Virus record (IMG/VR): IMGVR_UViG_3300032268_000973
Coordinates: 64,001 to 128,000 of that record
Source of the DNA: a virus
DNA length: 64,000 bases
Direction: 5' to 3' (one strand)
Positions within the stretch are counted from its first letter, which is position 1. Each line of letters starts with the position of its first letter. The notes beneath the pieces are model-generated. The model searched no databases and was not told where the DNA came from. It worked only from the letters and a program-made list of their open reading frames with translations. Shown in pieces: positions 1 to 64,000 of the stretch. The translations under genes were made by a program, and so were the position numbers.

Positions 1-1650
1 ACACAAACATTCATAATCGAAAATTCGGAGACATTAAATTACGGACTTTATGCGGTTCCTAATTCGAGTTGTGGAGGTAGCCCGATAGGTAAAATTTTTG
101 TTACAGGCCAAACAGGGTTAGCCCCTTATTCTTATTTGTGGAGTAATGGACAAACAGGTAGCACTATTACAGGTTTGACATCGGGGACTTATTCGGTCGA
201 TGTAACCGATGCTTATGGGTGTGTAGTTACAAAAACAGCCGTTATAACTGATGTAAATCCAGTCGGATTAGGATTATTTACATCAACGGCGCCAACTTGT
301 TTACAGTCCAATGGGGTGATCAATATGACGATTACTGGAGGAACTGAGCCATTTTATTATTCCGCGTCAACAGGAGACGTATTGGTTTCTTATTCAAGAA
401 CATATACTTTATCTAATCTTTCTGCTGGGCAATATAACTTTCAAGTAACAGACGCGGGACTTTGCCAAATGTTTGCTGGAACGACTTTGGAGTCTCCAAG
501 TGGAATCACCTCTGTGTCGGTGGTCGGACAAAATTCAAGTTGTTCAAGTAGTAATGGGTTGATTACAGTGAGTGTTGTGGGTGGAACTGCCCCATACACC
601 TATACTTTGATTTATCCTACAGGAAATCAATTGAATATTAACACATCTCAAACAACACAAATATTTCAAAATTTAAGTGGGGGAACTTATACGGTTGGTG
701 TGTCGGACAATTCAGGATGTTCTTATTTGGAAGAACTTACAATAGTTGCTCAAAATAAATTTTCATTTACGACTCAAGTTGGTGGAACGTCCTGTAACCA
801 AAACAATGGGACTGTAACCATAACTACAACTACGGGGGCTACTTTACCTTTGGATTATTCTGTGGATGGAATACAAAATATTATTGATACAAACCTTACC
901 GCGGTTACATTCAATAATTTGTCGGCAGGAACTCATTCAGTTAGTGTTACTGATGCCGATGGATGTGTAAGAACGGCAAATATTTTAATACCATTTAGTC
1001 AACCACTAACATACTCTTTGGTTAGTACTTCTTGCGGAAGTGGTAATAGTGGTAAAATTACAGCATTTATAACGTCGGGGGAACCTCCATTCACATTCAA
1101 TTGGTCTAATAATGTGCCTAACAACCCACAAACTATTCAAGTTTCAGGGTTGACTGCAGGAACTTATTCACTGACTGTCGTTGATAGTAATGGATGTTCT
1201 TTGACTAGAAATTCAACAATATCTTGTAATTCAAATTATACAACCTATCAAACTTATACCATGGGGGCTGAGGTATTCAATATTGAGTCTCCGACTAAGT
1301 TCGGTCTATTACAAATGTTGAATGAGGGATATGAAGATTTAACCAATTCAAATAACGGATGCGATCTCATAGATGCGACATTTACTGCAAAAGTTTCAGT
1401 GAATCCGAGTGGGGTAGTTGTAAGCCAAAACTTCTTTACTTCAACCTCTTTAATACAAGTTCCAACCGACAATCAATGGTATGACACTTTGAAAAACTTG
1501 TTGTTAAGTATAAGTGGAGTTGGAAATGTGATTATAGATCAATTGAATAATCAAATAACGATTGAAACAAGCCGAAACAATACTTCATTGGAAGGGGAAG
1601 AAATTGTTGTAGAGTTGATAATCGACTATAATATAATTTGTTTATCATGA
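1..1650 (+). CDS. SprB-like repeat protein, probable virion/adhesin (5'-truncated)
   Basis: Frame 1 is open from base 1 (TQTFIIENSE...), so the track start at 136 (TTG) is internal. Repeated units of the type C...G.ITV...GGT.PY.Y.W/L...T...GL.AG.Y.V.VTDA.GC match SprB-type repeats. Confidence 0.75.
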   Translation, partial: TQTFIIENSETLNYGLYAVPNSSCGGSPIGKIFVTGQTGLAPYSYLWSNGQTGSTITGLTSGTYSVDVTDAYGCVVTKTAVITDVNPVGLGLFTSTAPTCLQSNGVINMTITGGTEPFYYSASTGDVLVSYSRTYTLSNLSAGQYNFQVTDAGLCQMFAGTTLESPSGITSVSVVGQNSSCSSSNGLITVSVVGGTAPYTYTLIYPTGNQLNINTSQTTQIFQNLSGGTYTVGVSDNSGCSYLEELTIVAQNKFSFTTQVGGTSCNQNNGTVTITTTTGATLPLDYSVDGIQNIIDTNLTAVTFNNLSAGTHSVSVTDADGCVRTANILIPFSQPLTYSLVSTSCGSGNSGKITAFITSGEPPFTFNWSNNVPNNPQTIQVSGLTAGTYSLTVVDSNGCSLTRNSTISCNSNYTTYQTYTMGAEVFNIESPTKFGLLQMLNEGYEDLTNSNNGCDLIDATFTAKVSVNPSGVVVSQNFFTSTSLIQVPTDNQWYDTLKNLLLSISGVGNVIIDQLNNQITIETSRNNTSLEGEEIVVELIIDYNIICLS

Positions 1651-1976
1651 GTAATCAGGTAGTTGTAACATCGATAACAGGGGGGACTCCACCAATTAGT
1701 GTGTACATATCTGACATATATGGAAACTATGAAACGTTTTTAGGAACAATTAGTGGGGCAGTCCCTCCACAAGTCGAATATAATACGGTTATTCCACCAA
1801 TATTTCAAACTGCGCCTGAAATATTGTTGAAAATGGTTGATGCTAACAATTGCCAAGTATTTAAAGTATTGACTTGTGTATTTGGTGATTTCATCATAAC
1901 TCAAAATGGAATTATAATAATAACTCAAAGTGGTAACAGTTTGGTTTTACAGTCATCAGGAGACGTTCCTCTATAG
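1647..1976 (+). CDS. Small putative virion protein carrying the shared N-terminal 'QV.ITSITG.TP...IK..DANNC' module
   Basis: ATG at 1647 overlaps the upstream TGA (ATGA). The N-terminus aligns by eye with ORFs 57430 and 60999. Confidence 0.65.
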   Translation: MSNQVVVTSITGGTPPISVYISDIYGNYETFLGTISGAVPPQVEYNTVIPPIFQTAPEILLKMVDANNCQVFKVLTCVFGDFIITQNGIIIITQSGNSLVLQSSGDVPL

Positions 1977-2023
1977 AACGAAAAATAAAAAAAATGATAT
2001 AGAGAAAAAAATAAATAGAAAAA

Positions 2024-2031
2024 TATTTATA
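2024..2031 (+). promoter_or_regulatory. Candidate late-promoter motif TATTTATA
   Basis: Ends 4 nt before the fibre ATG. The same motif occurs at 6659, 38870 and 54188, each upstream of a gene start. Confidence 0.4.
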
Positions 2032-2035
2032 AGTT

Positions 2036-5000
2036 ATGTCAAACACTCGAATAACTGATTTACCCATAGTCTCCGCTGCAACCCCAAACGACAGACTATA
2101 CATTGTTACTGGCTTTACTGGAGGAACCTCAGGTACTTCAGGTCAGATTGCTTTTTCATCATTCACTGCTAGTATTTCAGGTGGAACTAGCGGTACAAGT
2201 GGGTCATCAGGATCGAGTGGAACTTCTGGAACTAGTGGATCATCAGGATCTAGTGGAACTTCTGGATTAGAGGGTAATTTGGCTATATGGAGATTTACGG
2301 GAAATACCGATACTACAAGTAATCCAGGATCTTCATATTTTTCATTGAATACAGGTGATGACTTTTCATTGACAACAACTTCAATTGCAGTCAATGATAC
2401 TGCTTACGCGCCATCGGCATCTTTCCAAACTATATTAAATTCACTTACAGTTGATACAATTATTAAACTTGTAAGAGTTGATGATCCATCATATTTCAAA
2501 GTTCTTAAAATTACCGCAATAATTCCACCTCAACCAGGATTTGAAGATTATACTGTTCAACAAATTGCGGGTGGTGGTTCATTGTCAGTTCCGAATAATA
2601 CACAATTTGCGTTCACTATTGCAGGACAGCCAGGAACCTCAGGATCTGCTGGAACGGCAGGAACCTCAGGAACCTCAGGAACATCAGGTACTTCAGGATC
2701 TAGTGGAACTTCTGGAACAAGTGGTAGTTCGGGTACATCAGGAACAAGTGGTAGTTCGGGAACAAATGGGACCTCGGGAACAAATGGAACTTCGGGAACA
2801 TCTGGAACCTCAGGATCTAGTGGAACTTCGGGGACATCAGGAACTAGTGGAACATCAGGAAGTAGTGGAACCTCAGGAACTGATGGGACCTCAGGAACAA
2901 ATGGAACCTCAGGAACAAATGGAACCTCAGGAACAAGTGGAACTTCAGGTACATCAGGAACAAGTGGAACGTCTGGTACTTCAGGGACATCAGGGACATC
3001 TGGAACAAGTGGAACTGATGGGACTTCTGGTACTAATGGAACTTCAGGGACATCTGGAACAAGTGGAACATCAGGAACAAGTGGTACTTCAGGTACATCA
3101 GGAAGTAGCGGAACATCGGGTACTTCAGGTACATCAGGGACTAGCGGTACTAATGGAACTTCAGGTACATCAGGAACAAGTGGGACTTCAGGTACATCAG
3201 GAACTTCAGGGACATCAGGAAGTAGTGGAACATCGGGCACTTCAGGAACATCAGGAACTTCGGGTACTAATGGAACATCGGGTACTTCAGGTACAAGTGG
3301 AACTTCGGGTACAAGTGGAACAAGTGGATCATCAGGTCTTAGTGGAGTAAATGGAACTTCTGGAACAAGTGCGACTTCAGGAACAAGTGGTACTTCAGGT
3401 ACATCAGGAACGTCAGGAACAAGTGGAACCTCAGGTACATCAGGAACGTCAGGAACTAGTGGAACTGATGGGACTTCAGGTACCAATGGAACTTCAGGTA
3501 CTTCAGGTACATCAGGAACAAGTGGTAGTTCAGGAACTTCGGGGACAAGTGGAACTTCGGGGACAAGTGGAACATCAGGATCAAGTGGTACGTCAGGAAC
3601 AAGCGGTTCTTCAGGAACTGATGGAACTTCAGGAACAAGTGGTTCTTCAGGAACGAGTGGAACCTCGGGCACCTCAGGAACTTCAGGAACATCAGGAAGT
3701 AGTGGAACATCAGGTACTAGTGGTACATCAGGAACTAGTGGTACTGATGGGACTTCAGGTACATCGGGTACTTCAGGGACAAGTGGCACCTCAGGAACTT
3801 CAGGAACATCAGGAAGTAGTGGAACATCAGGAACTAGTGGTACCTCAGGAACTAGTGGCACTAATGGGACTTCAGGTACATCAGGTACTTCAGGGACAAG
3901 TGGCACTTCGGGAACTTCGGGTACATCAGGAAGTAGTGGAACATCAGGAACTAGTGGTACTTCGGGAACTAGCGGTACTAATGGAACTTCAGGGACATCA
4001 GGAACTAGCGGGACCTCGGGAACTTCTGGTACAAGTGGATCAAGTGGAACATCAGGAACTAGTGGTACTTCGGGAACTAGCGGTACTAATGGAACTTCGG
4101 GGACTAGCGGTACATCTGGAACCTCAGGTACTAGCGGGACCTCGGGAACTTCTGGTACAAGTGGATCAAGCGGGACTTCAGGAACAAGTGGTACTTCAGG
4201 AACTAGTGGTAGTTCGGGAACTAGTGGAACATCAGGTACTAGTGGAACATCAGGTGTAAACGGAGTTTCAGGAGGAGCGATATATTATTTTAATGAGTCA
4301 CTAACTTCAGGGCCATATAAGGAGTTTTCGATCATTCCAACGAATACAGGAGAACAAACTATAACAACGGCATCAATTGTATCTGGTGGAACGGATACAA
4401 TTCAGTCATTTTTGACGGATACAGGTAAACCAGGGGTTACTGCAATTCCTGCTGGAATATGGCAATTCTTTTTACATAGTTATAAATCAAGTGCTAGTGT
4501 CTCCTTTGATATATTCTGTGAGGTATATAAAAGAACAACTGGAGGTACCGAAACGTTTTTATTCGCATCAGACCCAACACCAATACTATCGGATTCACCG
4601 ACGTTTATAATGGAAATTTCTGATGCATATCAAAGTGGATATACAATTACAATTTCAGACCAAATTCTTGTTAAAGTACGTGCTACAAACACAGGAAGTG
4701 TAACAGGTACAGTCACGTTAGCAACTGAAGGATCGACACATTACTCTTACGCACAGACTACGTTGGGTATTGTAAATGGTACATCTGGATCTTCAGGATC
4801 AAGTGGAACTGATGGTACTTCAGGTACTAGTGGAACATCAGGGACAAGTGGGACCTCAGGAACTTCTGGAACAAGTGGTAGCTCTGGAACAAGTGGAACT
4901 TCAGGTACTAGTGGTACTAATGGAACATCAGGGACAAGTGGAACCTCAGGAACTAGTGGAACATCAGGAACTTCTGGAACAAGCGGTAGTTCGGGAACAA

Positions 5001-6610
5001 GTGGTAGTTCGGGAACAAGTGGTACTTCAGGAACTAATGGAACTTCAGGGACTAATGGAACTTCAGGGACTAGTGGAACCTCAGGGACAAGTGGAACTTC
5101 AGGAACCTCAGGGACAAGTGGAACATCAGGAACTTCAGGGTCATCAGGATCAAGTGGAACATCAGGAACTAATGGAACTTCTGGTACTAATGGGACTTCT
5201 GGAACTGATGGAACTTCTGGAACTAGTGGAACTAGTGGAACATCAGGTACAAGTGGTACCTCAGGATCTAGTGGAACATCAGGTACAAGTGGAAGTTCAG
5301 GAACTAATGGGACTTCAGGAACTGATGGGACATCAGGAACTTCTGGAACAAGTGGTACATCGGGTTCTTCAGGGACATCTGGAACAAGTGGAACTTCAGG
5401 AACTTCTGGATCAAGTGGTACTAATGGAACATCAGGAACCTCTGGTACGAATGGAACTTCAGGTACTAGTGGAACGAGTGGGACTAATGGAACTTCGGGA
5501 ACATCTGGAACAAGCGGTAGCTCGGGAACAAGCGGAACATCTGGATCAAGTGGAACTAATGGAACATCTGGTTCTTCGGGAACAAATGGAACTTCAGGAA
5601 CAAATGGAACTTCAGGGACATCAGGTTCTTCAGGTACATCAGGTTCTAGTGGAACATCAGGATCAAGCGGATCTTCAGGTACGTCAGGATCAAGCGGATC
5701 TTCAGGTACGTCAGGATCTTCAGGAACTAATGGTACATCAGGAACTAATGGTACATCAGGAACTAATGGTACATCAGGAACTAATGGTACATCAGGATCT
5801 AGTGGAACGTCTGGAACAAATGGTACATCAGGAACTAATGGTACTTCAGGATCTAGTGGATCTTCAGGAACTAATGGAACGTCAGGAACAAACGGAACTT
5901 CAGGAACAAACGGAACGTCAGGAACTAATGGAACGTCAGGAACAAACGGAACTTCAGGATCAAGTGGATCTTCAGGTACATCGGGTACAAACGGTACTTC
6001 AGGTACAAACGGTACTTCAGGAATAAATGGAACATCTGGATCAAGTGGAACAAATGGTACATCAGGTTCAAGCGGTTCTTCAGGTTTGGGAACTATTAAC
6101 TCTAATGTTGACAATTATGTTCTAACCGCAACAGGTAGTGCAGGTACTATTCAAGGGGAAGCTAACTTTACTTTCAATGGTACAACTGCAAGAATAGGAA
6201 TTGGTTCCGCTGGAGCTTTAGGAGTTGGAACAGCCGCTGCGACTCCAACCACAGATGGATTGATAAGAGCGACAAATGATGTGATTGCATATTTTAGTTC
6301 TGACAAGAGATTAAAGACGAATGTAGTTCCTCTCTCAAATCCTTTAGAAAAAGTGAACAAGATTGGTGGATATGAATTTGATTGGATTGTTAAAGAAGGT
6401 ATACATGAAAACGAAGGACACGATATTGGAGTAATCGCTCAAGAAGTTGAATCAGTTTTGCCCGAAGTTGTTACAACTAGAAATAATGGATTCAAAGCGG
6501 TTAAATATGAAAAACTAGTTGCTCTTCTAATTGAATGTGTTAAAGAACAAAATAAAGAAATAGATTCACTTAAAAAACATATTGGTTACCCATCGTCCGA
6601 TACCGAATAA
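2036..6610 (+). CDS. Tail fibre/spike-like protein with Gly-Thr-Ser triplet repeats and C-terminal intramolecular chaperone (peptidase S74)
   Basis: 1524 aa with three G-X-Y blocks and an internal globular insert (about aa 746-914). C-terminal SSDKRLK...GYEFDW...[17 protein letters not shown]...[13 protein letters not shown] is the S74 chaperone, with Ser1422/Lys1427 at the endosialidase-type dyad spacing. Confidence 0.85.
2183..2263 (+). repeat. G-X-Y repeat block 1 (9 triplets)
   Basis: [27 protein letters not shown]; 81 nt. Confidence 0.9.
2633..4270 (+). repeat. G-X-Y repeat block 2 (182 triplets, [12 protein letters not shown])
   Basis: 1638 nt = 182 x 9 nt. Register is kept throughout, with one Ala replacing Gly (GTS-ATS-GTS). 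Synonymous codons are heavily diversified. Confidence 0.95.
4778..6082 (+). repeat. G-X-Y repeat block 3 (145 triplets)
   Basis: 1305 nt = 145 x 9 nt. GTN becomes frequent toward the C-terminus. A perfect 18-nt unit ggaactaatggtacatca occurs x4 at about 5723-5794. Confidence 0.95.
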
Positions 6611-6658
6611 AATATAGGATATATTATTATTAGTTTATTTTGTAATACTATTACATAA

Positions 6659-6666
6659 TATTTATA
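6659..6666 (+). promoter_or_regulatory. Candidate late-promoter motif TATTTATA
   Basis: In the intergenic gap, 35 nt upstream of ORF 6702. Confidence 0.4.
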
Positions 6667-6701
6667 AAGTTAGGAATAAAATTAAAATCTAAAATAAAGA
6701 A

Positions 6702-6944
6702 ATGGGTGTATTACCAGCTACAGGGTCTCAAATTTCGATGGGAAGCACATGGAGGGCTATGACAAATATTAACCCTGTAGCTGGTTTGAACTTGGGTCTT
6801 AATGCCACTTTAGGATTTAACAGACAACCACCACAAGTAAATGGTACCGTTGCGCAACAAACTAGAATCAATAATGGTGTTATAACAACATTCTCGGTAG
6901 ATTTCGGAGGGTTAACTACTCCTCACAATTATACCTTCCCTTAA
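6702..6944 (+). CDS. Small fibre-associated protein
   Basis: 80 aa directly after the fibre gene. The N-terminal LPATGSQISM and late FSVDFGG resemble small proteins that follow S74-type fibres. Confidence 0.55.
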   Translation: MGVLPATGSQISMGSTWRAMTNINPVAGLNLGLNATLGFNRQPPQVNGTVAQQTRINNGVITTFSVDFGGLTTPHNYTFP

Positions 6945-7024
6945 TCAAGTTTGATTATGATCATATTAGTGATATGTCTTTGACAATTCAAATTTTTTTA
7001 TTATTTTTTTGAAAAATCAAAGAT

Positions 7025-7471
7025 ATGCAATTTCAACATAAAAACTTCCCATCAGAATACAAACTCAAAAATGTAATTTGGGTTGGTATTGATTACAATA
7101 AGAAAAAACTAATCAAATTTTTTAAAAAATATAATTATTACAAATCTCTACCTCAAAACGAAGAATCAGATGAAATGATTCGTATCATGGATGAAATAAT
7201 TTCATTCCACGGATTAGAAAATTTGAATAGTCTATTGAATAATGATCCTGAATACAGTCGTTGGTCGACCATAGAAATGATATCGAAAAAGGCTTCATTA
7301 GAATTGATGATTGATGGTAGATATTCCAAAAAAACATTTTTTAAAATGTCTCACTTACCTATTGTTGATTTCAAGTTGACATTGAAACGAATTCAAGAAC
7401 TTGTGAGGAACATAGATAAACTTGTTAAAGATACCGATTTAGGTAATACCAACATCCCAGGTGTTAAGTGA
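7025..7471 (+). CDS. Hypothetical protein
   Basis: 148-aa ORF; its stop overlaps the next start (GTGA). Confidence 0.6.
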   Translation: MQFQHKNFPSEYKLKNVIWVGIDYNKKKLIKFFKKYNYYKSLPQNEESDEMIRIMDEIISFHGLENLNSLLNNDPEYSRWSTIEMISKKASLELMIDGRYSKKTFFKMSHLPIVDFKLTLKRIQELVRNIDKLVKDTDLGNTNIPGVK

Positions 7472-8160
7472 GCATTTACAAAAATACTTCGTGGAGTCAT
7501 AATGTGACTTCTGTATCTATATTAGTACCAACTAAAGATACAGTATATTCCCATTTTTCATACTCTCTTAGTAATTTAGTAAAAGTATCTACCCAAATGG
7601 GAATTGATACTCATCTTTTTTTCGATTCTTCAACCATATTGATCAACCAAAGAGAAAAGTTGATTGAAAATGCTATGGAGATTGAATCGGATTGGTGCCT
7701 ATGGTTGGATAGTGATATGATGTTTCCACCAACAACGCTTTTGAGGTTACTATCACACAATCAAGATATTGTCGCTTGTAACTATATGAAACGTTCTTTT
7801 CCATCCAAGTCAGTTGCCTTTACTGATACAAAAGATTGGGACAGCTGGGTTCCTTTGGATTATTTCGATGAATTGGTTACAGTTGAGGCTATTGGTATGG
7901 GGTGTGTTTTGATGAAGACAAACATATTTCGGAATCTACAAAAACCTTATTTTGAGTATACCTATCATTCTGAAACCAAAGATTGGATTGGAGAAGATTT
8001 CACATTATTTAAAAAATTGAATAACTTAGGATATCAAGTTAAGGTTGATATGAATCTGAGTAATGAAATTTACCATATAGGTACTTTTGCCTATGGAGAA
8101 AATTTGCCAGCAAATACTGAAAAAAGAAAAGGTTGGACTTCAAAAAAAAGTAAAAAATGA
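7468..8160 (+). CDS. GT-A fold glycosyltransferase (GT2-like)
   Basis: VSILVPT, WLDSD (DxD), IGMGCVLM and GEDF motifs. Confidence 0.8.
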   Translation: MSIYKNTSWSHNVTSVSILVPTKDTVYSHFSYSLSNLVKVSTQMGIDTHLFFDSSTILINQREKLIENAMEIESDWCLWLDSDMMFPPTTLLRLLSHNQDIVACNYMKRSFPSKSVAFTDTKDWDSWVPLDYFDELVTVEAIGMGCVLMKTNIFRNLQKPYFEYTYHSETKDWIGEDFTLFKKLNNLGYQVKVDMNLSNEIYHIGTFAYGENLPANTEKRKGWTSKKSKK

Positions 8161-8882
8161 TAACAAATCAGAATTTTATCGAAAAATATATTACTTCTGA
8201 TGACGGAGTCAAAATTCCTTATTTGTGGACACACGGTGCTACTTCATATCATATGGGGGATGGGATGATTATATATTCGTTGATTCAACACATGAGAGCA
8301 AAAGTGTGTGTTTGTATAGGATCGGGAGGAGGTTTTATCCCGAGAATAATGACGCAAGCTAGATTCGATTTATATCAACAAAAGATTTTTGAGGGTAACC
8401 CTGATTATAATTGGGGAGACATTGGGGTAACTTATTTGGTTGATGCTTGTAATGGAGTTGGGGGTCCAACAAACGTAGAAGATCAAAACTCTTTTTTTAA
8501 TTCATTTTTTTTCCCTCGATTGATAAAAGAAACTTCTGAAGACGCTTACTACAATTTTTTTGTTTTACAAGACATTAAAATTGATTTTTTATTTATTGAT
8601 GGGGATCATTCGTATGATGGTGTGAAAAAAGATTTTGATTTGTATTCAAAATTATTATCTGATTCTGGTGTTATTGTTTTACACGATACTGACTCGAATT
8701 ATGAAAAATCCTTGGTTGTTTCTGAAGATTCAAAACAAAATCATTTTCCTTTTGATGGACCTAGTAAACTTGTTTCTGAACTACAGACTGATTCAAATTG
8801 GGATTTGATTAAGTTACATAATTTTGGTATATTGAAAGATAAACCATCTTCGAGTGGTATTACAATAATCAAAAGAAAATAA
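8157..8882 (+). CDS. Class I SAM-dependent methyltransferase (Methyltransf_24-like)
   Basis: CIGSGGG, LFIDGDHSYDGVKKDF and IVLHD motifs. Confidence 0.8.
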   Translation: MITNQNFIEKYITSDDGVKIPYLWTHGATSYHMGDGMIIYSLIQHMRAKVCVCIGSGGGFIPRIMTQARFDLYQQKIFEGNPDYNWGDIGVTYLVDACNGVGGPTNVEDQNSFFNSFFFPRLIKETSEDAYYNFFVLQDIKIDFLFIDGDHSYDGVKKDFDLYSKLLSDSGVIVLHDTDSNYEKSLVVSEDSKQNHFPFDGPSKLVSELQTDSNWDLIKLHNFGILKDKPSSSGITIIKRK

Positions 8883-9869
8883 ATGAGAGTATTGATAACT
8901 GGAGTAGCTGGCTTCTTAGGTTCTAGGTTAGCTGATTGGATTATTGAACATATTCCAAACGTTGAAGTTATTGGTATTGATAATCTTTCAGGTGGATATA
9001 AAGAAAATCTCCACGATCTTGTAGAGTTTTTTCCTGTTGACATCTTAGATGACAAAATCTCTGAAATTTTTTCAACTTATAGACCTGACTATGTTTTTCA
9101 TTTTGCGGCATTTGCTGCCGAAGGATTATCTCCATTTGTAAGGTCATACAATTATAGAAATAATTTAGAAGCCACTTCCAAGATTGTTACCGAGTGTATT
9201 AAAAATGATGTTACGAGACTGATTTTTTCATCGACCATGGGGGTATACGGGGACAATCCCACACCATTCTATGAAAGTGATCAACCCAATCCAATTGATC
9301 CATATGGAATTGCAAAATACGCATGTGAACTTGATATTAAGGTTGCGGGAGAACATCATGGATTGGATTGGTGTATTATAAGACCTCACAATGTTTACGG
9401 GGTTAAACAAAACATTTGGGACCGATATAGAAATGTTTTGGGTATTTGGATGTACCAACATGTAAATGGGTTACCTATGACAATATATGGGGATGGAGAA
9501 CAAACAAGGGCATTTAGTTATATTGATGATTGTTTAGAACCTCTGTGGAAATCATCCCAAGAAAGTATTTGTTCCAAACAAATAATAAATTTAGGAGGAA
9601 CAAAACATTACTCAATGAATGAGGCTAACGAAATTATTAGAGAAGTAATGGGGGGAGGAACATTAAGTTACAAAGAAAAAAGATATGAAGTAAAGAATGC
9701 ATACTCATCCTATCAAAAGTCTATTGATTTGTTGGGGTATAATGATAAAACTTCTTTAATTGATGGATTAACAACTATGTGGAATTGGGTGAAAACTCAA
9801 CCAAATAGGGTTAGTAAAGGGTTTGACCAATATGAATTGGATAAAGGGTTATATAGTTTTTGGAAATAA
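8883..9869 (+). CDS. NAD-dependent NDP-sugar epimerase/dehydratase (extended SDR)
   Basis: GVAGFLG Rossmann motif, YGIAK catalytic YxxxK, RPHNVYG and GDGEQTRAFSY. Confidence 0.9.
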   Translation: MRVLITGVAGFLGSRLADWIIEHIPNVEVIGIDNLSGGYKENLHDLVEFFPVDILDDKISEIFSTYRPDYVFHFAAFAAEGLSPFVRSYNYRNNLEATSKIVTECIKNDVTRLIFSSTMGVYGDNPTPFYESDQPNPIDPYGIAKYACELDIKVAGEHHGLDWCIIRPHNVYGVKQNIWDRYRNVLGIWMYQHVNGLPMTIYGDGEQTRAFSYIDDCLEPLWKSSQESICSKQIINLGGTKHYSMNEANEIIREVMGGGTLSYKEKRYEVKNAYSSYQKSIDLLGYNDKTSLIDGLTTMWNWVKTQPNRVSKGFDQYELDKGLYSFWK

Positions 9870-10726
9870 TGATAAGATTAGTTACGGTAATTGGACACGG
9901 GGTAAATTTGTTACCTCATTTTATTAACCACTATAAGTCATACGTGGATGAAATAAATATAGTGTGTTATAACTCTGATTTACATCCCAATATTACTGAT
10001 CAAGTTAGTAAAGTTATTTCTGAGTTTGATAATGTGAAAATAGTTAAGGACATTTTTCATCACAACTTTGACTGGGAAATGGTCACCAAAATGTATAACT
10101 TGGTTAAGTTGACTTATCCCAATGATTGGTGGGTTGTATCGGATATAGATGAGTTTCATCTATATCCAAATGACGATCTCAAAAAATTGATTTCGGATTG
10201 TGAAAAAAATGGATGGGATATGGCTCGTGGAGGATTTATAGATAGAATCGGTGAAAATGGTAATTTCCCTACTATAAGGAAAGATATGAGTTTGTGGTCA
10301 CAAATGCCTGTGATGGGGTTTTTTAGATATCCAATGAGTCAAGCTTGCCCAAATAAAGTTTGTGTTATGAAAGGTCATGTTACTTTGACAAATGGTCAAC
10401 ATTACGCAAACATAGATGGACATACAACGTGGAGATGGCAAGGATGGAATAATCCACTTATAGCTTCAATTGAGACACATTCTGTTCAAGTTCATCACTT
10501 TAAATGGGATAGAACATCAATCGAAAGGGTTAAAAAAGTTGCGGACACTAATAAAGAATACTCATATTCAAGTGAATATCTTAAAATGTATGAGGAGTTG
10601 AAAAAATCTGATTTTTTGATAAATTTAGATAACCCTGAGTATATGATTGAGAGTGATGGTTATATCGGGAAATATGAAAAATATACACAATGGAATAAAC
10701 TAATAAGAAAAATTATATCAATATGA
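9869..10726 (+). CDS. GT-A glycosyltransferase (Glyco_tranf_2_4-like)
   Basis: Start reassigned to the ATG at 9869 (TAATG overlap). LLPHFINHY...WWVVSDIDEF motif. Confidence 0.7.
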   Translation: MIRLVTVIGHGVNLLPHFINHYKSYVDEINIVCYNSDLHPNITDQVSKVISEFDNVKIVKDIFHHNFDWEMVTKMYNLVKLTYPNDWWVVSDIDEFHLYPNDDLKKLISDCEKNGWDMARGGFIDRIGENGNFPTIRKDMSLWSQMPVMGFFRYPMSQACPNKVCVMKGHVTLTNGQHYANIDGHTTWRWQGWNNPLIASIETHSVQVHHFKWDRTSIERVKKVADTNKEYSYSSEYLKMYEELKKSDFLINLDNPEYMIESDGYIGKYEKYTQWNKLIRKIISI

Positions 10727-10926
10727 CACAAGAAGAAAGAGAAGAAGAACTACACAAGTTAGAATTACGAAAGGTAAAGGCTTTGGAAAAAATTGGAAAT
10801 TCATTAGACTCATTAACAATTTGGTTTGAAGAAATTGATAAACAAGAATGGAGCGATAGGGTTCAGTTTTACTTGGCGGAGTGGCATAGAATTGCTAAAC
10901 TAAAAGACCCAACAGTGGATGGATAG
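10723..10926 (+). CDS. Hypothetical 67-aa protein
   Basis: ATGA overlap upstream and an 8-nt overlap downstream; helical, charged sequence. Confidence 0.6.
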   Translation: MTQEEREEELHKLELRKVKALEKIGNSLDSLTIWFEEIDKQEWSDRVQFYLAEWHRIAKLKDPTVDG

Positions 10927-12349
10927 ACATAAGTTAGGTATCATTATTCCTTACAGACGTAGGGTAGAACAGATAGATTTTTTTGTAAAATACATGACAA
11001 ATTATCTCAAGGATAAAAACATTAGATATGAGATAATTGTTATTGATCAAGATGACGCCAAACAATTCAACAGAGGCATTTTGTTGAACATCGGTTATGT
11101 CTATGCTAAAAAATTAAAATGTGACTATATTGTTTTTCACGATGTAGACATGATACCAATTGATGTTGATTACTCATATTCGGATATACCTCTGCATTTG
11201 GCAACAGATTTTTTTACAGAGGAAAATGAAAAAAAACGTGAAATATTTGAAGAATATTTTGGTGGGGTTACTATGTTTCCAATTTCTGTATTTGAAAAAA
11301 TAAACGGTTATTCAAACAAATATTGGGGATGGGGGTTTGAAGATACTGATTTATTGTTCAGATGTAAAATGAATGGAATAAGTTTGGACAAACTGAAACT
11401 TCGTAACTACGGTAAAAAAGGAAAAAGTTTGAAATTCAATGGAGTTGATGCATATGTTGAGTTCAACAATACAATTGACTTAGATAGAGATGCGACCTTT
11501 TTTGTGAATTTTTTTCCTGAGAGAATTCCTTTTGATCATACTAGATCTTCTGATGAATTCACTGTGTTTAGTATACCTGGTTGGGATTTTGCGATATGTT
11601 ATAATTCTTTTTCGAGATATAATTTTTGTGCTTTTGATAGGACTCATAACGCATATTTTATAAACTCGGAAATTAAACCTAAATACAAAACAACTATATG
11701 TGTCGTTTTGAATAAAGATGATAATACGATAAAAATGTATCAGGACGGAGTTTTAGTTGGTCAAACAGAAAGTTTCAACAGACTTTATTTTTATCGTAAA
11801 GAACCAAAAGCCTATTTAGGGGTAGGAAAGCCAAATAGAGAAAAAATACCAAATTACTTTAAAGGAACCATATCATCATTTGCATATTTTGATGAAATGT
11901 TGAATGAGGATGAAATAATAGAGATATCTAATAATGAATCTTACACACTAAGGAAAAATTTTGGGGACTATAAATCTTCAGAAAATCTCAAATGTTACTT
12001 TGATTCAAATCACATTTCAAAAAAATATAAATTGATTGACCTCAGTAATAATAAAAATGATGGGGACATATTCAATTGTGAGATAGTAGATGATGATTAT
12101 GATGAATTTGTTGAAGTAGATATCCCCTTCAGAAGAAAATCAGTTTTTAAATCGTTACCTCATGAAGAAAACGGTTTTACAGGATATGGATGGAAAGATC
12201 AGGCGACTAGATGGAATCAGTTAAGATTCCACAATGAAGTAATGATGAATCCTGATATGATAAAAAATGATGGTCTTTCCGATTTGGAATTTATTGAACA
12301 CGGCAAAGAAGTAGTCAAAAAAATTACACATGTTATTGTTGGTATATGA
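10919..12349 (+). CDS. GT7 (beta-1,4-galactosyltransferase-like) with inserted LamG/ConA-like domain
   Basis: IIIPYR, FNRGILLNIG, FHDVD, YFGGV and YWGWGFED; then a beta-rich insert (about 11420-12090); then the GT7 tail LPH...NQLRF...NDGLSDLEF. Confidence 0.8.
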   Translation: MDRHKLGIIIPYRRRVEQIDFFVKYMTNYLKDKNIRYEIIVIDQDDAKQFNRGILLNIGYVYAKKLKCDYIVFHDVDMIPIDVDYSYSDIPLHLATDFFTEENEKKREIFEEYFGGVTMFPISVFEKINGYSNKYWGWGFEDTDLLFRCKMNGISLDKLKLRNYGKKGKSLKFNGVDAYVEFNNTIDLDRDATFFVNFFPERIPFDHTRSSDEFTVFSIPGWDFAICYNSFSRYNFCAFDRTHNAYFINSEIKPKYKTTICVVLNKDDNTIKMYQDGVLVGQTESFNRLYFYRKEPKAYLGVGKPNREKIPNYFKGTISSFAYFDEMLNEDEIIEISNNESYTLRKNFGDYKSSENLKCYFDSNHISKKYKLIDLSNNKNDGDIFNCEIVDDDYDEFVEVDIPFRRKSVFKSLPHEENGFTGYGWKDQATRWNQLRFHNEVMMNPDMIKNDGLSDLEFIEHGKEVVKKITHVIVGI

Positions 12350-13731
12350 GTCATAAATTGGGTATATGTATCCCTTACAGGAATAGAAAAGATCATTTAG
12401 ATAAGTTAATACCACATTTAACAAACCATCTGAATAATAAAAAAATCGACCATTATTTTTATGTTGTGCATCAGGTAGATGACAAACTTTTTAATAGAGG
12501 TGCGATGAAAAATATTGCGGCACAACATGCATTTGATGATGGTTGTGATTATGTGGCATGGCATGATGTTGACATGTTACCTCACGAAGATGCTGATTAC
12601 TCGTATCCAGTTGAAACTCCGATACATATTGCAACTAAGTTATCAAAGTATTCTTATAAAATGGGGTATGATCAATACTTTGGAGGAGTTGTATTGTTCA
12701 ACAAAGACCATGTTGAAAAAACAAATGGTTATTCTAATGACTATTGGGATTGGGGTCAAGAAGATGATGATTTATTTTGGAGATGTTACTTCGAGGGACT
12801 TACTACAGGCAAAATAATAAAAAGCGAGAAGAATACTGTTGTTGCAAATTTCAATGGTATTGATTCGGTTGTTGCTGTACCAACAAATAGAGAAATAAGT
12901 TCCTGTTTACATCGAGATCATACAATAGTGTTAACTTTTAACGCTGAACAACAAAATGATAAAATACCGATTTGGTTGGTTGGGGATAAAGATAATAAAT
13001 TTATCGAATATCCGATTCTCAGAAAAGACGGCAGTTGGACTTGGGGATTATCATTCAACAATTCGAGAGCTGTAACGATGCAACTAATAGATCGAGATGG
13101 ATCAAATCATTATAATTGGGCAAAAAGGTTTGAAGGGTTATGGACTCGGGTTATATTATCGTACGACAGTAATAAAAATTTGGCGTATTTTTATGTTAAT
13201 GATGAGTTAGTCTCACAAATTAGTGATGTAAAACAAAACATTCCGTTTCCAATAAATAATAAATTAAAAACGCATGATTCTCAGAGACCTTTCATATTAG
13301 GGTATTGTCCATTTATGGATACATTCTATAAAGGAAAAATTTCGGAATTCAAAATTTACAATAAGTTTTTTGATAAAATTGAAAACATCCAATCGGATAG
13401 AGATAGTTTGATACTAAATGTTGATTTCAAGAGTAAAATGCTACCCCAAAAAAATATTGAATATACCTCTGAAACTATTGATGTCATTAAAAATATAATT
13501 CCATTCAGAAGAGATGGTAAGTTTGATTGTTTACCACATGTTGATGAGGGGTTTGTAGATGGAAAATGGGCTAAGGGAGAAACAACTGCTAGAAATGAGA
13601 AAAGGTTTGTAACTGAGATGCAACAAGGAAAAATAGATTACAAGCAAGACGGTATAAATAATTTAAAATATAACGTAGTAAACGTAGAGAATTACTCAAA
13701 TAATTGTAAATTTATAAATGTAACCCTTTAA
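12346..13731 (+). CDS. Second GT7 with inserted LamG/ConA-like domain
   Basis: ICIPYRNR, FNRGAMKN, WHDVD, YFGGV, YWDWGQEDDD; insert; LPH...NEKRF...QDGINNLKY. Confidence 0.8.
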   Translation: MSHKLGICIPYRNRKDHLDKLIPHLTNHLNNKKIDHYFYVVHQVDDKLFNRGAMKNIAAQHAFDDGCDYVAWHDVDMLPHEDADYSYPVETPIHIATKLSKYSYKMGYDQYFGGVVLFNKDHVEKTNGYSNDYWDWGQEDDDLFWRCYFEGLTTGKIIKSEKNTVVANFNGIDSVVAVPTNREISSCLHRDHTIVLTFNAEQQNDKIPIWLVGDKDNKFIEYPILRKDGSWTWGLSFNNSRAVTMQLIDRDGSNHYNWAKRFEGLWTRVILSYDSNKNLAYFYVNDELVSQISDVKQNIPFPINNKLKTHDSQRPFILGYCPFMDTFYKGKISEFKIYNKFFDKIENIQSDRDSLILNVDFKSKMLPQKNIEYTSETIDVIKNIIPFRRDGKFDCLPHVDEGFVDGKWAKGETTARNEKRFVTEMQQGKIDYKQDGINNLKYNVVNVENYSNNCKFINVTL

Positions 13732-13732
13732 T

Positions 13733-14134
13733 ATGGAACGAAAATATTTACCAACAATTTCCGAGTTGATCGATCGATTATCAATTGTTCAATTGAAAGA
13801 AGTAAAAATACCAGAACACAAAGAAGAATATGCACAAGAAATTAAAGATATCTTACACGATATACAATTGATCTTGGACACTTCAGACGTAGAAATAACC
13901 GCAGAGGTAATCAGATCAATTATTGTTTGTTCTCAAATGAATACACACATTTGGTATAATGAAACAAATGTAAGGAAAGGAATTGAAGGACCAACAATGT
14001 TAGCATTAACTCACGGTATAAATGGAATTAGAAATACATCTAAAAATAAAATACAAGAAAATTTTGGAGGTAGAAAAGATTACAAGATTGATTGTTTAGC
14101 TGCAGATTTTAAAGATTGGGAGGTAAGTTGGTAA
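13733..14134 (+). CDS. Hypothetical protein, possibly DUF6165-like
   Basis: SELIDRLSIVQLKE resembles the GELIDKITILEIK pattern of proteins found beside glycosyltransferases. Confidence 0.45.
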   Translation: MERKYLPTISELIDRLSIVQLKEVKIPEHKEEYAQEIKDILHDIQLILDTSDVEITAEVIRSIIVCSQMNTHIWYNETNVRKGIEGPTMLALTHGINGIRNTSKNKIQENFGGRKDYKIDCLAADFKDWEVSW

Positions 14135-14135
14135 T

Positions 14136-14687
14136 ATGGAACATCAAACAATAATGTTTAAAAACCACAAAATTTATAAGAAAAAAATTTCAGATATCGA
14201 TCTGAATAAAGTTTCTGAAGAATTTTTTGATGAGATTGATTTTTTTTCAAAATTCACTTCTTCTGATACGGTAATGAAACCTAATATCAGGAAAATGAAT
14301 GAAATATGTTTTAATGAACTAAAATTTATTTATGAAAGTGAACTCAATTTGAAAATTAAGTCAGGATATCAAAAAAGTTGGTTTTTTTATGCTCCTCCAA
14401 AATCAAATGATTTGGGAAATTATCATACTCATCAGCAACTATCGGATAGATATCCCGAAATATTCACAGATTACGTTTGGACTTTTTACTTGAAAACACC
14501 CAATAATTGTATTGGTAATGAAGGAAAATTAGCATTCAAAGACGGTGACGATGAATTTTTTGTTGATGTGGAAGAAGGATACATTTATTCTTTTGGATAT
14601 AGTCTATTACATAAAGGTGTTGATGCTCCGAACTCAGACTTAGAGAGGTTGGTTGCGGTAGGGAATATCGCTTTTAAATTCGAATAA
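14136..14687 (+). CDS. Putative Fe(II)/2OG oxygenase
   Basis: YHTH, WTFYLKTP, GKLAF, LLHKG and R.VAVGNIAF in a double-stranded beta-helix pattern. Confidence 0.65.
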   Translation: MEHQTIMFKNHKIYKKKISDIDLNKVSEEFFDEIDFFSKFTSSDTVMKPNIRKMNEICFNELKFIYESELNLKIKSGYQKSWFFYAPPKSNDLGNYHTHQQLSDRYPEIFTDYVWTFYLKTPNNCIGNEGKLAFKDGDDEFFVDVEEGYIYSFGYSLLHKGVDAPNSDLERLVAVGNIAFKFE

Positions 14688-14715
14688 AATTAACTATTTT
14701 TAATAAAAATTACAC

Positions 14716-15492
14716 ATGTTTAAACATTTAACAGATTTAGAGATCCAACAAATTACCTTTGATTGGAGATATCGAGGGTTCACGGTATTAGAATTATTAA
14801 CCGAAGAAGAGTGCGATGAGATAAATGACGAGTTAGAAAAACTTCGTATAGAAAGAAAGAATACAAAAACACCTGATGGTAATGAATGGGGAGAATGGGA
14901 TCCATTTTCTTACCCACATAAATTGTCGAGTGCACTTGAAAAGATCTTTGTTCACCCCAAAATAATTGAAGCGTGTGAATTCTTGATGGGTGGGGATATA
15001 GTTGGTATGCAAAGTTGGGCGTATTTTAAGCCCCCTGGTCAATTGGGACGAGATCAACATCAAAATGCATTTTATACAGGTTGTAAACACAATGAAATAA
15101 TCAATACTGCAATTGCTTTGGATAATCACGACCCTGAAAATGGGGCGGTTTGGAACTATGAAGGATCTCACAGATTACAAACTCTACCAATTGAAGTTGA
15201 TGAAGAAAGGACCAAAACAAACCCTTCGTTTTGGAGAAACGAAAGAGGTAAACCTTGTATTATGCCCGAAGGACATGACTTCAGAAAAGTTGAAGGTTAT
15301 TTGAGAAAAGGACAAGTTGTGTTACTTCACTCACATTGTGTTCATGGGTCAGAACCTAATTTATCAAATAGATTTAGAAGAAATTTGTTAGGAGGATACT
15401 TGAAAGACGGGGCTTATTTCAATAAAGGAAGTCACATGAAACGAGAACCGATCGAATTGTATTCTTTACAACAAAAGTATTGGGGGGAATAA
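14716..15492 (+). CDS. PhyH-like Fe(II)/2OG dioxygenase with atypical H-Q-N motif
   Basis: YFKPPG..GRDQHQNAFY, IALDNHDPENGA, GSH, KGQVVLLHSHCVHGS and RR. Confidence 0.8.
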   Translation: MFKHLTDLEIQQITFDWRYRGFTVLELLTEEECDEINDELEKLRIERKNTKTPDGNEWGEWDPFSYPHKLSSALEKIFVHPKIIEACEFLMGGDIVGMQSWAYFKPPGQLGRDQHQNAFYTGCKHNEIINTAIALDNHDPENGAVWNYEGSHRLQTLPIEVDEERTKTNPSFWRNERGKPCIMPEGHDFRKVEGYLRKGQVVLLHSHCVHGSEPNLSNRFRRNLLGGYLKDGAYFNKGSHMKREPIELYSLQQKYWGE

Positions 15493-16895
15493 TGTCTGAA
15501 AACCAGTTTGAAGTAATAAAAAATAAACTTGATTCTGTCGGGTGTGGGTTTTGTCTTGCAAAATGGACACAAGTCACAATGCATTTACATAATGGATTGA
15601 CACATTCTTGCCATCACCCAAGCCCACATAAAATACCTCTACAAGAAATAAAAAATAATCCCTCAGCATTACACAACACTAGATTCAAAAAAGAGAAAAG
15701 GAAAGAAATGTTGAGTGGTCAAAGACCAAGTGAGTGTTCTTATTGTTGGAATGTTGAAGATAATTCTGATTCTTTTTCTGATAGGATATTTAAGTCCGAG
15801 GAACCTTGGTCCCAACCTTTTTTGAAGGAAATATCTGAATTAGATTGGAGGGCAAACTATAACCCCAAATACGTTGAGGTTTCTTTTTCAAATACGTGTA
15901 ATTTCAAATGTTCTTATTGCGGACCGATGTTTTCATCCAAGTGGGTTGAAGAGATTGAAAAATTTGGATCGTATCCTACTTCAACTAAGTTCAACGGGTT
16001 GGAATATCTTACGGATAACAATTTAAATTCTTACAAACATTCTGACGAAAACCCTTATGTTGATGCGTTTTGGGAGTGGTGGCCAGATCTATATAGAGAT
16101 CTACATACTTTTAGAATAACTGGGGGAGAACCACTATTGGCAAAAGATACTTGGAAGGTTTTAGATTATATTATTTCACAAGAAACTCCAAACCGAGGTC
16201 TTCATTTGGCAATCAATACTAATTTAGGTGTTCCTGATAAATTGATTGATAATCTTATTGAAAAAATAAATAAAATTGAAACTGGTCAAAAAGTTAAAGA
16301 TTTTATAATTTTCACATCAGTTGATGGATGGGGGAAACAATCTGAGTATGGTAGGAATGGTTTGAATTTCGAAAAGTTTTGGGGAAATCTTGAAAAGATA
16401 TTACAAAAATGTCCTACGGTCACTATTGGAATCATGTGTACGTATAACGTGTTTTCAATCACAAGTTTTGATAAGTTGATTGAAGGAGTGTATGAATTAA
16501 AGAAAAAATATTCTTCAATGGATAGAGCTTGGAACACTGCGGTAACTTTGGATTCATCATACTTGAGGTATCCAAATCATCAGACAGTACAAATAGTTCC
16601 TGAGGAGTTTCACCATCTTGTTAAATCAAGTTATGAATTGATGAAAAATTACGAAGAAGTTTATCATACAACTCACAATGAATTTGGAGTTACCTATGGG
16701 TTTTCCGAGGTTGAAATAACAAAAATCAAAAGAATTTTCGACTGGATGCAATCAGATCAAAAATATGAAGAATTGGAAAAAAATAGACATGACTTCGTAA
16801 AGTTTGTAGATGAGCACGATCACAGAAGAAACACTAATTTTTTGGAAACATTTCCAGAATTTGAACATTTTTACAAAAAATATAAGACAAAATAA
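15492..16895 (+). CDS. Radical SAM protein with N-terminal twitch domain
   Basis: ATG at 15492 (TAATG overlap). N-terminal CLAKW...SCHH...CSYCW, then CNFKCSYC and ITGGEP. Confidence 0.9.
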   Translation: MSENQFEVIKNKLDSVGCGFCLAKWTQVTMHLHNGLTHSCHHPSPHKIPLQEIKNNPSALHNTRFKKEKRKEMLSGQRPSECSYCWNVEDNSDSFSDRIFKSEEPWSQPFLKEISELDWRANYNPKYVEVSFSNTCNFKCSYCGPMFSSKWVEEIEKFGSYPTSTKFNGLEYLTDNNLNSYKHSDENPYVDAFWEWWPDLYRDLHTFRITGGEPLLAKDTWKVLDYIISQETPNRGLHLAINTNLGVPDKLIDNLIEKINKIETGQKVKDFIIFTSVDGWGKQSEYGRNGLNFEKFWGNLEKILQKCPTVTIGIMCTYNVFSITSFDKLIEGVYELKKKYSSMDRAWNTAVTLDSSYLRYPNHQTVQIVPEEFHHLVKSSYELMKNYEEVYHTTHNEFGVTYGFSEVEITKIKRIFDWMQSDQKYEELEKNRHDFVKFVDEHDHRRNTNFLETFPEFEHFYKKYKTK

Positions 16896-16897
16896 GT

Positions 16898-18466
16898 ATG
16901 GGAGTTTTTTCAAAAAAACCAGATGAAACTTACGTTGAATATCGGGAAAGAGCAGTCAATAAAATATCTCCAGCTTTCTGTGGAGCTAAGTGGTATAACG
17001 CAACTATTTGGTTGGGTAATGGAACAACTGCAAGTTGTCACCACCCACCAGCACATAAAATACCATTGGAAGAGGTTGCTCAAAATTATAAAGCAATCCA
17101 CAATACCAATTACAAAAAACTTATTCGAAAACAAATGCTCGAGGGAGAAAGACCTAAAGAGTGTGAATACTGTTGGAAAATTGAAGACTTAGGGCCTGAT
17201 AATATTTCAGATCGAGTTCATAAGTCCGTTATATACTCAGATGAAGAACTGGCGGAATGTAAATCTTTATACGGGTGGGATAAAGATGTAGATCTTAAAA
17301 CTTTAGAAATCGCATTTGATCCTAACTGTAATTTTGGATGTTCTTATTGTAATGCTTCATTCTCAACTACTTGGCAAAATGATATCAAAAAGAATGGAGC
17401 GTATCAGAATCTTGTCTCAGATGGTGCGGCGGCGTTCCAACACGATGGAAGTCACTCTTTACCTTATGGTAGAAAAAACGAGGGAAATCCATATATTGAA
17501 GCCTTTTGGAAATGGTGGGAAGGGGAGTTGCAATATACTTTAAGAGAACTACGTGTTACAGGAGGAGAACCCACGATGTCCCAAGACTTTTGGAAGTTAA
17601 TGAAGTGGTGGGAACAAAATCCAGATTGTAATGTTGAATTTGCCGTAAACTCCAACTTGGGGCAAAAAGAGGAATTATTCAACGCACTTTTGAAAGCGTC
17701 TCATAATATTAAAAGTTTTCATCTCTACACTAGTTGTGAAGCGACAGGCAAGCAGGCTGAATACATTAGAGATGGTTTGAACTGGGAAAAGTGGTTGGTA
17801 AACATGGATAGAATGTTAAGTGAAGGTAATGTACAATCTGCAAATTGTATGATGACAATAAATGCATTGTGTTTGTTCAGTATTACTGAATTTATGGATG
17901 AAATGTTGAAATTAAAAGTTAAATACAAGACTCAGTCTCCAGTTTGTTCTTTCAATATTTTACGATTTCCGTCATTTCAATCAATTGTCACACTTCCAAA
18001 AGACATCAGATTAGAACGAGCTGATGCTATTGAAAAGTGGATCAACGATAATTGGGATAATGAGAAAAACGGATTCATTCAGTGGGAAAAAGATAGTATG
18101 GTAAGGTTAGTGAAATACATTCGTGAAGTTGATACGGGACATTCATTTACATCTTCATTAGAATCAAGAGAAAGAGATTTCAAATCTTTTTATTCTCAGT
18201 ATGATAAGAGAAGAAATCAAAATTTCTTGGAAGCTTTCCCTATGTTAAAAGAATGGTGGGATTCCATTCCTGAAACTAATATTACTCCTTTGAAAGGACT
18301 TGTAGATGGGGATGATGCTAAGTCTAACAGATATGTTGATGAAGTGATGGATACTGCTAAAAAAGAAGGGTGGGTATTAAACCCTCAACATCCTAATCCT
18401 GGATCTCAAGAGTATAAAGAAATGGAATATGAAGAGGATCTTTTGAACTTTATTAAAGAAAAATGA
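16898..18466 (+). CDS. Radical SAM protein with N-terminal twitch domain
   Basis: CGAKW...SCHH...CEYCW, CNFGCSYC, VTGGEP. Confidence 0.9.
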   Translation: MGVFSKKPDETYVEYRERAVNKISPAFCGAKWYNATIWLGNGTTASCHHPPAHKIPLEEVAQNYKAIHNTNYKKLIRKQMLEGERPKECEYCWKIEDLGPDNISDRVHKSVIYSDEELAECKSLYGWDKDVDLKTLEIAFDPNCNFGCSYCNASFSTTWQNDIKKNGAYQNLVSDGAAAFQHDGSHSLPYGRKNEGNPYIEAFWKWWEGELQYTLRELRVTGGEPTMSQDFWKLMKWWEQNPDCNVEFAVNSNLGQKEELFNALLKASHNIKSFHLYTSCEATGKQAEYIRDGLNWEKWLVNMDRMLSEGNVQSANCMMTINALCLFSITEFMDEMLKLKVKYKTQSPVCSFNILRFPSFQSIVTLPKDIRLERADAIEKWINDNWDNEKNGFIQWEKDSMVRLVKYIREVDTGHSFTSSLESRERDFKSFYSQYDKRRNQNFLEAFPMLKEWWDSIPETNITPLKGLVDGDDAKSNRYVDEVMDTAKKEGWVLNPQHPNPGSQEYKEMEYEEDLLNFIKEK

Positions 18467-19812
18467 AAATAAAACCGTCTGAAGGTAATACAACTTTCTG
18501 TATGGCTCCTTTTACCCATACTTACTTATCTCCACAAAGTGAGAGGAGATTATGTTGTGCTAGCCGTGAAAAAGCTTCTTGGGCAACGCAATATATAGAT
18601 TCTGAGAAAGCTGATTCCAATTCAACGTATCAACCATCTACATTGGATGAACATTGGAACAGTGATTATATGAAATCAATTCGAAAAAAATTGTTAGCGG
18701 GAGAAGAAATTCCTCAATGTGCGGTTTGTAATGATAAGATATTGAACATATATACATACCGAGACTATTTTAATAATACGTTATTTCCTCATAAGATAGA
18801 TGACATCTTTGATGAAACTAAAGATGATGGTTATTTGGAAAGCAAGCCTATTTCTTATGATTATAGAATTTCTAATTTATGTAATTTTAAATGTAGGATG
18901 TGTGGGGATCAGTTATCGTCTCAATGGGAAGCTGAGAACAGAATAATGGGTTATTATGATAATGGATCAGAACCTTGGGCATCTAAAAAATATAAACCAA
19001 CTATAGAAAAATTTCAAAAGGAGGTTGCGGAAAAAGAATTATGGGACGCGGTATATGATGGGAGGATAGAAGAGATTTATTGGGTTGGTGGAGAACCTTT
19101 GATGTGGGAGATTCATTGGGATATAATGAAGTATTTGGTCGAAAATGGGTTATCAAAAAACGTAGTCATAAGATATAATACAAATTTGAGTAGTGTGAAA
19201 TATAAGAATCATAATCTCTATGATTATTTACCCCACTTCAAAAATGTAAATGTTTGTGCTAGTATAGATGGTACAGGTGAAATAGTGGAATATGTGAGAC
19301 ATGGTATAAATTGGGACAAATGGATTTCTAATTTTAAAGATGGATTGTTTTTGAACAAATTATACAACAATTACGCTATGACTTTTGATTTGACAGTTAC
19401 ACTCCCTGGACTCTTTTCAATCAAAGATCTTATCGATTTGAGTATAGAACTCGATGTTGAAACTTTTATCAAAACCACTTTCGCTTTCGACAGTTCAATT
19501 GTAATGTCACCAATGTTTTTACCAAGAGAAATACTAGATCCGATATTGGACGACATAATTGAATACGCTGAAAAAAAATCTGTGGAATATCCAAAAATAA
19601 AAAAATATGTTGAATGCTTCAGAGACATCAAAACCAAAAAAACATTTCAAGAAGAATATGGGGATTGGGAAATTGGACAAATTAGAGGTAAAACAAGAAT
19701 TTTGAAAATAGATACATATAGAAATAACGTTGGAAAAATTGAAAAAATATTTTCGAACTATCCACCACTATTAGAATGGTGGAATAAAATTATAGTTGAT
19801 CCATCCAAATGA
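18463..19812 (+). CDS. Radical SAM protein with N-terminal twitch domain
   Basis: CMAPF...LCC...CAVC, CNFKCRMC, VGGEP. Confidence 0.9.
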   Translation: MKIKPSEGNTTFCMAPFTHTYLSPQSERRLCCASREKASWATQYIDSEKADSNSTYQPSTLDEHWNSDYMKSIRKKLLAGEEIPQCAVCNDKILNIYTYRDYFNNTLFPHKIDDIFDETKDDGYLESKPISYDYRISNLCNFKCRMCGDQLSSQWEAENRIMGYYDNGSEPWASKKYKPTIEKFQKEVAEKELWDAVYDGRIEEIYWVGGEPLMWEIHWDIMKYLVENGLSKNVVIRYNTNLSSVKYKNHNLYDYLPHFKNVNVCASIDGTGEIVEYVRHGINWDKWISNFKDGLFLNKLYNNYAMTFDLTVTLPGLFSIKDLIDLSIELDVETFIKTTFAFDSSIVMSPMFLPREILDPILDDIIEYAEKKSVEYPKIKKYVECFRDIKTKKTFQEEYGDWEIGQIRGKTRILKIDTYRNNVGKIEKIFSNYPPLLEWWNKIIVDPSK

Positions 19813-21008
19813 GAGATAATAATACTTCTTTTTGTACCTTACCTTGGATTCATTTGGCAACACACCCAAGTGGAACTGTTAGCCCATGTTGTATAACTGA
19901 TATGGAAAATGGAGTCAGTATGGCAAAAAAAAATGGGCAAAATTTATTTCTGAAAGAAAATACTTTAGAAGAAATAACAAACTCCGAATCATTTAATCAA
20001 CTTCGATTAGAAATGATGGAAAATAAATTTCCAAGTGTATGTAAGACTTGTTATAAAAATGATTTAAATCAAGTAAAAAGTAGAAGGATTGAAAGTAACG
20101 AATCCTATCAACATTTGATAGATAACTGTTTTGAAAACACTAATCCCGACGGGTCATTAAAAATGATTGATTACCGTTATGTTGAACTGAGATTAGGAAC
20201 CGTGTGTAATTTGAAATGTGTTACCTGTAATCCTTTCAGTAGTAATAAATGGAATGAGGATGTTTCAATCTTCAAAAACACAGAGTTTGAGACAAATTAT
20301 TTCAAAAATCAGATAAAAACAGAATGGTATAGGGACCCTAAATTTTATGATGATTTATTAAAAAAATGCGATAAATTAGAGGAAGTTTGGATAAACGGAG
20401 GAGAACCAACTCTAATCAGAGAACATGCGTATTTTTTAAATAAACTGATTGAGAATGATAGGGCCAAAGATATCAATCTACATTATAGTATTAACGTTAC
20501 AAAAATTCCTCAAGAATTTATAGACCTTTGGAAAAAGTTCAAAAAGTTGAAATTACAACTTTCAATTGACGATTTGGGGGAAAGAAACGACTACATCCGA
20601 TTTGGGTCGAATTGGGAAATCATCAACAAAAATTTGAATTTTATATCAGAATATAAAGATCAATTTGATATTGAAGTTTGTCAAACCGTTAGTGCTTTAA
20701 ACGTTTCAAATATCAATAACTTCAAAAAATTTGTTATGGATCATGGTTTAATTACCGCTCATAACTTTGTACACCATCCATCTTTCATGCACGTGTCTGT
20801 TATACCTGATAAATTGAAAGAAAAAATTCTAACAAATTTAAATTTTTTAACTAATGAAGAGATTTTCAGATTGGAATCTGAATTTAAACAAAGTTGTGAC
20901 GATCAAGAATTATTGAAGTTCAAAAAATTTATGAAATTATTAGATTTGAAACGAAATGTTAAGATTGAGAATTATTTACCTGAGTGGGAAGAATTTTTTC
21001 AAGAGTAG
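19809..21008 (+). CDS. Radical SAM protein with N-terminal twitch domain
   Basis: CTLPW...PCC...CKTC, CNLKCVTC, NGGEP. Confidence 0.9.
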   Translation: MRDNNTSFCTLPWIHLATHPSGTVSPCCITDMENGVSMAKKNGQNLFLKENTLEEITNSESFNQLRLEMMENKFPSVCKTCYKNDLNQVKSRRIESNESYQHLIDNCFENTNPDGSLKMIDYRYVELRLGTVCNLKCVTCNPFSSNKWNEDVSIFKNTEFETNYFKNQIKTEWYRDPKFYDDLLKKCDKLEEVWINGGEPTLIREHAYFLNKLIENDRAKDINLHYSINVTKIPQEFIDLWKKFKKLKLQLSIDDLGERNDYIRFGSNWEIINKNLNFISEYKDQFDIEVCQTVSALNVSNINNFKKFVMDHGLITAHNFVHHPSFMHVSVIPDKLKEKILTNLNFLTNEEIFRLESEFKQSCDDQELLKFKKFMKLLDLKRNVKIENYLPEWEEFFQE

Positions 21009-21011
21009 AAT

Positions 21012-22184
21012 ATGAGTAAAAGTGATTCAATTAAATTCATCGATTTTGAAATATCCTCGATTTGTAATGCGGGGTGTTCCGTATGTCCTAGAAGGAGTTT
21101 CGGTCATTTTACCGAATTTGCTCATACCTATTGGTCAATAGAAGATACTATACAAACAATTGATAAAGATATCGCTTCAAATTTGGTAGGATTACAATTT
21201 TGTGGGAATTTTGGGGATCCTATGGGGAATCCAGATGTCTCAAAAATTACAAGATATTTTAGAGAGAACAACGAAGACCTGTCGATTTATGTCAAAACCA
21301 ACGGTGGTATTGGTGATAGTTCATTATATGAAGAATTAGCGGAATTAGGTGTAGTTATTACTTTTGGTATTGACGGGTTTGGTAGTAAAAATGAACTTTA
21401 TCGTGTTAACGTCAAATGGGACAAACTTATTCAGAACTTAGAAAGTTTTACAAAAAAATGTAAGCCAGAACAATTTGAGGTTCAATTCATAATGTGGAGA
21501 GAAACAACTGATCAAATATTACCTATAATCGAATTGATGGAAAAAATTGGTTTTGGTACCTTGTTTTTAAGAAAGCCATTCACCACAGGTATCAAGACAG
21601 AAGTATTCAACATGAGAGGAGAGTCAACTCATTTTTTAACTGAAATACAAGATGTTCGTTTGTGGAAATATTTAGATACCAAGTGGGAATTTAAAGATTT
21701 AGAATCTCTGAAAAAAGAAATTTCAAACTTGAATTTAGGTGAACCATTTGTAGAATACAGTGATTTGAAAATATATCCAAAATCCGAAATCTTACCCAAA
21801 ACATACGAATTTTCAGAAATACCACAAAAAAAGAAAGAAAATAAAAAGTGTCAAACCTGTTTTTCTAAAAATTTCAAAGATCCTAAAAATTTATTTGGGG
21901 AGTGTTATAATATTTTTATAACCCATAACAAATATATAATGCCATGTTGTTTTATACCTCCAAACATTTCCAATGAAATGTTTTTTTCGAGTGGCCAAAA
22001 AACCGATGATCAAAAAGAAGTTTTGAATAGGATGATTGAAATAGGGTTTGAAAAGTTCAATTTGAAAAATAAAACTCTACGAGAGGTATTTGACAGTGGA
22101 GTTTTACATTCATTTGTTTATAATGATTTAATGAATAATACAGAACTCGAAATGTGTAATATTTTTTGTAATAAATGTGATTAA
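21012..22184 (+). CDS. Radical SAM protein with C-terminal SPASM/twitch-like cysteines
   Basis: CNAGCSVC near the N-terminus, GNFGDP, and C-terminal CY...PCC...CNIFC. Confidence 0.85.
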   Translation: MSKSDSIKFIDFEISSICNAGCSVCPRRSFGHFTEFAHTYWSIEDTIQTIDKDIASNLVGLQFCGNFGDPMGNPDVSKITRYFRENNEDLSIYVKTNGGIGDSSLYEELAELGVVITFGIDGFGSKNELYRVNVKWDKLIQNLESFTKKCKPEQFEVQFIMWRETTDQILPIIELMEKIGFGTLFLRKPFTTGIKTEVFNMRGESTHFLTEIQDVRLWKYLDTKWEFKDLESLKKEISNLNLGEPFVEYSDLKIYPKSEILPKTYEFSEIPQKKKENKKCQTCFSKNFKDPKNLFGECYNIFITHNKYIMPCCFIPPNISNEMFFSSGQKTDDQKEVLNRMIEIGFEKFNLKNKTLREVFDSGVLHSFVYNDLMNNTELEMCNIFCNKCD

Positions 22185-22185
22185 T

Positions 22186-23214
22186 ATGAGTCTCAAACAT
22201 CTAATAACTGGAGGTTGTTCATTTACTTCTTACGAAAGAGTCAACATTCATCGTTCGGAGGATGAATTCATGAATGATCCGAAAGAATTTTGGTATTATC
22301 CCCATTGGATTCAGAATCAAGGATCCGACATAAAAGTTTACAACATGGGGAGCCCTGGTAGTGGAAATCTTTCAATTGCTCGGTCAGTAATTTATAAAAT
22401 CAATGAATTATTAACTTCAGGAATCAAAGGGGAAGACCTTTCGATTATTGTCGAATGGAGTAACTTTCATAGAAAAAGTTACTTTGTTTCTAAAAATATA
22501 CTCAAAAGACATCCATTGTCCTCCAATGTAAACTATGCTACAGATTGGATTAAAGAGAAAAAAGCTCCTGGTGAAAAGGGATATTGGCTTACCTGTCAGG
22601 TCCCTGATATGTCTAGGTCATCTTTAGAACAGGTGAACAATCGAGCGTTCAAATTCAATCAACATTATTTAGAAGTTTTATATAATGACGAAGAAAGATT
22701 TATTGAATGGATGGAATACTTTCACCATTTAATAACTTTATGCGAAAACAAAAAAATTAAATTTAAATGTTTTTTCATGCATAATCCTTTCTCTCCCAAA
22801 TATCATTATGGGATGATGCCTTGGAATTTTCAACCAGGTAAGCAAACAATTGATGCTCTATTTGTTGATAAACGAGTTGAAAATACTTGTAATGAAACTG
22901 AAAATGATTTATTCGAAAGATTTCCTTACTCCGAAGGATTATATAAAATGATAGATTGGGGTAAATATTGTTGGTTCTTTAATGAAGAAAATATACACAA
23001 GAATGGTGGAGTTTTGGAATGGACAATCAGGAATCAAATAACTAGTACTTACGAAAACTTTGTGCCATTATATCAAGAATACCATCAATATGGTAGTCAA
23101 AAAAAGACTGAAGAGGCTTTAATTGTTGGACATGCAAGTTCTTGGGGACATACTAGTAGTGAGAACTATAAAAAGTTCACCGAGGAAGTAATTTTAAGTT
23201 GGGGGATATTATAA
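22186..23214 (+). CDS. SGNH/GDSL-like protein
   Basis: ATG at 22186; LITGGCSFT, NMGSPGSGN and C-terminal WGHT. Confidence 0.6.
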   Translation: MSLKHLITGGCSFTSYERVNIHRSEDEFMNDPKEFWYYPHWIQNQGSDIKVYNMGSPGSGNLSIARSVIYKINELLTSGIKGEDLSIIVEWSNFHRKSYFVSKNILKRHPLSSNVNYATDWIKEKKAPGEKGYWLTCQVPDMSRSSLEQVNNRAFKFNQHYLEVLYNDEERFIEWMEYFHHLITLCENKKIKFKCFFMHNPFSPKYHYGMMPWNFQPGKQTIDALFVDKRVENTCNETENDLFERFPYSEGLYKMIDWGKYCWFFNEENIHKNGGVLEWTIRNQITSTYENFVPLYQEYHQYGSQKKTEEALIVGHASSWGHTSSENYKKFTEEVILSWGIL

Positions 23215-24036
23215 ATGAAAAATCTTTTAATTACTTTGGGGGATTCTTTTACCTACGGAGAAGGGTTGACTTATGAGTTCATTCAAAAAAATCATCCTGA
23301 TGGATTCCAAGAAATTTTTAATACACCGAAAAACATTTTAGGAAATCAAATTTTTCGATTATCTGAAATGGTAAAAGATTTTGATAAGTATAGGGTAGAA
23401 AATAACTATTCTTTTTTCTTAAAAGAGAAGTTAAATACCTCATTAATCTCGAGTAGTGAAAACGGTGGTCGTAATGTAGAAAGACTGATGAATTTAGATT
23501 TTATAATAGAAAATTTGAAATTTATTAAAAATAGTACTCCAAAATACTTGGTTTTTCAATTGACACATATAGGGAGAGATATCGAGGACATGTTGATAAC
23601 AAATAACAGAACTGAAAAATATATTTTAGAAACATTTGGAATTGATTTTATAACCAAGGTAAAAAATGCCTCGGTAAATGAAAAAACTGCTTGGGACTTA
23701 GACCTTTTTTTTGAGGAAGCCGTGGAAATTTTCATAACAAAACTTCAAGATAGGTTTAATTTTTTAAAAGAAAAATATGGGACTAAATGTTTATTTTTTT
23801 TCGGATTAGGAGATTTGAAATCAATAGAAAAAAAACATAAGAATTATTTAACCAATCCATACTTTATGGAAATTATTGATAATAGCATAGTTTATTATAC
23901 TTGGTTAGATATGTGTTTAAAATTGAAATTAAATTTAAGGTCCAAATTAGGTGTTCTTGATGACCATCCTACCTCTGAATCACATAAGTTAATCGCAGAT
24001 AAACTATATCAAAAACTAACGGCTGATGGTTTCTAA
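23215..24036 (+). CDS. SGNH/GDSL-like protein
   Basis: LGDSFTYGEG, NGGRN, DDHPTSESH. Confidence 0.7.
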   Translation: MKNLLITLGDSFTYGEGLTYEFIQKNHPDGFQEIFNTPKNILGNQIFRLSEMVKDFDKYRVENNYSFFLKEKLNTSLISSSENGGRNVERLMNLDFIIENLKFIKNSTPKYLVFQLTHIGRDIEDMLITNNRTEKYILETFGIDFITKVKNASVNEKTAWDLDLFFEEAVEIFITKLQDRFNFLKEKYGTKCLFFFGLGDLKSIEKKHKNYLTNPYFMEIIDNSIVYYTWLDMCLKLKLNLRSKLGVLDDHPTSESHKLIADKLYQKLTADGF

Positions 24037-24820
24037 AATGTATGTAAATGGATGTAGCTGGACCGATGGAGATACTCTTTCGGTTAATGGTTTATTAGAT
24101 CGATTAAACATTAAAGAATCTGGTAAAAATTTTTCTTATCCTAAATTGTTGGCGGATTATTATAGTTTAAGTTTGACTGACGATTCAAGGTATGGGGGCT
24201 CTCTGAATAGGATAATACGTAAAACATGGAGATACATTGAGAGTCAAGAAAATTTAAAAGAAACAGTTTTTATTTTAGAGATTCCCAATGGTATTCGAGA
24301 TGAAATATTTTGTGTTGATTCTAATGACTATTTGAATGTAACTCCATCAGATTTAGATATTACTGATGAAGTTCGTAGTAAAAATTTTTTTTGGAGGAAA
24401 TACAAAAAGGATATAATATCTTATTATGAAAAATTTTGGGATTTCGAAGAATTCGAATTTAAAGAATGGATAAATTTTTTTTCATTGTTAGTTTATATTA
24501 AAAATTATACTAACCATGTATACTTGATACACTATGATCGTCTGTTCATAGATAAAATTCCTTACTTGAATATTGAAAAATTTTTATCCGATCAAAATTT
24601 TATCAAATTGATCCATCCTAAGTCAAAAATTCAATATAAGTACATCGAAGACTTATGTAAAAAAGAAAAAATTTCAATTGGTGACATTACTGGAGTATTC
24701 GACTCACATCCGAATTTATCTGGCCATAAAATAATTTACCAAATAATAAGAGAACATTTAAATGACATGGATGATTTTTCACAAATAAAACAGAATTATG
24801 AGGGGGATTATTTACACTGA
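24026..24820 (+). CDS. SGNH/GDSL-like protein
   Basis: YVNGCSWTDG, YGGSLNR, DSHPNLSGH. Confidence 0.7.
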   Translation: MVSKMYVNGCSWTDGDTLSVNGLLDRLNIKESGKNFSYPKLLADYYSLSLTDDSRYGGSLNRIIRKTWRYIESQENLKETVFILEIPNGIRDEIFCVDSNDYLNVTPSDLDITDEVRSKNFFWRKYKKDIISYYEKFWDFEEFEFKEWINFFSLLVYIKNYTNHVYLIHYDRLFIDKIPYLNIEKFLSDQNFIKLIHPKSKIQYKYIEDLCKKEKISIGDITGVFDSHPNLSGHKIIYQIIREHLNDMDDFSQIKQNYEGDYLH

Positions 24821-25895
24821 CGACGGTAATTTGATTGAGATTGTTGATAATGAAAACAATTACTCTTTACCTAAAGAATTTATAAATTTAAGAAACGATA
24901 TTCTTACCATCGTTTTTTATAATTCATTCGGATATAATTTTACAGAATTTTATAAAAAAGAAAGTTTAATCGAAAAAATTTACGAATACGAAAAAAAGTT
25001 CGGGATTGTTAAAAAAATAGTATTGGTTTTCAATGAAATCATTGTTGACCCAACTCAGATTTATAAATTAGAAAATGAAATATTTCGTAAATTTTATTAT
25101 TGCACCTACGACATGGAAGCTCCGAAAGATGGTAAAAAATTATTTTTACCCCTTTCATTATTATCTCAATTGGACTTTGCTTTGAATTCAGGATATCTCG
25201 AGGCTAAAAAATTTTTATTGACAATGACTTCAAATTATTACGATTTAGTGAAACCTCATAAAGCGGTTTTTTTATCTAATCACGTAAGTCCAATTAGAAT
25301 TGATATTTTCAACATTTTAAAAAATACGGATAATCTAAAGAACTGTGCTTGGTCATTTCAAAAAAAGTTGGTTTATTATAGTGACGAAAAACATGACTTG
25401 GATCTTTTTTTTGAGGAGAATAAAGAATTGATCCCGTTTTCATATGATGGATTTGATGATAAAAGAAATGTATTAAAGAGCACTTATTTTTATCAATTTG
25501 AGTCTTATTTCGAAATTTCTACAGATTCATATTTTTTCAAAGATATTCGAAATATAAGTAAATTTTCACCCGTGACCGAAAAAATTGTTAAACCAATTTT
25601 ATCATTTATCCCATTCATTATGTTTGGGTCACCTAGACTGAAACATAATCTCGAACAAATTGGTATGACTTTCAATTGTCCAATTTATGGATTTTATGAT
25701 AATTCTTCTCAAGAAAGTATTGATCAAGGGCTAGAGCATGTAAGAAACATGATTACTAAAAGCAAAGAGGAATTGCACAAAATATATTTTGAATACTTCA
25801 ATGAATTCACTAAAAATAATGAAAGTTTTTTACAGTATTTTTCGGATTTGAGAAAATCCTATAAAAATAATATTTTAAATGTAACAATTATATGA
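24798..25895 (+). CDS. Putative GT-B glycosyltransferase ('TEK..KP' family, GT10-like motif)
   Basis: FEISTDS...VTEKIVKPILSFIPFIMFG...LEQIG. Confidence 0.45.
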   Translation: MRGIIYTDDGNLIEIVDNENNYSLPKEFINLRNDILTIVFYNSFGYNFTEFYKKESLIEKIYEYEKKFGIVKKIVLVFNEIIVDPTQIYKLENEIFRKFYYCTYDMEAPKDGKKLFLPLSLLSQLDFALNSGYLEAKKFLLTMTSNYYDLVKPHKAVFLSNHVSPIRIDIFNILKNTDNLKNCAWSFQKKLVYYSDEKHDLDLFFEENKELIPFSYDGFDDKRNVLKSTYFYQFESYFEISTDSYFFKDIRNISKFSPVTEKIVKPILSFIPFIMFGSPRLKHNLEQIGMTFNCPIYGFYDNSSQESIDQGLEHVRNMITKSKEELHKIYFEYFNEFTKNNESFLQYFSDLRKSYKNNILNVTII

Positions 25896-26956
25896 AACAT
25901 GTAATCTTCGCAGGATGTTCATTCTCAGATGATGGGGCACTGTCCGATGATTTTGATAAATCTCAATATTCCAAAAGTATGAATTTGAATGATTTAAGAT
26001 ATCCTGTCTCAGTAAAAATACATCAACTTCTCACTTTTGATTTGATTACACAAAATGTTGATGATGTTGTAATACACACAATTGCTAGAGGGTCTTTTGG
26101 AAATCATATAATTTTCGAAAAATTGAAAAGTAAAATTTATGAAATCAAAGAAAACCACAGAGACGCTGAAATTTTTGCTGTGGTTCAGTTGACCGCCTTT
26201 GCTCGTGAGGGAGTCAAAAGTCTTCCTTGGATTGAAATAAGTAAATATCCATACGATTACCCAACTAAAAATTTGAATTATTTTAATTTCAAGGAAATAA
26301 AAAATTTTTTTGAAGTCCACTTGGATAATTTAATATCAATGAGAAACTTTTTACAAGATCAAGATGTTACTCATAATTTTTATTTTGGTTGGGCTAATAT
26401 ATTCACTGAAGATATAATTGCTTATGACTTACAAAATAAAATGGATGAGTTGAAAAACTTTATAAATTTCTATGAGTATACAAATACGATTGATGAAATT
26501 GGTGTATATTGTGCTGGTAAAAAAATTGTTACTGATAAGATCAATGAAGACAAAATTTTCGAAAATCTTTACAAGATTAGACCTGATAGATTTGGAGGAT
26601 TAATAGAATATGGAAGAGATAATTTAAAATTGGGGGAAAGATATCATCTTATTTTTGATCCTCACCCTTCATCCAAAACTTATTATATTTATTATAAGAA
26701 TGTTCTCCGTGATTGGTTTTTCAAAGTTGGAGTAATAAAAGAAAACGATGAAATGGATTCTCATTTTTTACAATTATTGGATAAAATTTTTGAATTTGAA
26801 TATACTCGATTTATATCAACTTTGAAAACAAAAAACACTGATTATGTTGAAATTGACCATTTATCCTTTAATTTAATTAAAACAGAAAAGTTTTTAGATA
26901 AAAATTATACAAGTGAACAATTCAATAAATTACAAAATAAATTAAGAATTTTATGA
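25892..26956 (+). CDS. SGNH/GDSL-like protein
   Basis: IFAGCSFSD, ARGSFGN, DPHPS. Confidence 0.65.
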   Translation: MKHVIFAGCSFSDDGALSDDFDKSQYSKSMNLNDLRYPVSVKIHQLLTFDLITQNVDDVVIHTIARGSFGNHIIFEKLKSKIYEIKENHRDAEIFAVVQLTAFAREGVKSLPWIEISKYPYDYPTKNLNYFNFKEIKNFFEVHLDNLISMRNFLQDQDVTHNFYFGWANIFTEDIIAYDLQNKMDELKNFINFYEYTNTIDEIGVYCAGKKIVTDKINEDKIFENLYKIRPDRFGGLIEYGRDNLKLGERYHLIFDPHPSSKTYYIYYKNVLRDWFFKVGVIKENDEMDSHFLQLLDKIFEFEYTRFISTLKTKNTDYVEIDHLSFNLIKTEKFLDKNYTSEQFNKLQNKLRIL

Positions 26957-27780
26957 GAATTTTTGTTTTAGGAGACTCCTATTCAGACAATTTGTTTCAA
27001 AGATCCAAAGAAACTACAAACTTACCAGAAATAACAAAATACGTTGATTCAGTCAATGAGGAAACAAGTGAAAAAGCAAAATGGTGGACCGATTGGTTAT
27101 CAGAATGGGGATATGAAGTTTTCAACTACGCCATCGGAGGATCAACAATGGAGTCCCTAATTTATCAATTTGCAAAAATTGATGAAAATTATGAAGTGGG
27201 TGATAGAATTATTTTGAATTTAACGCATCCTTCGAGATACAATTGGTACGATGATATGGGGAATTGCATGTTTATCCATAATCGATCTGATCAATTTCAA
27301 TATCGAATAGTTAAAGATTTAATAGAAGAACAGGCAATAAATAGGGATATCAGTTTCAATGATAATTATCTAAGTCAGAATTTAACCCCTTTCCTGAAAT
27401 ACCTTATAAATAAACATTCCTATTATAGACCAATCGTGTGGACAACCTTTTGGGATGTCATAAATCATTTCGTGGGGTATAAATATTTTTTCGAAACACA
27501 TAAAATAATGAATCTCAGAAAAGATTTAGATGTTAAACGTTGTTTCGAACGAGGGGTAGATTGGAAATCTAAACTTGAAATGGACAAAGAATCTTCATAC
27601 TTTGTTCAAGATGGACACTTTGGAAGATATGGGAATTATGAATTAGCCATAATGTTTCGATGTATTCTTGAATCAAATACAGATGGGTACTATTTAGAGG
27701 ATCAGTCTCTAAATTCCGAATTGGAAAAAACTATCTTGGAATATGATAAAGTTTTCGAAGTACCGAAGTCTTGGTTATAA
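26953..27780 (+). CDS. SGNH/GDSL-like protein
   Basis: VLGDSYSD, NYAIGGS, DGHFGRYGN. Confidence 0.7.
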   Translation: MRIFVLGDSYSDNLFQRSKETTNLPEITKYVDSVNEETSEKAKWWTDWLSEWGYEVFNYAIGGSTMESLIYQFAKIDENYEVGDRIILNLTHPSRYNWYDDMGNCMFIHNRSDQFQYRIVKDLIEEQAINRDISFNDNYLSQNLTPFLKYLINKHSYYRPIVWTTFWDVINHFVGYKYFFETHKIMNLRKDLDVKRCFERGVDWKSKLEMDKESSYFVQDGHFGRYGNYELAIMFRCILESNTDGYYLEDQSLNSELEKTILEYDKVFEVPKSWL

Positions 27781-27791
27781 TTTGATTAAGA

Positions 27792-28337
27792 TCAACTATA
27801 ATATAGTTCTGGATATTCAACAATTACATTGATCCCTCCTTTGTTGTAACAATTGGAATATACCTCATCTATTTTTTCCCAATGATCCAAATCGTAAAAA
27901 TTAATGTTGGGGCATAATTCTCGAAATTGGTTTAAATAGTTTCCTTTGTGTTGATGACCAGGATCCAAAGGTTTGTCCGATCCTTTTCCTAGTCTTATAA
28001 TTATATTGGGGGTCCAATCACCCCCACTCATCAATCCTATCTTGTCTAAATGGTTTACTAGCTGGTTTGTTGCACAAATAATAAAATCCCAACGTGGATA
28101 AAAAGTGATTACAAATTTTCCAGTCATTGCCATTCCTAAACTCATTCCCATCTGAGATTCCTCCATTACGGGTAATTCGATCATCTTAGACTTTGGGACT
28201 TCTCCCAAAGTTGTGCTCATAGGATTACCTTGAAAAATAATTTGTTGACCTACGAATATGGTATCATCTTTTTTCCCTAATTCGGTCATTACATTTGTTA
28301 ATGCATCTTTGTATCTGGTATATTGTGGTTTTGTCAT
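27792..28337 (-). CDS. Minimal TPP-dependent E1-beta/transketolase pyrimidine-binding subunit
   Basis: IFVGQ, ELPVMEESQMGMSLGMA, NQLVNH and HQH; only 181 aa, lacking the transketolase C-terminal domain. Confidence 0.75.
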   Translation of the reverse strand: MTKPQYTRYKDALTNVMTELGKKDDTIFVGQQIIFQGNPMSTTLGEVPKSKMIELPVMEESQMGMSLGMAMTGKFVITFYPRWDFIICATNQLVNHLDKIGLMSGGDWTPNIIIRLGKGSDKPLDPGHQHKGNYLNQFRELCPNINFYDLDHWEKIDEVYSNCYNKGGINVIVEYPELYYS

Positions 28338-29179
28338 ACTAAATTTTTTTCTTTTAATTTATTGTAAATAAACTCTGAATATTTTTGATTTCCAAAATAC
28401 CCTAAATGTGAGTCGGTTGTGTCTGATATTTCGTCACATATTCTCCATCCTTGTTTAACCGAAAGTTCCCATATTGTTGGGATTTCGATTATGTTGGGAT
28501 TCAATTTGTGGCTGTAGTTATTTTTATATAAAACTAATGAATTTTTATCGTATCCTGAAGCAGTAAACAAACTGTCATTCAAATCAATGTTATAATTTAT
28601 TTTTTTGTTATCTAAGAAATTATAAAAAAGAATAAGTTGTCTTACCATCCGTGTTATTTCTACTTCAAAATCATAATACTCGTCAACGAACATGTTAATT
28701 TTTTCATTATGTTTGAAGTAATCTTCATAATTCAAATTGTATTCTTTTTTTGTATAAGCTCTAGAAAATGAAATCTTTGAATTTATTATTTTGTTTTCTA
28801 TTTCTATAGGGTAGATTTTATTATATACTGAAACGACCAAATAATCCTGAAATTCCTTCGAGTATAATTCCATTCTATTAGGTTGTAGTGGGATATCGAA
28901 TAAAAAAAGGGTGGAGGATATTTCAGATTCTGAGAGTGTGTCAATGTAATCAAATGTTTTTCTTATTAGTCTATCCAACCCACCACCTTGTTTTGAATCA
29001 TTTACACATTCAACATCCAATTTTGTTGATAGTAGGTTCCCATATGAAACCTCTTTTTCCGATTTCCATTTTTTTTGTTCGAGATTCTGAGTGTAATATT
29101 TGTAAAATTCTGATCCGACTTCTAAACTTCCACCACAACTTAAACTACTACCGTTGATATAAATTCTTTCAAGTTTCAT
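28334..29179 (-). CDS. SGNH/GDSL-like protein
   Basis: YINGSSLSCG, NDSKQGGG, DSHLGYFGN. Confidence 0.65.
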   Translation of the reverse strand: MKLERIYINGSSLSCGGSLEVGSEFYKYYTQNLEQKKWKSEKEVSYGNLLSTKLDVECVNDSKQGGGLDRLIRKTFDYIDTLSESEISSTLFLFDIPLQPNRMELYSKEFQDYLVVSVYNKIYPIEIENKIINSKISFSRAYTKKEYNLNYEDYFKHNEKINMFVDEYYDFEVEITRMVRQLILFYNFLDNKKINYNIDLNDSLFTASGYDKNSLVLYKNNYSHKLNPNIIEIPTIWELSVKQGWRICDEISDTTDSHLGYFGNQKYSEFIYNKLKEKNLV

Positions 29180-30154
29180 TTATTCAAACTCTTTCTTATT
29201 TTCAATATACCAATCATAAGTTAATTTTAAACCGTTATCTAATGAAGTTTTAGGGGTCCAATTAAACTTCGACATAAACTTACTTGAATTTATTTTTCTA
29301 ACAGGAATCATGGATGGTTTTCCTTTTATAAATTCAATTGGAGCTTCATAACTCACAATTTTTTTCATTAAATCCAAGACCTCTAAAACGGAATATACTT
29401 TATTCGATCCAACATTATATACTTCAAACATTTCTGTTTCATTCTCCATAACTTTTTGAAGTGCATCTACAAAATCTTCGATATATAATAAATCTCTAAG
29501 TTCTAATCCATCACCCCAAATTGGTATTGGATTCATTTGATCTGCTACTTTTCTTATTGTTGCGGGAGTTACGTGACATTTGTTCAAATTGTATTTGTCA
29601 TGAGGACCGTATAGGTTCGCGGGCCTGATTACAGTACATTTCATTTTTTTATTAAGATGTCGACCAAAGAGCTCACATTGAATTTCGGCATAACGTTTCA
29701 TCCAACCAACTGGAAAATATACAGGATATGGTTCATTATATAAAAAATCAGTTTCAATTACTGGTTCATCTCCTTTAGGTGGATAAACTGTGTTCGAAGA
29801 GATGAAAATATAATGATTAACACCATTTCTCCAAGCGGCATCAATTAAAAAATTATTCATTGCCACATTTGGAGTAACGTGGAGTAAAGGATCTTCAATA
29901 GTATCAACTGCATTAGATGTTGAGGCCGCACAATGGAATACGACATCAATTCCCTTTGTTATGTCCAAACATTTCTCATGAGTCATTAAATCCCCATTCC
30001 AATATTCAACTTCATCATAAACAATTCTAGGTTGTCTGACGTGCACTAAAACTTTAATATTTTTATACCCCTCGCTTAATAGTTTGGAGGTTAAATTTTG
30101 ACCAACCAAACCAGATCCACCAGTGATTAGTATTTTTGAATTTTTATTTATCAT
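29180..30154 (-). CDS. GDP-fucose-synthase-like NDP-sugar epimerase/reductase
   Basis: GGSGLVG, RPANLYGPHD, HVTPATIRK and WGDG...RDLLY. The YxxxK position reads VGWMK. Confidence 0.8.
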   Translation of the reverse strand: MINKNSKILITGGSGLVGQNLTSKLLSEGYKNIKVLVHVRQPRIVYDEVEYWNGDLMTHEKCLDITKGIDVVFHCAASTSNAVDTIEDPLLHVTPNVAMNNFLIDAAWRNGVNHYIFISSNTVYPPKGDEPVIETDFLYNEPYPVYFPVGWMKRYAEIQCELFGRHLNKKMKCTVIRPANLYGPHDKYNLNKCHVTPATIRKVADQMNPIPIWGDGLELRDLLYIEDFVDALQKVMENETEMFEVYNVGSNKVYSVLEVLDLMKKIVSYEAPIEFIKGKPSMIPVRKINSSKFMSKFNWTPKTSLDNGLKLTYDWYIENKKEFE

Positions 30155-30923
30155 ATAATTTTATTTTTTCTATAAACTCGTAAAGTTCTTGACTAATTAT
30201 TTCATATCCAATGTGATTAGGATGTTGACTTGCTCTTGTTTCAAATTTTTCATCTTGGTATTCCCAAAGATCAACTTTATTTATTTCATTCAAATAAGTT
30301 CTGAAAGTTTTGATTCCGAAATTCCAATAGTATTTTTTATCAATAAACTCAGTGATATCGTCTTTTTTTTCTAAGTCAATTAACATTGACTCGAACGAAT
30401 CACACATAATGTATTTTATATCAAAAAAACTTAACATACGTTGAATAAAAATTATATAATATTGATTCACAATATTATAATAGTTTTGTCTGAAAAGATC
30501 TGATATAAAAAATTTTTTGTAGTCAGAGAAAAAAGTGTCAAAATTTTTATTGTCACTTGTGTAAGAATTCAAGAATTTATGTGGTTCTTCAGTGAGATGT
30601 TTTATTGACCAAGTTACCCATTCACCTGATGGTAAAAATGGAACTGGATCTCTCAAAGATGAACTCCACATGATTATAACTAAATCTGAAGGATTTATTA
30701 CCTTATTTCTTATATCATCAACTATATTGTTAAAAATTTTGAAATTTGAGTTACCTGATACTCCATTGTTGACAGACTCAATCCCAAACTTTTTAGCGAG
30801 TAAATTAACCCAACTATAGTTTTTTTGAAATAATATTTTTTCTTCTTTATCTAGTTTGTCCTCGATCAATCTATTACATCCTTGGCCAACTGTCCAACTA
30901 TCTCCGTAAGCTCTTAAAATCAT
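30144..30923 (-). CDS. SGNH/GDSL-like protein
   Basis: AYGDSWTVG, NNGVSGNSN, QHPNHIGY. Confidence 0.75.
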   Translation of the reverse strand: MILRAYGDSWTVGQGCNRLIEDKLDKEEKILFQKNYSWVNLLAKKFGIESVNNGVSGNSNFKIFNNIVDDIRNKVINPSDLVIIMWSSSLRDPVPFLPSGEWVTWSIKHLTEEPHKFLNSYTSDNKNFDTFFSDYKKFFISDLFRQNYYNIVNQYYIIFIQRMLSFFDIKYIMCDSFESMLIDLEKKDDITEFIDKKYYWNFGIKTFRTYLNEINKVDLWEYQDEKFETRASQHPNHIGYEIISQELYEFIEKIKLYDK

Positions 30924-33073
30924 TTGGTTGTTTCTTTGTAATAATCGTAAGTTAATTTTAACCCATCATAAAGGGAACGCTTTGGCATTATATTATATTT
31001 TTTTTGAATACTTGTATCCATCAATCTCCTCAAATCTCCATTAGGCTTGGAGTCATCCCAAGTAATTTCAATTTGCTTTCCACTTATTTTAACAATCTCT
31101 TCAACTAATTGTTTTATTGTGACCTCTAAGCCAGATCCAAAATTTGTGATGGTATGAATCCCATCTTCAAATAGTTTTATAATCCCATCTGCAACATCTC
31201 CAGCGTAAACAAAATCTCTAATAGGAGACCCATCCCCCCAACATTCTATAACCCCATCAGATTCGAATACTTTCTTTATTGTAGATGAAATTACAGTGCC
31301 ATTACCACTAAAGTCATCATATTCACCATATATGTTTGCAGGTCTAATAATTGACCATTTGGAATATGATTCTTGAATCTTATACGCTTCTAATAAAAGT
31401 TCTCCAGCCCTTTTTGACCAAGATGGAAACCAATCAGAAGATGATGGTAAAGTTTTCCAAACATCTTCTTCTATAAATTTTTCTGAAGGTGAATATACCC
31501 CTACAGAACTCATAAAAATCAAATATATTTTTCTTTTTGCACATTGATTTATAATCTCTGTATTAATTTTGAAAGATGGATATAAGAAATCTACAGGTTT
31601 TTCCTTGGCTCGTAATGGAGAACCTTTGACCCCGAAACAGTTGAAAACGGCATCTGGCTTTTCAAACTCAAACAAATTCCTTACGTTATCTTCTTTTGTC
31701 AAATCCATTTGAATGTATTTGAAATAGTATGAATTTTCTTCGGCAAAACTTTTGGGAGGATTGATATCACACCCAATAACATAATAACCTTTCTCAATGC
31801 ATTTTCTTGTTAGATGAGTCCCAACTAAACCCGAAGATCCTGTAATCAATATTTTTTTCATTTTAATTTTATTTAAAACCTTTTTAAACAAGTCGTCTTT
31901 CGAATATTCTAAAAATTTATTTCTGTTATATTCGATTTTATCTATATTTTTTTTATACCAATCTATAATGTATTCTCTACCTAAACTGTGAATTCTAGAA
32001 ATTTCACTGAATACCCTATTCAGTCTTCTTTGAGGATCAAAGATATCATCAAATGAATAATTTATCAAATCGTCATAAAGTTCAAACCCCAATTCTTTGA
32101 GTTTCAAATGAGAATGATAATCGCCAACAATTATAAATGGATGACAATTAGCTATTGGTTTGAAAGTTTTTTCTGTCAGGGTCAAGCTCTCATAGTCAAA
32201 AGATGTTTCGGTAACTATGGAAAATAAAGTTGTTGAGTAGTGGTCGGAGGTAGTGAATTTAGTATCTGTAAATTTAGTATGTTCTTCTGATTGATCCTCA
32301 ATATCCCAATCCAATACTTTGACTGGTAGATTATTAAAATCATCAGTGTAATGAGATAGGTCACATATTTCAGTGTATTCTGAATTAAACCATATATTTT
32401 TCCTATCCGATTCAGTCAAAGTTGGTTTTACCAACAAAGAATAAAGTGTATCATTGATAAGTTTTGTTTTCAACAACCACAGTATAAAATATATTCTAAC
32501 TTCTCTAGTAACGTTTTTATTGTAAGATAAAAAAAACTTTTCTTTATCTGTTGTAATATATTTTTCAGTTGTTGACAATTCAACCTTATAATTGTGAACA
32601 AAAAAATCGTTATCCTTTATTTGATTATAATTTCGAGACAAATCAAAAAGTAGGAATGGTTCTGATATTATAGTTAATTCATCTTCGAATCCCCTTTTAT
32701 AAAAATTAGGGGTAATGACTATAACTTGATATTTTTTAAGTCTAAATTCTTTTTTTAGCTCGACTATTACACTATAAAAATCGTTCATGTATAGCCCTTC
32801 GTATATATTCGAAAAGACTACTTTGATATTTGGTTTGTTTGATATTTTTTTGAAAACGTTTCTGAAATATTCGATATTATTGTTGATATACGCACCTCCT
32901 TGAGGAATATTGTTAGACGAGAATAACCATACGATTTCGTCATCATCAGTTAATTCATATATTCTATTCCTTAATCCATAAATTTCATCTAATTCGGCAA
33001 TCTTACACCAGCCTTTAGGACCATTTGGTATTTGTACTCCTTCGATTGGGGCATTTTCGTAAAAGAATTTCAT
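30920..33073 (-). CDS. Fusion: 'TEK..KP' GT-like domain plus GDP-fucose-synthase-like reductase
   Basis: N-terminal half has SIVTET...LTEKTFKP...PFIIVG. An in-frame Met405 (nt 31861) begins MKKILITGSSGLVG...RPANIYGEYD...WGDGSPIRDF. Confidence 0.7.
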   Translation of the reverse strand: MKFFYENAPIEGVQIPNGPKGWCKIAELDEIYGLRNRIYELTDDDEIVWLFSSNNIPQGGAYINNNIEYFRNVFKKISNKPNIKVVFSNIYEGLYMNDFYSVIVELKKEFRLKKYQVIVITPNFYKRGFEDELTIISEPFLLFDLSRNYNQIKDNDFFVHNYKVELSTTEKYITTDKEKFFLSYNKNVTREVRIYFILWLLKTKLINDTLYSLLVKPTLTESDRKNIWFNSEYTEICDLSHYTDDFNNLPVKVLDWDIEDQSEEHTKFTDTKFTTSDHYSTTLFSIVTETSFDYESLTLTEKTFKPIANCHPFIIVGDYHSHLKLKELGFELYDDLINYSFDDIFDPQRRLNRVFSEISRIHSLGREYIIDWYKKNIDKIEYNRNKFLEYSKDDLFKKVLNKIKMKKILITGSSGLVGTHLTRKCIEKGYYVIGCDINPPKSFAEENSYYFKYIQMDLTKEDNVRNLFEFEKPDAVFNCFGVKGSPLRAKEKPVDFLYPSFKINTEIINQCAKRKIYLIFMSSVGVYSPSEKFIEEDVWKTLPSSSDWFPSWSKRAGELLLEAYKIQESYSKWSIIRPANIYGEYDDFSGNGTVISSTIKKVFESDGVIECWGDGSPIRDFVYAGDVADGIIKLFEDGIHTITNFGSGLEVTIKQLVEEIVKISGKQIEITWDDSKPNGDLRRLMDTSIQKKYNIMPKRSLYDGLKLTYDYYKETTK

Positions 33074-34320
33074 ATGAGGACTTTTTGTTTACATAAAGAT
33101 AAGAAAAAATTGTCTACTTGTCTTTTGTTCTTATAATCTCTGATGTAATTGTGATTGTGAATCAACTTATCTACATTTTTTTTGTAAAAATTTTTTATTT
33201 CTTCTTTTTTCTCTGACAGTCGTTTTATTTCTTTAACGACCAATTGAAGTCTCTTCATTGTGTTTTTTTCAAAATCATAAGAATGATCTATCAATTCATC
33301 GAAAAGAAACAAATCATGTTCTTTCCTGAAATACTCTACGTGTTTGTGTGACGCAACAAAAATAGGTAATTGAAAATAATAAAATGGTTTAAATGATTTC
33401 TCACTTATATGAATATTTTCTACACCAAAATGAGACTCAGTTATAATGTTAATGTAACTTTGTTGATGACTTTCCGATGAAATATGATTATTTGCGTTAT
33501 AATTTCTGTGGTCATCAAACCAAGTTACTTCTTGTTCATAAAATGATAATTTTCTATTTTTTATTATTTTATCACAAGAACTTATGAATTCGGTTGTGTC
33601 CAATATTTCATCATATTCAAAATTTTCTGATCCCATATTGTAATCATTATTGATACCATAAGTGAATGACCAATCGATAATTTCTGTATTATCTAATAAT
33701 CCTTCCATATCCAACAATGTTAACAGAGCAATTCTGTGGGGTTTAGGTCTACGGTTATGACATAAAAAAGTAAATTTTTTTTCAAAATTGATATCATTGT
33801 AGTCAAATTTGACATTGATATACTTACTCACTAATTCTAGTAAGTAATTAGTTTTGAAAACATTTAAATTTGACGGATATTTGCTTTTAGCTTCATAAAT
33901 TTGTGATGAATTATTCACCAAATAAAAAAGGGATTCTTCAAGATTTTTCCTTCGGATAGTCATAACTAACTTGTTGTAATGATCTTGGATGTCTTTGAAA
34001 CTTTCATGCTCATTGAAAAAAATTACCTTAAGATTTTTGAATCTTATCAAATTTTCTACTTCTTCAGATATTTCCCAATTTTTTCCGTCATATAAGTTCT
34101 CATAAGTGCAATTATGATTTATGAAATAATAAAAAAATTCCTCTGTGGTTACCTCAGAAGGTTTACACATTCTTAACTTTATTTCGGGGGGAGTAAGATT
34201 TAAAAGTGTGGTAGGCATAATCATATACTCTCCCTCCAACCTTCGGTTAAGTTGAATTAAATTCGGGAGTGGTTTCTCATCATCCCATTCGTCGAATACT
34301 AAATTTAAAATATGACCCAT
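33070..34320 (-). CDS. Putative GT-B glycosyltransferase ('TEK..KP' family)
   Basis: Start placed at ATG 34320. FLCHNRRPKPHR, NIITES...ISEKSFKP. Confidence 0.45.
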   Translation of the reverse strand: MGHILNLVFDEWDDEKPLPNLIQLNRRLEGEYMIMPTTLLNLTPPEIKLRMCKPSEVTTEEFFYYFINHNCTYENLYDGKNWEISEEVENLIRFKNLKVIFFNEHESFKDIQDHYNKLVMTIRRKNLEESLFYLVNNSSQIYEAKSKYPSNLNVFKTNYLLELVSKYINVKFDYNDINFEKKFTFLCHNRRPKPHRIALLTLLDMEGLLDNTEIIDWSFTYGINNDYNMGSENFEYDEILDTTEFISSCDKIIKNRKLSFYEQEVTWFDDHRNYNANNHISSESHQQSYINIITESHFGVENIHISEKSFKPFYYFQLPIFVASHKHVEYFRKEHDLFLFDELIDHSYDFEKNTMKRLQLVVKEIKRLSEKKEEIKNFYKKNVDKLIHNHNYIRDYKNKRQVDNFFLSLCKQKVLI

Positions 34321-34934
34321 TTTCCAGTTCCGTAGTGAGGCCAAACTTTTGAATATTCGTAATAAACTACGTCATCAGGAATATTGGATTTAACACCCCA
34401 AGTCTCAATAGTTGGGGTGTTAGTTGATACTCCATTGTCTTCAACAACAAATGTGATTGGCAAATCAAAGTTTTTGGAATACTTGTAATTTTCCATAAAT
34501 CCACCAGTTTCGAATGACATATCTCCGACAAAACACCAAACCCGACCATCAATATTATCTTTTTTCAATGCCATTGCAACTCCGACAGCAATTGGAATAG
34601 TTCCACCGACTATTGCAGAGGAATAAAAGTTTTCGTTTTTATTCACTAAAGTTATCGATCTTCCTTCAAGAATTTCCGATTCTAACCATTCTTCAGAAAT
34701 TCCCTTCAATAATGCATGATAGTGGGATCTCCAAGTTGAAAATACCCAATCATTTTTTTTGATCCGTTTGAAAATTTCAATCAAGGGGTCTTCATTTCCA
34801 CCACTTAGGTGAATTGGACCTCTAATTTTACCTCCCTCCCAAGAATCGGCAATTTTTCTTTCGAAACCGATTAAGTCCTCTTTCGTAAAGTTATGGTCAT
34901 TGACTATTGGAAATTTTTCTAAATTTTTTATCAT
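34305..34934 (-). CDS. Minimal TPP-dependent E1-alpha-like subunit
   Basis: HLSGGNE, STWRSHYHAL, IPIAVGVA and the TPP motif GDMS...EDN; 209 aa. Confidence 0.8.
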   Translation of the reverse strand: MIKNLEKFPIVNDHNFTKEDLIGFERKIADSWEGGKIRGPIHLSGGNEDPLIEIFKRIKKNDWVFSTWRSHYHALLKGISEEWLESEILEGRSITLVNKNENFYSSAIVGGTIPIAVGVAMALKKDNIDGRVWCFVGDMSFETGGFMENYKYSKNFDLPITFVVEDNGVSTNTPTIETWGVKSNIPDDVVYYEYSKVWPHYGTGKWVIF

Positions 34935-35476
34935 CTGTCTCTTTTTTGTAAAATTGGTTTATCAGTTGGCCATTCCATTTGATACTCGGGATCGTTCCAT
35001 TTTACAACTCCTTGTTCATCAGCATCGACGTATCCATCCTTGTAAAACAAATTGTAATGGAACATACAATCTGTTAATGCGAAATGACCGTTCGCAAATC
35101 CTGGTGGAACCAATACTTGGTTTCTAAGACTCTCAGTAATTATGAAACTTTCCCAATCCCCAAAGGTAGGAGAATCTTGTCTCATATCCAAAACTACTAA
35201 GTATATGTCCCCCACTGCGGCTTGAACTAATTTCCAAGTTTTATTATCCCAGTGTAATCCTCTCAAAACTCCTTTATAGGATCTCGAGAATCTTCCATGA
35301 ATCGAAAGTTCATTTTTATCATAATGAATATGATTCATTACAGGATGTTCCTCGGTATGAAAAGTTGTCCATATTTCTCCTCTGTATTCTCTGAAGACAG
35401 AAGGTTGAAAAACTGGTACTTCATACCCAAATTTTTTTGATGGGGTGACGATAAACTCGTCCCATTTGTTATTCAT
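34931..35476 (-). CDS. rmlC: dTDP-4-dehydrorhamnose 3,5-epimerase family (RmlC-like cupin)
   Basis: EYRG, VLRGLHW, LVVLDMR..SPTFG.W, VPPGFANG and WNDP....WP. Confidence 0.8.
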   Translation of the reverse strand: MNNKWDEFIVTPSKKFGYEVPVFQPSVFREYRGEIWTTFHTEEHPVMNHIHYDKNELSIHGRFSRSYKGVLRGLHWDNKTWKLVQAAVGDIYLVVLDMRQDSPTFGDWESFIITESLRNQVLVPPGFANGHFALTDCMFHYNLFYKDGYVDADEQGVVKWNDPEYQMEWPTDKPILQKRDR

Positions 35477-35488
35477 ATAAAGTATTAC

Positions 35489-36460
35489 TTATGTGTTGTT
35501 AGCGTATCCTAAAGGAAATCCGTTTCGAAACTCAGAAATCATTTTTGGTAAAAGCATTTGATATGTTTTTATAAGTTCCCCAATCCCTTCGTTGAGAGAA
35601 TACTCGGGGGACCATCCAGCACTTTCAATTTTTTTATTCGAAACAATGTAGTCTCTCTTATCGGGATCCTCGTAATAATCGGAATAAGAAATTGAGAAAT
35701 CTGGAATGTGTTGTTTGATTATCTGTAATAACTCTTGTTTATTGAGATTAGCATCACTCAAACCAACATTATAAATGTTTTTTTTCATCTTTTCATAGTT
35801 CTCCAATGAGAATAAAAAAACGTTGGCAACATCTTGAATGTGTATAAAATTTCGTTTGAAATGCTTCTCAAAAACAACGATATACTTATCAGTCATTGCC
35901 TTGTAAACAAATTCGTTGACCAATAAATCCGTTCTCATCCTTGGGGAAGATCCGAATACAGTTGCTAGTCTGAAACAAATTGCATCTGTATTTTCCATCA
36001 ACAAATTTTCAGCGGCACACTTAGATTCACCATAAACAGAAATAGGGTTCAAAGGGGAATCTTCGGTGCATTCTGAACTATCCGATCCAATACCGTATCC
36101 ACTATTAGTGTTAGGGAAAAGAATTTTTTTACCTTTATTTTTTGTGAATTCAACAATATTGACAATCTGTTTATAATTTATGTCCCAAGCTGAAATAGGA
36201 TCAGAAGAACAAGCAGGAAATCCCACTAATGCGGCTAATGGAATGATTACCTCATTCTCGTCGCATAATTTTTCTAATAGCTTAACATTTCTAACATCTC
36301 CGTAAACAAAGTTGAAATTTTTATTTGTGACTTGTGGAAGAAGTGAAATTTGATTAAAAATTAACTTATCCAGTACAGTTACTTTATGGCCTTTAGATAA
36401 TAACCTTTCAGTTAGAACCGATCCAAGATAACCTGCACCCCCTGTTATTAGTATTTTCAT
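35489..36460 (-). CDS. NAD-dependent NDP-sugar epimerase/dehydratase
   Basis: GGAGYLG, YGESK, FRLATVFG.SPRMR.DLLVN. Confidence 0.85.
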   Translation of the reverse strand: MKILITGGAGYLGSVLTERLLSKGHKVTVLDKLIFNQISLLPQVTNKNFNFVYGDVRNVKLLEKLCDENEVIIPLAALVGFPACSSDPISAWDINYKQIVNIVEFTKNKGKKILFPNTNSGYGIGSDSSECTEDSPLNPISVYGESKCAAENLLMENTDAICFRLATVFGSSPRMRTDLLVNEFVYKAMTDKYIVVFEKHFKRNFIHIQDVANVFLFSLENYEKMKKNIYNVGLSDANLNKQELLQIIKQHIPDFSISYSDYYEDPDKRDYIVSNKKIESAGWSPEYSLNEGIGELIKTYQMLLPKMISEFRNGFPLGYANNT

Positions 36461-36540
36461 TCTGAAATAATGATTAAATTATCCCGAAAGTCAATTTTTT
36501 TTTCTGAAAAATTGATTATTCTTATAATAGAAGTTTAGAG

Positions 36541-38208
36541 ATGAATATACTTGGAATATCTGCATTTTATCACGATTCATCCGCGTGTCTTTTTAAGGAC
36601 GGGGAATTGGTATTTGCTTGCGAAGAAGAGAAATTTACAGGAATCAAACACGACAGTTCTTTCCCTAGTCAAACTATAAATTACATCTTGGATCATTATG
36701 GGATCAGTTATGATGACATCGATGTTGTGTGTTATTATGAGGACTTAGACTTGAAATTCAAAAGGATCATAGCAAACTTCAAACGAAATTTTTTTAAATC
36801 TCCGAAATATTGTTTTAGATCAATATTCAAATTTTTGGAGACTAAGAAAAAGTTGAAAAAATTCTTAGAACCTTTTAAAGGGAGAATATTTTTTTCTGAA
36901 CATCATTCATCTCACCAGTATTATTCTTTCTTTTCTTCTGAATTCGAGAAGGCAATTTGTTTATCTATTGATGGTGTTGGCGAAATTGATACCTTAACCT
37001 TTGGAGTTGCAAATGGTGAAAATATTTCATACCACAGTTTAGGACAATATCCTCATTCTTTAGGATTATACTATTCGTGTATGACATCGTTCTTGGGATT
37101 TAAACCAAATGAAGGAGAATATAAATTGATGGGTCTAGCTCCATACGGTGATCCTACTTTGTATATAGAAAAAATACGGGAATTGATATCGTTTAAAAAT
37201 GGGGAATTAATTTGTAACATGAATTTATTTTCTTGGGATCAATCGGATAAGTTAATGTTTGGGGAAAAACTTATGGAACACTTATCTATGACACCAAGAA
37301 TGACGGAAGAAGCTATAACACAAGATCACAAAAATTTGGCAGCCTCGGTTCAACTTAGATATGAAGAAGTTTTGTTTGATGTAATTGAACACCTTGAAGT
37401 ATTAGGGTGTCAAAATCTTTGTTTAGGTGGTGGATCTGCATATAACGGAACTGCAAATGGTAAAATAACTTCTAACTCTCTTATCGATAAAATTTGGATT
37501 CCACCTGCACCTTCAGATGCAGGTTCCTGTATAGGGGCTGTTTTGAATTATTTGGTGAATAATAAGATAGTAACAAACAGATTATATAAGAGTCCTTTTC
37601 TTGGACCTAAATACGAATCAGAAATTTTTGTAAAAGGATTAAAGAATTATGAAGTAGAAGAAATTGAGTCCTCACAAAAATTATTCGAAATAGTTGCGAA
37701 AGAAATTTATGAAGGGAAAATTATCGGGTGGTATCGAGACAGAATCGAGTTTGGAGCACGAGCTTTAGGAAACCGATCTATATTAGCGGACCCAACGAGG
37801 TCTGATATGAAATCAAGGATAAACAAAGTAATAAAGAAGAGAGAGGGGTTCAGGCCATTTGCTCCAATGGTTATACAAGAAAAGCAAAAGAAATATTTTG
37901 ATGTAATTGATGATGTACCCTATATGAACCAAATTGTGAAAGTTAAGAAAAAATACTCAAAAAAATTAAGTGCGGTAGTCCATGTTGATGGAACCTCTCG
38001 GATTCAAACTGTGTATAAAGATAATTCAGTTTACAATTTACTCACTGAATTCGAAAAACTTAGTGGAGTACCAGTACTACTCAATACATCATTTAATGTA
38101 AAAGATAAAACTATGGTTTTAACCCCCCAAGACGCTATTGATACATTCGAAGACACGGAATTGGATTTATTAATAATTGATAATTATATTATAAAGAAAC
38201 GTTTATGA
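36541..38208 (+). CDS. Carbamoyltransferase (NodU/CmcH/TobZ family)
   Basis: ILGISAFYHDSSA, EEKF...KH, EHH.SH, DGVGE, SLGLYY, EGEYKLMGLA.YG, EFGARALGNRSILADP, KKREGFRPFAP, VHVDGTSRIQTV and LLNTSFN. Confidence 0.95.
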   Translation: MNILGISAFYHDSSACLFKDGELVFACEEEKFTGIKHDSSFPSQTINYILDHYGISYDDIDVVCYYEDLDLKFKRIIANFKRNFFKSPKYCFRSIFKFLETKKKLKKFLEPFKGRIFFSEHHSSHQYYSFFSSEFEKAICLSIDGVGEIDTLTFGVANGENISYHSLGQYPHSLGLYYSCMTSFLGFKPNEGEYKLMGLAPYGDPTLYIEKIRELISFKNGELICNMNLFSWDQSDKLMFGEKLMEHLSMTPRMTEEAITQDHKNLAASVQLRYEEVLFDVIEHLEVLGCQNLCLGGGSAYNGTANGKITSNSLIDKIWIPPAPSDAGSCIGAVLNYLVNNKIVTNRLYKSPFLGPKYESEIFVKGLKNYEVEEIESSQKLFEIVAKEIYEGKIIGWYRDRIEFGARALGNRSILADPTRSDMKSRINKVIKKREGFRPFAPMVIQEKQKKYFDVIDDVPYMNQIVKVKKKYSKKLSAVVHVDGTSRIQTVYKDNSVYNLLTEFEKLSGVPVLLNTSFNVKDKTMVLTPQDAIDTFEDTELDLLIIDNYIIKKRL

Positions 38209-38321
38209 AAAAGTTAATTTTATGGATCAAAAGTAAAATTTCTGATTACAAAAGAAAAAAAAGATTTAAGAAAAAAATCGAAGAATTGAGGAAAAGAGAC
38301 CCATTTATCTACAATCATTAA
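38205..38321 (+). CDS. 38-aa basic peptide ending RDPFIYNH (not in ORF track)
   Basis: ATGA overlap with the carbamoyltransferase stop. MKKLILWIKSKISDYKRKKRFKKKIEELRKRDPFIYNH. Confidence 0.6.
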   Translation: MKKLILWIKSKISDYKRKKRFKKKIEELRKRDPFIYNH

Positions 38322-38326
38322 TTTTT

Positions 38327-38821
38327 ATGAGTCAAGTTTTTTTCACAGATAACGAATGTGATGAGATAATTTCATTATCAACCAAATTAAAAACCCATCA
38401 TTCGAGTGAATGGTGGATGGGGGACAAAACGAGTTATTTTGCTTGGCACATAGAAAAAAATGAGGAAACAAAATGGATATTCGATAGACTTACATTATTT
38501 TTATCTAAAAATACCAATTTCAAACTATTAAAAGATATTGATATGATTCATTTACAAAATGTAAAACAGGGTCATGGGTTCGAACCACATATTGATAAAC
38601 ATAGTGAGTATAACATTGGAGTTTGTTTGAATATCGATTATGAGGGGGGAGAACTGATATGTCATGATTATAAATTATATATCCCCAAAATAAAAGGGCT
38701 TATCTATTCCTTTTATGGAACTCAGTTACATGAAGTAAAGAAAGTTTTATCAGGAGAACGGTGGTCGTTGATCGCATTTCTCGACAATACTATTATTGAA
38801 AGAAAAAAAGGTCTTATTTGA
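38327..38821 (+). CDS. Fe(II)/2OG oxygenase (prolyl-hydroxylase-like)
   Basis: FEPHID (HxD), YEGGEL, HEVKKVLSGERWSL. Confidence 0.8.
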   Translation: MSQVFFTDNECDEIISLSTKLKTHHSSEWWMGDKTSYFAWHIEKNEETKWIFDRLTLFLSKNTNFKLLKDIDMIHLQNVKQGHGFEPHIDKHSEYNIGVCLNIDYEGGELICHDYKLYIPKIKGLIYSFYGTQLHEVKKVLSGERWSLIAFLDNTIIERKKGLI

Positions 38822-38869
38822 CCATAACAATTATCAAATATCAAACAACGGGGATTAAATCTTTCCAGA

Positions 38870-38877
38870 TATTTATC
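38870..38877 (+). promoter_or_regulatory. Candidate late-promoter motif TATTTATC
   Basis: 12 nt upstream of the Hint polyprotein ATG; same core as 2024, 6659 and 54188. Confidence 0.35.
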
Positions 38878-38889
38878 TAAAAAAACATA

Positions 38890-41625
38890 ATGAAAGGAAC
38901 ATTATTTTCAGCCGATTTTGTAAAAGATTCTAATGGTAATTTAAGATTATTAGAGTTGAACACCGACACTGGATTCATAGACCAAGAGTTGGTGAATTTC
39001 AACTTCGATGAATTCTTAACAGTTTTATCATCAAATAATCTCACTACTTTAGATATTATTTACAAACCATACTTACATATTGATTTTGTGAATAAACTCA
39101 TTGAGGAGGTTAATACCAATCTCCCATCAGTAACAACGGTCAATCTACACGATGAGAATATCAACTCTATCTATCCAACATCCGTAATGGATAATGGAGA
39201 TAACTTTATACTAAGAATTGCCTACGATGAGTCTGCAATTTTTGATAGTACTTATTGTAAAAATAGACTAAATGTCTATAATCTTTTCACCGAAAATTCA
39301 ATTACTGATAATTGTGTTGCCTATTATCATTCCTCCGCTTTAGGAACATTCAACACTCTGGACAAAGAAATAAATGATAGTAATATTCCAGATGTTACAA
39401 TGAAAGACATTAACGAGTCTTTTAATCCGATTGATTTTTTCAAACTTGGTGGAAGTGGAACCCCCGAAGAGAAATGGGATAATTTTATTGCAGCAAATAG
39501 CAGTGATGATAAGTTGATAGAACAATATCATTTTCATTCGAGCGTTCCCGATTCTGATGGACACATGACTTCTATCAGGTATTTTGGTTTAGTATACGGA
39601 CCGAATTTGGATGTTATTACTCTACACACTTATAAAATTAGTGCTATATTCGAGTTGCCATCTACTATAGATTTTGATCCTGACACAAATAAGATTCAAG
39701 ATCAACATTACTATGAGTATACAACAAACTTTGTAAAAAGTGATTCTGGTGGAATTTTATCCAAACATGAAGTTCTAATGGACGATGATTCTTGGATAGA
39801 AATATCTCAGATACAAGTGGGTGAAACTATCAAGTCTTATTATGTTAGTGGATCTCCACAAAGCGAATCAGATTTAAACTCTCTGACATGGAATTATGAC
39901 GGAGGTCAATTTCCTATTGGATCATACATAACAACTTCTGATGTAATTTTCAAGGATGTTCAAACTATGAAGTATGGAGCTATGATGGAGATGGTTGTGG
40001 ATAGTGATTCGTTATTTTCGGGAATAAATAAAAAATATTTAGTTTTTGATAGTTTAACAAACAAAAGTAGTTTCAAGTTTATTTCAGAAATAAATGCAGT
40101 TACCGATTCACTTTACGACTTGGATGGAAACTTGATACAAGTTGATGAACTAAATTTTTATGTATCAACAGATAAAAATTTGACTTTTGTTGAAATAGAT
40201 GTTGAAGATACTGACACATATATAATAAATGGATCCACGGCTTTCCACAGTCTTGTATCTCACAACTCTCCTTGTTTTGTTGCAGGAACAAAGGTTATGA
40301 TGGAAGATGGGTCAACAAAAAATATTGAAGATGTTGTCGTTGGAGATATCGTCATGTCTTTTGATTTCAAAAATGACGAGGTAAGGGCTAGCAAGGTCAA
40401 TAATATTTTTTCAAAGAAGGTTAGTAAAATAGTAACCTACGAGTTTGATAATGGAGGTATTTTGAAGGCAACTTTAGATCACCCATTATTTGTGAATGGA
40501 AAAGGATGGTCCTCCTATGATAATGAGCTTTCAAATAGTTTATATAATATTGGAGAGGAGGTTCATAAAATAGAGGAAGGAGATTCGGTAAAATTATTGA
40601 ACAAAGATGTTAATTTGATTAAAATGACAATTTCTGATGAGGAAATAAAAGTCTTTAATTTATCAGACGTTGAGGTAAATCATAATTATTTCGCAAATGA
40701 TGTCTTAGTCCACAATAGAGCTTGTTTTGTTGAGGGGACTCTTATCGAGATGGGAGACGGATCTCAAAAACCAATCGAACAAATTGAAGTCGGTGACATC
40801 GTTGTATCATGGAATGTATTGGATAACACAAAGGAAAATCAAAAAGTTACTAATTTAATAAAACCAATTCATGATGATTTGGTTAAGTATACTTTTGATA
40901 ATGGTACGGAAATCGTTTGTACATTTGATCACCCATTCTTTGTTAATGGATTTAATTTATCTTCATACTCTCCATTACTCACGAATGAAAGATACAGCTT
41001 CAATGAAAAAGTGAGTGAAATAGAATTAGGGGATAGCGTTAATTTGATAAATGGAGAAAATAGTAGAATTGTTTCGATTGAAGAATTAGAAACCAAACCA
41101 ACCCAAACTTATATTTTTGAAGTCGAAAATAATCATAATTTCTACGCTAATGGTATTTTAACACATAATAAGGCATGTTTTGTAAATGGAACTAAAGTTT
41201 TGATGGGAGATGGTACCGAAAAAGGAATCGAAGAAATCGTGATTGGAGACACAGTAATTTCTTATAATGAAGATCTACATGTGTTGGAGGAAAAAAAGGT
41301 TGTTGACGTTAATTCACCAATTCATGATGATTTGGTCGAGTATGTTTTTTCTGATGGGAAAACTATAATTTCAACTTACGACCACCCATATTATATTGAA
41401 GGGTTAAAATTAGCATCATACAAACCTAGTTGGACAAACGAACGATACCAATTACCTGATGTTACCGAAATAAAAGTTGGGGATAAATTATATACCTCTA
41501 ATGGTAAAACTGTAGAAATATTATCAATAAGAGAACTTGAAAGAATAAACACTCAGACTCATATCATATCTGTCGATGGAAATCGGAATTTTTATGCAAA
41601 TGGGATTTTAGTACATAACAAATAA
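38890..41625 (+). CDS. Permuted ATP-grasp-like domain fused to four tandem Hint (intein-like) domains
   Basis: aa 1-287 ATP-grasp-like (SADF...LLELNTDTG, MKD, IEQY, SIRYF). Hint1 aa 288-459, Hint2 462-609, Hint3 612-760, Hint4 763-910. Hints 2-4 start CFV.GT, contain T..HP and end HN. Confidence 0.85.
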   Translation: MKGTLFSADFVKDSNGNLRLLELNTDTGFIDQELVNFNFDEFLTVLSSNNLTTLDIIYKPYLHIDFVNKLIEEVNTNLPSVTTVNLHDENINSIYPTSVMDNGDNFILRIAYDESAIFDSTYCKNRLNVYNLFTENSITDNCVAYYHSSALGTFNTLDKEINDSNIPDVTMKDINESFNPIDFFKLGGSGTPEEKWDNFIAANSSDDKLIEQYHFHSSVPDSDGHMTSIRYFGLVYGPNLDVITLHTYKISAIFELPSTIDFDPDTNKIQDQHYYEYTTNFVKSDSGGILSKHEVLMDDDSWIEISQIQVGETIKSYYVSGSPQSESDLNSLTWNYDGGQFPIGSYITTSDVIFKDVQTMKYGAMMEMVVDSDSLFSGINKKYLVFDSLTNKSSFKFISEINAVTDSLYDLDGNLIQVDELNFYVSTDKNLTFVEIDVEDTDTYIINGSTAFHSLVSHNSPCFVAGTKVMMEDGSTKNIEDVVVGDIVMSFDFKNDEVRASKVNNIFSKKVSKIVTYEFDNGGILKATLDHPLFVNGKGWSSYDNELSNSLYNIGEEVHKIEEGDSVKLLNKDVNLIKMTISDEEIKVFNLSDVEVNHNYFANDVLVHNRACFVEGTLIEMGDGSQKPIEQIEVGDIVVSWNVLDNTKENQKVTNLIKPIHDDLVKYTFDNGTEIVCTFDHPFFVNGFNLSSYSPLLTNERYSFNEKVSEIELGDSVNLINGENSRIVSIEELETKPTQTYIFEVENNHNFYANGILTHNKACFVNGTKVLMGDGTEKGIEEIVIGDTVISYNEDLHVLEEKKVVDVNSPIHDDLVEYVFSDGKTIISTYDHPYYIEGLKLASYKPSWTNERYQLPDVTEIKVGDKLYTSNGKTVEILSIRELERINTQTHIISVDGNRNFYANGILVHNK
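39751..40266 (+). other. Hint domain 1 (degenerate: Gly at position 1, no TxxH; keeps terminal His-Asn and a +1 Ser)
   Basis: GILSKHEVLMDDDS aligns with CFVAGTKVMMEDGS; ends DVEDTDTYIING...SHN. Confidence 0.65.
40273..40716 (+). other. Hint domain 2
   Basis: CFVAGT...ATLDHP...NYFANDVLVHN; the +1 residue is Arg. Confidence 0.9.
40723..41169 (+). other. Hint domain 3
   Basis: CFVEGT...CTFDHP...NFYANGILTHN; the +1 residue is Lys. Confidence 0.9.
41176..41619 (+). other. Hint domain 4
   Basis: CFVNGT...STYDHP...NFYANGILVHN; the +1 residue is Lys, followed by the stop. Confidence 0.9.
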
Positions 41626-41633
41626 TATAAAAA

Positions 41634-41786
41634 ATGGACGTTTCAAAACACCCTCAACTTTACAAAAAAAAACCGCTCAGCGAAGTAAAAAATAGAACAA
41701 CATCTCAGTTATCTACAACCGAAAAACAACGAATCGATAGTGTGATTGGTAAATTTTTTGAGTTGTTCGTGAACAAACATCTGTAA
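41634..41786 (+). CDS. 50-aa peptide (not in ORF track)
   Basis: MDVSKHPQLYKKKPLSEVKNRTTSQLSTTEKQRIDSVIGKFFELFVNKHL. It fills the gap, and its TAA overlaps the SET gene ATG (TAATG). Confidence 0.6.
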   Translation: MDVSKHPQLYKKKPLSEVKNRTTSQLSTTEKQRIDSVIGKFFELFVNKHL

Positions 41787-42223
41787 TGGATCCATACGAT
41801 TACATAAAAGATTGTGTTTTTGTAAAACTTAAGCCAAGTAAAATTTCAGGAATAGGAGTCTTTGCAATCAAAGATATTCCTAAGGATACAATCTTGTTTC
41901 AAACTTGGGAGGGTGAGACTGGATTTTACCCAATTAGTCAAAACCAATTGAACGAATTGGATGATGAAGTACGTCGACATATTCAAGATTTATTCATATA
42001 TTCTTCAGATTTCCCAAAAGATACTAACATTTATGTAAAATTAACAAATGGTTGTCATTGGGTTTATACTAATCCGTACCTATTCATTAACAGTGGATAT
42101 TATGAAAATAAATCAAACGTTGATAAAGATGGTATGAACTCTTTGAGATTTATAAAAAAAGGGGAAGAGTTACTTAGTAACTACCCAAGATATGAAAAAA
42201 TGATTAAGAAAATTTTAATATAA
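41786..42223 (+). CDS. SET-domain protein
   Basis: LKPSKISGIGVFAIKDIPKDT and IKKGEELLSNY. The canonical NHS reads FINSG. Confidence 0.75.
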   Translation: MDPYDYIKDCVFVKLKPSKISGIGVFAIKDIPKDTILFQTWEGETGFYPISQNQLNELDDEVRRHIQDLFIYSSDFPKDTNIYVKLTNGCHWVYTNPYLFINSGYYENKSNVDKDGMNSLRFIKKGEELLSNYPRYEKMIKKILI

Positions 42224-42811
42224 ATGGAAATAATTAAACTTTCAAACCAAGAAATTGTTTACAAAAGTCGATACAGTGGAGTTTATAATAAAAATGATTT
42301 TTTATTAAGGTTTGAACAGAATAAAAAAATTTCAACTATTCCTGAAGACAATTCTATATGGATAGAATTTGAATGTGATGAATTCAACTCAATTGATTCT
42401 TTTATCATGAATTTGATTGAAAAAGAAATTGCGAAAGAAAGTTTCAACTATTACGCTAAACATAGTTGGGTTTATACTCAAAAAAAAGGGTTTGATATGA
42501 CTTACATGCATCAACATTTGATACTACATTCAAGCACCAACCGATCACTCATCAAGTCTGATTATACATTTACGTTTTATGTTCAACAACCTAAAAATTT
42601 GATTGGTGATGAAGGGAAAATAATATTTCAAACAAAAGATGGTGTATTACATAAATTTTTACCAGAAGAAATGGATATTTTTATATTTCCTGCTAATATG
42701 CTTCATACCGCAGTACCAACGCCACTTCATGATGAATTTAGGGTGGTTTATGCTGGAAACTTTGCGTATAATTTTTTTGATAAAAAAACTAACAATTTGA
42801 ATCTAATTTGA
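42224..42811 (+). CDS. Putative Fe(II)/2OG oxygenase
   Basis: MHQH, FTFYVQQP, GKIIF, IFIFPANMLHTAVP and RVVYAGN. Confidence 0.7.
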   Translation: MEIIKLSNQEIVYKSRYSGVYNKNDFLLRFEQNKKISTIPEDNSIWIEFECDEFNSIDSFIMNLIEKEIAKESFNYYAKHSWVYTQKKGFDMTYMHQHLILHSSTNRSLIKSDYTFTFYVQQPKNLIGDEGKIIFQTKDGVLHKFLPEEMDIFIFPANMLHTAVPTPLHDEFRVVYAGNFAYNFFDKKTNNLNLI

Positions 42812-42891
42812 ATTAAAAATGATTATACTTCATCGGGGTAGATGATATTTTTAATATTTCATTTTGGAAAAATAAATTCAATTAAAGTTAT

Positions 42892-43341
42892 ATGATAAAA
42901 TACATAAATTCATTTTTGGATGATTGGGAAGTAAATTACTTTATCGACTTATTAACTAACTCTGAAATATCGTATCATGAAGATGATGTTTATAAGTTTT
43001 ATTTTTTGAATTTAATCAATTTAGAACTAAAGACAAAAAAATTCGAAAGCTTTGTCTTCAACAAATTTCGGATACAGATGACAAATGAAACTATTGATCA
43101 AATTGAGGCTTCTCATGGGCATTCAAATCCGTGGTCATTTGTAATTTTTTTAAATGAAAACTTCTTGGGAGGAGAAATTGTTTTTGGCAATAGACTATTT
43201 CTTCCAAAGAAAGGTGATATGATTTATTTTTCGGGAAATGAGAAACACTCCGTAAAAAATTGTGTTGGAAATAGATATACCTTAGTTGGGTTTATGTCAA
43301 ATAATCCTCTGAATATAGAAGATAGTAAATCAATTATTTAA
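42892..43341 (+). CDS. Putative Fe(II)/2OG oxygenase
   Basis: SHGH, SFVIFLNENFLGGEIVF, PKKGDMIYF, HSVK and RYTLV. Confidence 0.7.
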   Translation: MIKYINSFLDDWEVNYFIDLLTNSEISYHEDDVYKFYFLNLINLELKTKKFESFVFNKFRIQMTNETIDQIEASHGHSNPWSFVIFLNENFLGGEIVFGNRLFLPKKGDMIYFSGNEKHSVKNCVGNRYTLVGFMSNNPLNIEDSKSII

Positions 43342-44391
43342 ATGATCGATAAATCAAAATATTTGTGCACTACACCATTTTATTTCACTGAAGTGCAAGA
43401 CACAAAACAATTTCTGTGTTGTCCATCTTGGTTAAAAGAAAACATTGATGATGGAAATGGAATTGTATCTAGTTTCAACTCAGAAAGGGCAAAAGAAATA
43501 AGGGAAAGTATAATTGATGGAAGTTATAGATATTGCGAGGAGAATGAGTGTCCGTATCTATCAAGGTTGAAAAGTAATCGATTGCCTACAAGGTTTATAC
43601 CAAACACCCAAAAAAATGTTGAAATATTGAGACAGAACAAACATCCAAAAACTGTAAATTTTACATTTGATAGGAGTTGTAATTTTGTTTGTCCATCTTG
43701 TCGTCTCGAACTTATCAATTACAAAGGGAATCAAAGAGTTTCGGTTGAAAAAAAATTAGAAGAAATAAATGACGAGATTTCTGAATTTGTTGAACGTTTA
43801 GTAGTCACAGGAAGTGCAGATCCATTTTTCTCAAACTCATTTAGAAAGTTTTTGATCAATCTTGATACTAAAAAATTCAAAAACTTGAAAGGTATACATT
43901 TACATACCAATGCGTCTCTATGGACACCAGAAATGTGGGAAAAGATGAAAAATATTCATGTATACGTAGAAAGTTGTGAAATATCTATAGATGCATCAAC
44001 TAAAGAGACATATGAACAAAAAACAAGAATCGGAGGTAACTGGGATATTTTACATGAAAATTTGAAATTTATAACAAAAATACCAGATATAAAGTTTTAT
44101 ATCTTCTCTTTTGTTGTACAAGATACAAATTATAAAGAAATGTATGATTTCTATAAAATGATAGAGAGTTATATGAAAGAAAGGAATGATGATGCAAAAT
44201 GGGAAGTAAGAACTAATGTGATTGTAAATTGGGGAACATATTCTGAAGAACAATTTAAAGTTAAAGATGTTTCCAATCCCGCTCATCCCGATTATAATTT
44301 ATTTATAGGTGAATTATATAAGATTAAAGATTTTCCAAATATCGTACATAACTTCCATCATTTATATGAGACCAAATCTCCCTTGATATGA
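43342..44391 (+). CDS. Radical SAM protein with N-terminal Cys-rich (twitch-like) region
   Basis: CTTPF...LCCPSW...CEENECP, CNFVCPSC, VTGSADPF and SIDA. Confidence 0.85.
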   Translation: MIDKSKYLCTTPFYFTEVQDTKQFLCCPSWLKENIDDGNGIVSSFNSERAKEIRESIIDGSYRYCEENECPYLSRLKSNRLPTRFIPNTQKNVEILRQNKHPKTVNFTFDRSCNFVCPSCRLELINYKGNQRVSVEKKLEEINDEISEFVERLVVTGSADPFFSNSFRKFLINLDTKKFKNLKGIHLHTNASLWTPEMWEKMKNIHVYVESCEISIDASTKETYEQKTRIGGNWDILHENLKFITKIPDIKFYIFSFVVQDTNYKEMYDFYKMIESYMKERNDDAKWEVRTNVIVNWGTYSEEQFKVKDVSNPAHPDYNLFIGELYKIKDFPNIVHNFHHLYETKSPLI

Positions 44392-45218
44392 AAAAGAAAA
44401 TTTTGATAACTATGGGGTGTTCCTTGACCGAAGGTCTTGGTTGTTACGATTTGAATAAAATTAGACCCGAAGAAATTGTGGAATCAAATAAGAGGAAATA
44501 TCCTCTTTTGAATGATGAGGAATACTTGTATCAGAGAAATCTATTTCATAATAATGGATGGCCAATTATTTTGGCGAAAAAATTAGGGTTTGATAAACTA
44601 ATAAATTTAGGTCTTGCGGCATCTTCACAATCAGGGAATGTCAAACAATTTGTAGAAAAATATTTAGATAAAAACTTTTTTGATTGTGAAGTTTTCATAA
44701 TTTGGATGATTTCTATACCAGAAAGATTTTCATTCTATAATAACCACAAAGTACAGACCTACTTACCAACTACGGAAAAAGGAAATAGGGTTGATTTAGA
44801 AAAATCGTGGTTAAAAGAAATCAAAGATATCCCTTACGATTCAAGCTATGAAACTATTTTTTATATAAGGATAATGGAACAAATTTGCCAAAACAAAAAC
44901 TATTCACTTCTAATCACGTCATGGGTACACAACCTAATGGTTAAACTAAATAAAATTTATCAATCGGAGAACTACATAAACCCAATAAATTTTCAACCTT
45001 GGGAAATCACTAACATAAAAAAATTCACGTTGGATCATTATTCTAAAATGGGATGTGGGCATCCCAATGAGGAAGGGTACAAGTTAATTGCTGAAAATTT
45101 GTATGATGTAATCGTTAAGAATCATAGAGAATTTTTACAAGGACCATATCAAGAAAATATTGAGATGGTTTACGATGGAGATGTTTTAGATTGGAAAAAA
45201 AAACAAACAATAATTTGA
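44388..45218 (+). CDS. SGNH/GDSL-like protein
   Basis: TMGCSLTEG, NLGLAASS, GHPNEEGY. Confidence 0.7.
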   Translation: MKKKILITMGCSLTEGLGCYDLNKIRPEEIVESNKRKYPLLNDEEYLYQRNLFHNNGWPIILAKKLGFDKLINLGLAASSQSGNVKQFVEKYLDKNFFDCEVFIIWMISIPERFSFYNNHKVQTYLPTTEKGNRVDLEKSWLKEIKDIPYDSSYETIFYIRIMEQICQNKNYSLLITSWVHNLMVKLNKIYQSENYINPINFQPWEITNIKKFTLDHYSKMGCGHPNEEGYKLIAENLYDVIVKNHREFLQGPYQENIEMVYDGDVLDWKKKQTII

Positions 45219-45224
45219 TAAACT

Positions 45225-46049
45225 ATGAAAAAAAAATTATTGATAACTTTAGGTTGTTCTTTTACTGAAGGAGTGGGATGTTATGATCCTGATACAATAC
45301 CTATTGACATGGTTGATAGAATGAAACATGAAAAAATAGAAGAGGTCTATATTTCGAATAAATCGAGATTTCATAACTATTCTTGGCCATCTCAGTTACA
45401 AAAAAAACTTAAATACGATAAATTGATAAATCTAGGATTAGGGGGGTCATCAACATCGGGTAATCTGAAAGTATGGTTCGAAAAATATTATGACAAAAAT
45501 TTTTCGGATGACTATGATGTTTTGATAATTTGGATGTTACCTGAGCCAACTAGATTTTCCTTTTATCGAGAGCGTAAAATAATGAACATCAACCCATCAA
45601 TGGCTAAGAATGTTTATAACATCTACAGTTATGACCTTGGGATTGAATATATCAATTTTTTGGAAAATTTAGATTTAGATCCAATCTTAGAACAAATTTT
45701 CTATTTAAAAATTTTTGAAGATCACCTAAAAAACCAAAAATATAATTTCCTTTATGTTCCTTTGAATCATACTCAAAATTGGTATTTTGATAAGCTTTAT
45801 AAAGCTGATAGTATGATAAATTTGAAAGAGAGTGTTCTCCCTAATTTTGTTATAAATCCTGATATGAAATCTTTAATTTGTAATCATCCAAACGAAAAAG
45901 GATATGAACAAGTTTCGGAAAAAATATTTGAATGGATTAAAAAATACAAACAAAATTTGATATCTGAAAATAATCCAACAGTATATGAATCAGTTTGGGA
46001 TGGATATCCAATTTTAGATCATTTAGAGGGGTATAGAACACTGATATAA
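45225..46049 (+). CDS. SGNH/GDSL-like protein (close paralogue of 44388)
   Basis: TLGCSFTEG, NLGLGGSS, NHPNEKGY. Confidence 0.7.
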   Translation: MKKKLLITLGCSFTEGVGCYDPDTIPIDMVDRMKHEKIEEVYISNKSRFHNYSWPSQLQKKLKYDKLINLGLGGSSTSGNLKVWFEKYYDKNFSDDYDVLIIWMLPEPTRFSFYRERKIMNINPSMAKNVYNIYSYDLGIEYINFLENLDLDPILEQIFYLKIFEDHLKNQKYNFLYVPLNHTQNWYFDKLYKADSMINLKESVLPNFVINPDMKSLICNHPNEKGYEQVSEKIFEWIKKYKQNLISENNPTVYESVWDGYPILDHLEGYRTLI

Positions 46050-46544
46050 TCAGATTTTTTTTTCTTCAAACCCTAATTTACTCCAAAAATTTATTGCTCG
46101 AGTATTGAAAAATTCAGTATAAAGTGAAATTTTAACAAAACCTGAATTAAATCTATCCAACATAGTATGTTCTATGAACCATTTGGATTCTCCAGTTTCA
46201 CGTTCTTTGGACACAAATGCATTATACAGATACCCTTCTGAATACCAAACGTGTCCTATAACCGAATTGAATTTAAGCAATACAAAAAGGGTATTATTAT
46301 TAAGAAATCTTTTCTGAGCGATATCTAAATCCCACATTTTATCCCAGTAAATTTCGGAATTGAACTTATCTATAGAATTTTTTATTTGTTCGGAGAAGGA
46401 TTCAAAATTTTGTTTTTCTATTTTTAAAATTTTTAAGTTTGAAGATTCTATTTTCGTAAAATCGAACTCAAATTCTTTTTCAAATTCATACCAAATTATT
46501 CCATCCATAGGTATATTATGTGACTGATCAATTCCTATTATCAA
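46050..46544 (-). CDS. GNAT-like acetyltransferase
   Basis: VIGHVW, YNAFVSKER and N..AINFWSKLGF. Start uncertain (TTG 46544 or ATG 46508). Confidence 0.6.
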   Translation of the reverse strand: MIIGIDQSHNIPMDGIIWYEFEKEFEFDFTKIESSNLKILKIEKQNFESFSEQIKNSIDKFNSEIYWDKMWDLDIAQKRFLNNNTLFVLLKFNSVIGHVWYSEGYLYNAFVSKERETGESKWFIEHTMLDRFNSGFVKISLYTEFFNTRAINFWSKLGFEEKKI

Positions 46545-47202
46545 TATAAATCATAATTTCATTATAGTATGGAATAAAATTATCATTCCAAATTTGACTA
46601 GTAATATCAATTCCATCGAATGAGATAATTTTAAAATTAGGGAAAACTCGTAAATATAAATCCCTGAAAACAGTGAATTTGGATTTCATCCAAGGTTCAC
46701 CTAAATGCCATTCTCCAACTATTTTTCTCACATTATTTTTTATCCAAAACAAATTTTCAACAGTGAATATGTCGTATTCACCTGTTTCACAATCAGTTTT
46801 TAAAAAATCAATTTTTTGTATATTATAATCTTCAATAACTTTTTGGAAAGTTGTTGAATACAAAACATCATTGTTTGAATTTTCGAATACAAATTTAAAA
46901 TCAAATTTACCTATTTTATCAGATATCCCTTTGTTTATGTGTGTAACGTTTCCATGTCTTGTATTCATTGCAAGTGTTTTGAATTCTTCAAAACTTGGTT
47001 CGAAACAAAACACGTGTTTTGGGTTACGATCTAAAATCGAAAATGTAAATGGACCCAAACTAGCCCCGATATCAAAAACGATATCACCTTCCTCGACTTC
47101 GAAAAATCTTTCGTAGATTTTATCTTGAAAAATTTCTTTAGTCACAGTTTCTTGGAATCCATTATAACACTTAGGTTCCCATATAAAATTTTCTAAATTC
47201 AT
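46528..47202 (-). CDS. FkbM-family methyltransferase
   Basis: Start reassigned to ATG 47202 (ATGA overlap). FDIGASLG, CFEP, IDFLKTDCETGE. Confidence 0.8.
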   Translation of the reverse strand: MNLENFIWEPKCYNGFQETVTKEIFQDKIYERFFEVEEGDIVFDIGASLGPFTFSILDRNPKHVFCFEPSFEEFKTLAMNTRHGNVTHINKGISDKIGKFDFKFVFENSNNDVLYSTTFQKVIEDYNIQKIDFLKTDCETGEYDIFTVENLFWIKNNVRKIVGEWHLGEPWMKSKFTVFRDLYLRVFPNFKIISFDGIDITSQIWNDNFIPYYNEIMIYIDNRN

Positions 47203-50200
47203 ACAAGTAAATTTTGAATTTGATTTATTACCATTTTTGATGTGATTGAAGTGTGACATTCGAATTGTCTTGAAGTCCCTTTGTGGAGGGGACACCAATT
47301 CCAATCACCTCTATCAAACTTGAAGTCGGCATTGTTCCAACAACTGTTACATACGTTAGGATTTGTAATTCTTGTGCAATTTGAAGTAAACTCATGGTCT
47401 TTTTCCGTAAAGTTACTAATCATGACTACGTGTTTTCCTAAAGCCCAAGATAACCAAGACAACCCGCTAGAAAGACCTATAAAGAAGTCACTATGATAAA
47501 TAACATTCATTGTATTTTCTATAGATGTGTCAGTAATTTTTTCACAATTATCGAATGCATTATCTTCCTTAGATACATTGATGACTTTATATCCAATGGA
47601 AGTTAGGTGATTTATCAATTCTTGCCATCCTTCTCTTGTCCAAAATTTACAACCAGCGGTAGAGTTGGTTGCAATTGTAATATATTTTGTATCATACGGG
47701 TTATCTTTTGGGACGAATGAAATTCTTGGCCTAATTTCTTCAAATGGTAACCCCAATATATTTGTCGCAGCTTTCTGTAATGGAATTGTGTTTGGTAAAG
47801 TTGGTTCTTTATTAAGGTCATAAAACCAACCGAGATTATATTGCCCAAATATACCGTGAACTATACTTCCAGGTTCCACAAATTCTAAATTTGGATAAAC
47901 ATCCTTGAATAACTTGTTCCAATAAGTACAAACTGTAACATCACATTGATGAACCTCTTTGAATTTTTCAACATATGGTAACCAAGCAATGTTGTCCCCC
48001 AAAGATTTACTATCGAAATTTATAAAAACACGAAGACCTGTATAGTCCAAAGTTTTATCGTATATCAAATCTCCATTCTCAAATATTTTTGTTCTCCAAC
48101 GGGTAAAATATTCCCTATTCAATTTTATCCAATGATTTGATTTAATGACATTGTGATAATGACAATAATTTTCTTCGTCGAACAACATGATGCTAAAATC
48201 GCTATCACTTTCTCCTTTGATTTCTAAGAAAGGTTGGTTAATAAAATATTGGGTTATTGAAATATTTGGATCAATCATATTATTTTTTTTGATTTCATTA
48301 GACATTATTTTTTTATAAAAAATATAATGAGTATCTGCAAATTTCTCTAAAGAACCTTTAGTCTCATTATATTTTCTTTCTGAACTTATTAGATCTCGTA
48401 ATATTTGAACATTTCTTTCCAAATCTTCTTCGAGATTTACAATGAATGGATCAAACATTTCCATGTATTGTGGTAAATTACGGCAAATAATTTTTAATCC
48501 ATAAGAAGCCGCTTCTCTCACAACTAATGGATTACATTCCCAAGTTGAATTGAAAATAAAAACATCTGAAGCTTTCATAAATGTTTCAATGTCTCCTCTT
48601 TCTCCCCAAATATGAACATTGGAAGGTAAATTCAACATTAATGGTTTCCAATATTCCTCAAAGTTTGGGGCTTGATTACCCACGAAATGGAATTCAACTC
48701 CCTCAGATTGAAAATATCTTGCGATATCGATAGCTTCCTTTTGATTTTTTCCTTGTGACCATAGCCCAACACTCAATACATGAATTTTTGTTGGGTCAAA
48801 GTCCAATTCCATTTGCGCGTTTGTCTGATCTTCTTTATTTCTGAATTTATTTTCAATCGGAAATTCCATTACCTCAGTTGGAGAAGACACATTTTTGAAT
48901 GTTTGTTGTTCATGGAATGGAGTACAAAAAGAGTATCCGTCGGGGTCATATTTCTTCATCAATTCTGGTTTAAACCAAATGTTGTGACAAGTTTCCACCA
49001 TTCTCCAAGTTCTATTATTATCATATAAAGCTTTCATTACAGTTCCTGAAACTTTATTGAATGAGTCAAAACCTTCTATCATTTCATCCACATGTACAAT
49101 ATCGATATTATTTCGTTTGATGATGTCGATTATCTTCAGTGAATCCGTGTCATTATTATTACCTAATGAATTCAGGGTCCAAAATCTATTTTCGGGAATA
49201 ATATTTTTGATAATATCTCGTTGAACGGTATATGTTGATGAATACAGGCAATATTCAACAACGTAGATTTCAATCTCAGGATAATTTTTTTGTAATGATT
49301 GAATTCTTTTCAATAGGTATGCTGGCATTCCTCCAGTCGATAAATGTGGGGCCAAATAAAGTATTCGGAGTTTTTTGGAAAACTTGTCTGAAAAAAACTC
49401 ATTATTTTTGTCGTTCCAAGGTGAGTTAATAAGCAAATTTTCAGAGATTGAAGTATCTCCAACTTCAAAATTTAATTCTGATAGTGTGGTATAATAAACA
49501 TCAGATGTAAGATTAGTTGCACTATAAAAATCTCTATTTACCGAAGCAAAATAATCCATAAATTTAAATTCCCCTCCGATTAAATTTTTACCTAAATTTA
49601 CATAATGGTTTGGCACACCATAAGCATCTGATACAATTAAACCGTGTAAACTTGAAGATAGAATCAATTCACATTCCAATAATTGATCTATAAATTCATA
49701 GATACCAGCGGTAATATTCACAATTTTTACCCCCAAATCTTCTAACTGGTTGATTGTCTTTAAACATAAATCCGATTGAAAATCTGAATAGTGGGGTATA
49801 ACACCATACTTATATCGTTTTTCAATATTCGGATTATACTTTTTCGGGAAAAGTAATGCGGGATCACCAAACACATTTGGAACATCCCATCCATTTTTCA
49901 ACAAACAATTTCTTGTTAGAGGGCCTCGAACTGCATAAACTTTTTGCGGTATATCACCTATGCTGTAAGGATCCAAACATCCTGGCCCCCAAACATAATC
50001 ATTGGGTTTGGAAAATAGGAGATTACTTCCGACAGATAAAATTTTACCATTTTTTTCAATCATTTGTCCCTCAGTGTCAAAATGAAAAACATCCGTATCT
50101 TCTAACGATTTCTGTGAAAAGTGAGTTAAAATATGTTTCGATACTATATCTCCCCAATTATTTTCAGGTTTTATATATTCGTATTTTCTTATATAGAAAT

Positions 50201-52943
50201 ATTTTTGGATATCGTGCATCATCATCTCCATTATTTCGGGATCTTTTTCTCCGTGAAAAAACAGGACTTGTTCTTTGATTGATGGAGCTCTTAACCAATC
50301 TCCCAAAAAGTTTAAAACATCTGGACCTTTATATTCCACTTGTGTAAACATCTTCTTAACAGTTTCCAAAGTTCCGTTGACGTATAGGTATGGAAGACCA
50401 ATGTCTATTTTGTATTTCCAAAGTAAAACATTCAAGATGGTTTCTTCATCATAAGGGGCATAATGGCTTATGTCTTTTTCAATTTTTGGGTGTTTACACA
50501 TCCAATACCATTCATCTAAGAAGTCCAAAGTATTTTGACCTGCCACAAAGTAACCCGTTTGTCTGTATAGTTTTCTGACCGATTGGTCGACACTAAAAAG
50601 TTCACAAGCATTGTGTTCTAATGTATCACATAATTCCCCTCCTAATGGTCCTCCTTTACCTCTTCCATTGTATGTAAGATATTCATATACACCTTCAACA
50701 AAATATGGGAAAGGTGATTTACGGTCGTAGTAAAAGAAGATTGTGTCAACTAATGGTGTTGCAACTGAATCACTATCCACATAACAAACGTTGTGGGCAT
50801 ATTTTTGAAGAGCGTCTTTAATTATGAGAGGTCTTTGAATTAAAATCTTATATATTGTTGGATTTTTTCTATCAATATAAAAATTACCTTCAACGGATAG
50901 GTATGAATTTTCATCTGGTTGGTCAATATCACAATCCCATCGTATGACTGTTACGTCATCCACATTTATTTTTTTGTTGGAGTTAATCAAATAAACTATG
51001 ATTGGAATTCCACTATATCTTCTGATTGATTTGACACACATTGTGACAACATCCAAATAATTTTCAGTACAATATAGAACAAACGCTTTGTCTGATTTGG
51101 ACTGATACTTATCTGTGAAGTAATACCCGTATTCGTCATTCGAATAGATCATATTCAACTTTGGATATCTTGATGACATTACCTTAGGGGTCAAATCATA
51201 TTGATGATGGGTTTCATACTTATTTCCAAAGCATTCACTTTGTTTCATCAAATAATGAACCCCAACCAAGCAAGTTTTAAATTTGAAGTGTATTCGATCA
51301 ATCAAATCAACTGATTGAACTTCTGTCAAGTGATCCAATACATCCCCTAAAATTAAAAAATCGTATTCACTGAAGTCAAAGTCACATATGTCTCCAATGA
51401 ATACGTTGTCATATTTTTCTCGTAAATTAAATTCACTAACATAGGGTTCCCAAATTTCTATGCAATCCATTTGATAACCAAATTGCCTTAATAAGTCAGA
51501 ATATGTTCCTTTTCCTGGCCCAACATCTAAAATTTTACTGTCTAAAGGAATATTTGCGATTATAAAATCCCTTACTTCTTCTTTATAAAATTTATTATTT
51601 TCGGAGCAATATTGAACAAGTTCTTTGAAATGTTTTGGAGATTCTTTTGAATTAGGATTCATAATTATGAATTCGTCTTTAGAAACGTTAGTTCCATACA
51701 AATAACCGTGATAAGTAATAGCACCGTTGTATATCAAATTTATTTCATTTTCAATTTGAAATTCTCTAACTGGAGAATCAACTCTGTAAAATCTATAATC
51801 ATCTATTAACGATAGGATTGCTTTGCTGTAAGCGACAGGACCCGTCAAATGAAGGACAGCTTTTTTTCCTTTTTTTCCATCATAATTTCTTATGTTTTCT
51901 TTGACAAGTTCAATAGTTTGTTTTAAAAAAGGGTGATTTGGAACACTTATAATGTGCCAGTTTTGAAATTCCCCCAACTGGTATTCTAATAATTCATTCC
52001 AATCTTTTCCAATCCAATGAGAGAGTAAGTATTCATCTGTTGGGAGAATTGTTTCACTCAAAGGTCTACTCGTTGAAGATTTGATATCTAGATAGACACC
52101 TCCGATTTTATAAATCAAAAGGTATCTGAAAAAATCAGCTCTACATGATCCATAATTGGGATTTATACTTAGATATAACGAAAGTGTTTCATCATCATAA
52201 TGTTCTTTGATAAAATTGTAACAATCTTCGTCATCATAAAATCTATATTCGAAATCAGGATTCATTTTTTTTAAATTTTCTACCGTATTCTCGATTTCTT
52301 TTGGTAGTTCTTTCGTCCTGAATGTTTGATGAATTATTTTAGGTATTTTTATTTTTGTGAGAACAACATCGGTTTCATTGTAACTTATTTGATAATTTTT
52401 GAATCTTTGAAGTAATTTATTTATTTCTTCGATGTTGGATACATTTGGGTGTTTTTCGAATTTGATTTTGTCAGCAAATAATATTGGTAATTTTTCACAC
52501 ATATCTAAATAGTCATTCAGAATTACGTGATCATATCCTTCAGTATCAATTTTTAAGTATCCAATAGACCCTACTTCTTCACTTTGAACTAGAGTCTTCC
52601 AAGAAACGGTGGGTACTTTATCAATTTTTACAATTGAATTGTATAGTTCCTCACCTAATTCTTTAATAGCAAAAGGATGAGGGTGATTTACGCTATTACT
52701 TCCTCTTATCCACCATTTTAAATCGTGTTCTTTAATTTTTTCATCAGGTATGTAATAAATGTCTATGTCACCGTCCACATCTGATACCGCTAGTTGAATT
52801 TTTTTGACGTTTTTTTTATTTGGTAATCTGTCTAAATAATATTTTATCGGTTCTATACTAAGACCAACCATATTATCGTCCGACGATTCAATTAAAGTGT
52901 CAAAATCGGATGTCCCGATTTCTATAAAATCGTAATGTTTCAT
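47199..52943 (-). CDS. 1914-aa multi-enzyme: FkbM-like MTase, GT32, class I MTase, GT-A, pyruvyltransferase, GT4, TibC/AAH-like heptosyltransferase
   Basis: IEIGTSD/LKIDTEGYD; IPKIIHQ/RADFFRY/GGVYLD; ILDVGPG; YVDSD/DETILN; NWGD/VRGPLT/GDPALL/SSSLHG; STGG/STWECNPLVVREA; SLGDNIAW/IGLSSGLSWL/CNSC..CP..FEC. Confidence 0.8.
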   Translation of the reverse strand: MKHYDFIEIGTSDFDTLIESSDDNMVGLSIEPIKYYLDRLPNKKNVKKIQLAVSDVDGDIDIYYIPDEKIKEHDLKWWIRGSNSVNHPHPFAIKELGEELYNSIVKIDKVPTVSWKTLVQSEEVGSIGYLKIDTEGYDHVILNDYLDMCEKLPILFADKIKFEKHPNVSNIEEINKLLQRFKNYQISYNETDVVLTKIKIPKIIHQTFRTKELPKEIENTVENLKKMNPDFEYRFYDDEDCYNFIKEHYDDETLSLYLSINPNYGSCRADFFRYLLIYKIGGVYLDIKSSTSRPLSETILPTDEYLLSHWIGKDWNELLEYQLGEFQNWHIISVPNHPFLKQTIELVKENIRNYDGKKGKKAVLHLTGPVAYSKAILSLIDDYRFYRVDSPVREFQIENEINLIYNGAITYHGYLYGTNVSKDEFIIMNPNSKESPKHFKELVQYCSENNKFYKEEVRDFIIANIPLDSKILDVGPGKGTYSDLLRQFGYQMDCIEIWEPYVSEFNLREKYDNVFIGDICDFDFSEYDFLILGDVLDHLTEVQSVDLIDRIHFKFKTCLVGVHYLMKQSECFGNKYETHHQYDLTPKVMSSRYPKLNMIYSNDEYGYYFTDKYQSKSDKAFVLYCTENYLDVVTMCVKSIRRYSGIPIIVYLINSNKKINVDDVTVIRWDCDIDQPDENSYLSVEGNFYIDRKNPTIYKILIQRPLIIKDALQKYAHNVCYVDSDSVATPLVDTIFFYYDRKSPFPYFVEGVYEYLTYNGRGKGGPLGGELCDTLEHNACELFSVDQSVRKLYRQTGYFVAGQNTLDFLDEWYWMCKHPKIEKDISHYAPYDEETILNVLLWKYKIDIGLPYLYVNGTLETVKKMFTQVEYKGPDVLNFLGDWLRAPSIKEQVLFFHGEKDPEIMEMMMHDIQKYFYIRKYEYIKPENNWGDIVSKHILTHFSQKSLEDTDVFHFDTEGQMIEKNGKILSVGSNLLFSKPNDYVWGPGCLDPYSIGDIPQKVYAVRGPLTRNCLLKNGWDVPNVFGDPALLFPKKYNPNIEKRYKYGVIPHYSDFQSDLCLKTINQLEDLGVKIVNITAGIYEFIDQLLECELILSSSLHGLIVSDAYGVPNHYVNLGKNLIGGEFKFMDYFASVNRDFYSATNLTSDVYYTTLSELNFEVGDTSISENLLINSPWNDKNNEFFSDKFSKKLRILYLAPHLSTGGMPAYLLKRIQSLQKNYPEIEIYVVEYCLYSSTYTVQRDIIKNIIPENRFWTLNSLGNNNDTDSLKIIDIIKRNNIDIVHVDEMIEGFDSFNKVSGTVMKALYDNNRTWRMVETCHNIWFKPELMKKYDPDGYSFCTPFHEQQTFKNVSSPTEVMEFPIENKFRNKEDQTNAQMELDFDPTKIHVLSVGLWSQGKNQKEAIDIARYFQSEGVEFHFVGNQAPNFEEYWKPLMLNLPSNVHIWGERGDIETFMKASDVFIFNSTWECNPLVVREAASYGLKIICRNLPQYMEMFDPFIVNLEEDLERNVQILRDLISSERKYNETKGSLEKFADTHYIFYKKIMSNEIKKNNMIDPNISITQYFINQPFLEIKGESDSDFSIMLFDEENYCHYHNVIKSNHWIKLNREYFTRWRTKIFENGDLIYDKTLDYTGLRVFINFDSKSLGDNIAWLPYVEKFKEVHQCDVTVCTYWNKLFKDVYPNLEFVEPGSIVHGIFGQYNLGWFYDLNKEPTLPNTIPLQKAATNILGLPFEEIRPRISFVPKDNPYDTKYITIATNSTAGCKFWTREGWQELINHLTSIGYKVINVSKEDNAFDNCEKITDTSIENTMNVIYHSDFFIGLSSGLSWLSWALGKHVVMISNFTEKDHEFTSNCTRITNPNVCNSCWNNADFKFDRGDWNWCPLHKGTSRQFECHTSITSKMVINQIQNLLV

Positions 52944-53881
52944 TTTAAAATTTCTAAAATTTTGTTAAAAACTTGTAACACGTTTGGATGACAAACAAAT
53001 TCTGATTTGTTTTCCAAACATCCAATCAACGGGGGTACTCCCCGAATAGAATCCCATTCCCTTACACCATATCTCATATCAGATGCACAAGCAATTTTAC
53101 AAGCACCATCAACATAATGATATTTGTAATCTTGTGATCCATTTCTATAAGGTGCTCTTAATTTGTGATTTATTGAACCACCGAGTTGAATGATGTTTGC
53201 GTCCGTTGTTCCTGCTAAATGTAGAAACCCTGAGTCCATTGTAACAACAGCCAAACTTTTTTGCATCAACCACCAAGTTTGAGAAATTGAGGTGAGGTTC
53301 ATTAAATTCAATCCATCTCGAATTGGGAAATCAAAAATTGGTTTTTGAACTTTGTGAAATCCATCTTCTTGAGAATTTTTACCGACCGAAATAACCGAAA
53401 TACCTGAATCGTTCAACATAGTTGTAAGTAATACCCACTTTTCTGCTGACCAAGTTCTTGATGGCCAAGATTGAACGGGATGTATTACCACAAACTTTTC
53501 AGGTAAATTAGGAATTGGTTTCCATTCATCAGGAAAATAATCCATTTGACATTCCTCGGGTAAAAGTTGAAATCCAAGGCCTGCGGCATGAAATTGCCTG
53601 ATATCCATCACGTTATGCCTCAAACCAAGACCATACCTATTTTCCAAGTTGGGTGCAAAACTTACTAGTAATTCATAGTTGTCTTGTAATTCCTCCCTAT
53701 TAGAATTATCTGTATTGTAAATTCGATTTACATACTTGTTGTTTTTGAATAAATGAGGGAAATCAGTTAGGACTGAGATTCTTTTTCCGTATACGTAAAA
53801 AAGTTTTCGTAAAGATGGAGTAGAACAAATTGTGTCTCCGAGTCCTTTACATAAGTGTAAATCTAATAATGGTTCTTTCAT
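52940..53881 (-). CDS. GT9 heptosyltransferase-like protein with C-terminal Cys cluster
   Basis: GLGDTIC, HP...W.SRTW, TMDSGFLHLAG and C..AC...GC...FVCH. Confidence 0.8.
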   Translation of the reverse strand: MKEPLLDLHLCKGLGDTICSTPSLRKLFYVYGKRISVLTDFPHLFKNNKYVNRIYNTDNSNREELQDNYELLVSFAPNLENRYGLGLRHNVMDIRQFHAAGLGFQLLPEECQMDYFPDEWKPIPNLPEKFVVIHPVQSWPSRTWSAEKWVLLTTMLNDSGISVISVGKNSQEDGFHKVQKPIFDFPIRDGLNLMNLTSISQTWWLMQKSLAVVTMDSGFLHLAGTTDANIIQLGGSINHKLRAPYRNGSQDYKYHYVDGACKIACASDMRYGVREWDSIRGVPPLIGCLENKSEFVCHPNVLQVFNKILEILK

Positions 53882-53934
53882 ATTAAAAAAATATATGAAA
53901 GACTGAGGTCAAAATCTATAAACTAATGGTGTGT

Positions 53935-54102
53935 TTATCTAGTTTTTTTCTCAGAATTGTATAATTTGAGAAGTTTGAGAGAATCTTTATAACGTTTTTC
54001 CAATCTGTCAAGTTCTTCTACAGTTACACAAGTGTCACATGCGGCCTCATATTGGTCCTGAGCTTCCTTGATAATATTTTGTATTGTCTTCAAGAGTTTC
54101 AT
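53935..54102 (-). CDS. 55-aa hypothetical protein with CxxC (not in ORF track)
   Basis: MKLLKTIQNIIKEAQDQYEAACDTCVTVEELDRLEKRYKDSLKLLKLYNSEKKTR, read from the reverse strand. Confidence 0.5.
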   Translation of the reverse strand: MKLLKTIQNIIKEAQDQYEAACDTCVTVEELDRLEKRYKDSLKLLKLYNSEKKTR

Positions 54103-54187
54103 ACATCAATAAATATTATCCAAGGTCTACTTTATTTGTTTTTTTAGAAAACTATATTTTGGGATGAGTAAAAACCTTTAGACTGGT

Positions 54188-54195
54188 TATTTATA
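54188..54195 (+). promoter_or_regulatory. Candidate late-promoter motif TATTTATA
   Basis: 18 nt upstream of ATG 54214 in a divergent gap. It reads TATAAATA on the minus strand, so orientation is ambiguous here. Confidence 0.4.
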
Positions 54196-54213
54196 TTATA
54201 CAAAAAAATTTTT

Positions 54214-57200
54214 ATGGCGTGTACGTGTTTCTATTATGATGTTATTATCGACCAAATAGATTTGGATGACGCAACGGGTAATACCGATCCAGGTAAGTTT
54301 GATGGTACCGTATATGTTGACTATATTGATTGTAGTGGTAACTCACAACAAGATTTATACACACTTTCAGGTACATTCTTAAATGACCTTTGTATAGACA
54401 CAACTGGTTCTCCAGCACCTAACATTTATTATTATAAAAATAATACCCAAATTGTTGGACCATCTTCGTCAGTAAGTCAAACTTTAATTGAATGTTGTGG
54501 TGGAGGTGTAACCCCAACTCCAAATCCAACTCCGTCACAAACACCTACAAATCAAACTCCAACTAATACCGAAACACCAACTCCAACACCAACTCCAACT
54601 GAAACATCAACCCCCACCGAAACACCAACACAAACGGTAACTCCATCAACTACACCTCCACCAGATGGTTGTGTTTGTTATCAATATACAAATGATGGAG
54701 ATCCTGGTGGAATAAATTCAATAACTTATTTAGATTGTAATCACGTTTCACAATCTATAAACAATGTTCCATTTCCTGGTGGGACTGGATATTTCTGTGC
54801 AATTTTAGGGAGTGTTACTGCTTCATCAGGACTTACAATTATCCAAGTTGATGAAAGCTTTTGTGGTGGATGTATTGAAGGACTAACTCCGACTCCTACA
54901 CCAACAAATACTTCAACCCCTACTGAAACACCAACACAGACCTCAACTCAAACTGAAACTCCAACCGCTACGGTTGGATTGACTCCTACTGCCACTGAAA
55001 CTTCAACTCCGACTCCAACAGAGACACCTACAAATACTCCGAGCGAAACACCTACCAGTACACCGACTGAGACACCAACTCAGACGGCGACTAATACTGC
55101 AACGACAACTCCAACACAAACACCTACTCAAACTCCAACACAAACACCAACTAACACATCTACACCTACAGAAACACCTACTCAAACTCCAACTCAAACA
55201 CCAAGTCAAACTTCAACCCAAACACCGACTAATACGTCTACACCGACAGGGACACCAACTCAAACTTCAACCCAAACCCCAACTCAAACATCGACTCAAA
55301 CTCCAACAAATACTTCAACCCCAACTCAAACATCGACTCAAACTCCAACAAATACTTCAACGTCGACTCAAACTCCAACACCAACACAAACTCCAGGTTA
55401 TACTGTCCAATTCCAAGATTGTACAAACAGTTTAAATATATTCAGATTTTTTGACATCCCGATGACACTAACTCCAGGGTTGGTGTATTATATAAGTGGA
55501 GGAGTTGAATTTGAAGGATGTGCAACGGTTGTTGCTACAACTGGTGCAGGCGCTTTATATGATGGAGGTGGATACAGTTTTACTCAGACCGCGTCTGGAT
55601 GCGCTGACGCAGTTTGTCCTACAGAATCTAATGTTGCTGCTTTATTATATAAATGTTCTAATGGATCGGTATTTTATGCTAACGTAAAAGAAGATACTGC
55701 ATTCTTTGGAGCAACTTATCTATATAACGGAGAATGTTACAGTTTTGTTGAATTCTCAGGTCCAGGTGGACCTGATTTGAATGATCCTGATTTTGATGAT
55801 TGTTCATTTTGTGTTCCGACTCCAACACCTACTAACACACCACAACCTACTCCAACTCAAACACCAACCGTATCACCTTCACCTTCCGCATGTGCATTTA
55901 CTGATTTTTGTTTCTATACAACTTTACCTTCTTTTTCAGGGTATAATGGAAATTATGAAGTAGCAGGAACTTACAACTCAAGGTTATATTATTCTGGAGA
56001 TGGTTTGACCTCTGCTGTTATTTACCACACTGGTAATTATTGGTGTTTGAGTACATCATTGGGAGGTTCTTGTTTGTTGAGAGGGTCTTACCCTTGTAAA
56101 TCTCAGTGTCCTGATATTTCAGCCAATGATTTCAGTGGAGGGGTTTGTCCGACACCAACTCCAACCGCAATAGATTGTTCGACGTTCGACTTCGACGCAT
56201 ATTTCGATTGTGCTTACGTTCCTCCTGTAACTCCAACTCCAAGTATAGCTTGTGATGACGTAAACTTCACAATATCATCGTTTGGAGTAACTCCAACCCC
56301 TTCACCAACTGGTAACTTTTGTAGTGGAGTTGGTATTAGTTTCAGTTTGAGCGGATATAACCCTTCAACTCCAACGGTGACTTTAACTCCATCAGTGACT
56401 CTCACTAAAACCGTTTCAATCGAAGGAGTAGTGACCTATGGAATTATGGATCAAACTTTCAGTTGTGTTTCAGTAAAAGTCCTCACGGATTGTGGATCAG
56501 GAGAAGAATTCTATACTGCAGATTCTCTGTCTTTCAATGGAACCCCTGTGGTTATTGGAATGACAATGTTTGTTCAAGTTAATGGTGTAGATCGATGTGT
56601 AGTTTACACTCGAGACGATAAGAATTTATCTTCAAATAGTAATTTGGGGGCTATCACTCAGATATATGCTTCTTGTGAATATTGTAGCACTATCCCAACT
56701 CCAACACCAACTACGACATCAACACCAACCAATACTCCAACATCAACTGCAGGAATTACTCCAAGTGTAACCGCAACACAAACTGCGACACCATCTCAGA
56801 CTGCAACCGTTGGAACAACACCTCCACCAACTCCTACACAAACAAGTTCGCCAACGGCTACAAATACTCCAACACCATCTATTACAATGTCGCCATCAGC
56901 AACACCAAACTTCTTGTATGTGTATCAATCTTGTAACAGAATTGGTGGGGGTGCAGGAAGCTTTACTCAAGTAATTCAAACACAACCAGTTGGTTTTACT
57001 ATTGCGGTCAATGAAGTGTTCAAAGATACTAACGGAAATTGTTGGTATTATGTTGGGCAATTTAATACATCTTACATTGCTCCTCCAAAAGTTACTCCAA
57101 TCAACTTTGGAGGGAATTATTTTACAGGTGTTCCGAGTCAGACCTACACTGATTGTGTCACTTGTGCAACAGCTAACATCGGAACATTTGGAAATAGCGG

Positions 57201-57417
57201 AGTTAGTAATGTGAGTGTTGCCGACGCTTGTTCCGACGCAATAATTAACCCTAAGACATTATATTCTAACTGTACAGAGATAAATGTGGGATGTATATTA
57301 TATGACAACTCTAATTTGACAACAGTGGTTAGTGAAATATATGTATTCCACCAAGGTGCAAACTGGGATCTTAATGGATCAGGTGTTGTAACTGGATTAT
57401 CATCAACACAATGTTAA
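54214..57417 (+). CDS. Cys-rich, Pro/Thr-repeat (mucin-like) putative virion protein
   Basis: Small Cys-rich globular modules separated by TPT(P/Q/N)T linkers; starts MACTCFYY. Confidence 0.7.
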   Translation: MACTCFYYDVIIDQIDLDDATGNTDPGKFDGTVYVDYIDCSGNSQQDLYTLSGTFLNDLCIDTTGSPAPNIYYYKNNTQIVGPSSSVSQTLIECCGGGVTPTPNPTPSQTPTNQTPTNTETPTPTPTPTETSTPTETPTQTVTPSTTPPPDGCVCYQYTNDGDPGGINSITYLDCNHVSQSINNVPFPGGTGYFCAILGSVTASSGLTIIQVDESFCGGCIEGLTPTPTPTNTSTPTETPTQTSTQTETPTATVGLTPTATETSTPTPTETPTNTPSETPTSTPTETPTQTATNTATTTPTQTPTQTPTQTPTNTSTPTETPTQTPTQTPSQTSTQTPTNTSTPTGTPTQTSTQTPTQTSTQTPTNTSTPTQTSTQTPTNTSTSTQTPTPTQTPGYTVQFQDCTNSLNIFRFFDIPMTLTPGLVYYISGGVEFEGCATVVATTGAGALYDGGGYSFTQTASGCADAVCPTESNVAALLYKCSNGSVFYANVKEDTAFFGATYLYNGECYSFVEFSGPGGPDLNDPDFDDCSFCVPTPTPTNTPQPTPTQTPTVSPSPSACAFTDFCFYTTLPSFSGYNGNYEVAGTYNSRLYYSGDGLTSAVIYHTGNYWCLSTSLGGSCLLRGSYPCKSQCPDISANDFSGGVCPTPTPTAIDCSTFDFDAYFDCAYVPPVTPTPSIACDDVNFTISSFGVTPTPSPTGNFCSGVGISFSLSGYNPSTPTVTLTPSVTLTKTVSIEGVVTYGIMDQTFSCVSVKVLTDCGSGEEFYTADSLSFNGTPVVIGMTMFVQVNGVDRCVVYTRDDKNLSSNSNLGAITQIYASCEYCSTIPTPTPTTTSTPTNTPTSTAGITPSVTATQTATPSQTATVGTTPPPTPTQTSSPTATNTPTPSITMSPSATPNFLYVYQSCNRIGGGAGSFTQVIQTQPVGFTIAVNEVFKDTNGNCWYYVGQFNTSYIAPPKVTPINFGGNYFTGVPSQTYTDCVTCATANIGTFGNSGVSNVSVADACSDAIINPKTLYSNCTEINVGCILYDNSNLTTVVSEIYVFHQGANWDLNGSGVVTGLSSTQC

Positions 57418-57429
57418 ACAAAATTTGAA

Positions 57430-60400
57430 ATGGAAGTTCAATGTACGATAAATAATATAACAGGACAGACCCCCTACGACATATATGTTTGTCAAACGGA
57501 TGGTAGTGGTTGTTTTTATATTTCAACTATAAATAACTCATCTTTCCCTTATGTGTTTAACATACCAGCACCATACAACACTTCACCAAATTATATGATC
57601 AAGGCAATTGACGCCAATAACTGTATTATATCAGGAAGTAGCGCTGTTCAATTCTTTCCAACTCCTACACCAACCCCTTGGGACTTCTGTTACGAACTTG
57701 ATGGAGGATTCAACAATCAAGCGGAGGCTGCGGTTGAAGATTCGAGTGGAAGAATTATTTTTGGTGGTATTTTTACAACTTATAGTGGGCAATCATTCAA
57801 TCGAATTGTTCGTGTCAATAGTAATGGCAGTATTGATAACACGTTCACTATTGGAACTGGATTCGATAATGACGTTTATGCAGTTGAATTACAACCTGAT
57901 GGAAAAATTCTTGTTGGAGGTATATTCTCATCTTATAGTGGAGTTTCTGCGAATAAAATCATACGACTTAATTCTGACGGAACTGTGGATAATACATTTT
58001 CTAGTGGTTCTGGTTTTAATTTTTCAGTATGGTCTTTTGCAGTACAACCTGACGGGAAAATAGTTGTGGGTGGAGGATTTACTACTTACAGTGGGCAATC
58101 GGCTAATTCGATTATCAGATTAAACAGTGATGGCTCGATTGATAACTCATTTAGTATTGGTTCAGGATTGAATAACATTGCATACGATATTATTGAACAA
58201 ACGGACGGTAAAAAGTTAGTTCTTGGTTCATTTACGTCTTACAGTGGACAAACACATAATAGAATTCTTAGATTGAATAACGACGGGACCGTTGACAATA
58301 CCCTGAACGTTGGGACTGGATTCAATAGTGAGGTGTATTCATGTGTATTGGAAGATGATGGAAAAATGGTAATTGTAGGACTTTTCGACCAATTTAGTGG
58401 ACAAACTTACCGTCAAATTGTAAAATTGAATGCTGATGGATCGATTGATAATACATTTAATGTTGGAACTGGATTCCAAAGGTCTGTTGGATTATGTTTT
58501 GCTTTGAGTGTCTTCAAGTATGACACAAAATATTTTATTACAGGTGATTTTGATTTTTATAATGGAAATAGTGCAAATGGACTGATACAGCTCAATAGTG
58601 ATGGAAGTAAGGATACCTCATTCAATTACGGAACAGGATTATTATTTAGTGGTACTTCTTTCAATACAGGATTACTTCTCTCAAGCGGAGTTCACATAGT
58701 CTATGGCCAATTTACTCAATATAATGGATATGAAGTGAATGATGTGGCTTATTTGAATCCATTTGGTACTTTATTGAATTGTCCTCAATTGACACCAACA
58801 CCTACTGCAACGCCAACATTGACCCCAACAAATACACCAACAACTACAAGAACCCCAACAAATACACCAACAACCACTTCAACTCCAACAAATACACCAA
58901 CAACCACTTCAACTCCAACAACTACACCAACAACTACAACAACTCCAACTAATACTTCAACAATTAATATTACACCTACTGCGACGCCAACAAATACAAC
59001 AACAACTACAACAACTCCAACGCCATCCCCTACGTATGGTGGACTCACACCATTTGTTTCAGTTTGGAATACTTCGAATACTAGTGTAGGGTCGAGTGCT
59101 TCAAATCAGATTGCATTACCGCTTCAATCAAGCGGAGCTTATAATTTTGTTGTAAATTGGGGTGATAGTAACACCAACACAATCACGTCTTGGAACCAAC
59201 CTGAAGTGACTCATACTTACGCAAGTCCTGGCCAATATACAATTACAATTAGTGGAACTTGCGAAGACTTCGGATTTGGAGGAGGAGGTGATAGGAATAA
59301 ACTTCTGACTATTATATCTTTCGGGAATGTGGTTTTAGGTGATATTACAACACAATTCTCCAACTGTTTTAATTTAACTTTGACTGGAGTCACTGATACT
59401 CCTGATTTATCATCTATGACTACATTAGCGCAAATGTTCTATGGATGTAGTGGGTTGACTACAATTAACAATATAAATTTGTGGGATGTAAGTAACATAA
59501 CTAACATGCTGAGCATGTTTCAAGGGGCAACTAATTTTAACGATGATATAAGTTCTTGGGATGTTTCAAACGTGACTAATACGTCTTACATGTTCTCAGC
59601 GGCACAAGATTTCAATCAGGATATTGGTAGTTGGGATGTTTCTAATGTTACAAATATGGGTGGTATGTTCCAATTTGCAAGTAGTTTCAATCAAGATTTG
59701 AACACTTGGAACGTATCAAGTGCTACAACTTTTTCCTATATGTTCCAAGGAGCAACAGCATTTGATAGCAACATTAGTTCTTGGAATGTTTCGAACGCCA
59801 CAACTATGGTTCAAATGTTCGATCAAGCAACTTCATTCAACCAAAGTATAAGTGGATGGAATGTATCTAACGTCACAACCATGATTGGTATGTTTGGTTC
59901 TGCATCATCATTCAACCAAAATATTGATTCTTGGAATGTTTCTAACGTTACGAACATGGCGTCTATGTTCACTAATGCGGATAGTTTCAATCAGAGTTTG
60001 AATAGTTGGAATGTTTCTAATGTTACGAACATGGCGGGAATGTTTAGTTTGGCTAATGTATTCAATGGAGACATAACATCTTGGAATGTTTCAGGGGTGA
60101 CCAATATGGGCCAAATGTTTCTATCTGCAGTTAGTTTTAACCGAAATATTGGTAGTTGGAACGTTTCAAATGTAACAAATATGGGTCAAATGTTTGCTTC
60201 AGCGTCAATCTTCAATCAGGATATTAGTTCTTGGGATGTTTCGAGTGTAACAGATATGGGATCGATGTTTAATAGCGCTTTAGCATTTAACCAAAATATT
60301 GATACATGGGATGTTTCGAGTGTAACAGATATGTTCTTCATGTTTTCTAATGCAAATAGTTTTAATCAAAATCTTAATAGTTGGAACGTTTCAAATGTAA

Positions 60401-60987
60401 CTACAATGGAGTTAATGTTCTATGGTGCGGACAATTTTAATGGAAATGTCAGTAATTGGAATGTATCAGGAGTAACAAGCATGGCAGGAATGTTTTGGGA
60501 CGCGACTACATTTAATCAAAATATTGGTGGTTGGGATGTTTCAAATGTCACCGATATGAGTAGAATGTTCCGAAGTGCGGCGGCATTCAATCAAAACATC
60601 AGTGGATGGGATGTATCTAGTGTCACTAACATGCTAGAAATGTTCTATTTAGCCGCAAACTTCAATCAAAACATTGGTGGATGGGATGTTTCGAGTGTAA
60701 CAGATATGGAGGGAATGTTCAATAGTGCAAGTATTTTCGATCAAAATATCGGAAGCTGGGATATTTCTAATGTGACTAATTTTGTAGATTTCATGAACAA
60801 TAAAACATTTACGAATTATAGTTCAACTAACCTTAATGCTATTTATAATGGATGGAGTTTGTTGACCCTACAACCTAATATAGTGATTGATTTCAATACA
60901 ATAAAATACACTGCGGCTGGACAATCAGGAAGAAACATTTTGACAGGAGCCCCAAACAATTGGTCAATTACTGACGGAGGTATATAA
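57430..60987 (+). CDS. Putative receptor-binding protein: shared N-module, delta-60-type propeller, PT linker, DUF285/BspA-like solenoid
   Basis: Seven ~51-aa repeats (Q.DGK...GG.F..Y.G...N.I.RLN.DGS.D..F..G), a TPTNT linker and 25-aa WDVSNVTNM..MF..A..FNQ.I repeats. Confidence 0.8.
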   Translation: MEVQCTINNITGQTPYDIYVCQTDGSGCFYISTINNSSFPYVFNIPAPYNTSPNYMIKAIDANNCIISGSSAVQFFPTPTPTPWDFCYELDGGFNNQAEAAVEDSSGRIIFGGIFTTYSGQSFNRIVRVNSNGSIDNTFTIGTGFDNDVYAVELQPDGKILVGGIFSSYSGVSANKIIRLNSDGTVDNTFSSGSGFNFSVWSFAVQPDGKIVVGGGFTTYSGQSANSIIRLNSDGSIDNSFSIGSGLNNIAYDIIEQTDGKKLVLGSFTSYSGQTHNRILRLNNDGTVDNTLNVGTGFNSEVYSCVLEDDGKMVIVGLFDQFSGQTYRQIVKLNADGSIDNTFNVGTGFQRSVGLCFALSVFKYDTKYFITGDFDFYNGNSANGLIQLNSDGSKDTSFNYGTGLLFSGTSFNTGLLLSSGVHIVYGQFTQYNGYEVNDVAYLNPFGTLLNCPQLTPTPTATPTLTPTNTPTTTRTPTNTPTTTSTPTNTPTTTSTPTTTPTTTTTPTNTSTINITPTATPTNTTTTTTTPTPSPTYGGLTPFVSVWNTSNTSVGSSASNQIALPLQSSGAYNFVVNWGDSNTNTITSWNQPEVTHTYASPGQYTITISGTCEDFGFGGGGDRNKLLTIISFGNVVLGDITTQFSNCFNLTLTGVTDTPDLSSMTTLAQMFYGCSGLTTINNINLWDVSNITNMLSMFQGATNFNDDISSWDVSNVTNTSYMFSAAQDFNQDIGSWDVSNVTNMGGMFQFASSFNQDLNTWNVSSATTFSYMFQGATAFDSNISSWNVSNATTMVQMFDQATSFNQSISGWNVSNVTTMIGMFGSASSFNQNIDSWNVSNVTNMASMFTNADSFNQSLNSWNVSNVTNMAGMFSLANVFNGDITSWNVSGVTNMGQMFLSAVSFNRNIGSWNVSNVTNMGQMFASASIFNQDISSWDVSSVTDMGSMFNSALAFNQNIDTWDVSSVTDMFFMFSNANSFNQNLNSWNVSNVTTMELMFYGADNFNGNVSNWNVSGVTSMAGMFWDATTFNQNIGGWDVSNVTDMSRMFRSAAAFNQNISGWDVSSVTNMLEMFYLAANFNQNIGGWDVSSVTDMEGMFNSASIFDQNIGSWDISNVTNFVDFMNNKTFTNYSSTNLNAIYNGWSLLTLQPNIVIDFNTIKYTAAGQSGRNILTGAPNNWSITDGGI
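57703..58780 (+). repeat. Seven delta-60-type repeats (probable 7-bladed beta-propeller)
   Basis: GGFNN/TGFDN/SGFNF/SGLNN/TGFNS/TGFQR/TGLLF starts, about 51 aa apart. End coordinate approximate. Confidence 0.75.
59482..60756 (+). repeat. 17 exact 75-nt (25-aa) DUF285-like repeats plus a partial 18th
   Basis: Trp codons at 59482 and 60757 are 1275 nt (17 x 75) apart. Confidence 0.9.
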
Positions 60988-60998
60988 ATAAAAAAATT

Positions 60999-61646
60999 AT
61001 GAGTCGACAAGTAACAATAACTTCAGTAACCGCAAACACCCCAGTTGATGTATATTACTGTAATGCATTTAGTGCGAGTTGTGTGTCTGTTGGAACGGTT
61101 TCAACTTTTCCTTTCACCTTTACGGTTCCCTCACCTAATGATGAGACAAACATCGTTATCAAAATTGAGGACAACAATGGTTGTATTGATGGAGAAGTAA
61201 TTTATATAACACCGACACCAACATCTACAGTTACTCCGACAGTAACTAAGACTCCCACAAACACCCCTACAATAACTAAGACTCCTACAAATACTCCAAC
61301 ACTTTCACCTACAAATACTCTAAGTCCAACTACAACCCCAACGTTCACTCCTACACCATCTACTACACCAAACTTTGGATTACATTTGGTTGGTCAAAAC
61401 ACATTTCCTACTTCTGCAAATACTTGTAGTGATACTTTTACATCGGTAAATTATTATACGTATATAAGTCAGGCAAATACTGTTCCTGTAGTCGGCGCAG
61501 TGATTTATCAGACAGCTTTCGGAGGATCTTTATATAATCCATACAATGGTAATAATAGATTCACCAAGTTTACTTTCGGAGGTAATAATTACGCGGTTCA
61601 GGTGGATACTAGTGGGATGATAACAAGTTTTGTTGCGTGTCCATAA
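60999..61646 (+). CDS. Putative virion protein: shared N-module, PT linker, small C-terminal domain
   Basis: MSRQVTITSVTANTP...IKIEDNNGC followed by a TPT-rich stretch. Confidence 0.7.
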   Translation: MSRQVTITSVTANTPVDVYYCNAFSASCVSVGTVSTFPFTFTVPSPNDETNIVIKIEDNNGCIDGEVIYITPTPTSTVTPTVTKTPTNTPTITKTPTNTPTLSPTNTLSPTTTPTFTPTPSTTPNFGLHLVGQNTFPTSANTCSDTFTSVNYYTYISQANTVPVVGAVIYQTAFGGSLYNPYNGNNRFTKFTFGGNNYAVQVDTSGMITSFVACP

Positions 61647-61709
61647 ACTTCACAAATGTATACAAAATATTGTGAGTTCTTATAATTATAAGATATAATA
61701 AATTATTAG

Positions 61710-64000
61710 ATGTGTACTTGTTTTTACATTGAAGTCCCATTTGAATTGTCCACCAGTGGAGGGCAACAATTGTATGTTGTGTATACAGATTGTAACGGAG
61801 TTACTCAAAATACAAATACCGCGACTCTCCCAACAATAAATATTTCAGGAGGATTTGCATTCTATGTTTGTTCATTTTTATCTAATGCTCCGACTTTCAA
61901 ATATGGCTTTTTCGGTGATATCGAAGTAATTGGTGGTATTACAGTTACAGACACTGGAAACAGTTGTATTGATGATTCGAGTTGTTATCCCTCAGTCACA
62001 CCAAGTCAAACTGCAACACCAACCAACACTCCAACAAATACACCAACCCAAACCGCGACTGTAACTCCAACAAGCACACCGAGACCTACTCCAACAATTA
62101 CCTCGTCTCCAACGGTAACACCAACTCAGACAAGAACTCCGAATGCAACTCCGTCTCCCACACCAATTTTGTGTGGACAAGCTTTCACTTCGGTAAACCC
62201 TGGTAGCACTTATTTCTATACCGATTGTTGCGGAAATTTCCAACAAGGGACAGAGAGTGGTTTATCCATAACAATGGATTATACCAAGCCATCGAATGGG
62301 GTTGTGAAGTTGAACGTGACGGCTTCGGTCAGTTGTCCAACACCAACACCAACCAAGACTCCAACTCAAACACCAACTGTAACAACCACACCTACAGTAA
62401 CACCAACCAATACAACCACACCTACCTTAACGAGAACACCAAGTCCGACTCCAACTAATAGCCAAGTTTTTTCCTTAAGAAACAATTGTGAAACTTTCAC
62501 TCTATTTGATATGGGAGTTTCCTGTTTACCAATAGTATATCCTAACTCATCGAGTTCTTTGGATGGAATATTATCATTAAGAATTACAGGAGGAACAAGT
62601 CCATATTCAATTTATTGGGCAGGTGGACAAAGGACACAAACATTGGTTGGAATACCACAAGGTAACTATGAAGTCACCGTTGTTGATTATTATGGTGACT
62701 ATACCGCATCTACAATTTGTAGTCTATTCCCTCCAACACAAACAATCACACCTTCACCAACAGCAACTCCTACAGTTACACCATCTGGTGTTTGTCCTCA
62801 GTTGTGTCTAATAGCTATAAGTGATTCTACATCATACGGACCACTTCAATTCAATTGCAACGGAATGAGAAATGGAAGAACTACTTGGAGAACGTCAAAT
62901 GGTCAGTATAACATCGTATGGAATCCTGCATCTGTAAGATGGGAGGTCACAGGATCGGATCCAACTGTATTGTTTAATCCAGTTGGAGGTGGAATATTTG
63001 CTAGCACGTCTACATCAATGGTTCCACTTTCAGCGTGGGGTATCATTGGTGGAGTGAATACATATAAGTTAACGATGACTCAAGGAACTTGTCCTCCTGT
63101 TATCCCTGTACAAGTAAGTTTGACAGTTGATAATAGTTCTTGTAATACTGTATCTAGTTGTGATGGATCTATTACGGTTAACGCCACATACGGATATCCA
63201 CCATATCTGTTCTCGATAAACAATGGATCGACTTACCAATCAACCAATACTTTTGAAGATCTATGTTCAGGTTCTTACAATGTTCTTGTGGTAGATTCGG
63301 CTGGTAATTCTCAAATAGTTGGAACAACAGTTGGATTTGATTTCCAACCTACAACTTATCAATTGTCATTGAGTGCTAACACCTCAGCGGCACAAACTAC
63401 AAGTTTGAGTAACTACAACTCGAGCACAACTTATTATCAAGTGGTAAGTAATCCACCTTTGCCTGTTGGACTGACTATTGGATTCAATCTTACACTTTCA
63501 TCAATTAAAACTTTCAATGGCCCTGGTACAGGAACTATAACTGACACATTCTCTATCACACAGAATGGCTTAACTAAGACACCTGTGTCTTCTCAAGTAT
63601 CTACACAAACTGGTGGAAGACCAAATTGTAGCCCTGAAACTTATTCAGCAGTAACTGAGGCTGATACATACAGTTTACAGATTGGAAATGGATCACCAGT
63701 GTTGATTACAAACACGTCGGTATTGAGTATTACAAATGGAGCGGCAGGTGCCCAAAGTAACTGTTTGACAAATCTTACACAACAAATATTTGCACAGATT
63801 ACTCAAGCATCTGTTAACGGATGTGCTTGTTGCACTGTGGTTGCGGATGCCACATCCAATACAATCAACAATAATAGTGTGACATATAACGCGACTGGTA
63901 ACGCACCGTCCAAACCTCTTAATGGAACTGCTAATGTTCTTTGTGGGTTTAATGACATCAATACTGTGTTGATCAACAATATTGTTGGTGGTTCAGGTCA
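61710..64000 (+). CDS. Cys-rich PT-repeat protein with SprB-like units (3'-truncated; not in ORF track)
   Basis: ATG at 61710 (MCTCFYIEVP...). I read the frame open with no stop to the window end. Contains PT linkers and ITGGTSPYSIYW / GYPPYLFSIN...LCSGSYNV.V.DSAG units. Confidence 0.8.
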   Translation, partial: MCTCFYIEVPFELSTSGGQQLYVVYTDCNGVTQNTNTATLPTINISGGFAFYVCSFLSNAPTFKYGFFGDIEVIGGITVTDTGNSCIDDSSCYPSVTPSQTATPTNTPTNTPTQTATVTPTSTPRPTPTITSSPTVTPTQTRTPNATPSPTPILCGQAFTSVNPGSTYFYTDCCGNFQQGTESGLSITMDYTKPSNGVVKLNVTASVSCPTPTPTKTPTQTPTVTTTPTVTPTNTTTPTLTRTPSPTPTNSQVFSLRNNCETFTLFDMGVSCLPIVYPNSSSSLDGILSLRITGGTSPYSIYWAGGQRTQTLVGIPQGNYEVTVVDYYGDYTASTICSLFPPTQTITPSPTATPTVTPSGVCPQLCLIAISDSTSYGPLQFNCNGMRNGRTTWRTSNGQYNIVWNPASVRWEVTGSDPTVLFNPVGGGIFASTSTSMVPLSAWGIIGGVNTYKLTMTQGTCPPVIPVQVSLTVDNSSCNTVSSCDGSITVNATYGYPPYLFSINNGSTYQSTNTFEDLCSGSYNVLVVDSAGNSQIVGTTVGFDFQPTTYQLSLSANTSAAQTTSLSNYNSSTTYYQVVSNPPLPVGLTIGFNLTLSSIKTFNGPGTGTITDTFSITQNGLTKTPVSSQVSTQTGGRPNCSPETYSAVTEADTYSLQIGNGSPVLITNTSVLSITNGAAGAQSNCLTNLTQQIFAQITQASVNGCACCTVVADATSNTINNNSVTYNATGNAPSKPLNGTANVLCGFNDINTVLINNIVGGSG

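Follow-up and report, generated by a model that had tools for sequence, protein, structure and literature searches.

A predicted ligase–Hint gene in an uncultured phage

The window analysed here, a 64,000-nucleotide stretch covering positions 64,001 to 128,000 of the virus record IMGVR_UViG_3300032268_000973, carries a single open reading frame at 38890–41625 (+) that translates into a 911-aa protein. It comprises a predicted ATP-grasp ligase, a disabled Hint domain and three Hint domains that appear active. At least 864 homologues were found, and the M-K-G-T start of the protein is kept throughout the family. A previous sequence-only reading of this DNA had described four Hint units that meet at SHN-SP-CFV, VHN-RA-CFV and THN-KA-CFV and end in VHN-K-stop, and the translation reads as quoted. 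Hint1 is joined to Hint2 through V-S-H-N459/S-P/C462-F-V, with the spacer S460-P461 at 40267–40272 (+); Hint2 to Hint3 through L-V-H-N609/R-A/C612-F-V, with R610-A611 at 40717–40722 (+); and Hint3 to Hint4 through L-T-H-N760/K-A/C763-F-V, with K761-A762 at 41170–41175 (+). The protein ends in L-V-H-N910/K911, the terminal Lys and the stop codon occupying 41620–41625 (+).

The gene is followed closely by a conserved 50-aa partner open reading frame (41634–41786, +) that starts 8 nt past its stop codon. An open reading frame of 28–51 aa lies 3–86 nt downstream in 42 of 42 family-1 loci, including those of distant members without active Hints; searches of Pfam and the Atlas gave no lead for the 50-aa protein. 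Upstream lies a gene for a 2OG-Fe(II) oxygenase (38327–38821, +; PF13640), and paralogues of its cluster lie in 77 of 79 loci. Downstream, a SET-domain protein (41786–42223, +), a 2OG-oxygenase-like protein (42224–42811, +) and a 2OG-Fe(II) oxygenase (42892–43341, +) follow in an order that recurs in family-1 loci, with a phrog_81 match inside this block (41786–43341), and a radical SAM enzyme (43342–44391, +; PF04055) has its cluster in 32 loci. The neighbouring genes are mosaic. Neither the partner nor the oxygenase genes, nor the fact that the active Hints are optional, had been noticed before. The 183-kb record also encodes a DNA polymerase, a helicase and an SbcC-like protein; searches of it for gp23, an NCLDV capsid, the T4 portal and psbA gave no match, with controls silent for three of these four. 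The source is an uncultured large phage.

Three Hints of bacterial intein-like type

Hint2 (residues 462–609; 40273–40716, +), Hint3 (residues 612–760; 40723–41169, +) and Hint4 (residues 763–910; 41176–41619, +) each carry the residues of a catalytically complete domain. In Hint2 these are C462, T528-x-x-H531 and H608-N609, with R610 at +1; in Hint3, C612, T678-x-x-H681 and H759-N760, with K761 at +1; and in Hint4, C763, T829-x-x-H832 and H909-N910. Pfam and NCBIfam models give three full Hint/intein matches with exactly these boundaries, far beyond chance (E-values of 2.8e-24 for Intein_splicing, 4.4e-19 for Hint, 7.1e-15 for PT-HINT, 3.8e-18 for intein_Nterm and 3e-9 for intein_Cterm). The top Pfam match, AXH, was rejected as a sign of ataxin-like function; that model merely overlaps the N-terminal half of the Hint domains. 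Hint2 belongs to a clade of first active Hints that end in HNR, Hint4 to a terminal clade that ends in HNK, and Hint3 groups with the terminal-type Hints.

All 25 three-Hint orthologues, which reach down to 45% identity, keep Cys1, the T-x-x-H of block B, the terminal H-N, the +1 residues (R, K and K) and the terminal Lys unchanged. The ratio dN/dS is 0.05–0.13 (maximum 0.28) in every Hint with measurable dS; dS is saturated in many of the pairwise comparisons and the estimate rests on the remaining part. On these ratios, the active Hints are under purifying selection. Active units are 148–149 aa long; at about 149 aa per unit a homing endonuclease would not fit, in keeping with the sequence-only reading that none is present.

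Canonical class-1 mini-inteins, such as the cyanophage-like gp41-1 (6qaz), share the fold and the A, B, F and G block motifs with these domains. Whereas canonical inteins are followed by Cys, Ser or Thr, the phage Hints have R610, K761 and K911 at +1, positions that are conserved as basic residues. They also lack a conserved housekeeping insertion site and a C-extein to ligate: the flanks are one or two residues or another Hint, and a single Lys follows the last unit. The likeness to A-type bacterial intein-like (BIL) domains is closer. Like the Clostridium thermocellum BIL (2lwy), a domain of about 140–150 aa, Hints 2–4 have Cys1, TxxH and His-Asn and carry neither a Cys, Ser or Thr at +1 nor an endonuclease. 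In searches of PDB sequences their closest solved relative is BIL2 of a Tetrahymena BUBL protein (E of 3e-16 by phmmer and 4e-23 by profile); the C. thermocellum BIL follows with a profile E of 6e-18, and both BILs rank above all inteins. By sequence, then, Hints 2–4 are closest to A-type BIL domains, in line with the BIL-type signature originally proposed for them.

A disabled Hint and a predicted ligase domain

HMM searches of residues 285–459 (Hint1; 39742–40266, +) gave no match, and the fourth Hint emerged from structure prediction. An AlphaFold2 model of residues 1–461 (pLDDT 92, pTM 0.87) places in this unit a fold that matches the C. thermocellum BIL (2lwy) with a Z score of 19.8 and an r.m.s.d. 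of 1.4 Å over 138 residues, and Tetrahymena BUBL BIL2 (6tmm) with a Z score of 18.9. In the model the Hint fold is unmistakable, so that the proposed total of four Hint units holds, three by HMM and one by predicted structure. The array had been placed from position 39751, which is codon 288 (Gly), and the fold search pairs Gly288 with intein residue 1. Hint1 thus has Gly in place of Cys1 and lacks the block-B His, and it retains E439, D442, H458 and N459. Across 74 relatives, some as little as 20% identical and some without any active Hint, N459 never varies, and conservation of H458, E439 and D442 is 90% or more. This pattern fits the suggestion that Hint1 would cut only at its C-terminal end; the Ser at +1, to which significance had also been attached, is Ala in most relatives.

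Residues 1–284 (38890–39741, +), whose identity had been missed, are by predicted fold and conserved polar residues an ATP-grasp ligase of the glutathione synthetase and glutathionylspermidine synthetase class, in the circularly permuted form. The modelled domain matches 5oeu (Z score of 10.0), YgiC with ADP (7uka; 9.5), 3n6x (9.2), GspS (2io7; 9.1) and Cp1B (9cjn; 8.3), so that glutathione synthetase, GspS, YgiC and Cp1B are all recovered at Z scores of 8–10 over 204–231 residues. Foldseek returns 7uk8 at E 2e-5, with matches to the class between 2e-5 and 3e-4. Sequence models do not detect the relationship: Pfam gave no match to residues 1–287 or 1–459 at E up to 10, including GSP_synth and CP_ATPgrasp, and a profile search against PDB sequences matched Hint structures only and no ligase structure. 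The domain shares the fold of glutathione synthetase, glutathionylspermidine synthetase, YgiC/YjfC and Cp1B; it differs from glutathione synthetase in lacking the first roughly 120 residues of that enzyme and in being fused to a Hint. D9, E22, N24, T25 and D119 are invariant in the 74 relatives and R109, K172 and R230 nearly so. The E-x-N motif lies close to the N-terminus, where the permuted class would have it; E22 and N24 presumably equal the Mg ligands E144 and N146 of human glutathione synthetase.

The arrangement of the remaining Hints is less well defined. A model of the full-length protein, built on a shallow alignment of 25 rows, has a pLDDT of 72.7 and a pTM of 0.44, falls below 50 at the junctions and gives no confident Hint arrangement; a complex prediction of the core (1–461) with Hint4 (763–911) scored 0.01, which counts neither for nor against contact.

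Optional Hints and variable spacers

In hundreds of metagenomic relatives the conserved unit is the ligase with the disabled Hint. The design is common in marine viral metagenomes and the family is apparently viral throughout, its Atlas clusters being viral and its members located in phage-like contigs. Searches of a collection of cultured phages by tblastn with the whole protein, the N-terminal module, a distant Hint-less member and a family-2 protein found no homologue of the architecture; they returned ordinary inteins in helicase or terminase genes only.

Active Hints are optional add-ons, numbering zero to three per protein and sometimes exchanged as cassettes. Among 109 complete representatives, a set outside which the 911-aa protein itself stands, the core is followed by no further Hint in 27, by one A-type Hint only in 33, by two in 28 and by three in one; in about 20 others the last Hint is partial or of B type. 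Proteins that lack an active Hint finish with HN and a tail of 1–60 aa. The last residue is Lys in 62 of the 109, compared with 24% of neighbouring proteins, an enrichment seen across cargo types.

The survey of homologues that the sequence-only reading had called for found spacers to be anything but constant in length, ranging from 0 to about 60 residues. At the junction of Hint1 with the first active Hint, the spacers of 67 representatives at 50% identity comprise zero (16), one (6), two (27) or three or more (18) residues, and S460-P461 is absent or of another length in many relatives. Between active Hints the spacer is 1–10 residues long, with two in 8 of 41 such representatives. R610 is invariant in orthologues and the residue after it changes freely or is missing (HNR-CF); K761 is likewise invariant and is followed by 1–5 variable residues. 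The +1 Arg or Lys is the one spacer position conserved across the family. Because spacers vary from 0 to about 60 residues and only this position is kept, the defined dipeptide products once suggested (SP, RA and KA thioesters) are unlikely, and the two-residue spacers look like variable linkers.

A proposed self-cleaving array on a phage ligase

The reading that we favour, with a probability of roughly 60%, is a self-cleaving BIL-type array carried by a phage ligase; we infer cleavage and its order from the motifs and from the known behaviour of BILs. The conserved core would be the ATP-grasp amide ligase (residues 1–284) packed against Hint1 (residues 285–459), in which the N-terminal nucleophile appears lost and the C-terminal machinery, namely the acidic block-F residues and His458-Asn459, retained. 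Hint1 would act as an asparagine lyase only, with cyclisation of Asn459 cutting off everything downstream. The exchangeable and optional tail, in the 911-aa protein three apparently complete A-type BIL-like Hints, would follow known Hint chemistry, each active Hint forming a thioester at the junction before it and a succinimide at the junction after it. Since Hints 2–4 are followed by no Cys, Ser or Thr, the array would detach from the ligase and fall apart, with no splicing; BILs that lack a +1 nucleophile give mainly cleaved products (PMC7664689, PMC7765530). The two-residue spacers would be linkers, with the +1 Arg or Lys, taken as part of the Hint unit, alone under selection. One observation counts against part of this scheme: a Pro at −1 disfavours the N–S acyl shift in studied inteins, and the invariant Pro461 at −1 of Hint2 therefore suggests that this junction may be cut by Asn459 alone. 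The 50-aa downstream protein and the neighbouring 2OG-Fe(II) oxygenases are probably the working partners of the core.

From the sequence-only interpretation, this model keeps the Hint count, the BIL signature, the state of Hint1 and the lack of an endonuclease, and drops dipeptides as the purpose of the array along with the +1 Ser. Simple self-removal leaves unexplained why +1 is strictly Arg or Lys, why the terminal Lys is invariant and why C-terminal Lys is enriched, and it is odd for self-discarding domains that over long distances the Hints retain more identity than the core (54–57% compared with 43% for the ligase core). The idea that fragments starting with Arg or Lys after Asn cleavage expose an N-degron fails on the terminal Lys, which has nothing downstream to destabilise.

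The same chemistry could instead make the protein a precursor platform that releases peptides bracketed by Hints, a reading that we think unlikely. The upstream Asn would free the N-terminus of each peptide and the downstream Cys1 would make its C-terminal thioester, giving S-P, R-A, K-A and Lys from the 911-aa protein; an amine-bearing dipeptide thioester could cyclise (S-P to a diketopiperazine) or pass to a nucleophile, and modification of the products would fall to the oxygenases, SET and radical SAM enzymes encoded nearby. Enzymes of tailoring type are indeed linked to the gene, three-Hint orthologues never vary at Pro461, and first spacers of two residues are most often A-P or S-P. The general logic is also favoured by three relatives with Cys-rich peptides of 35–60 aa at spacer or tail positions: P0209 has about 60 residues between Hint1 and an active Hint, P0210 about 35 between two active Hints and P0232 about 50 following the last Hint. 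Distant Hint-less members similarly end in Cys-rich tails of 20–60 aa after the invariant HN. These observations have to be set against the 16 of 67 first junctions with no spacer, the free choice or loss of the second spacer residue, the retention of nothing but the +1 Arg or Lys between active Hints, and the little sense that a single free Lys or Arg makes as a product. Extended to the whole family, the idea becomes a long shot: a viral, protease-free ribosomal route to small peptides, from X-Pro dipeptides to Cys-rich peptides of 60 residues. Asn cyclisation by the disabled Hint upstream and thioester formation by an active Hint downstream may yield a peptide with a free amine and an activated carboxyl, and the ligase, the 50-aa partner and the oxygenase, SET and radical SAM neighbours may complete a new class of peptide natural-product pathway.

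A transfer reaction of the Hedgehog or BUBL type, in which the thioesters of Cys462, Cys612 and Cys763 are resolved by a chosen nucleophile and not by water, strikes us as improbable. The attacking group might be the ε-amine of the conserved +1 or terminal Lys; alternatively, the 50-aa partner or a host protein might contribute a Lys, or the ligase might supply an amine. The polypeptide upstream, be it the ligase core or a Hint, would thereby become covalently linked to a target. Conservation of the +1 Lys or Arg and of the terminal Lys suits such a reaction, and the B-type last Hints in about 20 of the 109 representatives lack HN and are followed by a conserved extra C-terminal stretch, at the site of the adduct-recognition region of Hedgehog. 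According to PMC8616854, Tetrahymena BUBL BIL2, the nearest solved relative, forms Lys-isopeptide conjugates without ATP, and nucleophilic side chains are reportedly dispensable for ligation by the C. thermocellum BIL (cited in PMC7664689 from Aranko 2013). However, the first active Hint is followed by Arg, which is a weak nucleophile, no acceptor was identified, and Hints 2–4 keep the His-Asn that Hedgehog-type domains lack.

That the Hints are selfish or decaying remnants, parasitic mini-inteins heaped in the short basic tail of a ligase and functionless or perhaps inactive, is very doubtful: their copy number varies from 0 to 3, cassettes are replaced (Hint3 by another Hint type in P0021, P0023 and P0025), the joined 'extein' residues (S-P, R-A, K-A and K) look like the short tails, rich in Lys and Pro, of Hint-less members and nucleotide identity to the nearest relative with DNA falls from about 0.87 to 0.72 exactly at the Hint1/Hint2 boundary, but classical homing or splicing is impossible with neither a homing endonuclease nor a +1 nucleophile, the catalytic residues are all invariant with low dN/dS, and the Hints mostly co-diverge with the core (Spearman 0.59–0.84) and diverge less than it at long range. 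As the neighbouring genes are mosaic too, the drop in identity is weak evidence.

Discussion

The proposed self-cleaving array departs from each of the systems that it most resembles. The BILs known so far occur singly in variable bacterial proteins that are often secreted, whereas up to four phage Hints stand head to tail, 0–2 residues apart, at the end of an ATP-grasp ligase, and the first of them is constitutively disabled at its N-terminal site. Ciliate BUBL proteins (Tetrahymena BIL2, 6tmm and 6y75) likewise hold several BILs per polypeptide; there the BILs alternate with ubiquitin-like cargo, whereas no domain separates the phage Hints, which lie 1–2 residues apart with an enzyme as the upstream cargo. 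Hedgehog (Hog) and PT-HINT proteins resemble the phage protein in having a functional domain at the N-terminus and, after it, a Hint that sets it free or activates it, and polymorphic toxins share the variable C-terminal cargo after a Hint (PT-HINT match; Atlas). Hog domains, however, lack His-Asn and carry a sterol-recognition region, whereas Hints 2–4 end in His-Asn, some relatives having a Hog-like last Hint. PT-HINT proteins are secreted bacterial toxins; in the phage family the conserved part is the ligase and the Hint array is the tail.

To our knowledge, Hint domains have been known as inteins, Hedgehog processing domains and single BILs, with arrays solely from ciliate BUBL loci. A literature search for tandem Hint, intein or BIL arrays and for ATP-grasp domains joined to a Hint found no description of either. 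The combination reported here appears to be new: a predicted ATP-dependent amide ligase, a Hint reduced to its Asn-lyase half, and zero to three BIL-type Hints set nearly back to back. If processed as predicted, the protein would be a natural multi-site self-cleaving polyprotein, and it could provide compact orthogonal cleavage modules, natural Hint junctions of zero to two residues and an Asn-only Hint.

Iyer et al. (2010) described large marine phages with runs of 2OG-Fe(II) oxygenase genes and proposed that these modify peptides or metabolites (PMC2938197). The ligase–Hint gene is flanked by the same kind of array as these cyanophage tandem dioxygenases, and that paper mentions Hint or intein-like domains 0 times. 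Together, the ligase, its 50-aa partner and the 2OG oxygenases point to an uncharacterised pathway within the marine-phage dioxygenase arrays, which have long been unexplained.

A ligase-like protein with four Hint domains

The gene under study occupies window positions 38890–41625 on the plus strand as a single open reading frame of 911 amino acids. Its translation reads SHN-SP-CFV, VHN-RA-CFV, THN-KA-CFV and VHN-K-stop at the Hint junctions, identical at all four to the sequence-only reading, which had proposed four tandem Hints joined by dipeptide spacers. Pfam and NCBIfam models each matched three stretches (residues 462–609, 612–760 and 763–910; Intein_splicing E = 2.8e-24, Hint 4.4e-19, PT-HINT 7.1e-15, intein_Nterm 3.8e-18), and the same three Hint matches came back when the entire 183-kb virus record was searched. 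Residues 1–461 had no Pfam match, even at E 10. The predicted structure shows a Hint fold at residues 285–459, closest to the bacterial intein-like (BIL) domain of C. thermocellum (2lwy; Z score of 19.8, r.m.s.d. 1.4 Å, 138 residues aligned), with Z scores of 18.9 for BIL2 of the Tetrahymena polyubiquitin-like (BUBL) protein and 14–19 for many inteins. Because intein residue 1 falls on G288 in the fold alignment, the protein contains four Hints, the first carrying Gly in place of Cys1, as the initial reading had held. The tandem Hint feature is thereby confirmed, and its earlier interpretation is partly supported. The full-length model does not fix the relative placement of the Hints, and a complex prediction pairing the ligase–Hint1 core (1–461) with Hint4 (763–911) scored 0.01, which speaks neither for nor against a contact.

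The core was modelled by aligning residues 1–461 with 73 relatives (identity down to 20%) and folding the alignment (pLDDT 92, pTM 0.87); a pTM this high suggests a single rigid unit made up of the ligase and Hint1. Residues 1–283 match glutathione synthetases, glutathionylspermidine synthetase, E. coli YgiC/YjfC and the fungal ligase Cp1B (Z score of 8–10 over 204–231 residues), and Foldseek recovers the same ligase class at E = 2e-5 to 3e-4. By predicted fold and conservation, rather than by any sequence model, this domain is assigned to the circularly permuted ATP-grasp amide ligases, among which is Cp1B, the E-64 biosynthesis enzyme that links a carboxylic acid with an amino acid (PMC12568646). 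Residues D9, E22, N24, T25 and D119 are invariant in the 74 aligned sequences and R109, K172 and R230 nearly so, a pattern that fits an active enzyme. The terminal Asn of Hint1, N459, is likewise invariant (74/74), and conservation is 90% or higher at H458, E439 and D442.

A viral family with variable Hint number

A word-seeded search recovered at least 864 homologues of the 911-residue protein, and exhaustive phmmer with residues 1–461 yielded 257 representatives of 50%-identity clusters. Every complete representative has a start resembling M-K-G-T and the ligase–Hint1 core. An HMM derived from active-Hint sequences served to score the architectures of 109 complete representatives. This survey of copy number, proposed in the sequence-only reading, found zero to three A-type Hints (ending in His-Asn) after the core: none in 27, where nothing Hint-like follows, one in 33, two in 28 and three in 1. 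The last Hint is B-type (Cys1 without His-Asn) in about 20 of the 109, and past it the chain continues in an additional conserved stretch; in P0081, P0093, P0122, P0137 and other homologues this stretch reads ..S-G-L-G-D-N..L-N..F-K-R-Q.. and is reminiscent of an adduct-recognition region.

The sequence after the Hint1 Asn differs among relatives and consists of active Hints, of 1–10 Lys/Pro-rich residues or, in distant members, of Cys-rich peptides of 20–60 residues. The Cys-rich peptides lie between Hints or come after the core's invariant HN (P0209, P0210, P0232 and P0240–P0271), and several contain C-P-E-C motifs. In P0209 roughly 60 Cys-rich residues separate Hint1 from an active Hint, and P0210 has about 35 residues between two active Hints.

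Atlas clusters sharing the ligase–Hint fold are 96–100% viral (Uroviricota), and the contigs on which distant members lie also encode PhoH, HSP20, TROVE and peptide deformylase. The ligase–Hint gene occurred in none of the cultured phages in the collection searched. A second family in viral contigs (L041 and L043–L081; for example, L048:5251–7929) has a distantly similar N-domain of about 300 residues that shares a D..ELNT motif, then a disabled Hint that runs from A-S-G-S to L-V-H-N-I-P-P-K, and two or three active Hints. Two to five tandem 2OG oxygenase genes always lie downstream of it, and the small partner ORF described below is absent.

The active Hints are conserved and of BIL type

The sequence-only reading had staked its case in part on conservation of the catalytic Cys, His and Asn, and in Hint2–4 of 25 three-Hint orthologues (45–84% identity) Cys1, T-x-x-H, H-N and the residue after each Asn (+1; R610, K761 and K911) are all invariant. 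The nearest solved proteins by sequence are BUBL BIL2 (E = 3e-16) and the C. thermocellum BIL, with gp41-1 and other inteins ranking below. Where dS is unsaturated, the only range in which the ratio was taken, dN/dS of the Hints is 0.05–0.13 (once 0.28). Over long range the Hints are 54–57% conserved, versus 43% for the core.

Mean pairwise identity across 14 three-Hint orthologues is 55–61% in each domain, whereas Hints of one protein share just 33–58% with each other, so the triplication predates these orthologues. In a tree built from 156 Hints, types separate by position, with a clade of first Hints ending HNR and clades of terminal Hints ending HNK; Hint3 of the 911-residue protein groups with the terminal type. 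Divergence of the Hints mostly tracks that of the core (Spearman 0.59–0.84), and in P0021, P0023 and P0025 Hint3 has been swapped for another type (34–36% identity versus 55–65% for their other Hints). Nucleotide identity to L085, the nearest related locus with DNA, is about 0.87 up to the Hint1/Hint2 boundary (window 40273) and only about 0.72 beyond it; synonymous divergence from this locus is 0.64–0.71 in the core and saturated in the Hints, and adjoining genes are mosaic too.

Gene neighbourhood

Adjoining ORFs were clustered across 79 loci, the window included. Paralogous 2OG-Fe(II) oxygenases (PF13640) occur in 77 of them, usually as one to five tandem copies directly after the ligase–Hint gene, and radical SAM (32 loci), SET (16), carbamoyltransferase (16), methyltransferase and GNAT genes also recur. 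Arrays of the same kind were described as tandem dioxygenases in cyanophages by Iyer et al. 2010 (PMC2938197); that account makes no mention of the Hint/intein-like domains that are present here.

A 50-residue ORF (window 41634–41786, plus strand) starts 8 nt past the ligase–Hint stop codon. A homologous ORF of 28–51 residues follows the gene in all 42 loci of its own family, one Hint-less distant member among them, with a conserved Y-K near its start and an amphipathic helix at its C terminus that ends K-H-S or K-H-L, the latter in the window's copy. It matched no known family in Pfam or the Atlas. As this ORF accompanies the core and not the Hints, its product is likely a partner or substrate of the ligase.

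Elsewhere in the window, two adjacent paralogues of about 275 residues each (44388–46049, plus strand) have only faint GDSL/SGNH-lipase-like matches, and members of their cluster (cluster 25) again adjoin a radical SAM gene in related loci. A 1,524-residue collagen-repeat protein with a C-terminal Peptidase_S74 intramolecular chaperone domain (2036–6610, plus strand) is likely a tail fibre, and its gene accounts for a block of GC 0.45. A 1,914-residue protein (47199–52943, minus strand) combines methyltransferase, several glycosyltransferase, pyruvyl transferase and heptosyltransferase-like domains, and a 1,185-residue protein (57430–60987, plus strand) carries ten DUF285 repeats and DUF5122 beta-propeller repeats.

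Proposed processing of the array

In established Hint chemistry, Cys1 and TxxH generate a thioester at the N-terminal junction, the terminal His-Asn cuts the C-terminal junction through succinimide formation, and absence of a +1 nucleophile leads mainly to cleavage (PMC7664689, PMC7765530, PMC8616854). Lacking Cys1 and TxxH, Hint1 is predicted to cut solely after N459. The array would then detach from the ligase and split into single Hints, which we consider the most likely course. Alternatively, a Lys may take up the thioester, a reaction that BUBL BIL2 is reported to perform.

Activated spacer peptides may also be released, as the sequence-only reading suggested for the dipeptides. Among representatives, two-residue spacers occur at just 8 of the 41 junctions joining two active Hints and at 27 of the 67 that follow Hint1, and 16 representatives have no spacer (HN-CF). 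Close orthologues differ freely in the second spacer residue, lack it (HNR-CF) or have a longer spacer (HNK-GGGS-CF), and two-Hint forms have up to ten residues of linker past the +1 Arg. Basic character at +1 did hold up in this survey of spacer identity (R in 19 of 41, K in 10 of 41), and Lys is the final residue of 62 of the 109 representatives versus 24% of neighbouring proteins; length and second residue were not conserved. Since just the basic +1 residue and the terminal Lys are retained, we read S-P, R-A and K-A as linkers, not selected products. The Cys-rich inserts of relatives and the conserved basic +1 residue are unaccounted for by simple self-removal.

Literature searches on tandem Hint, intein or BIL arrays and on ATP-grasp combined with Hint found no published description of the ligase–Hint array. 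Its Hints are of BIL type, and its architecture and context are new.
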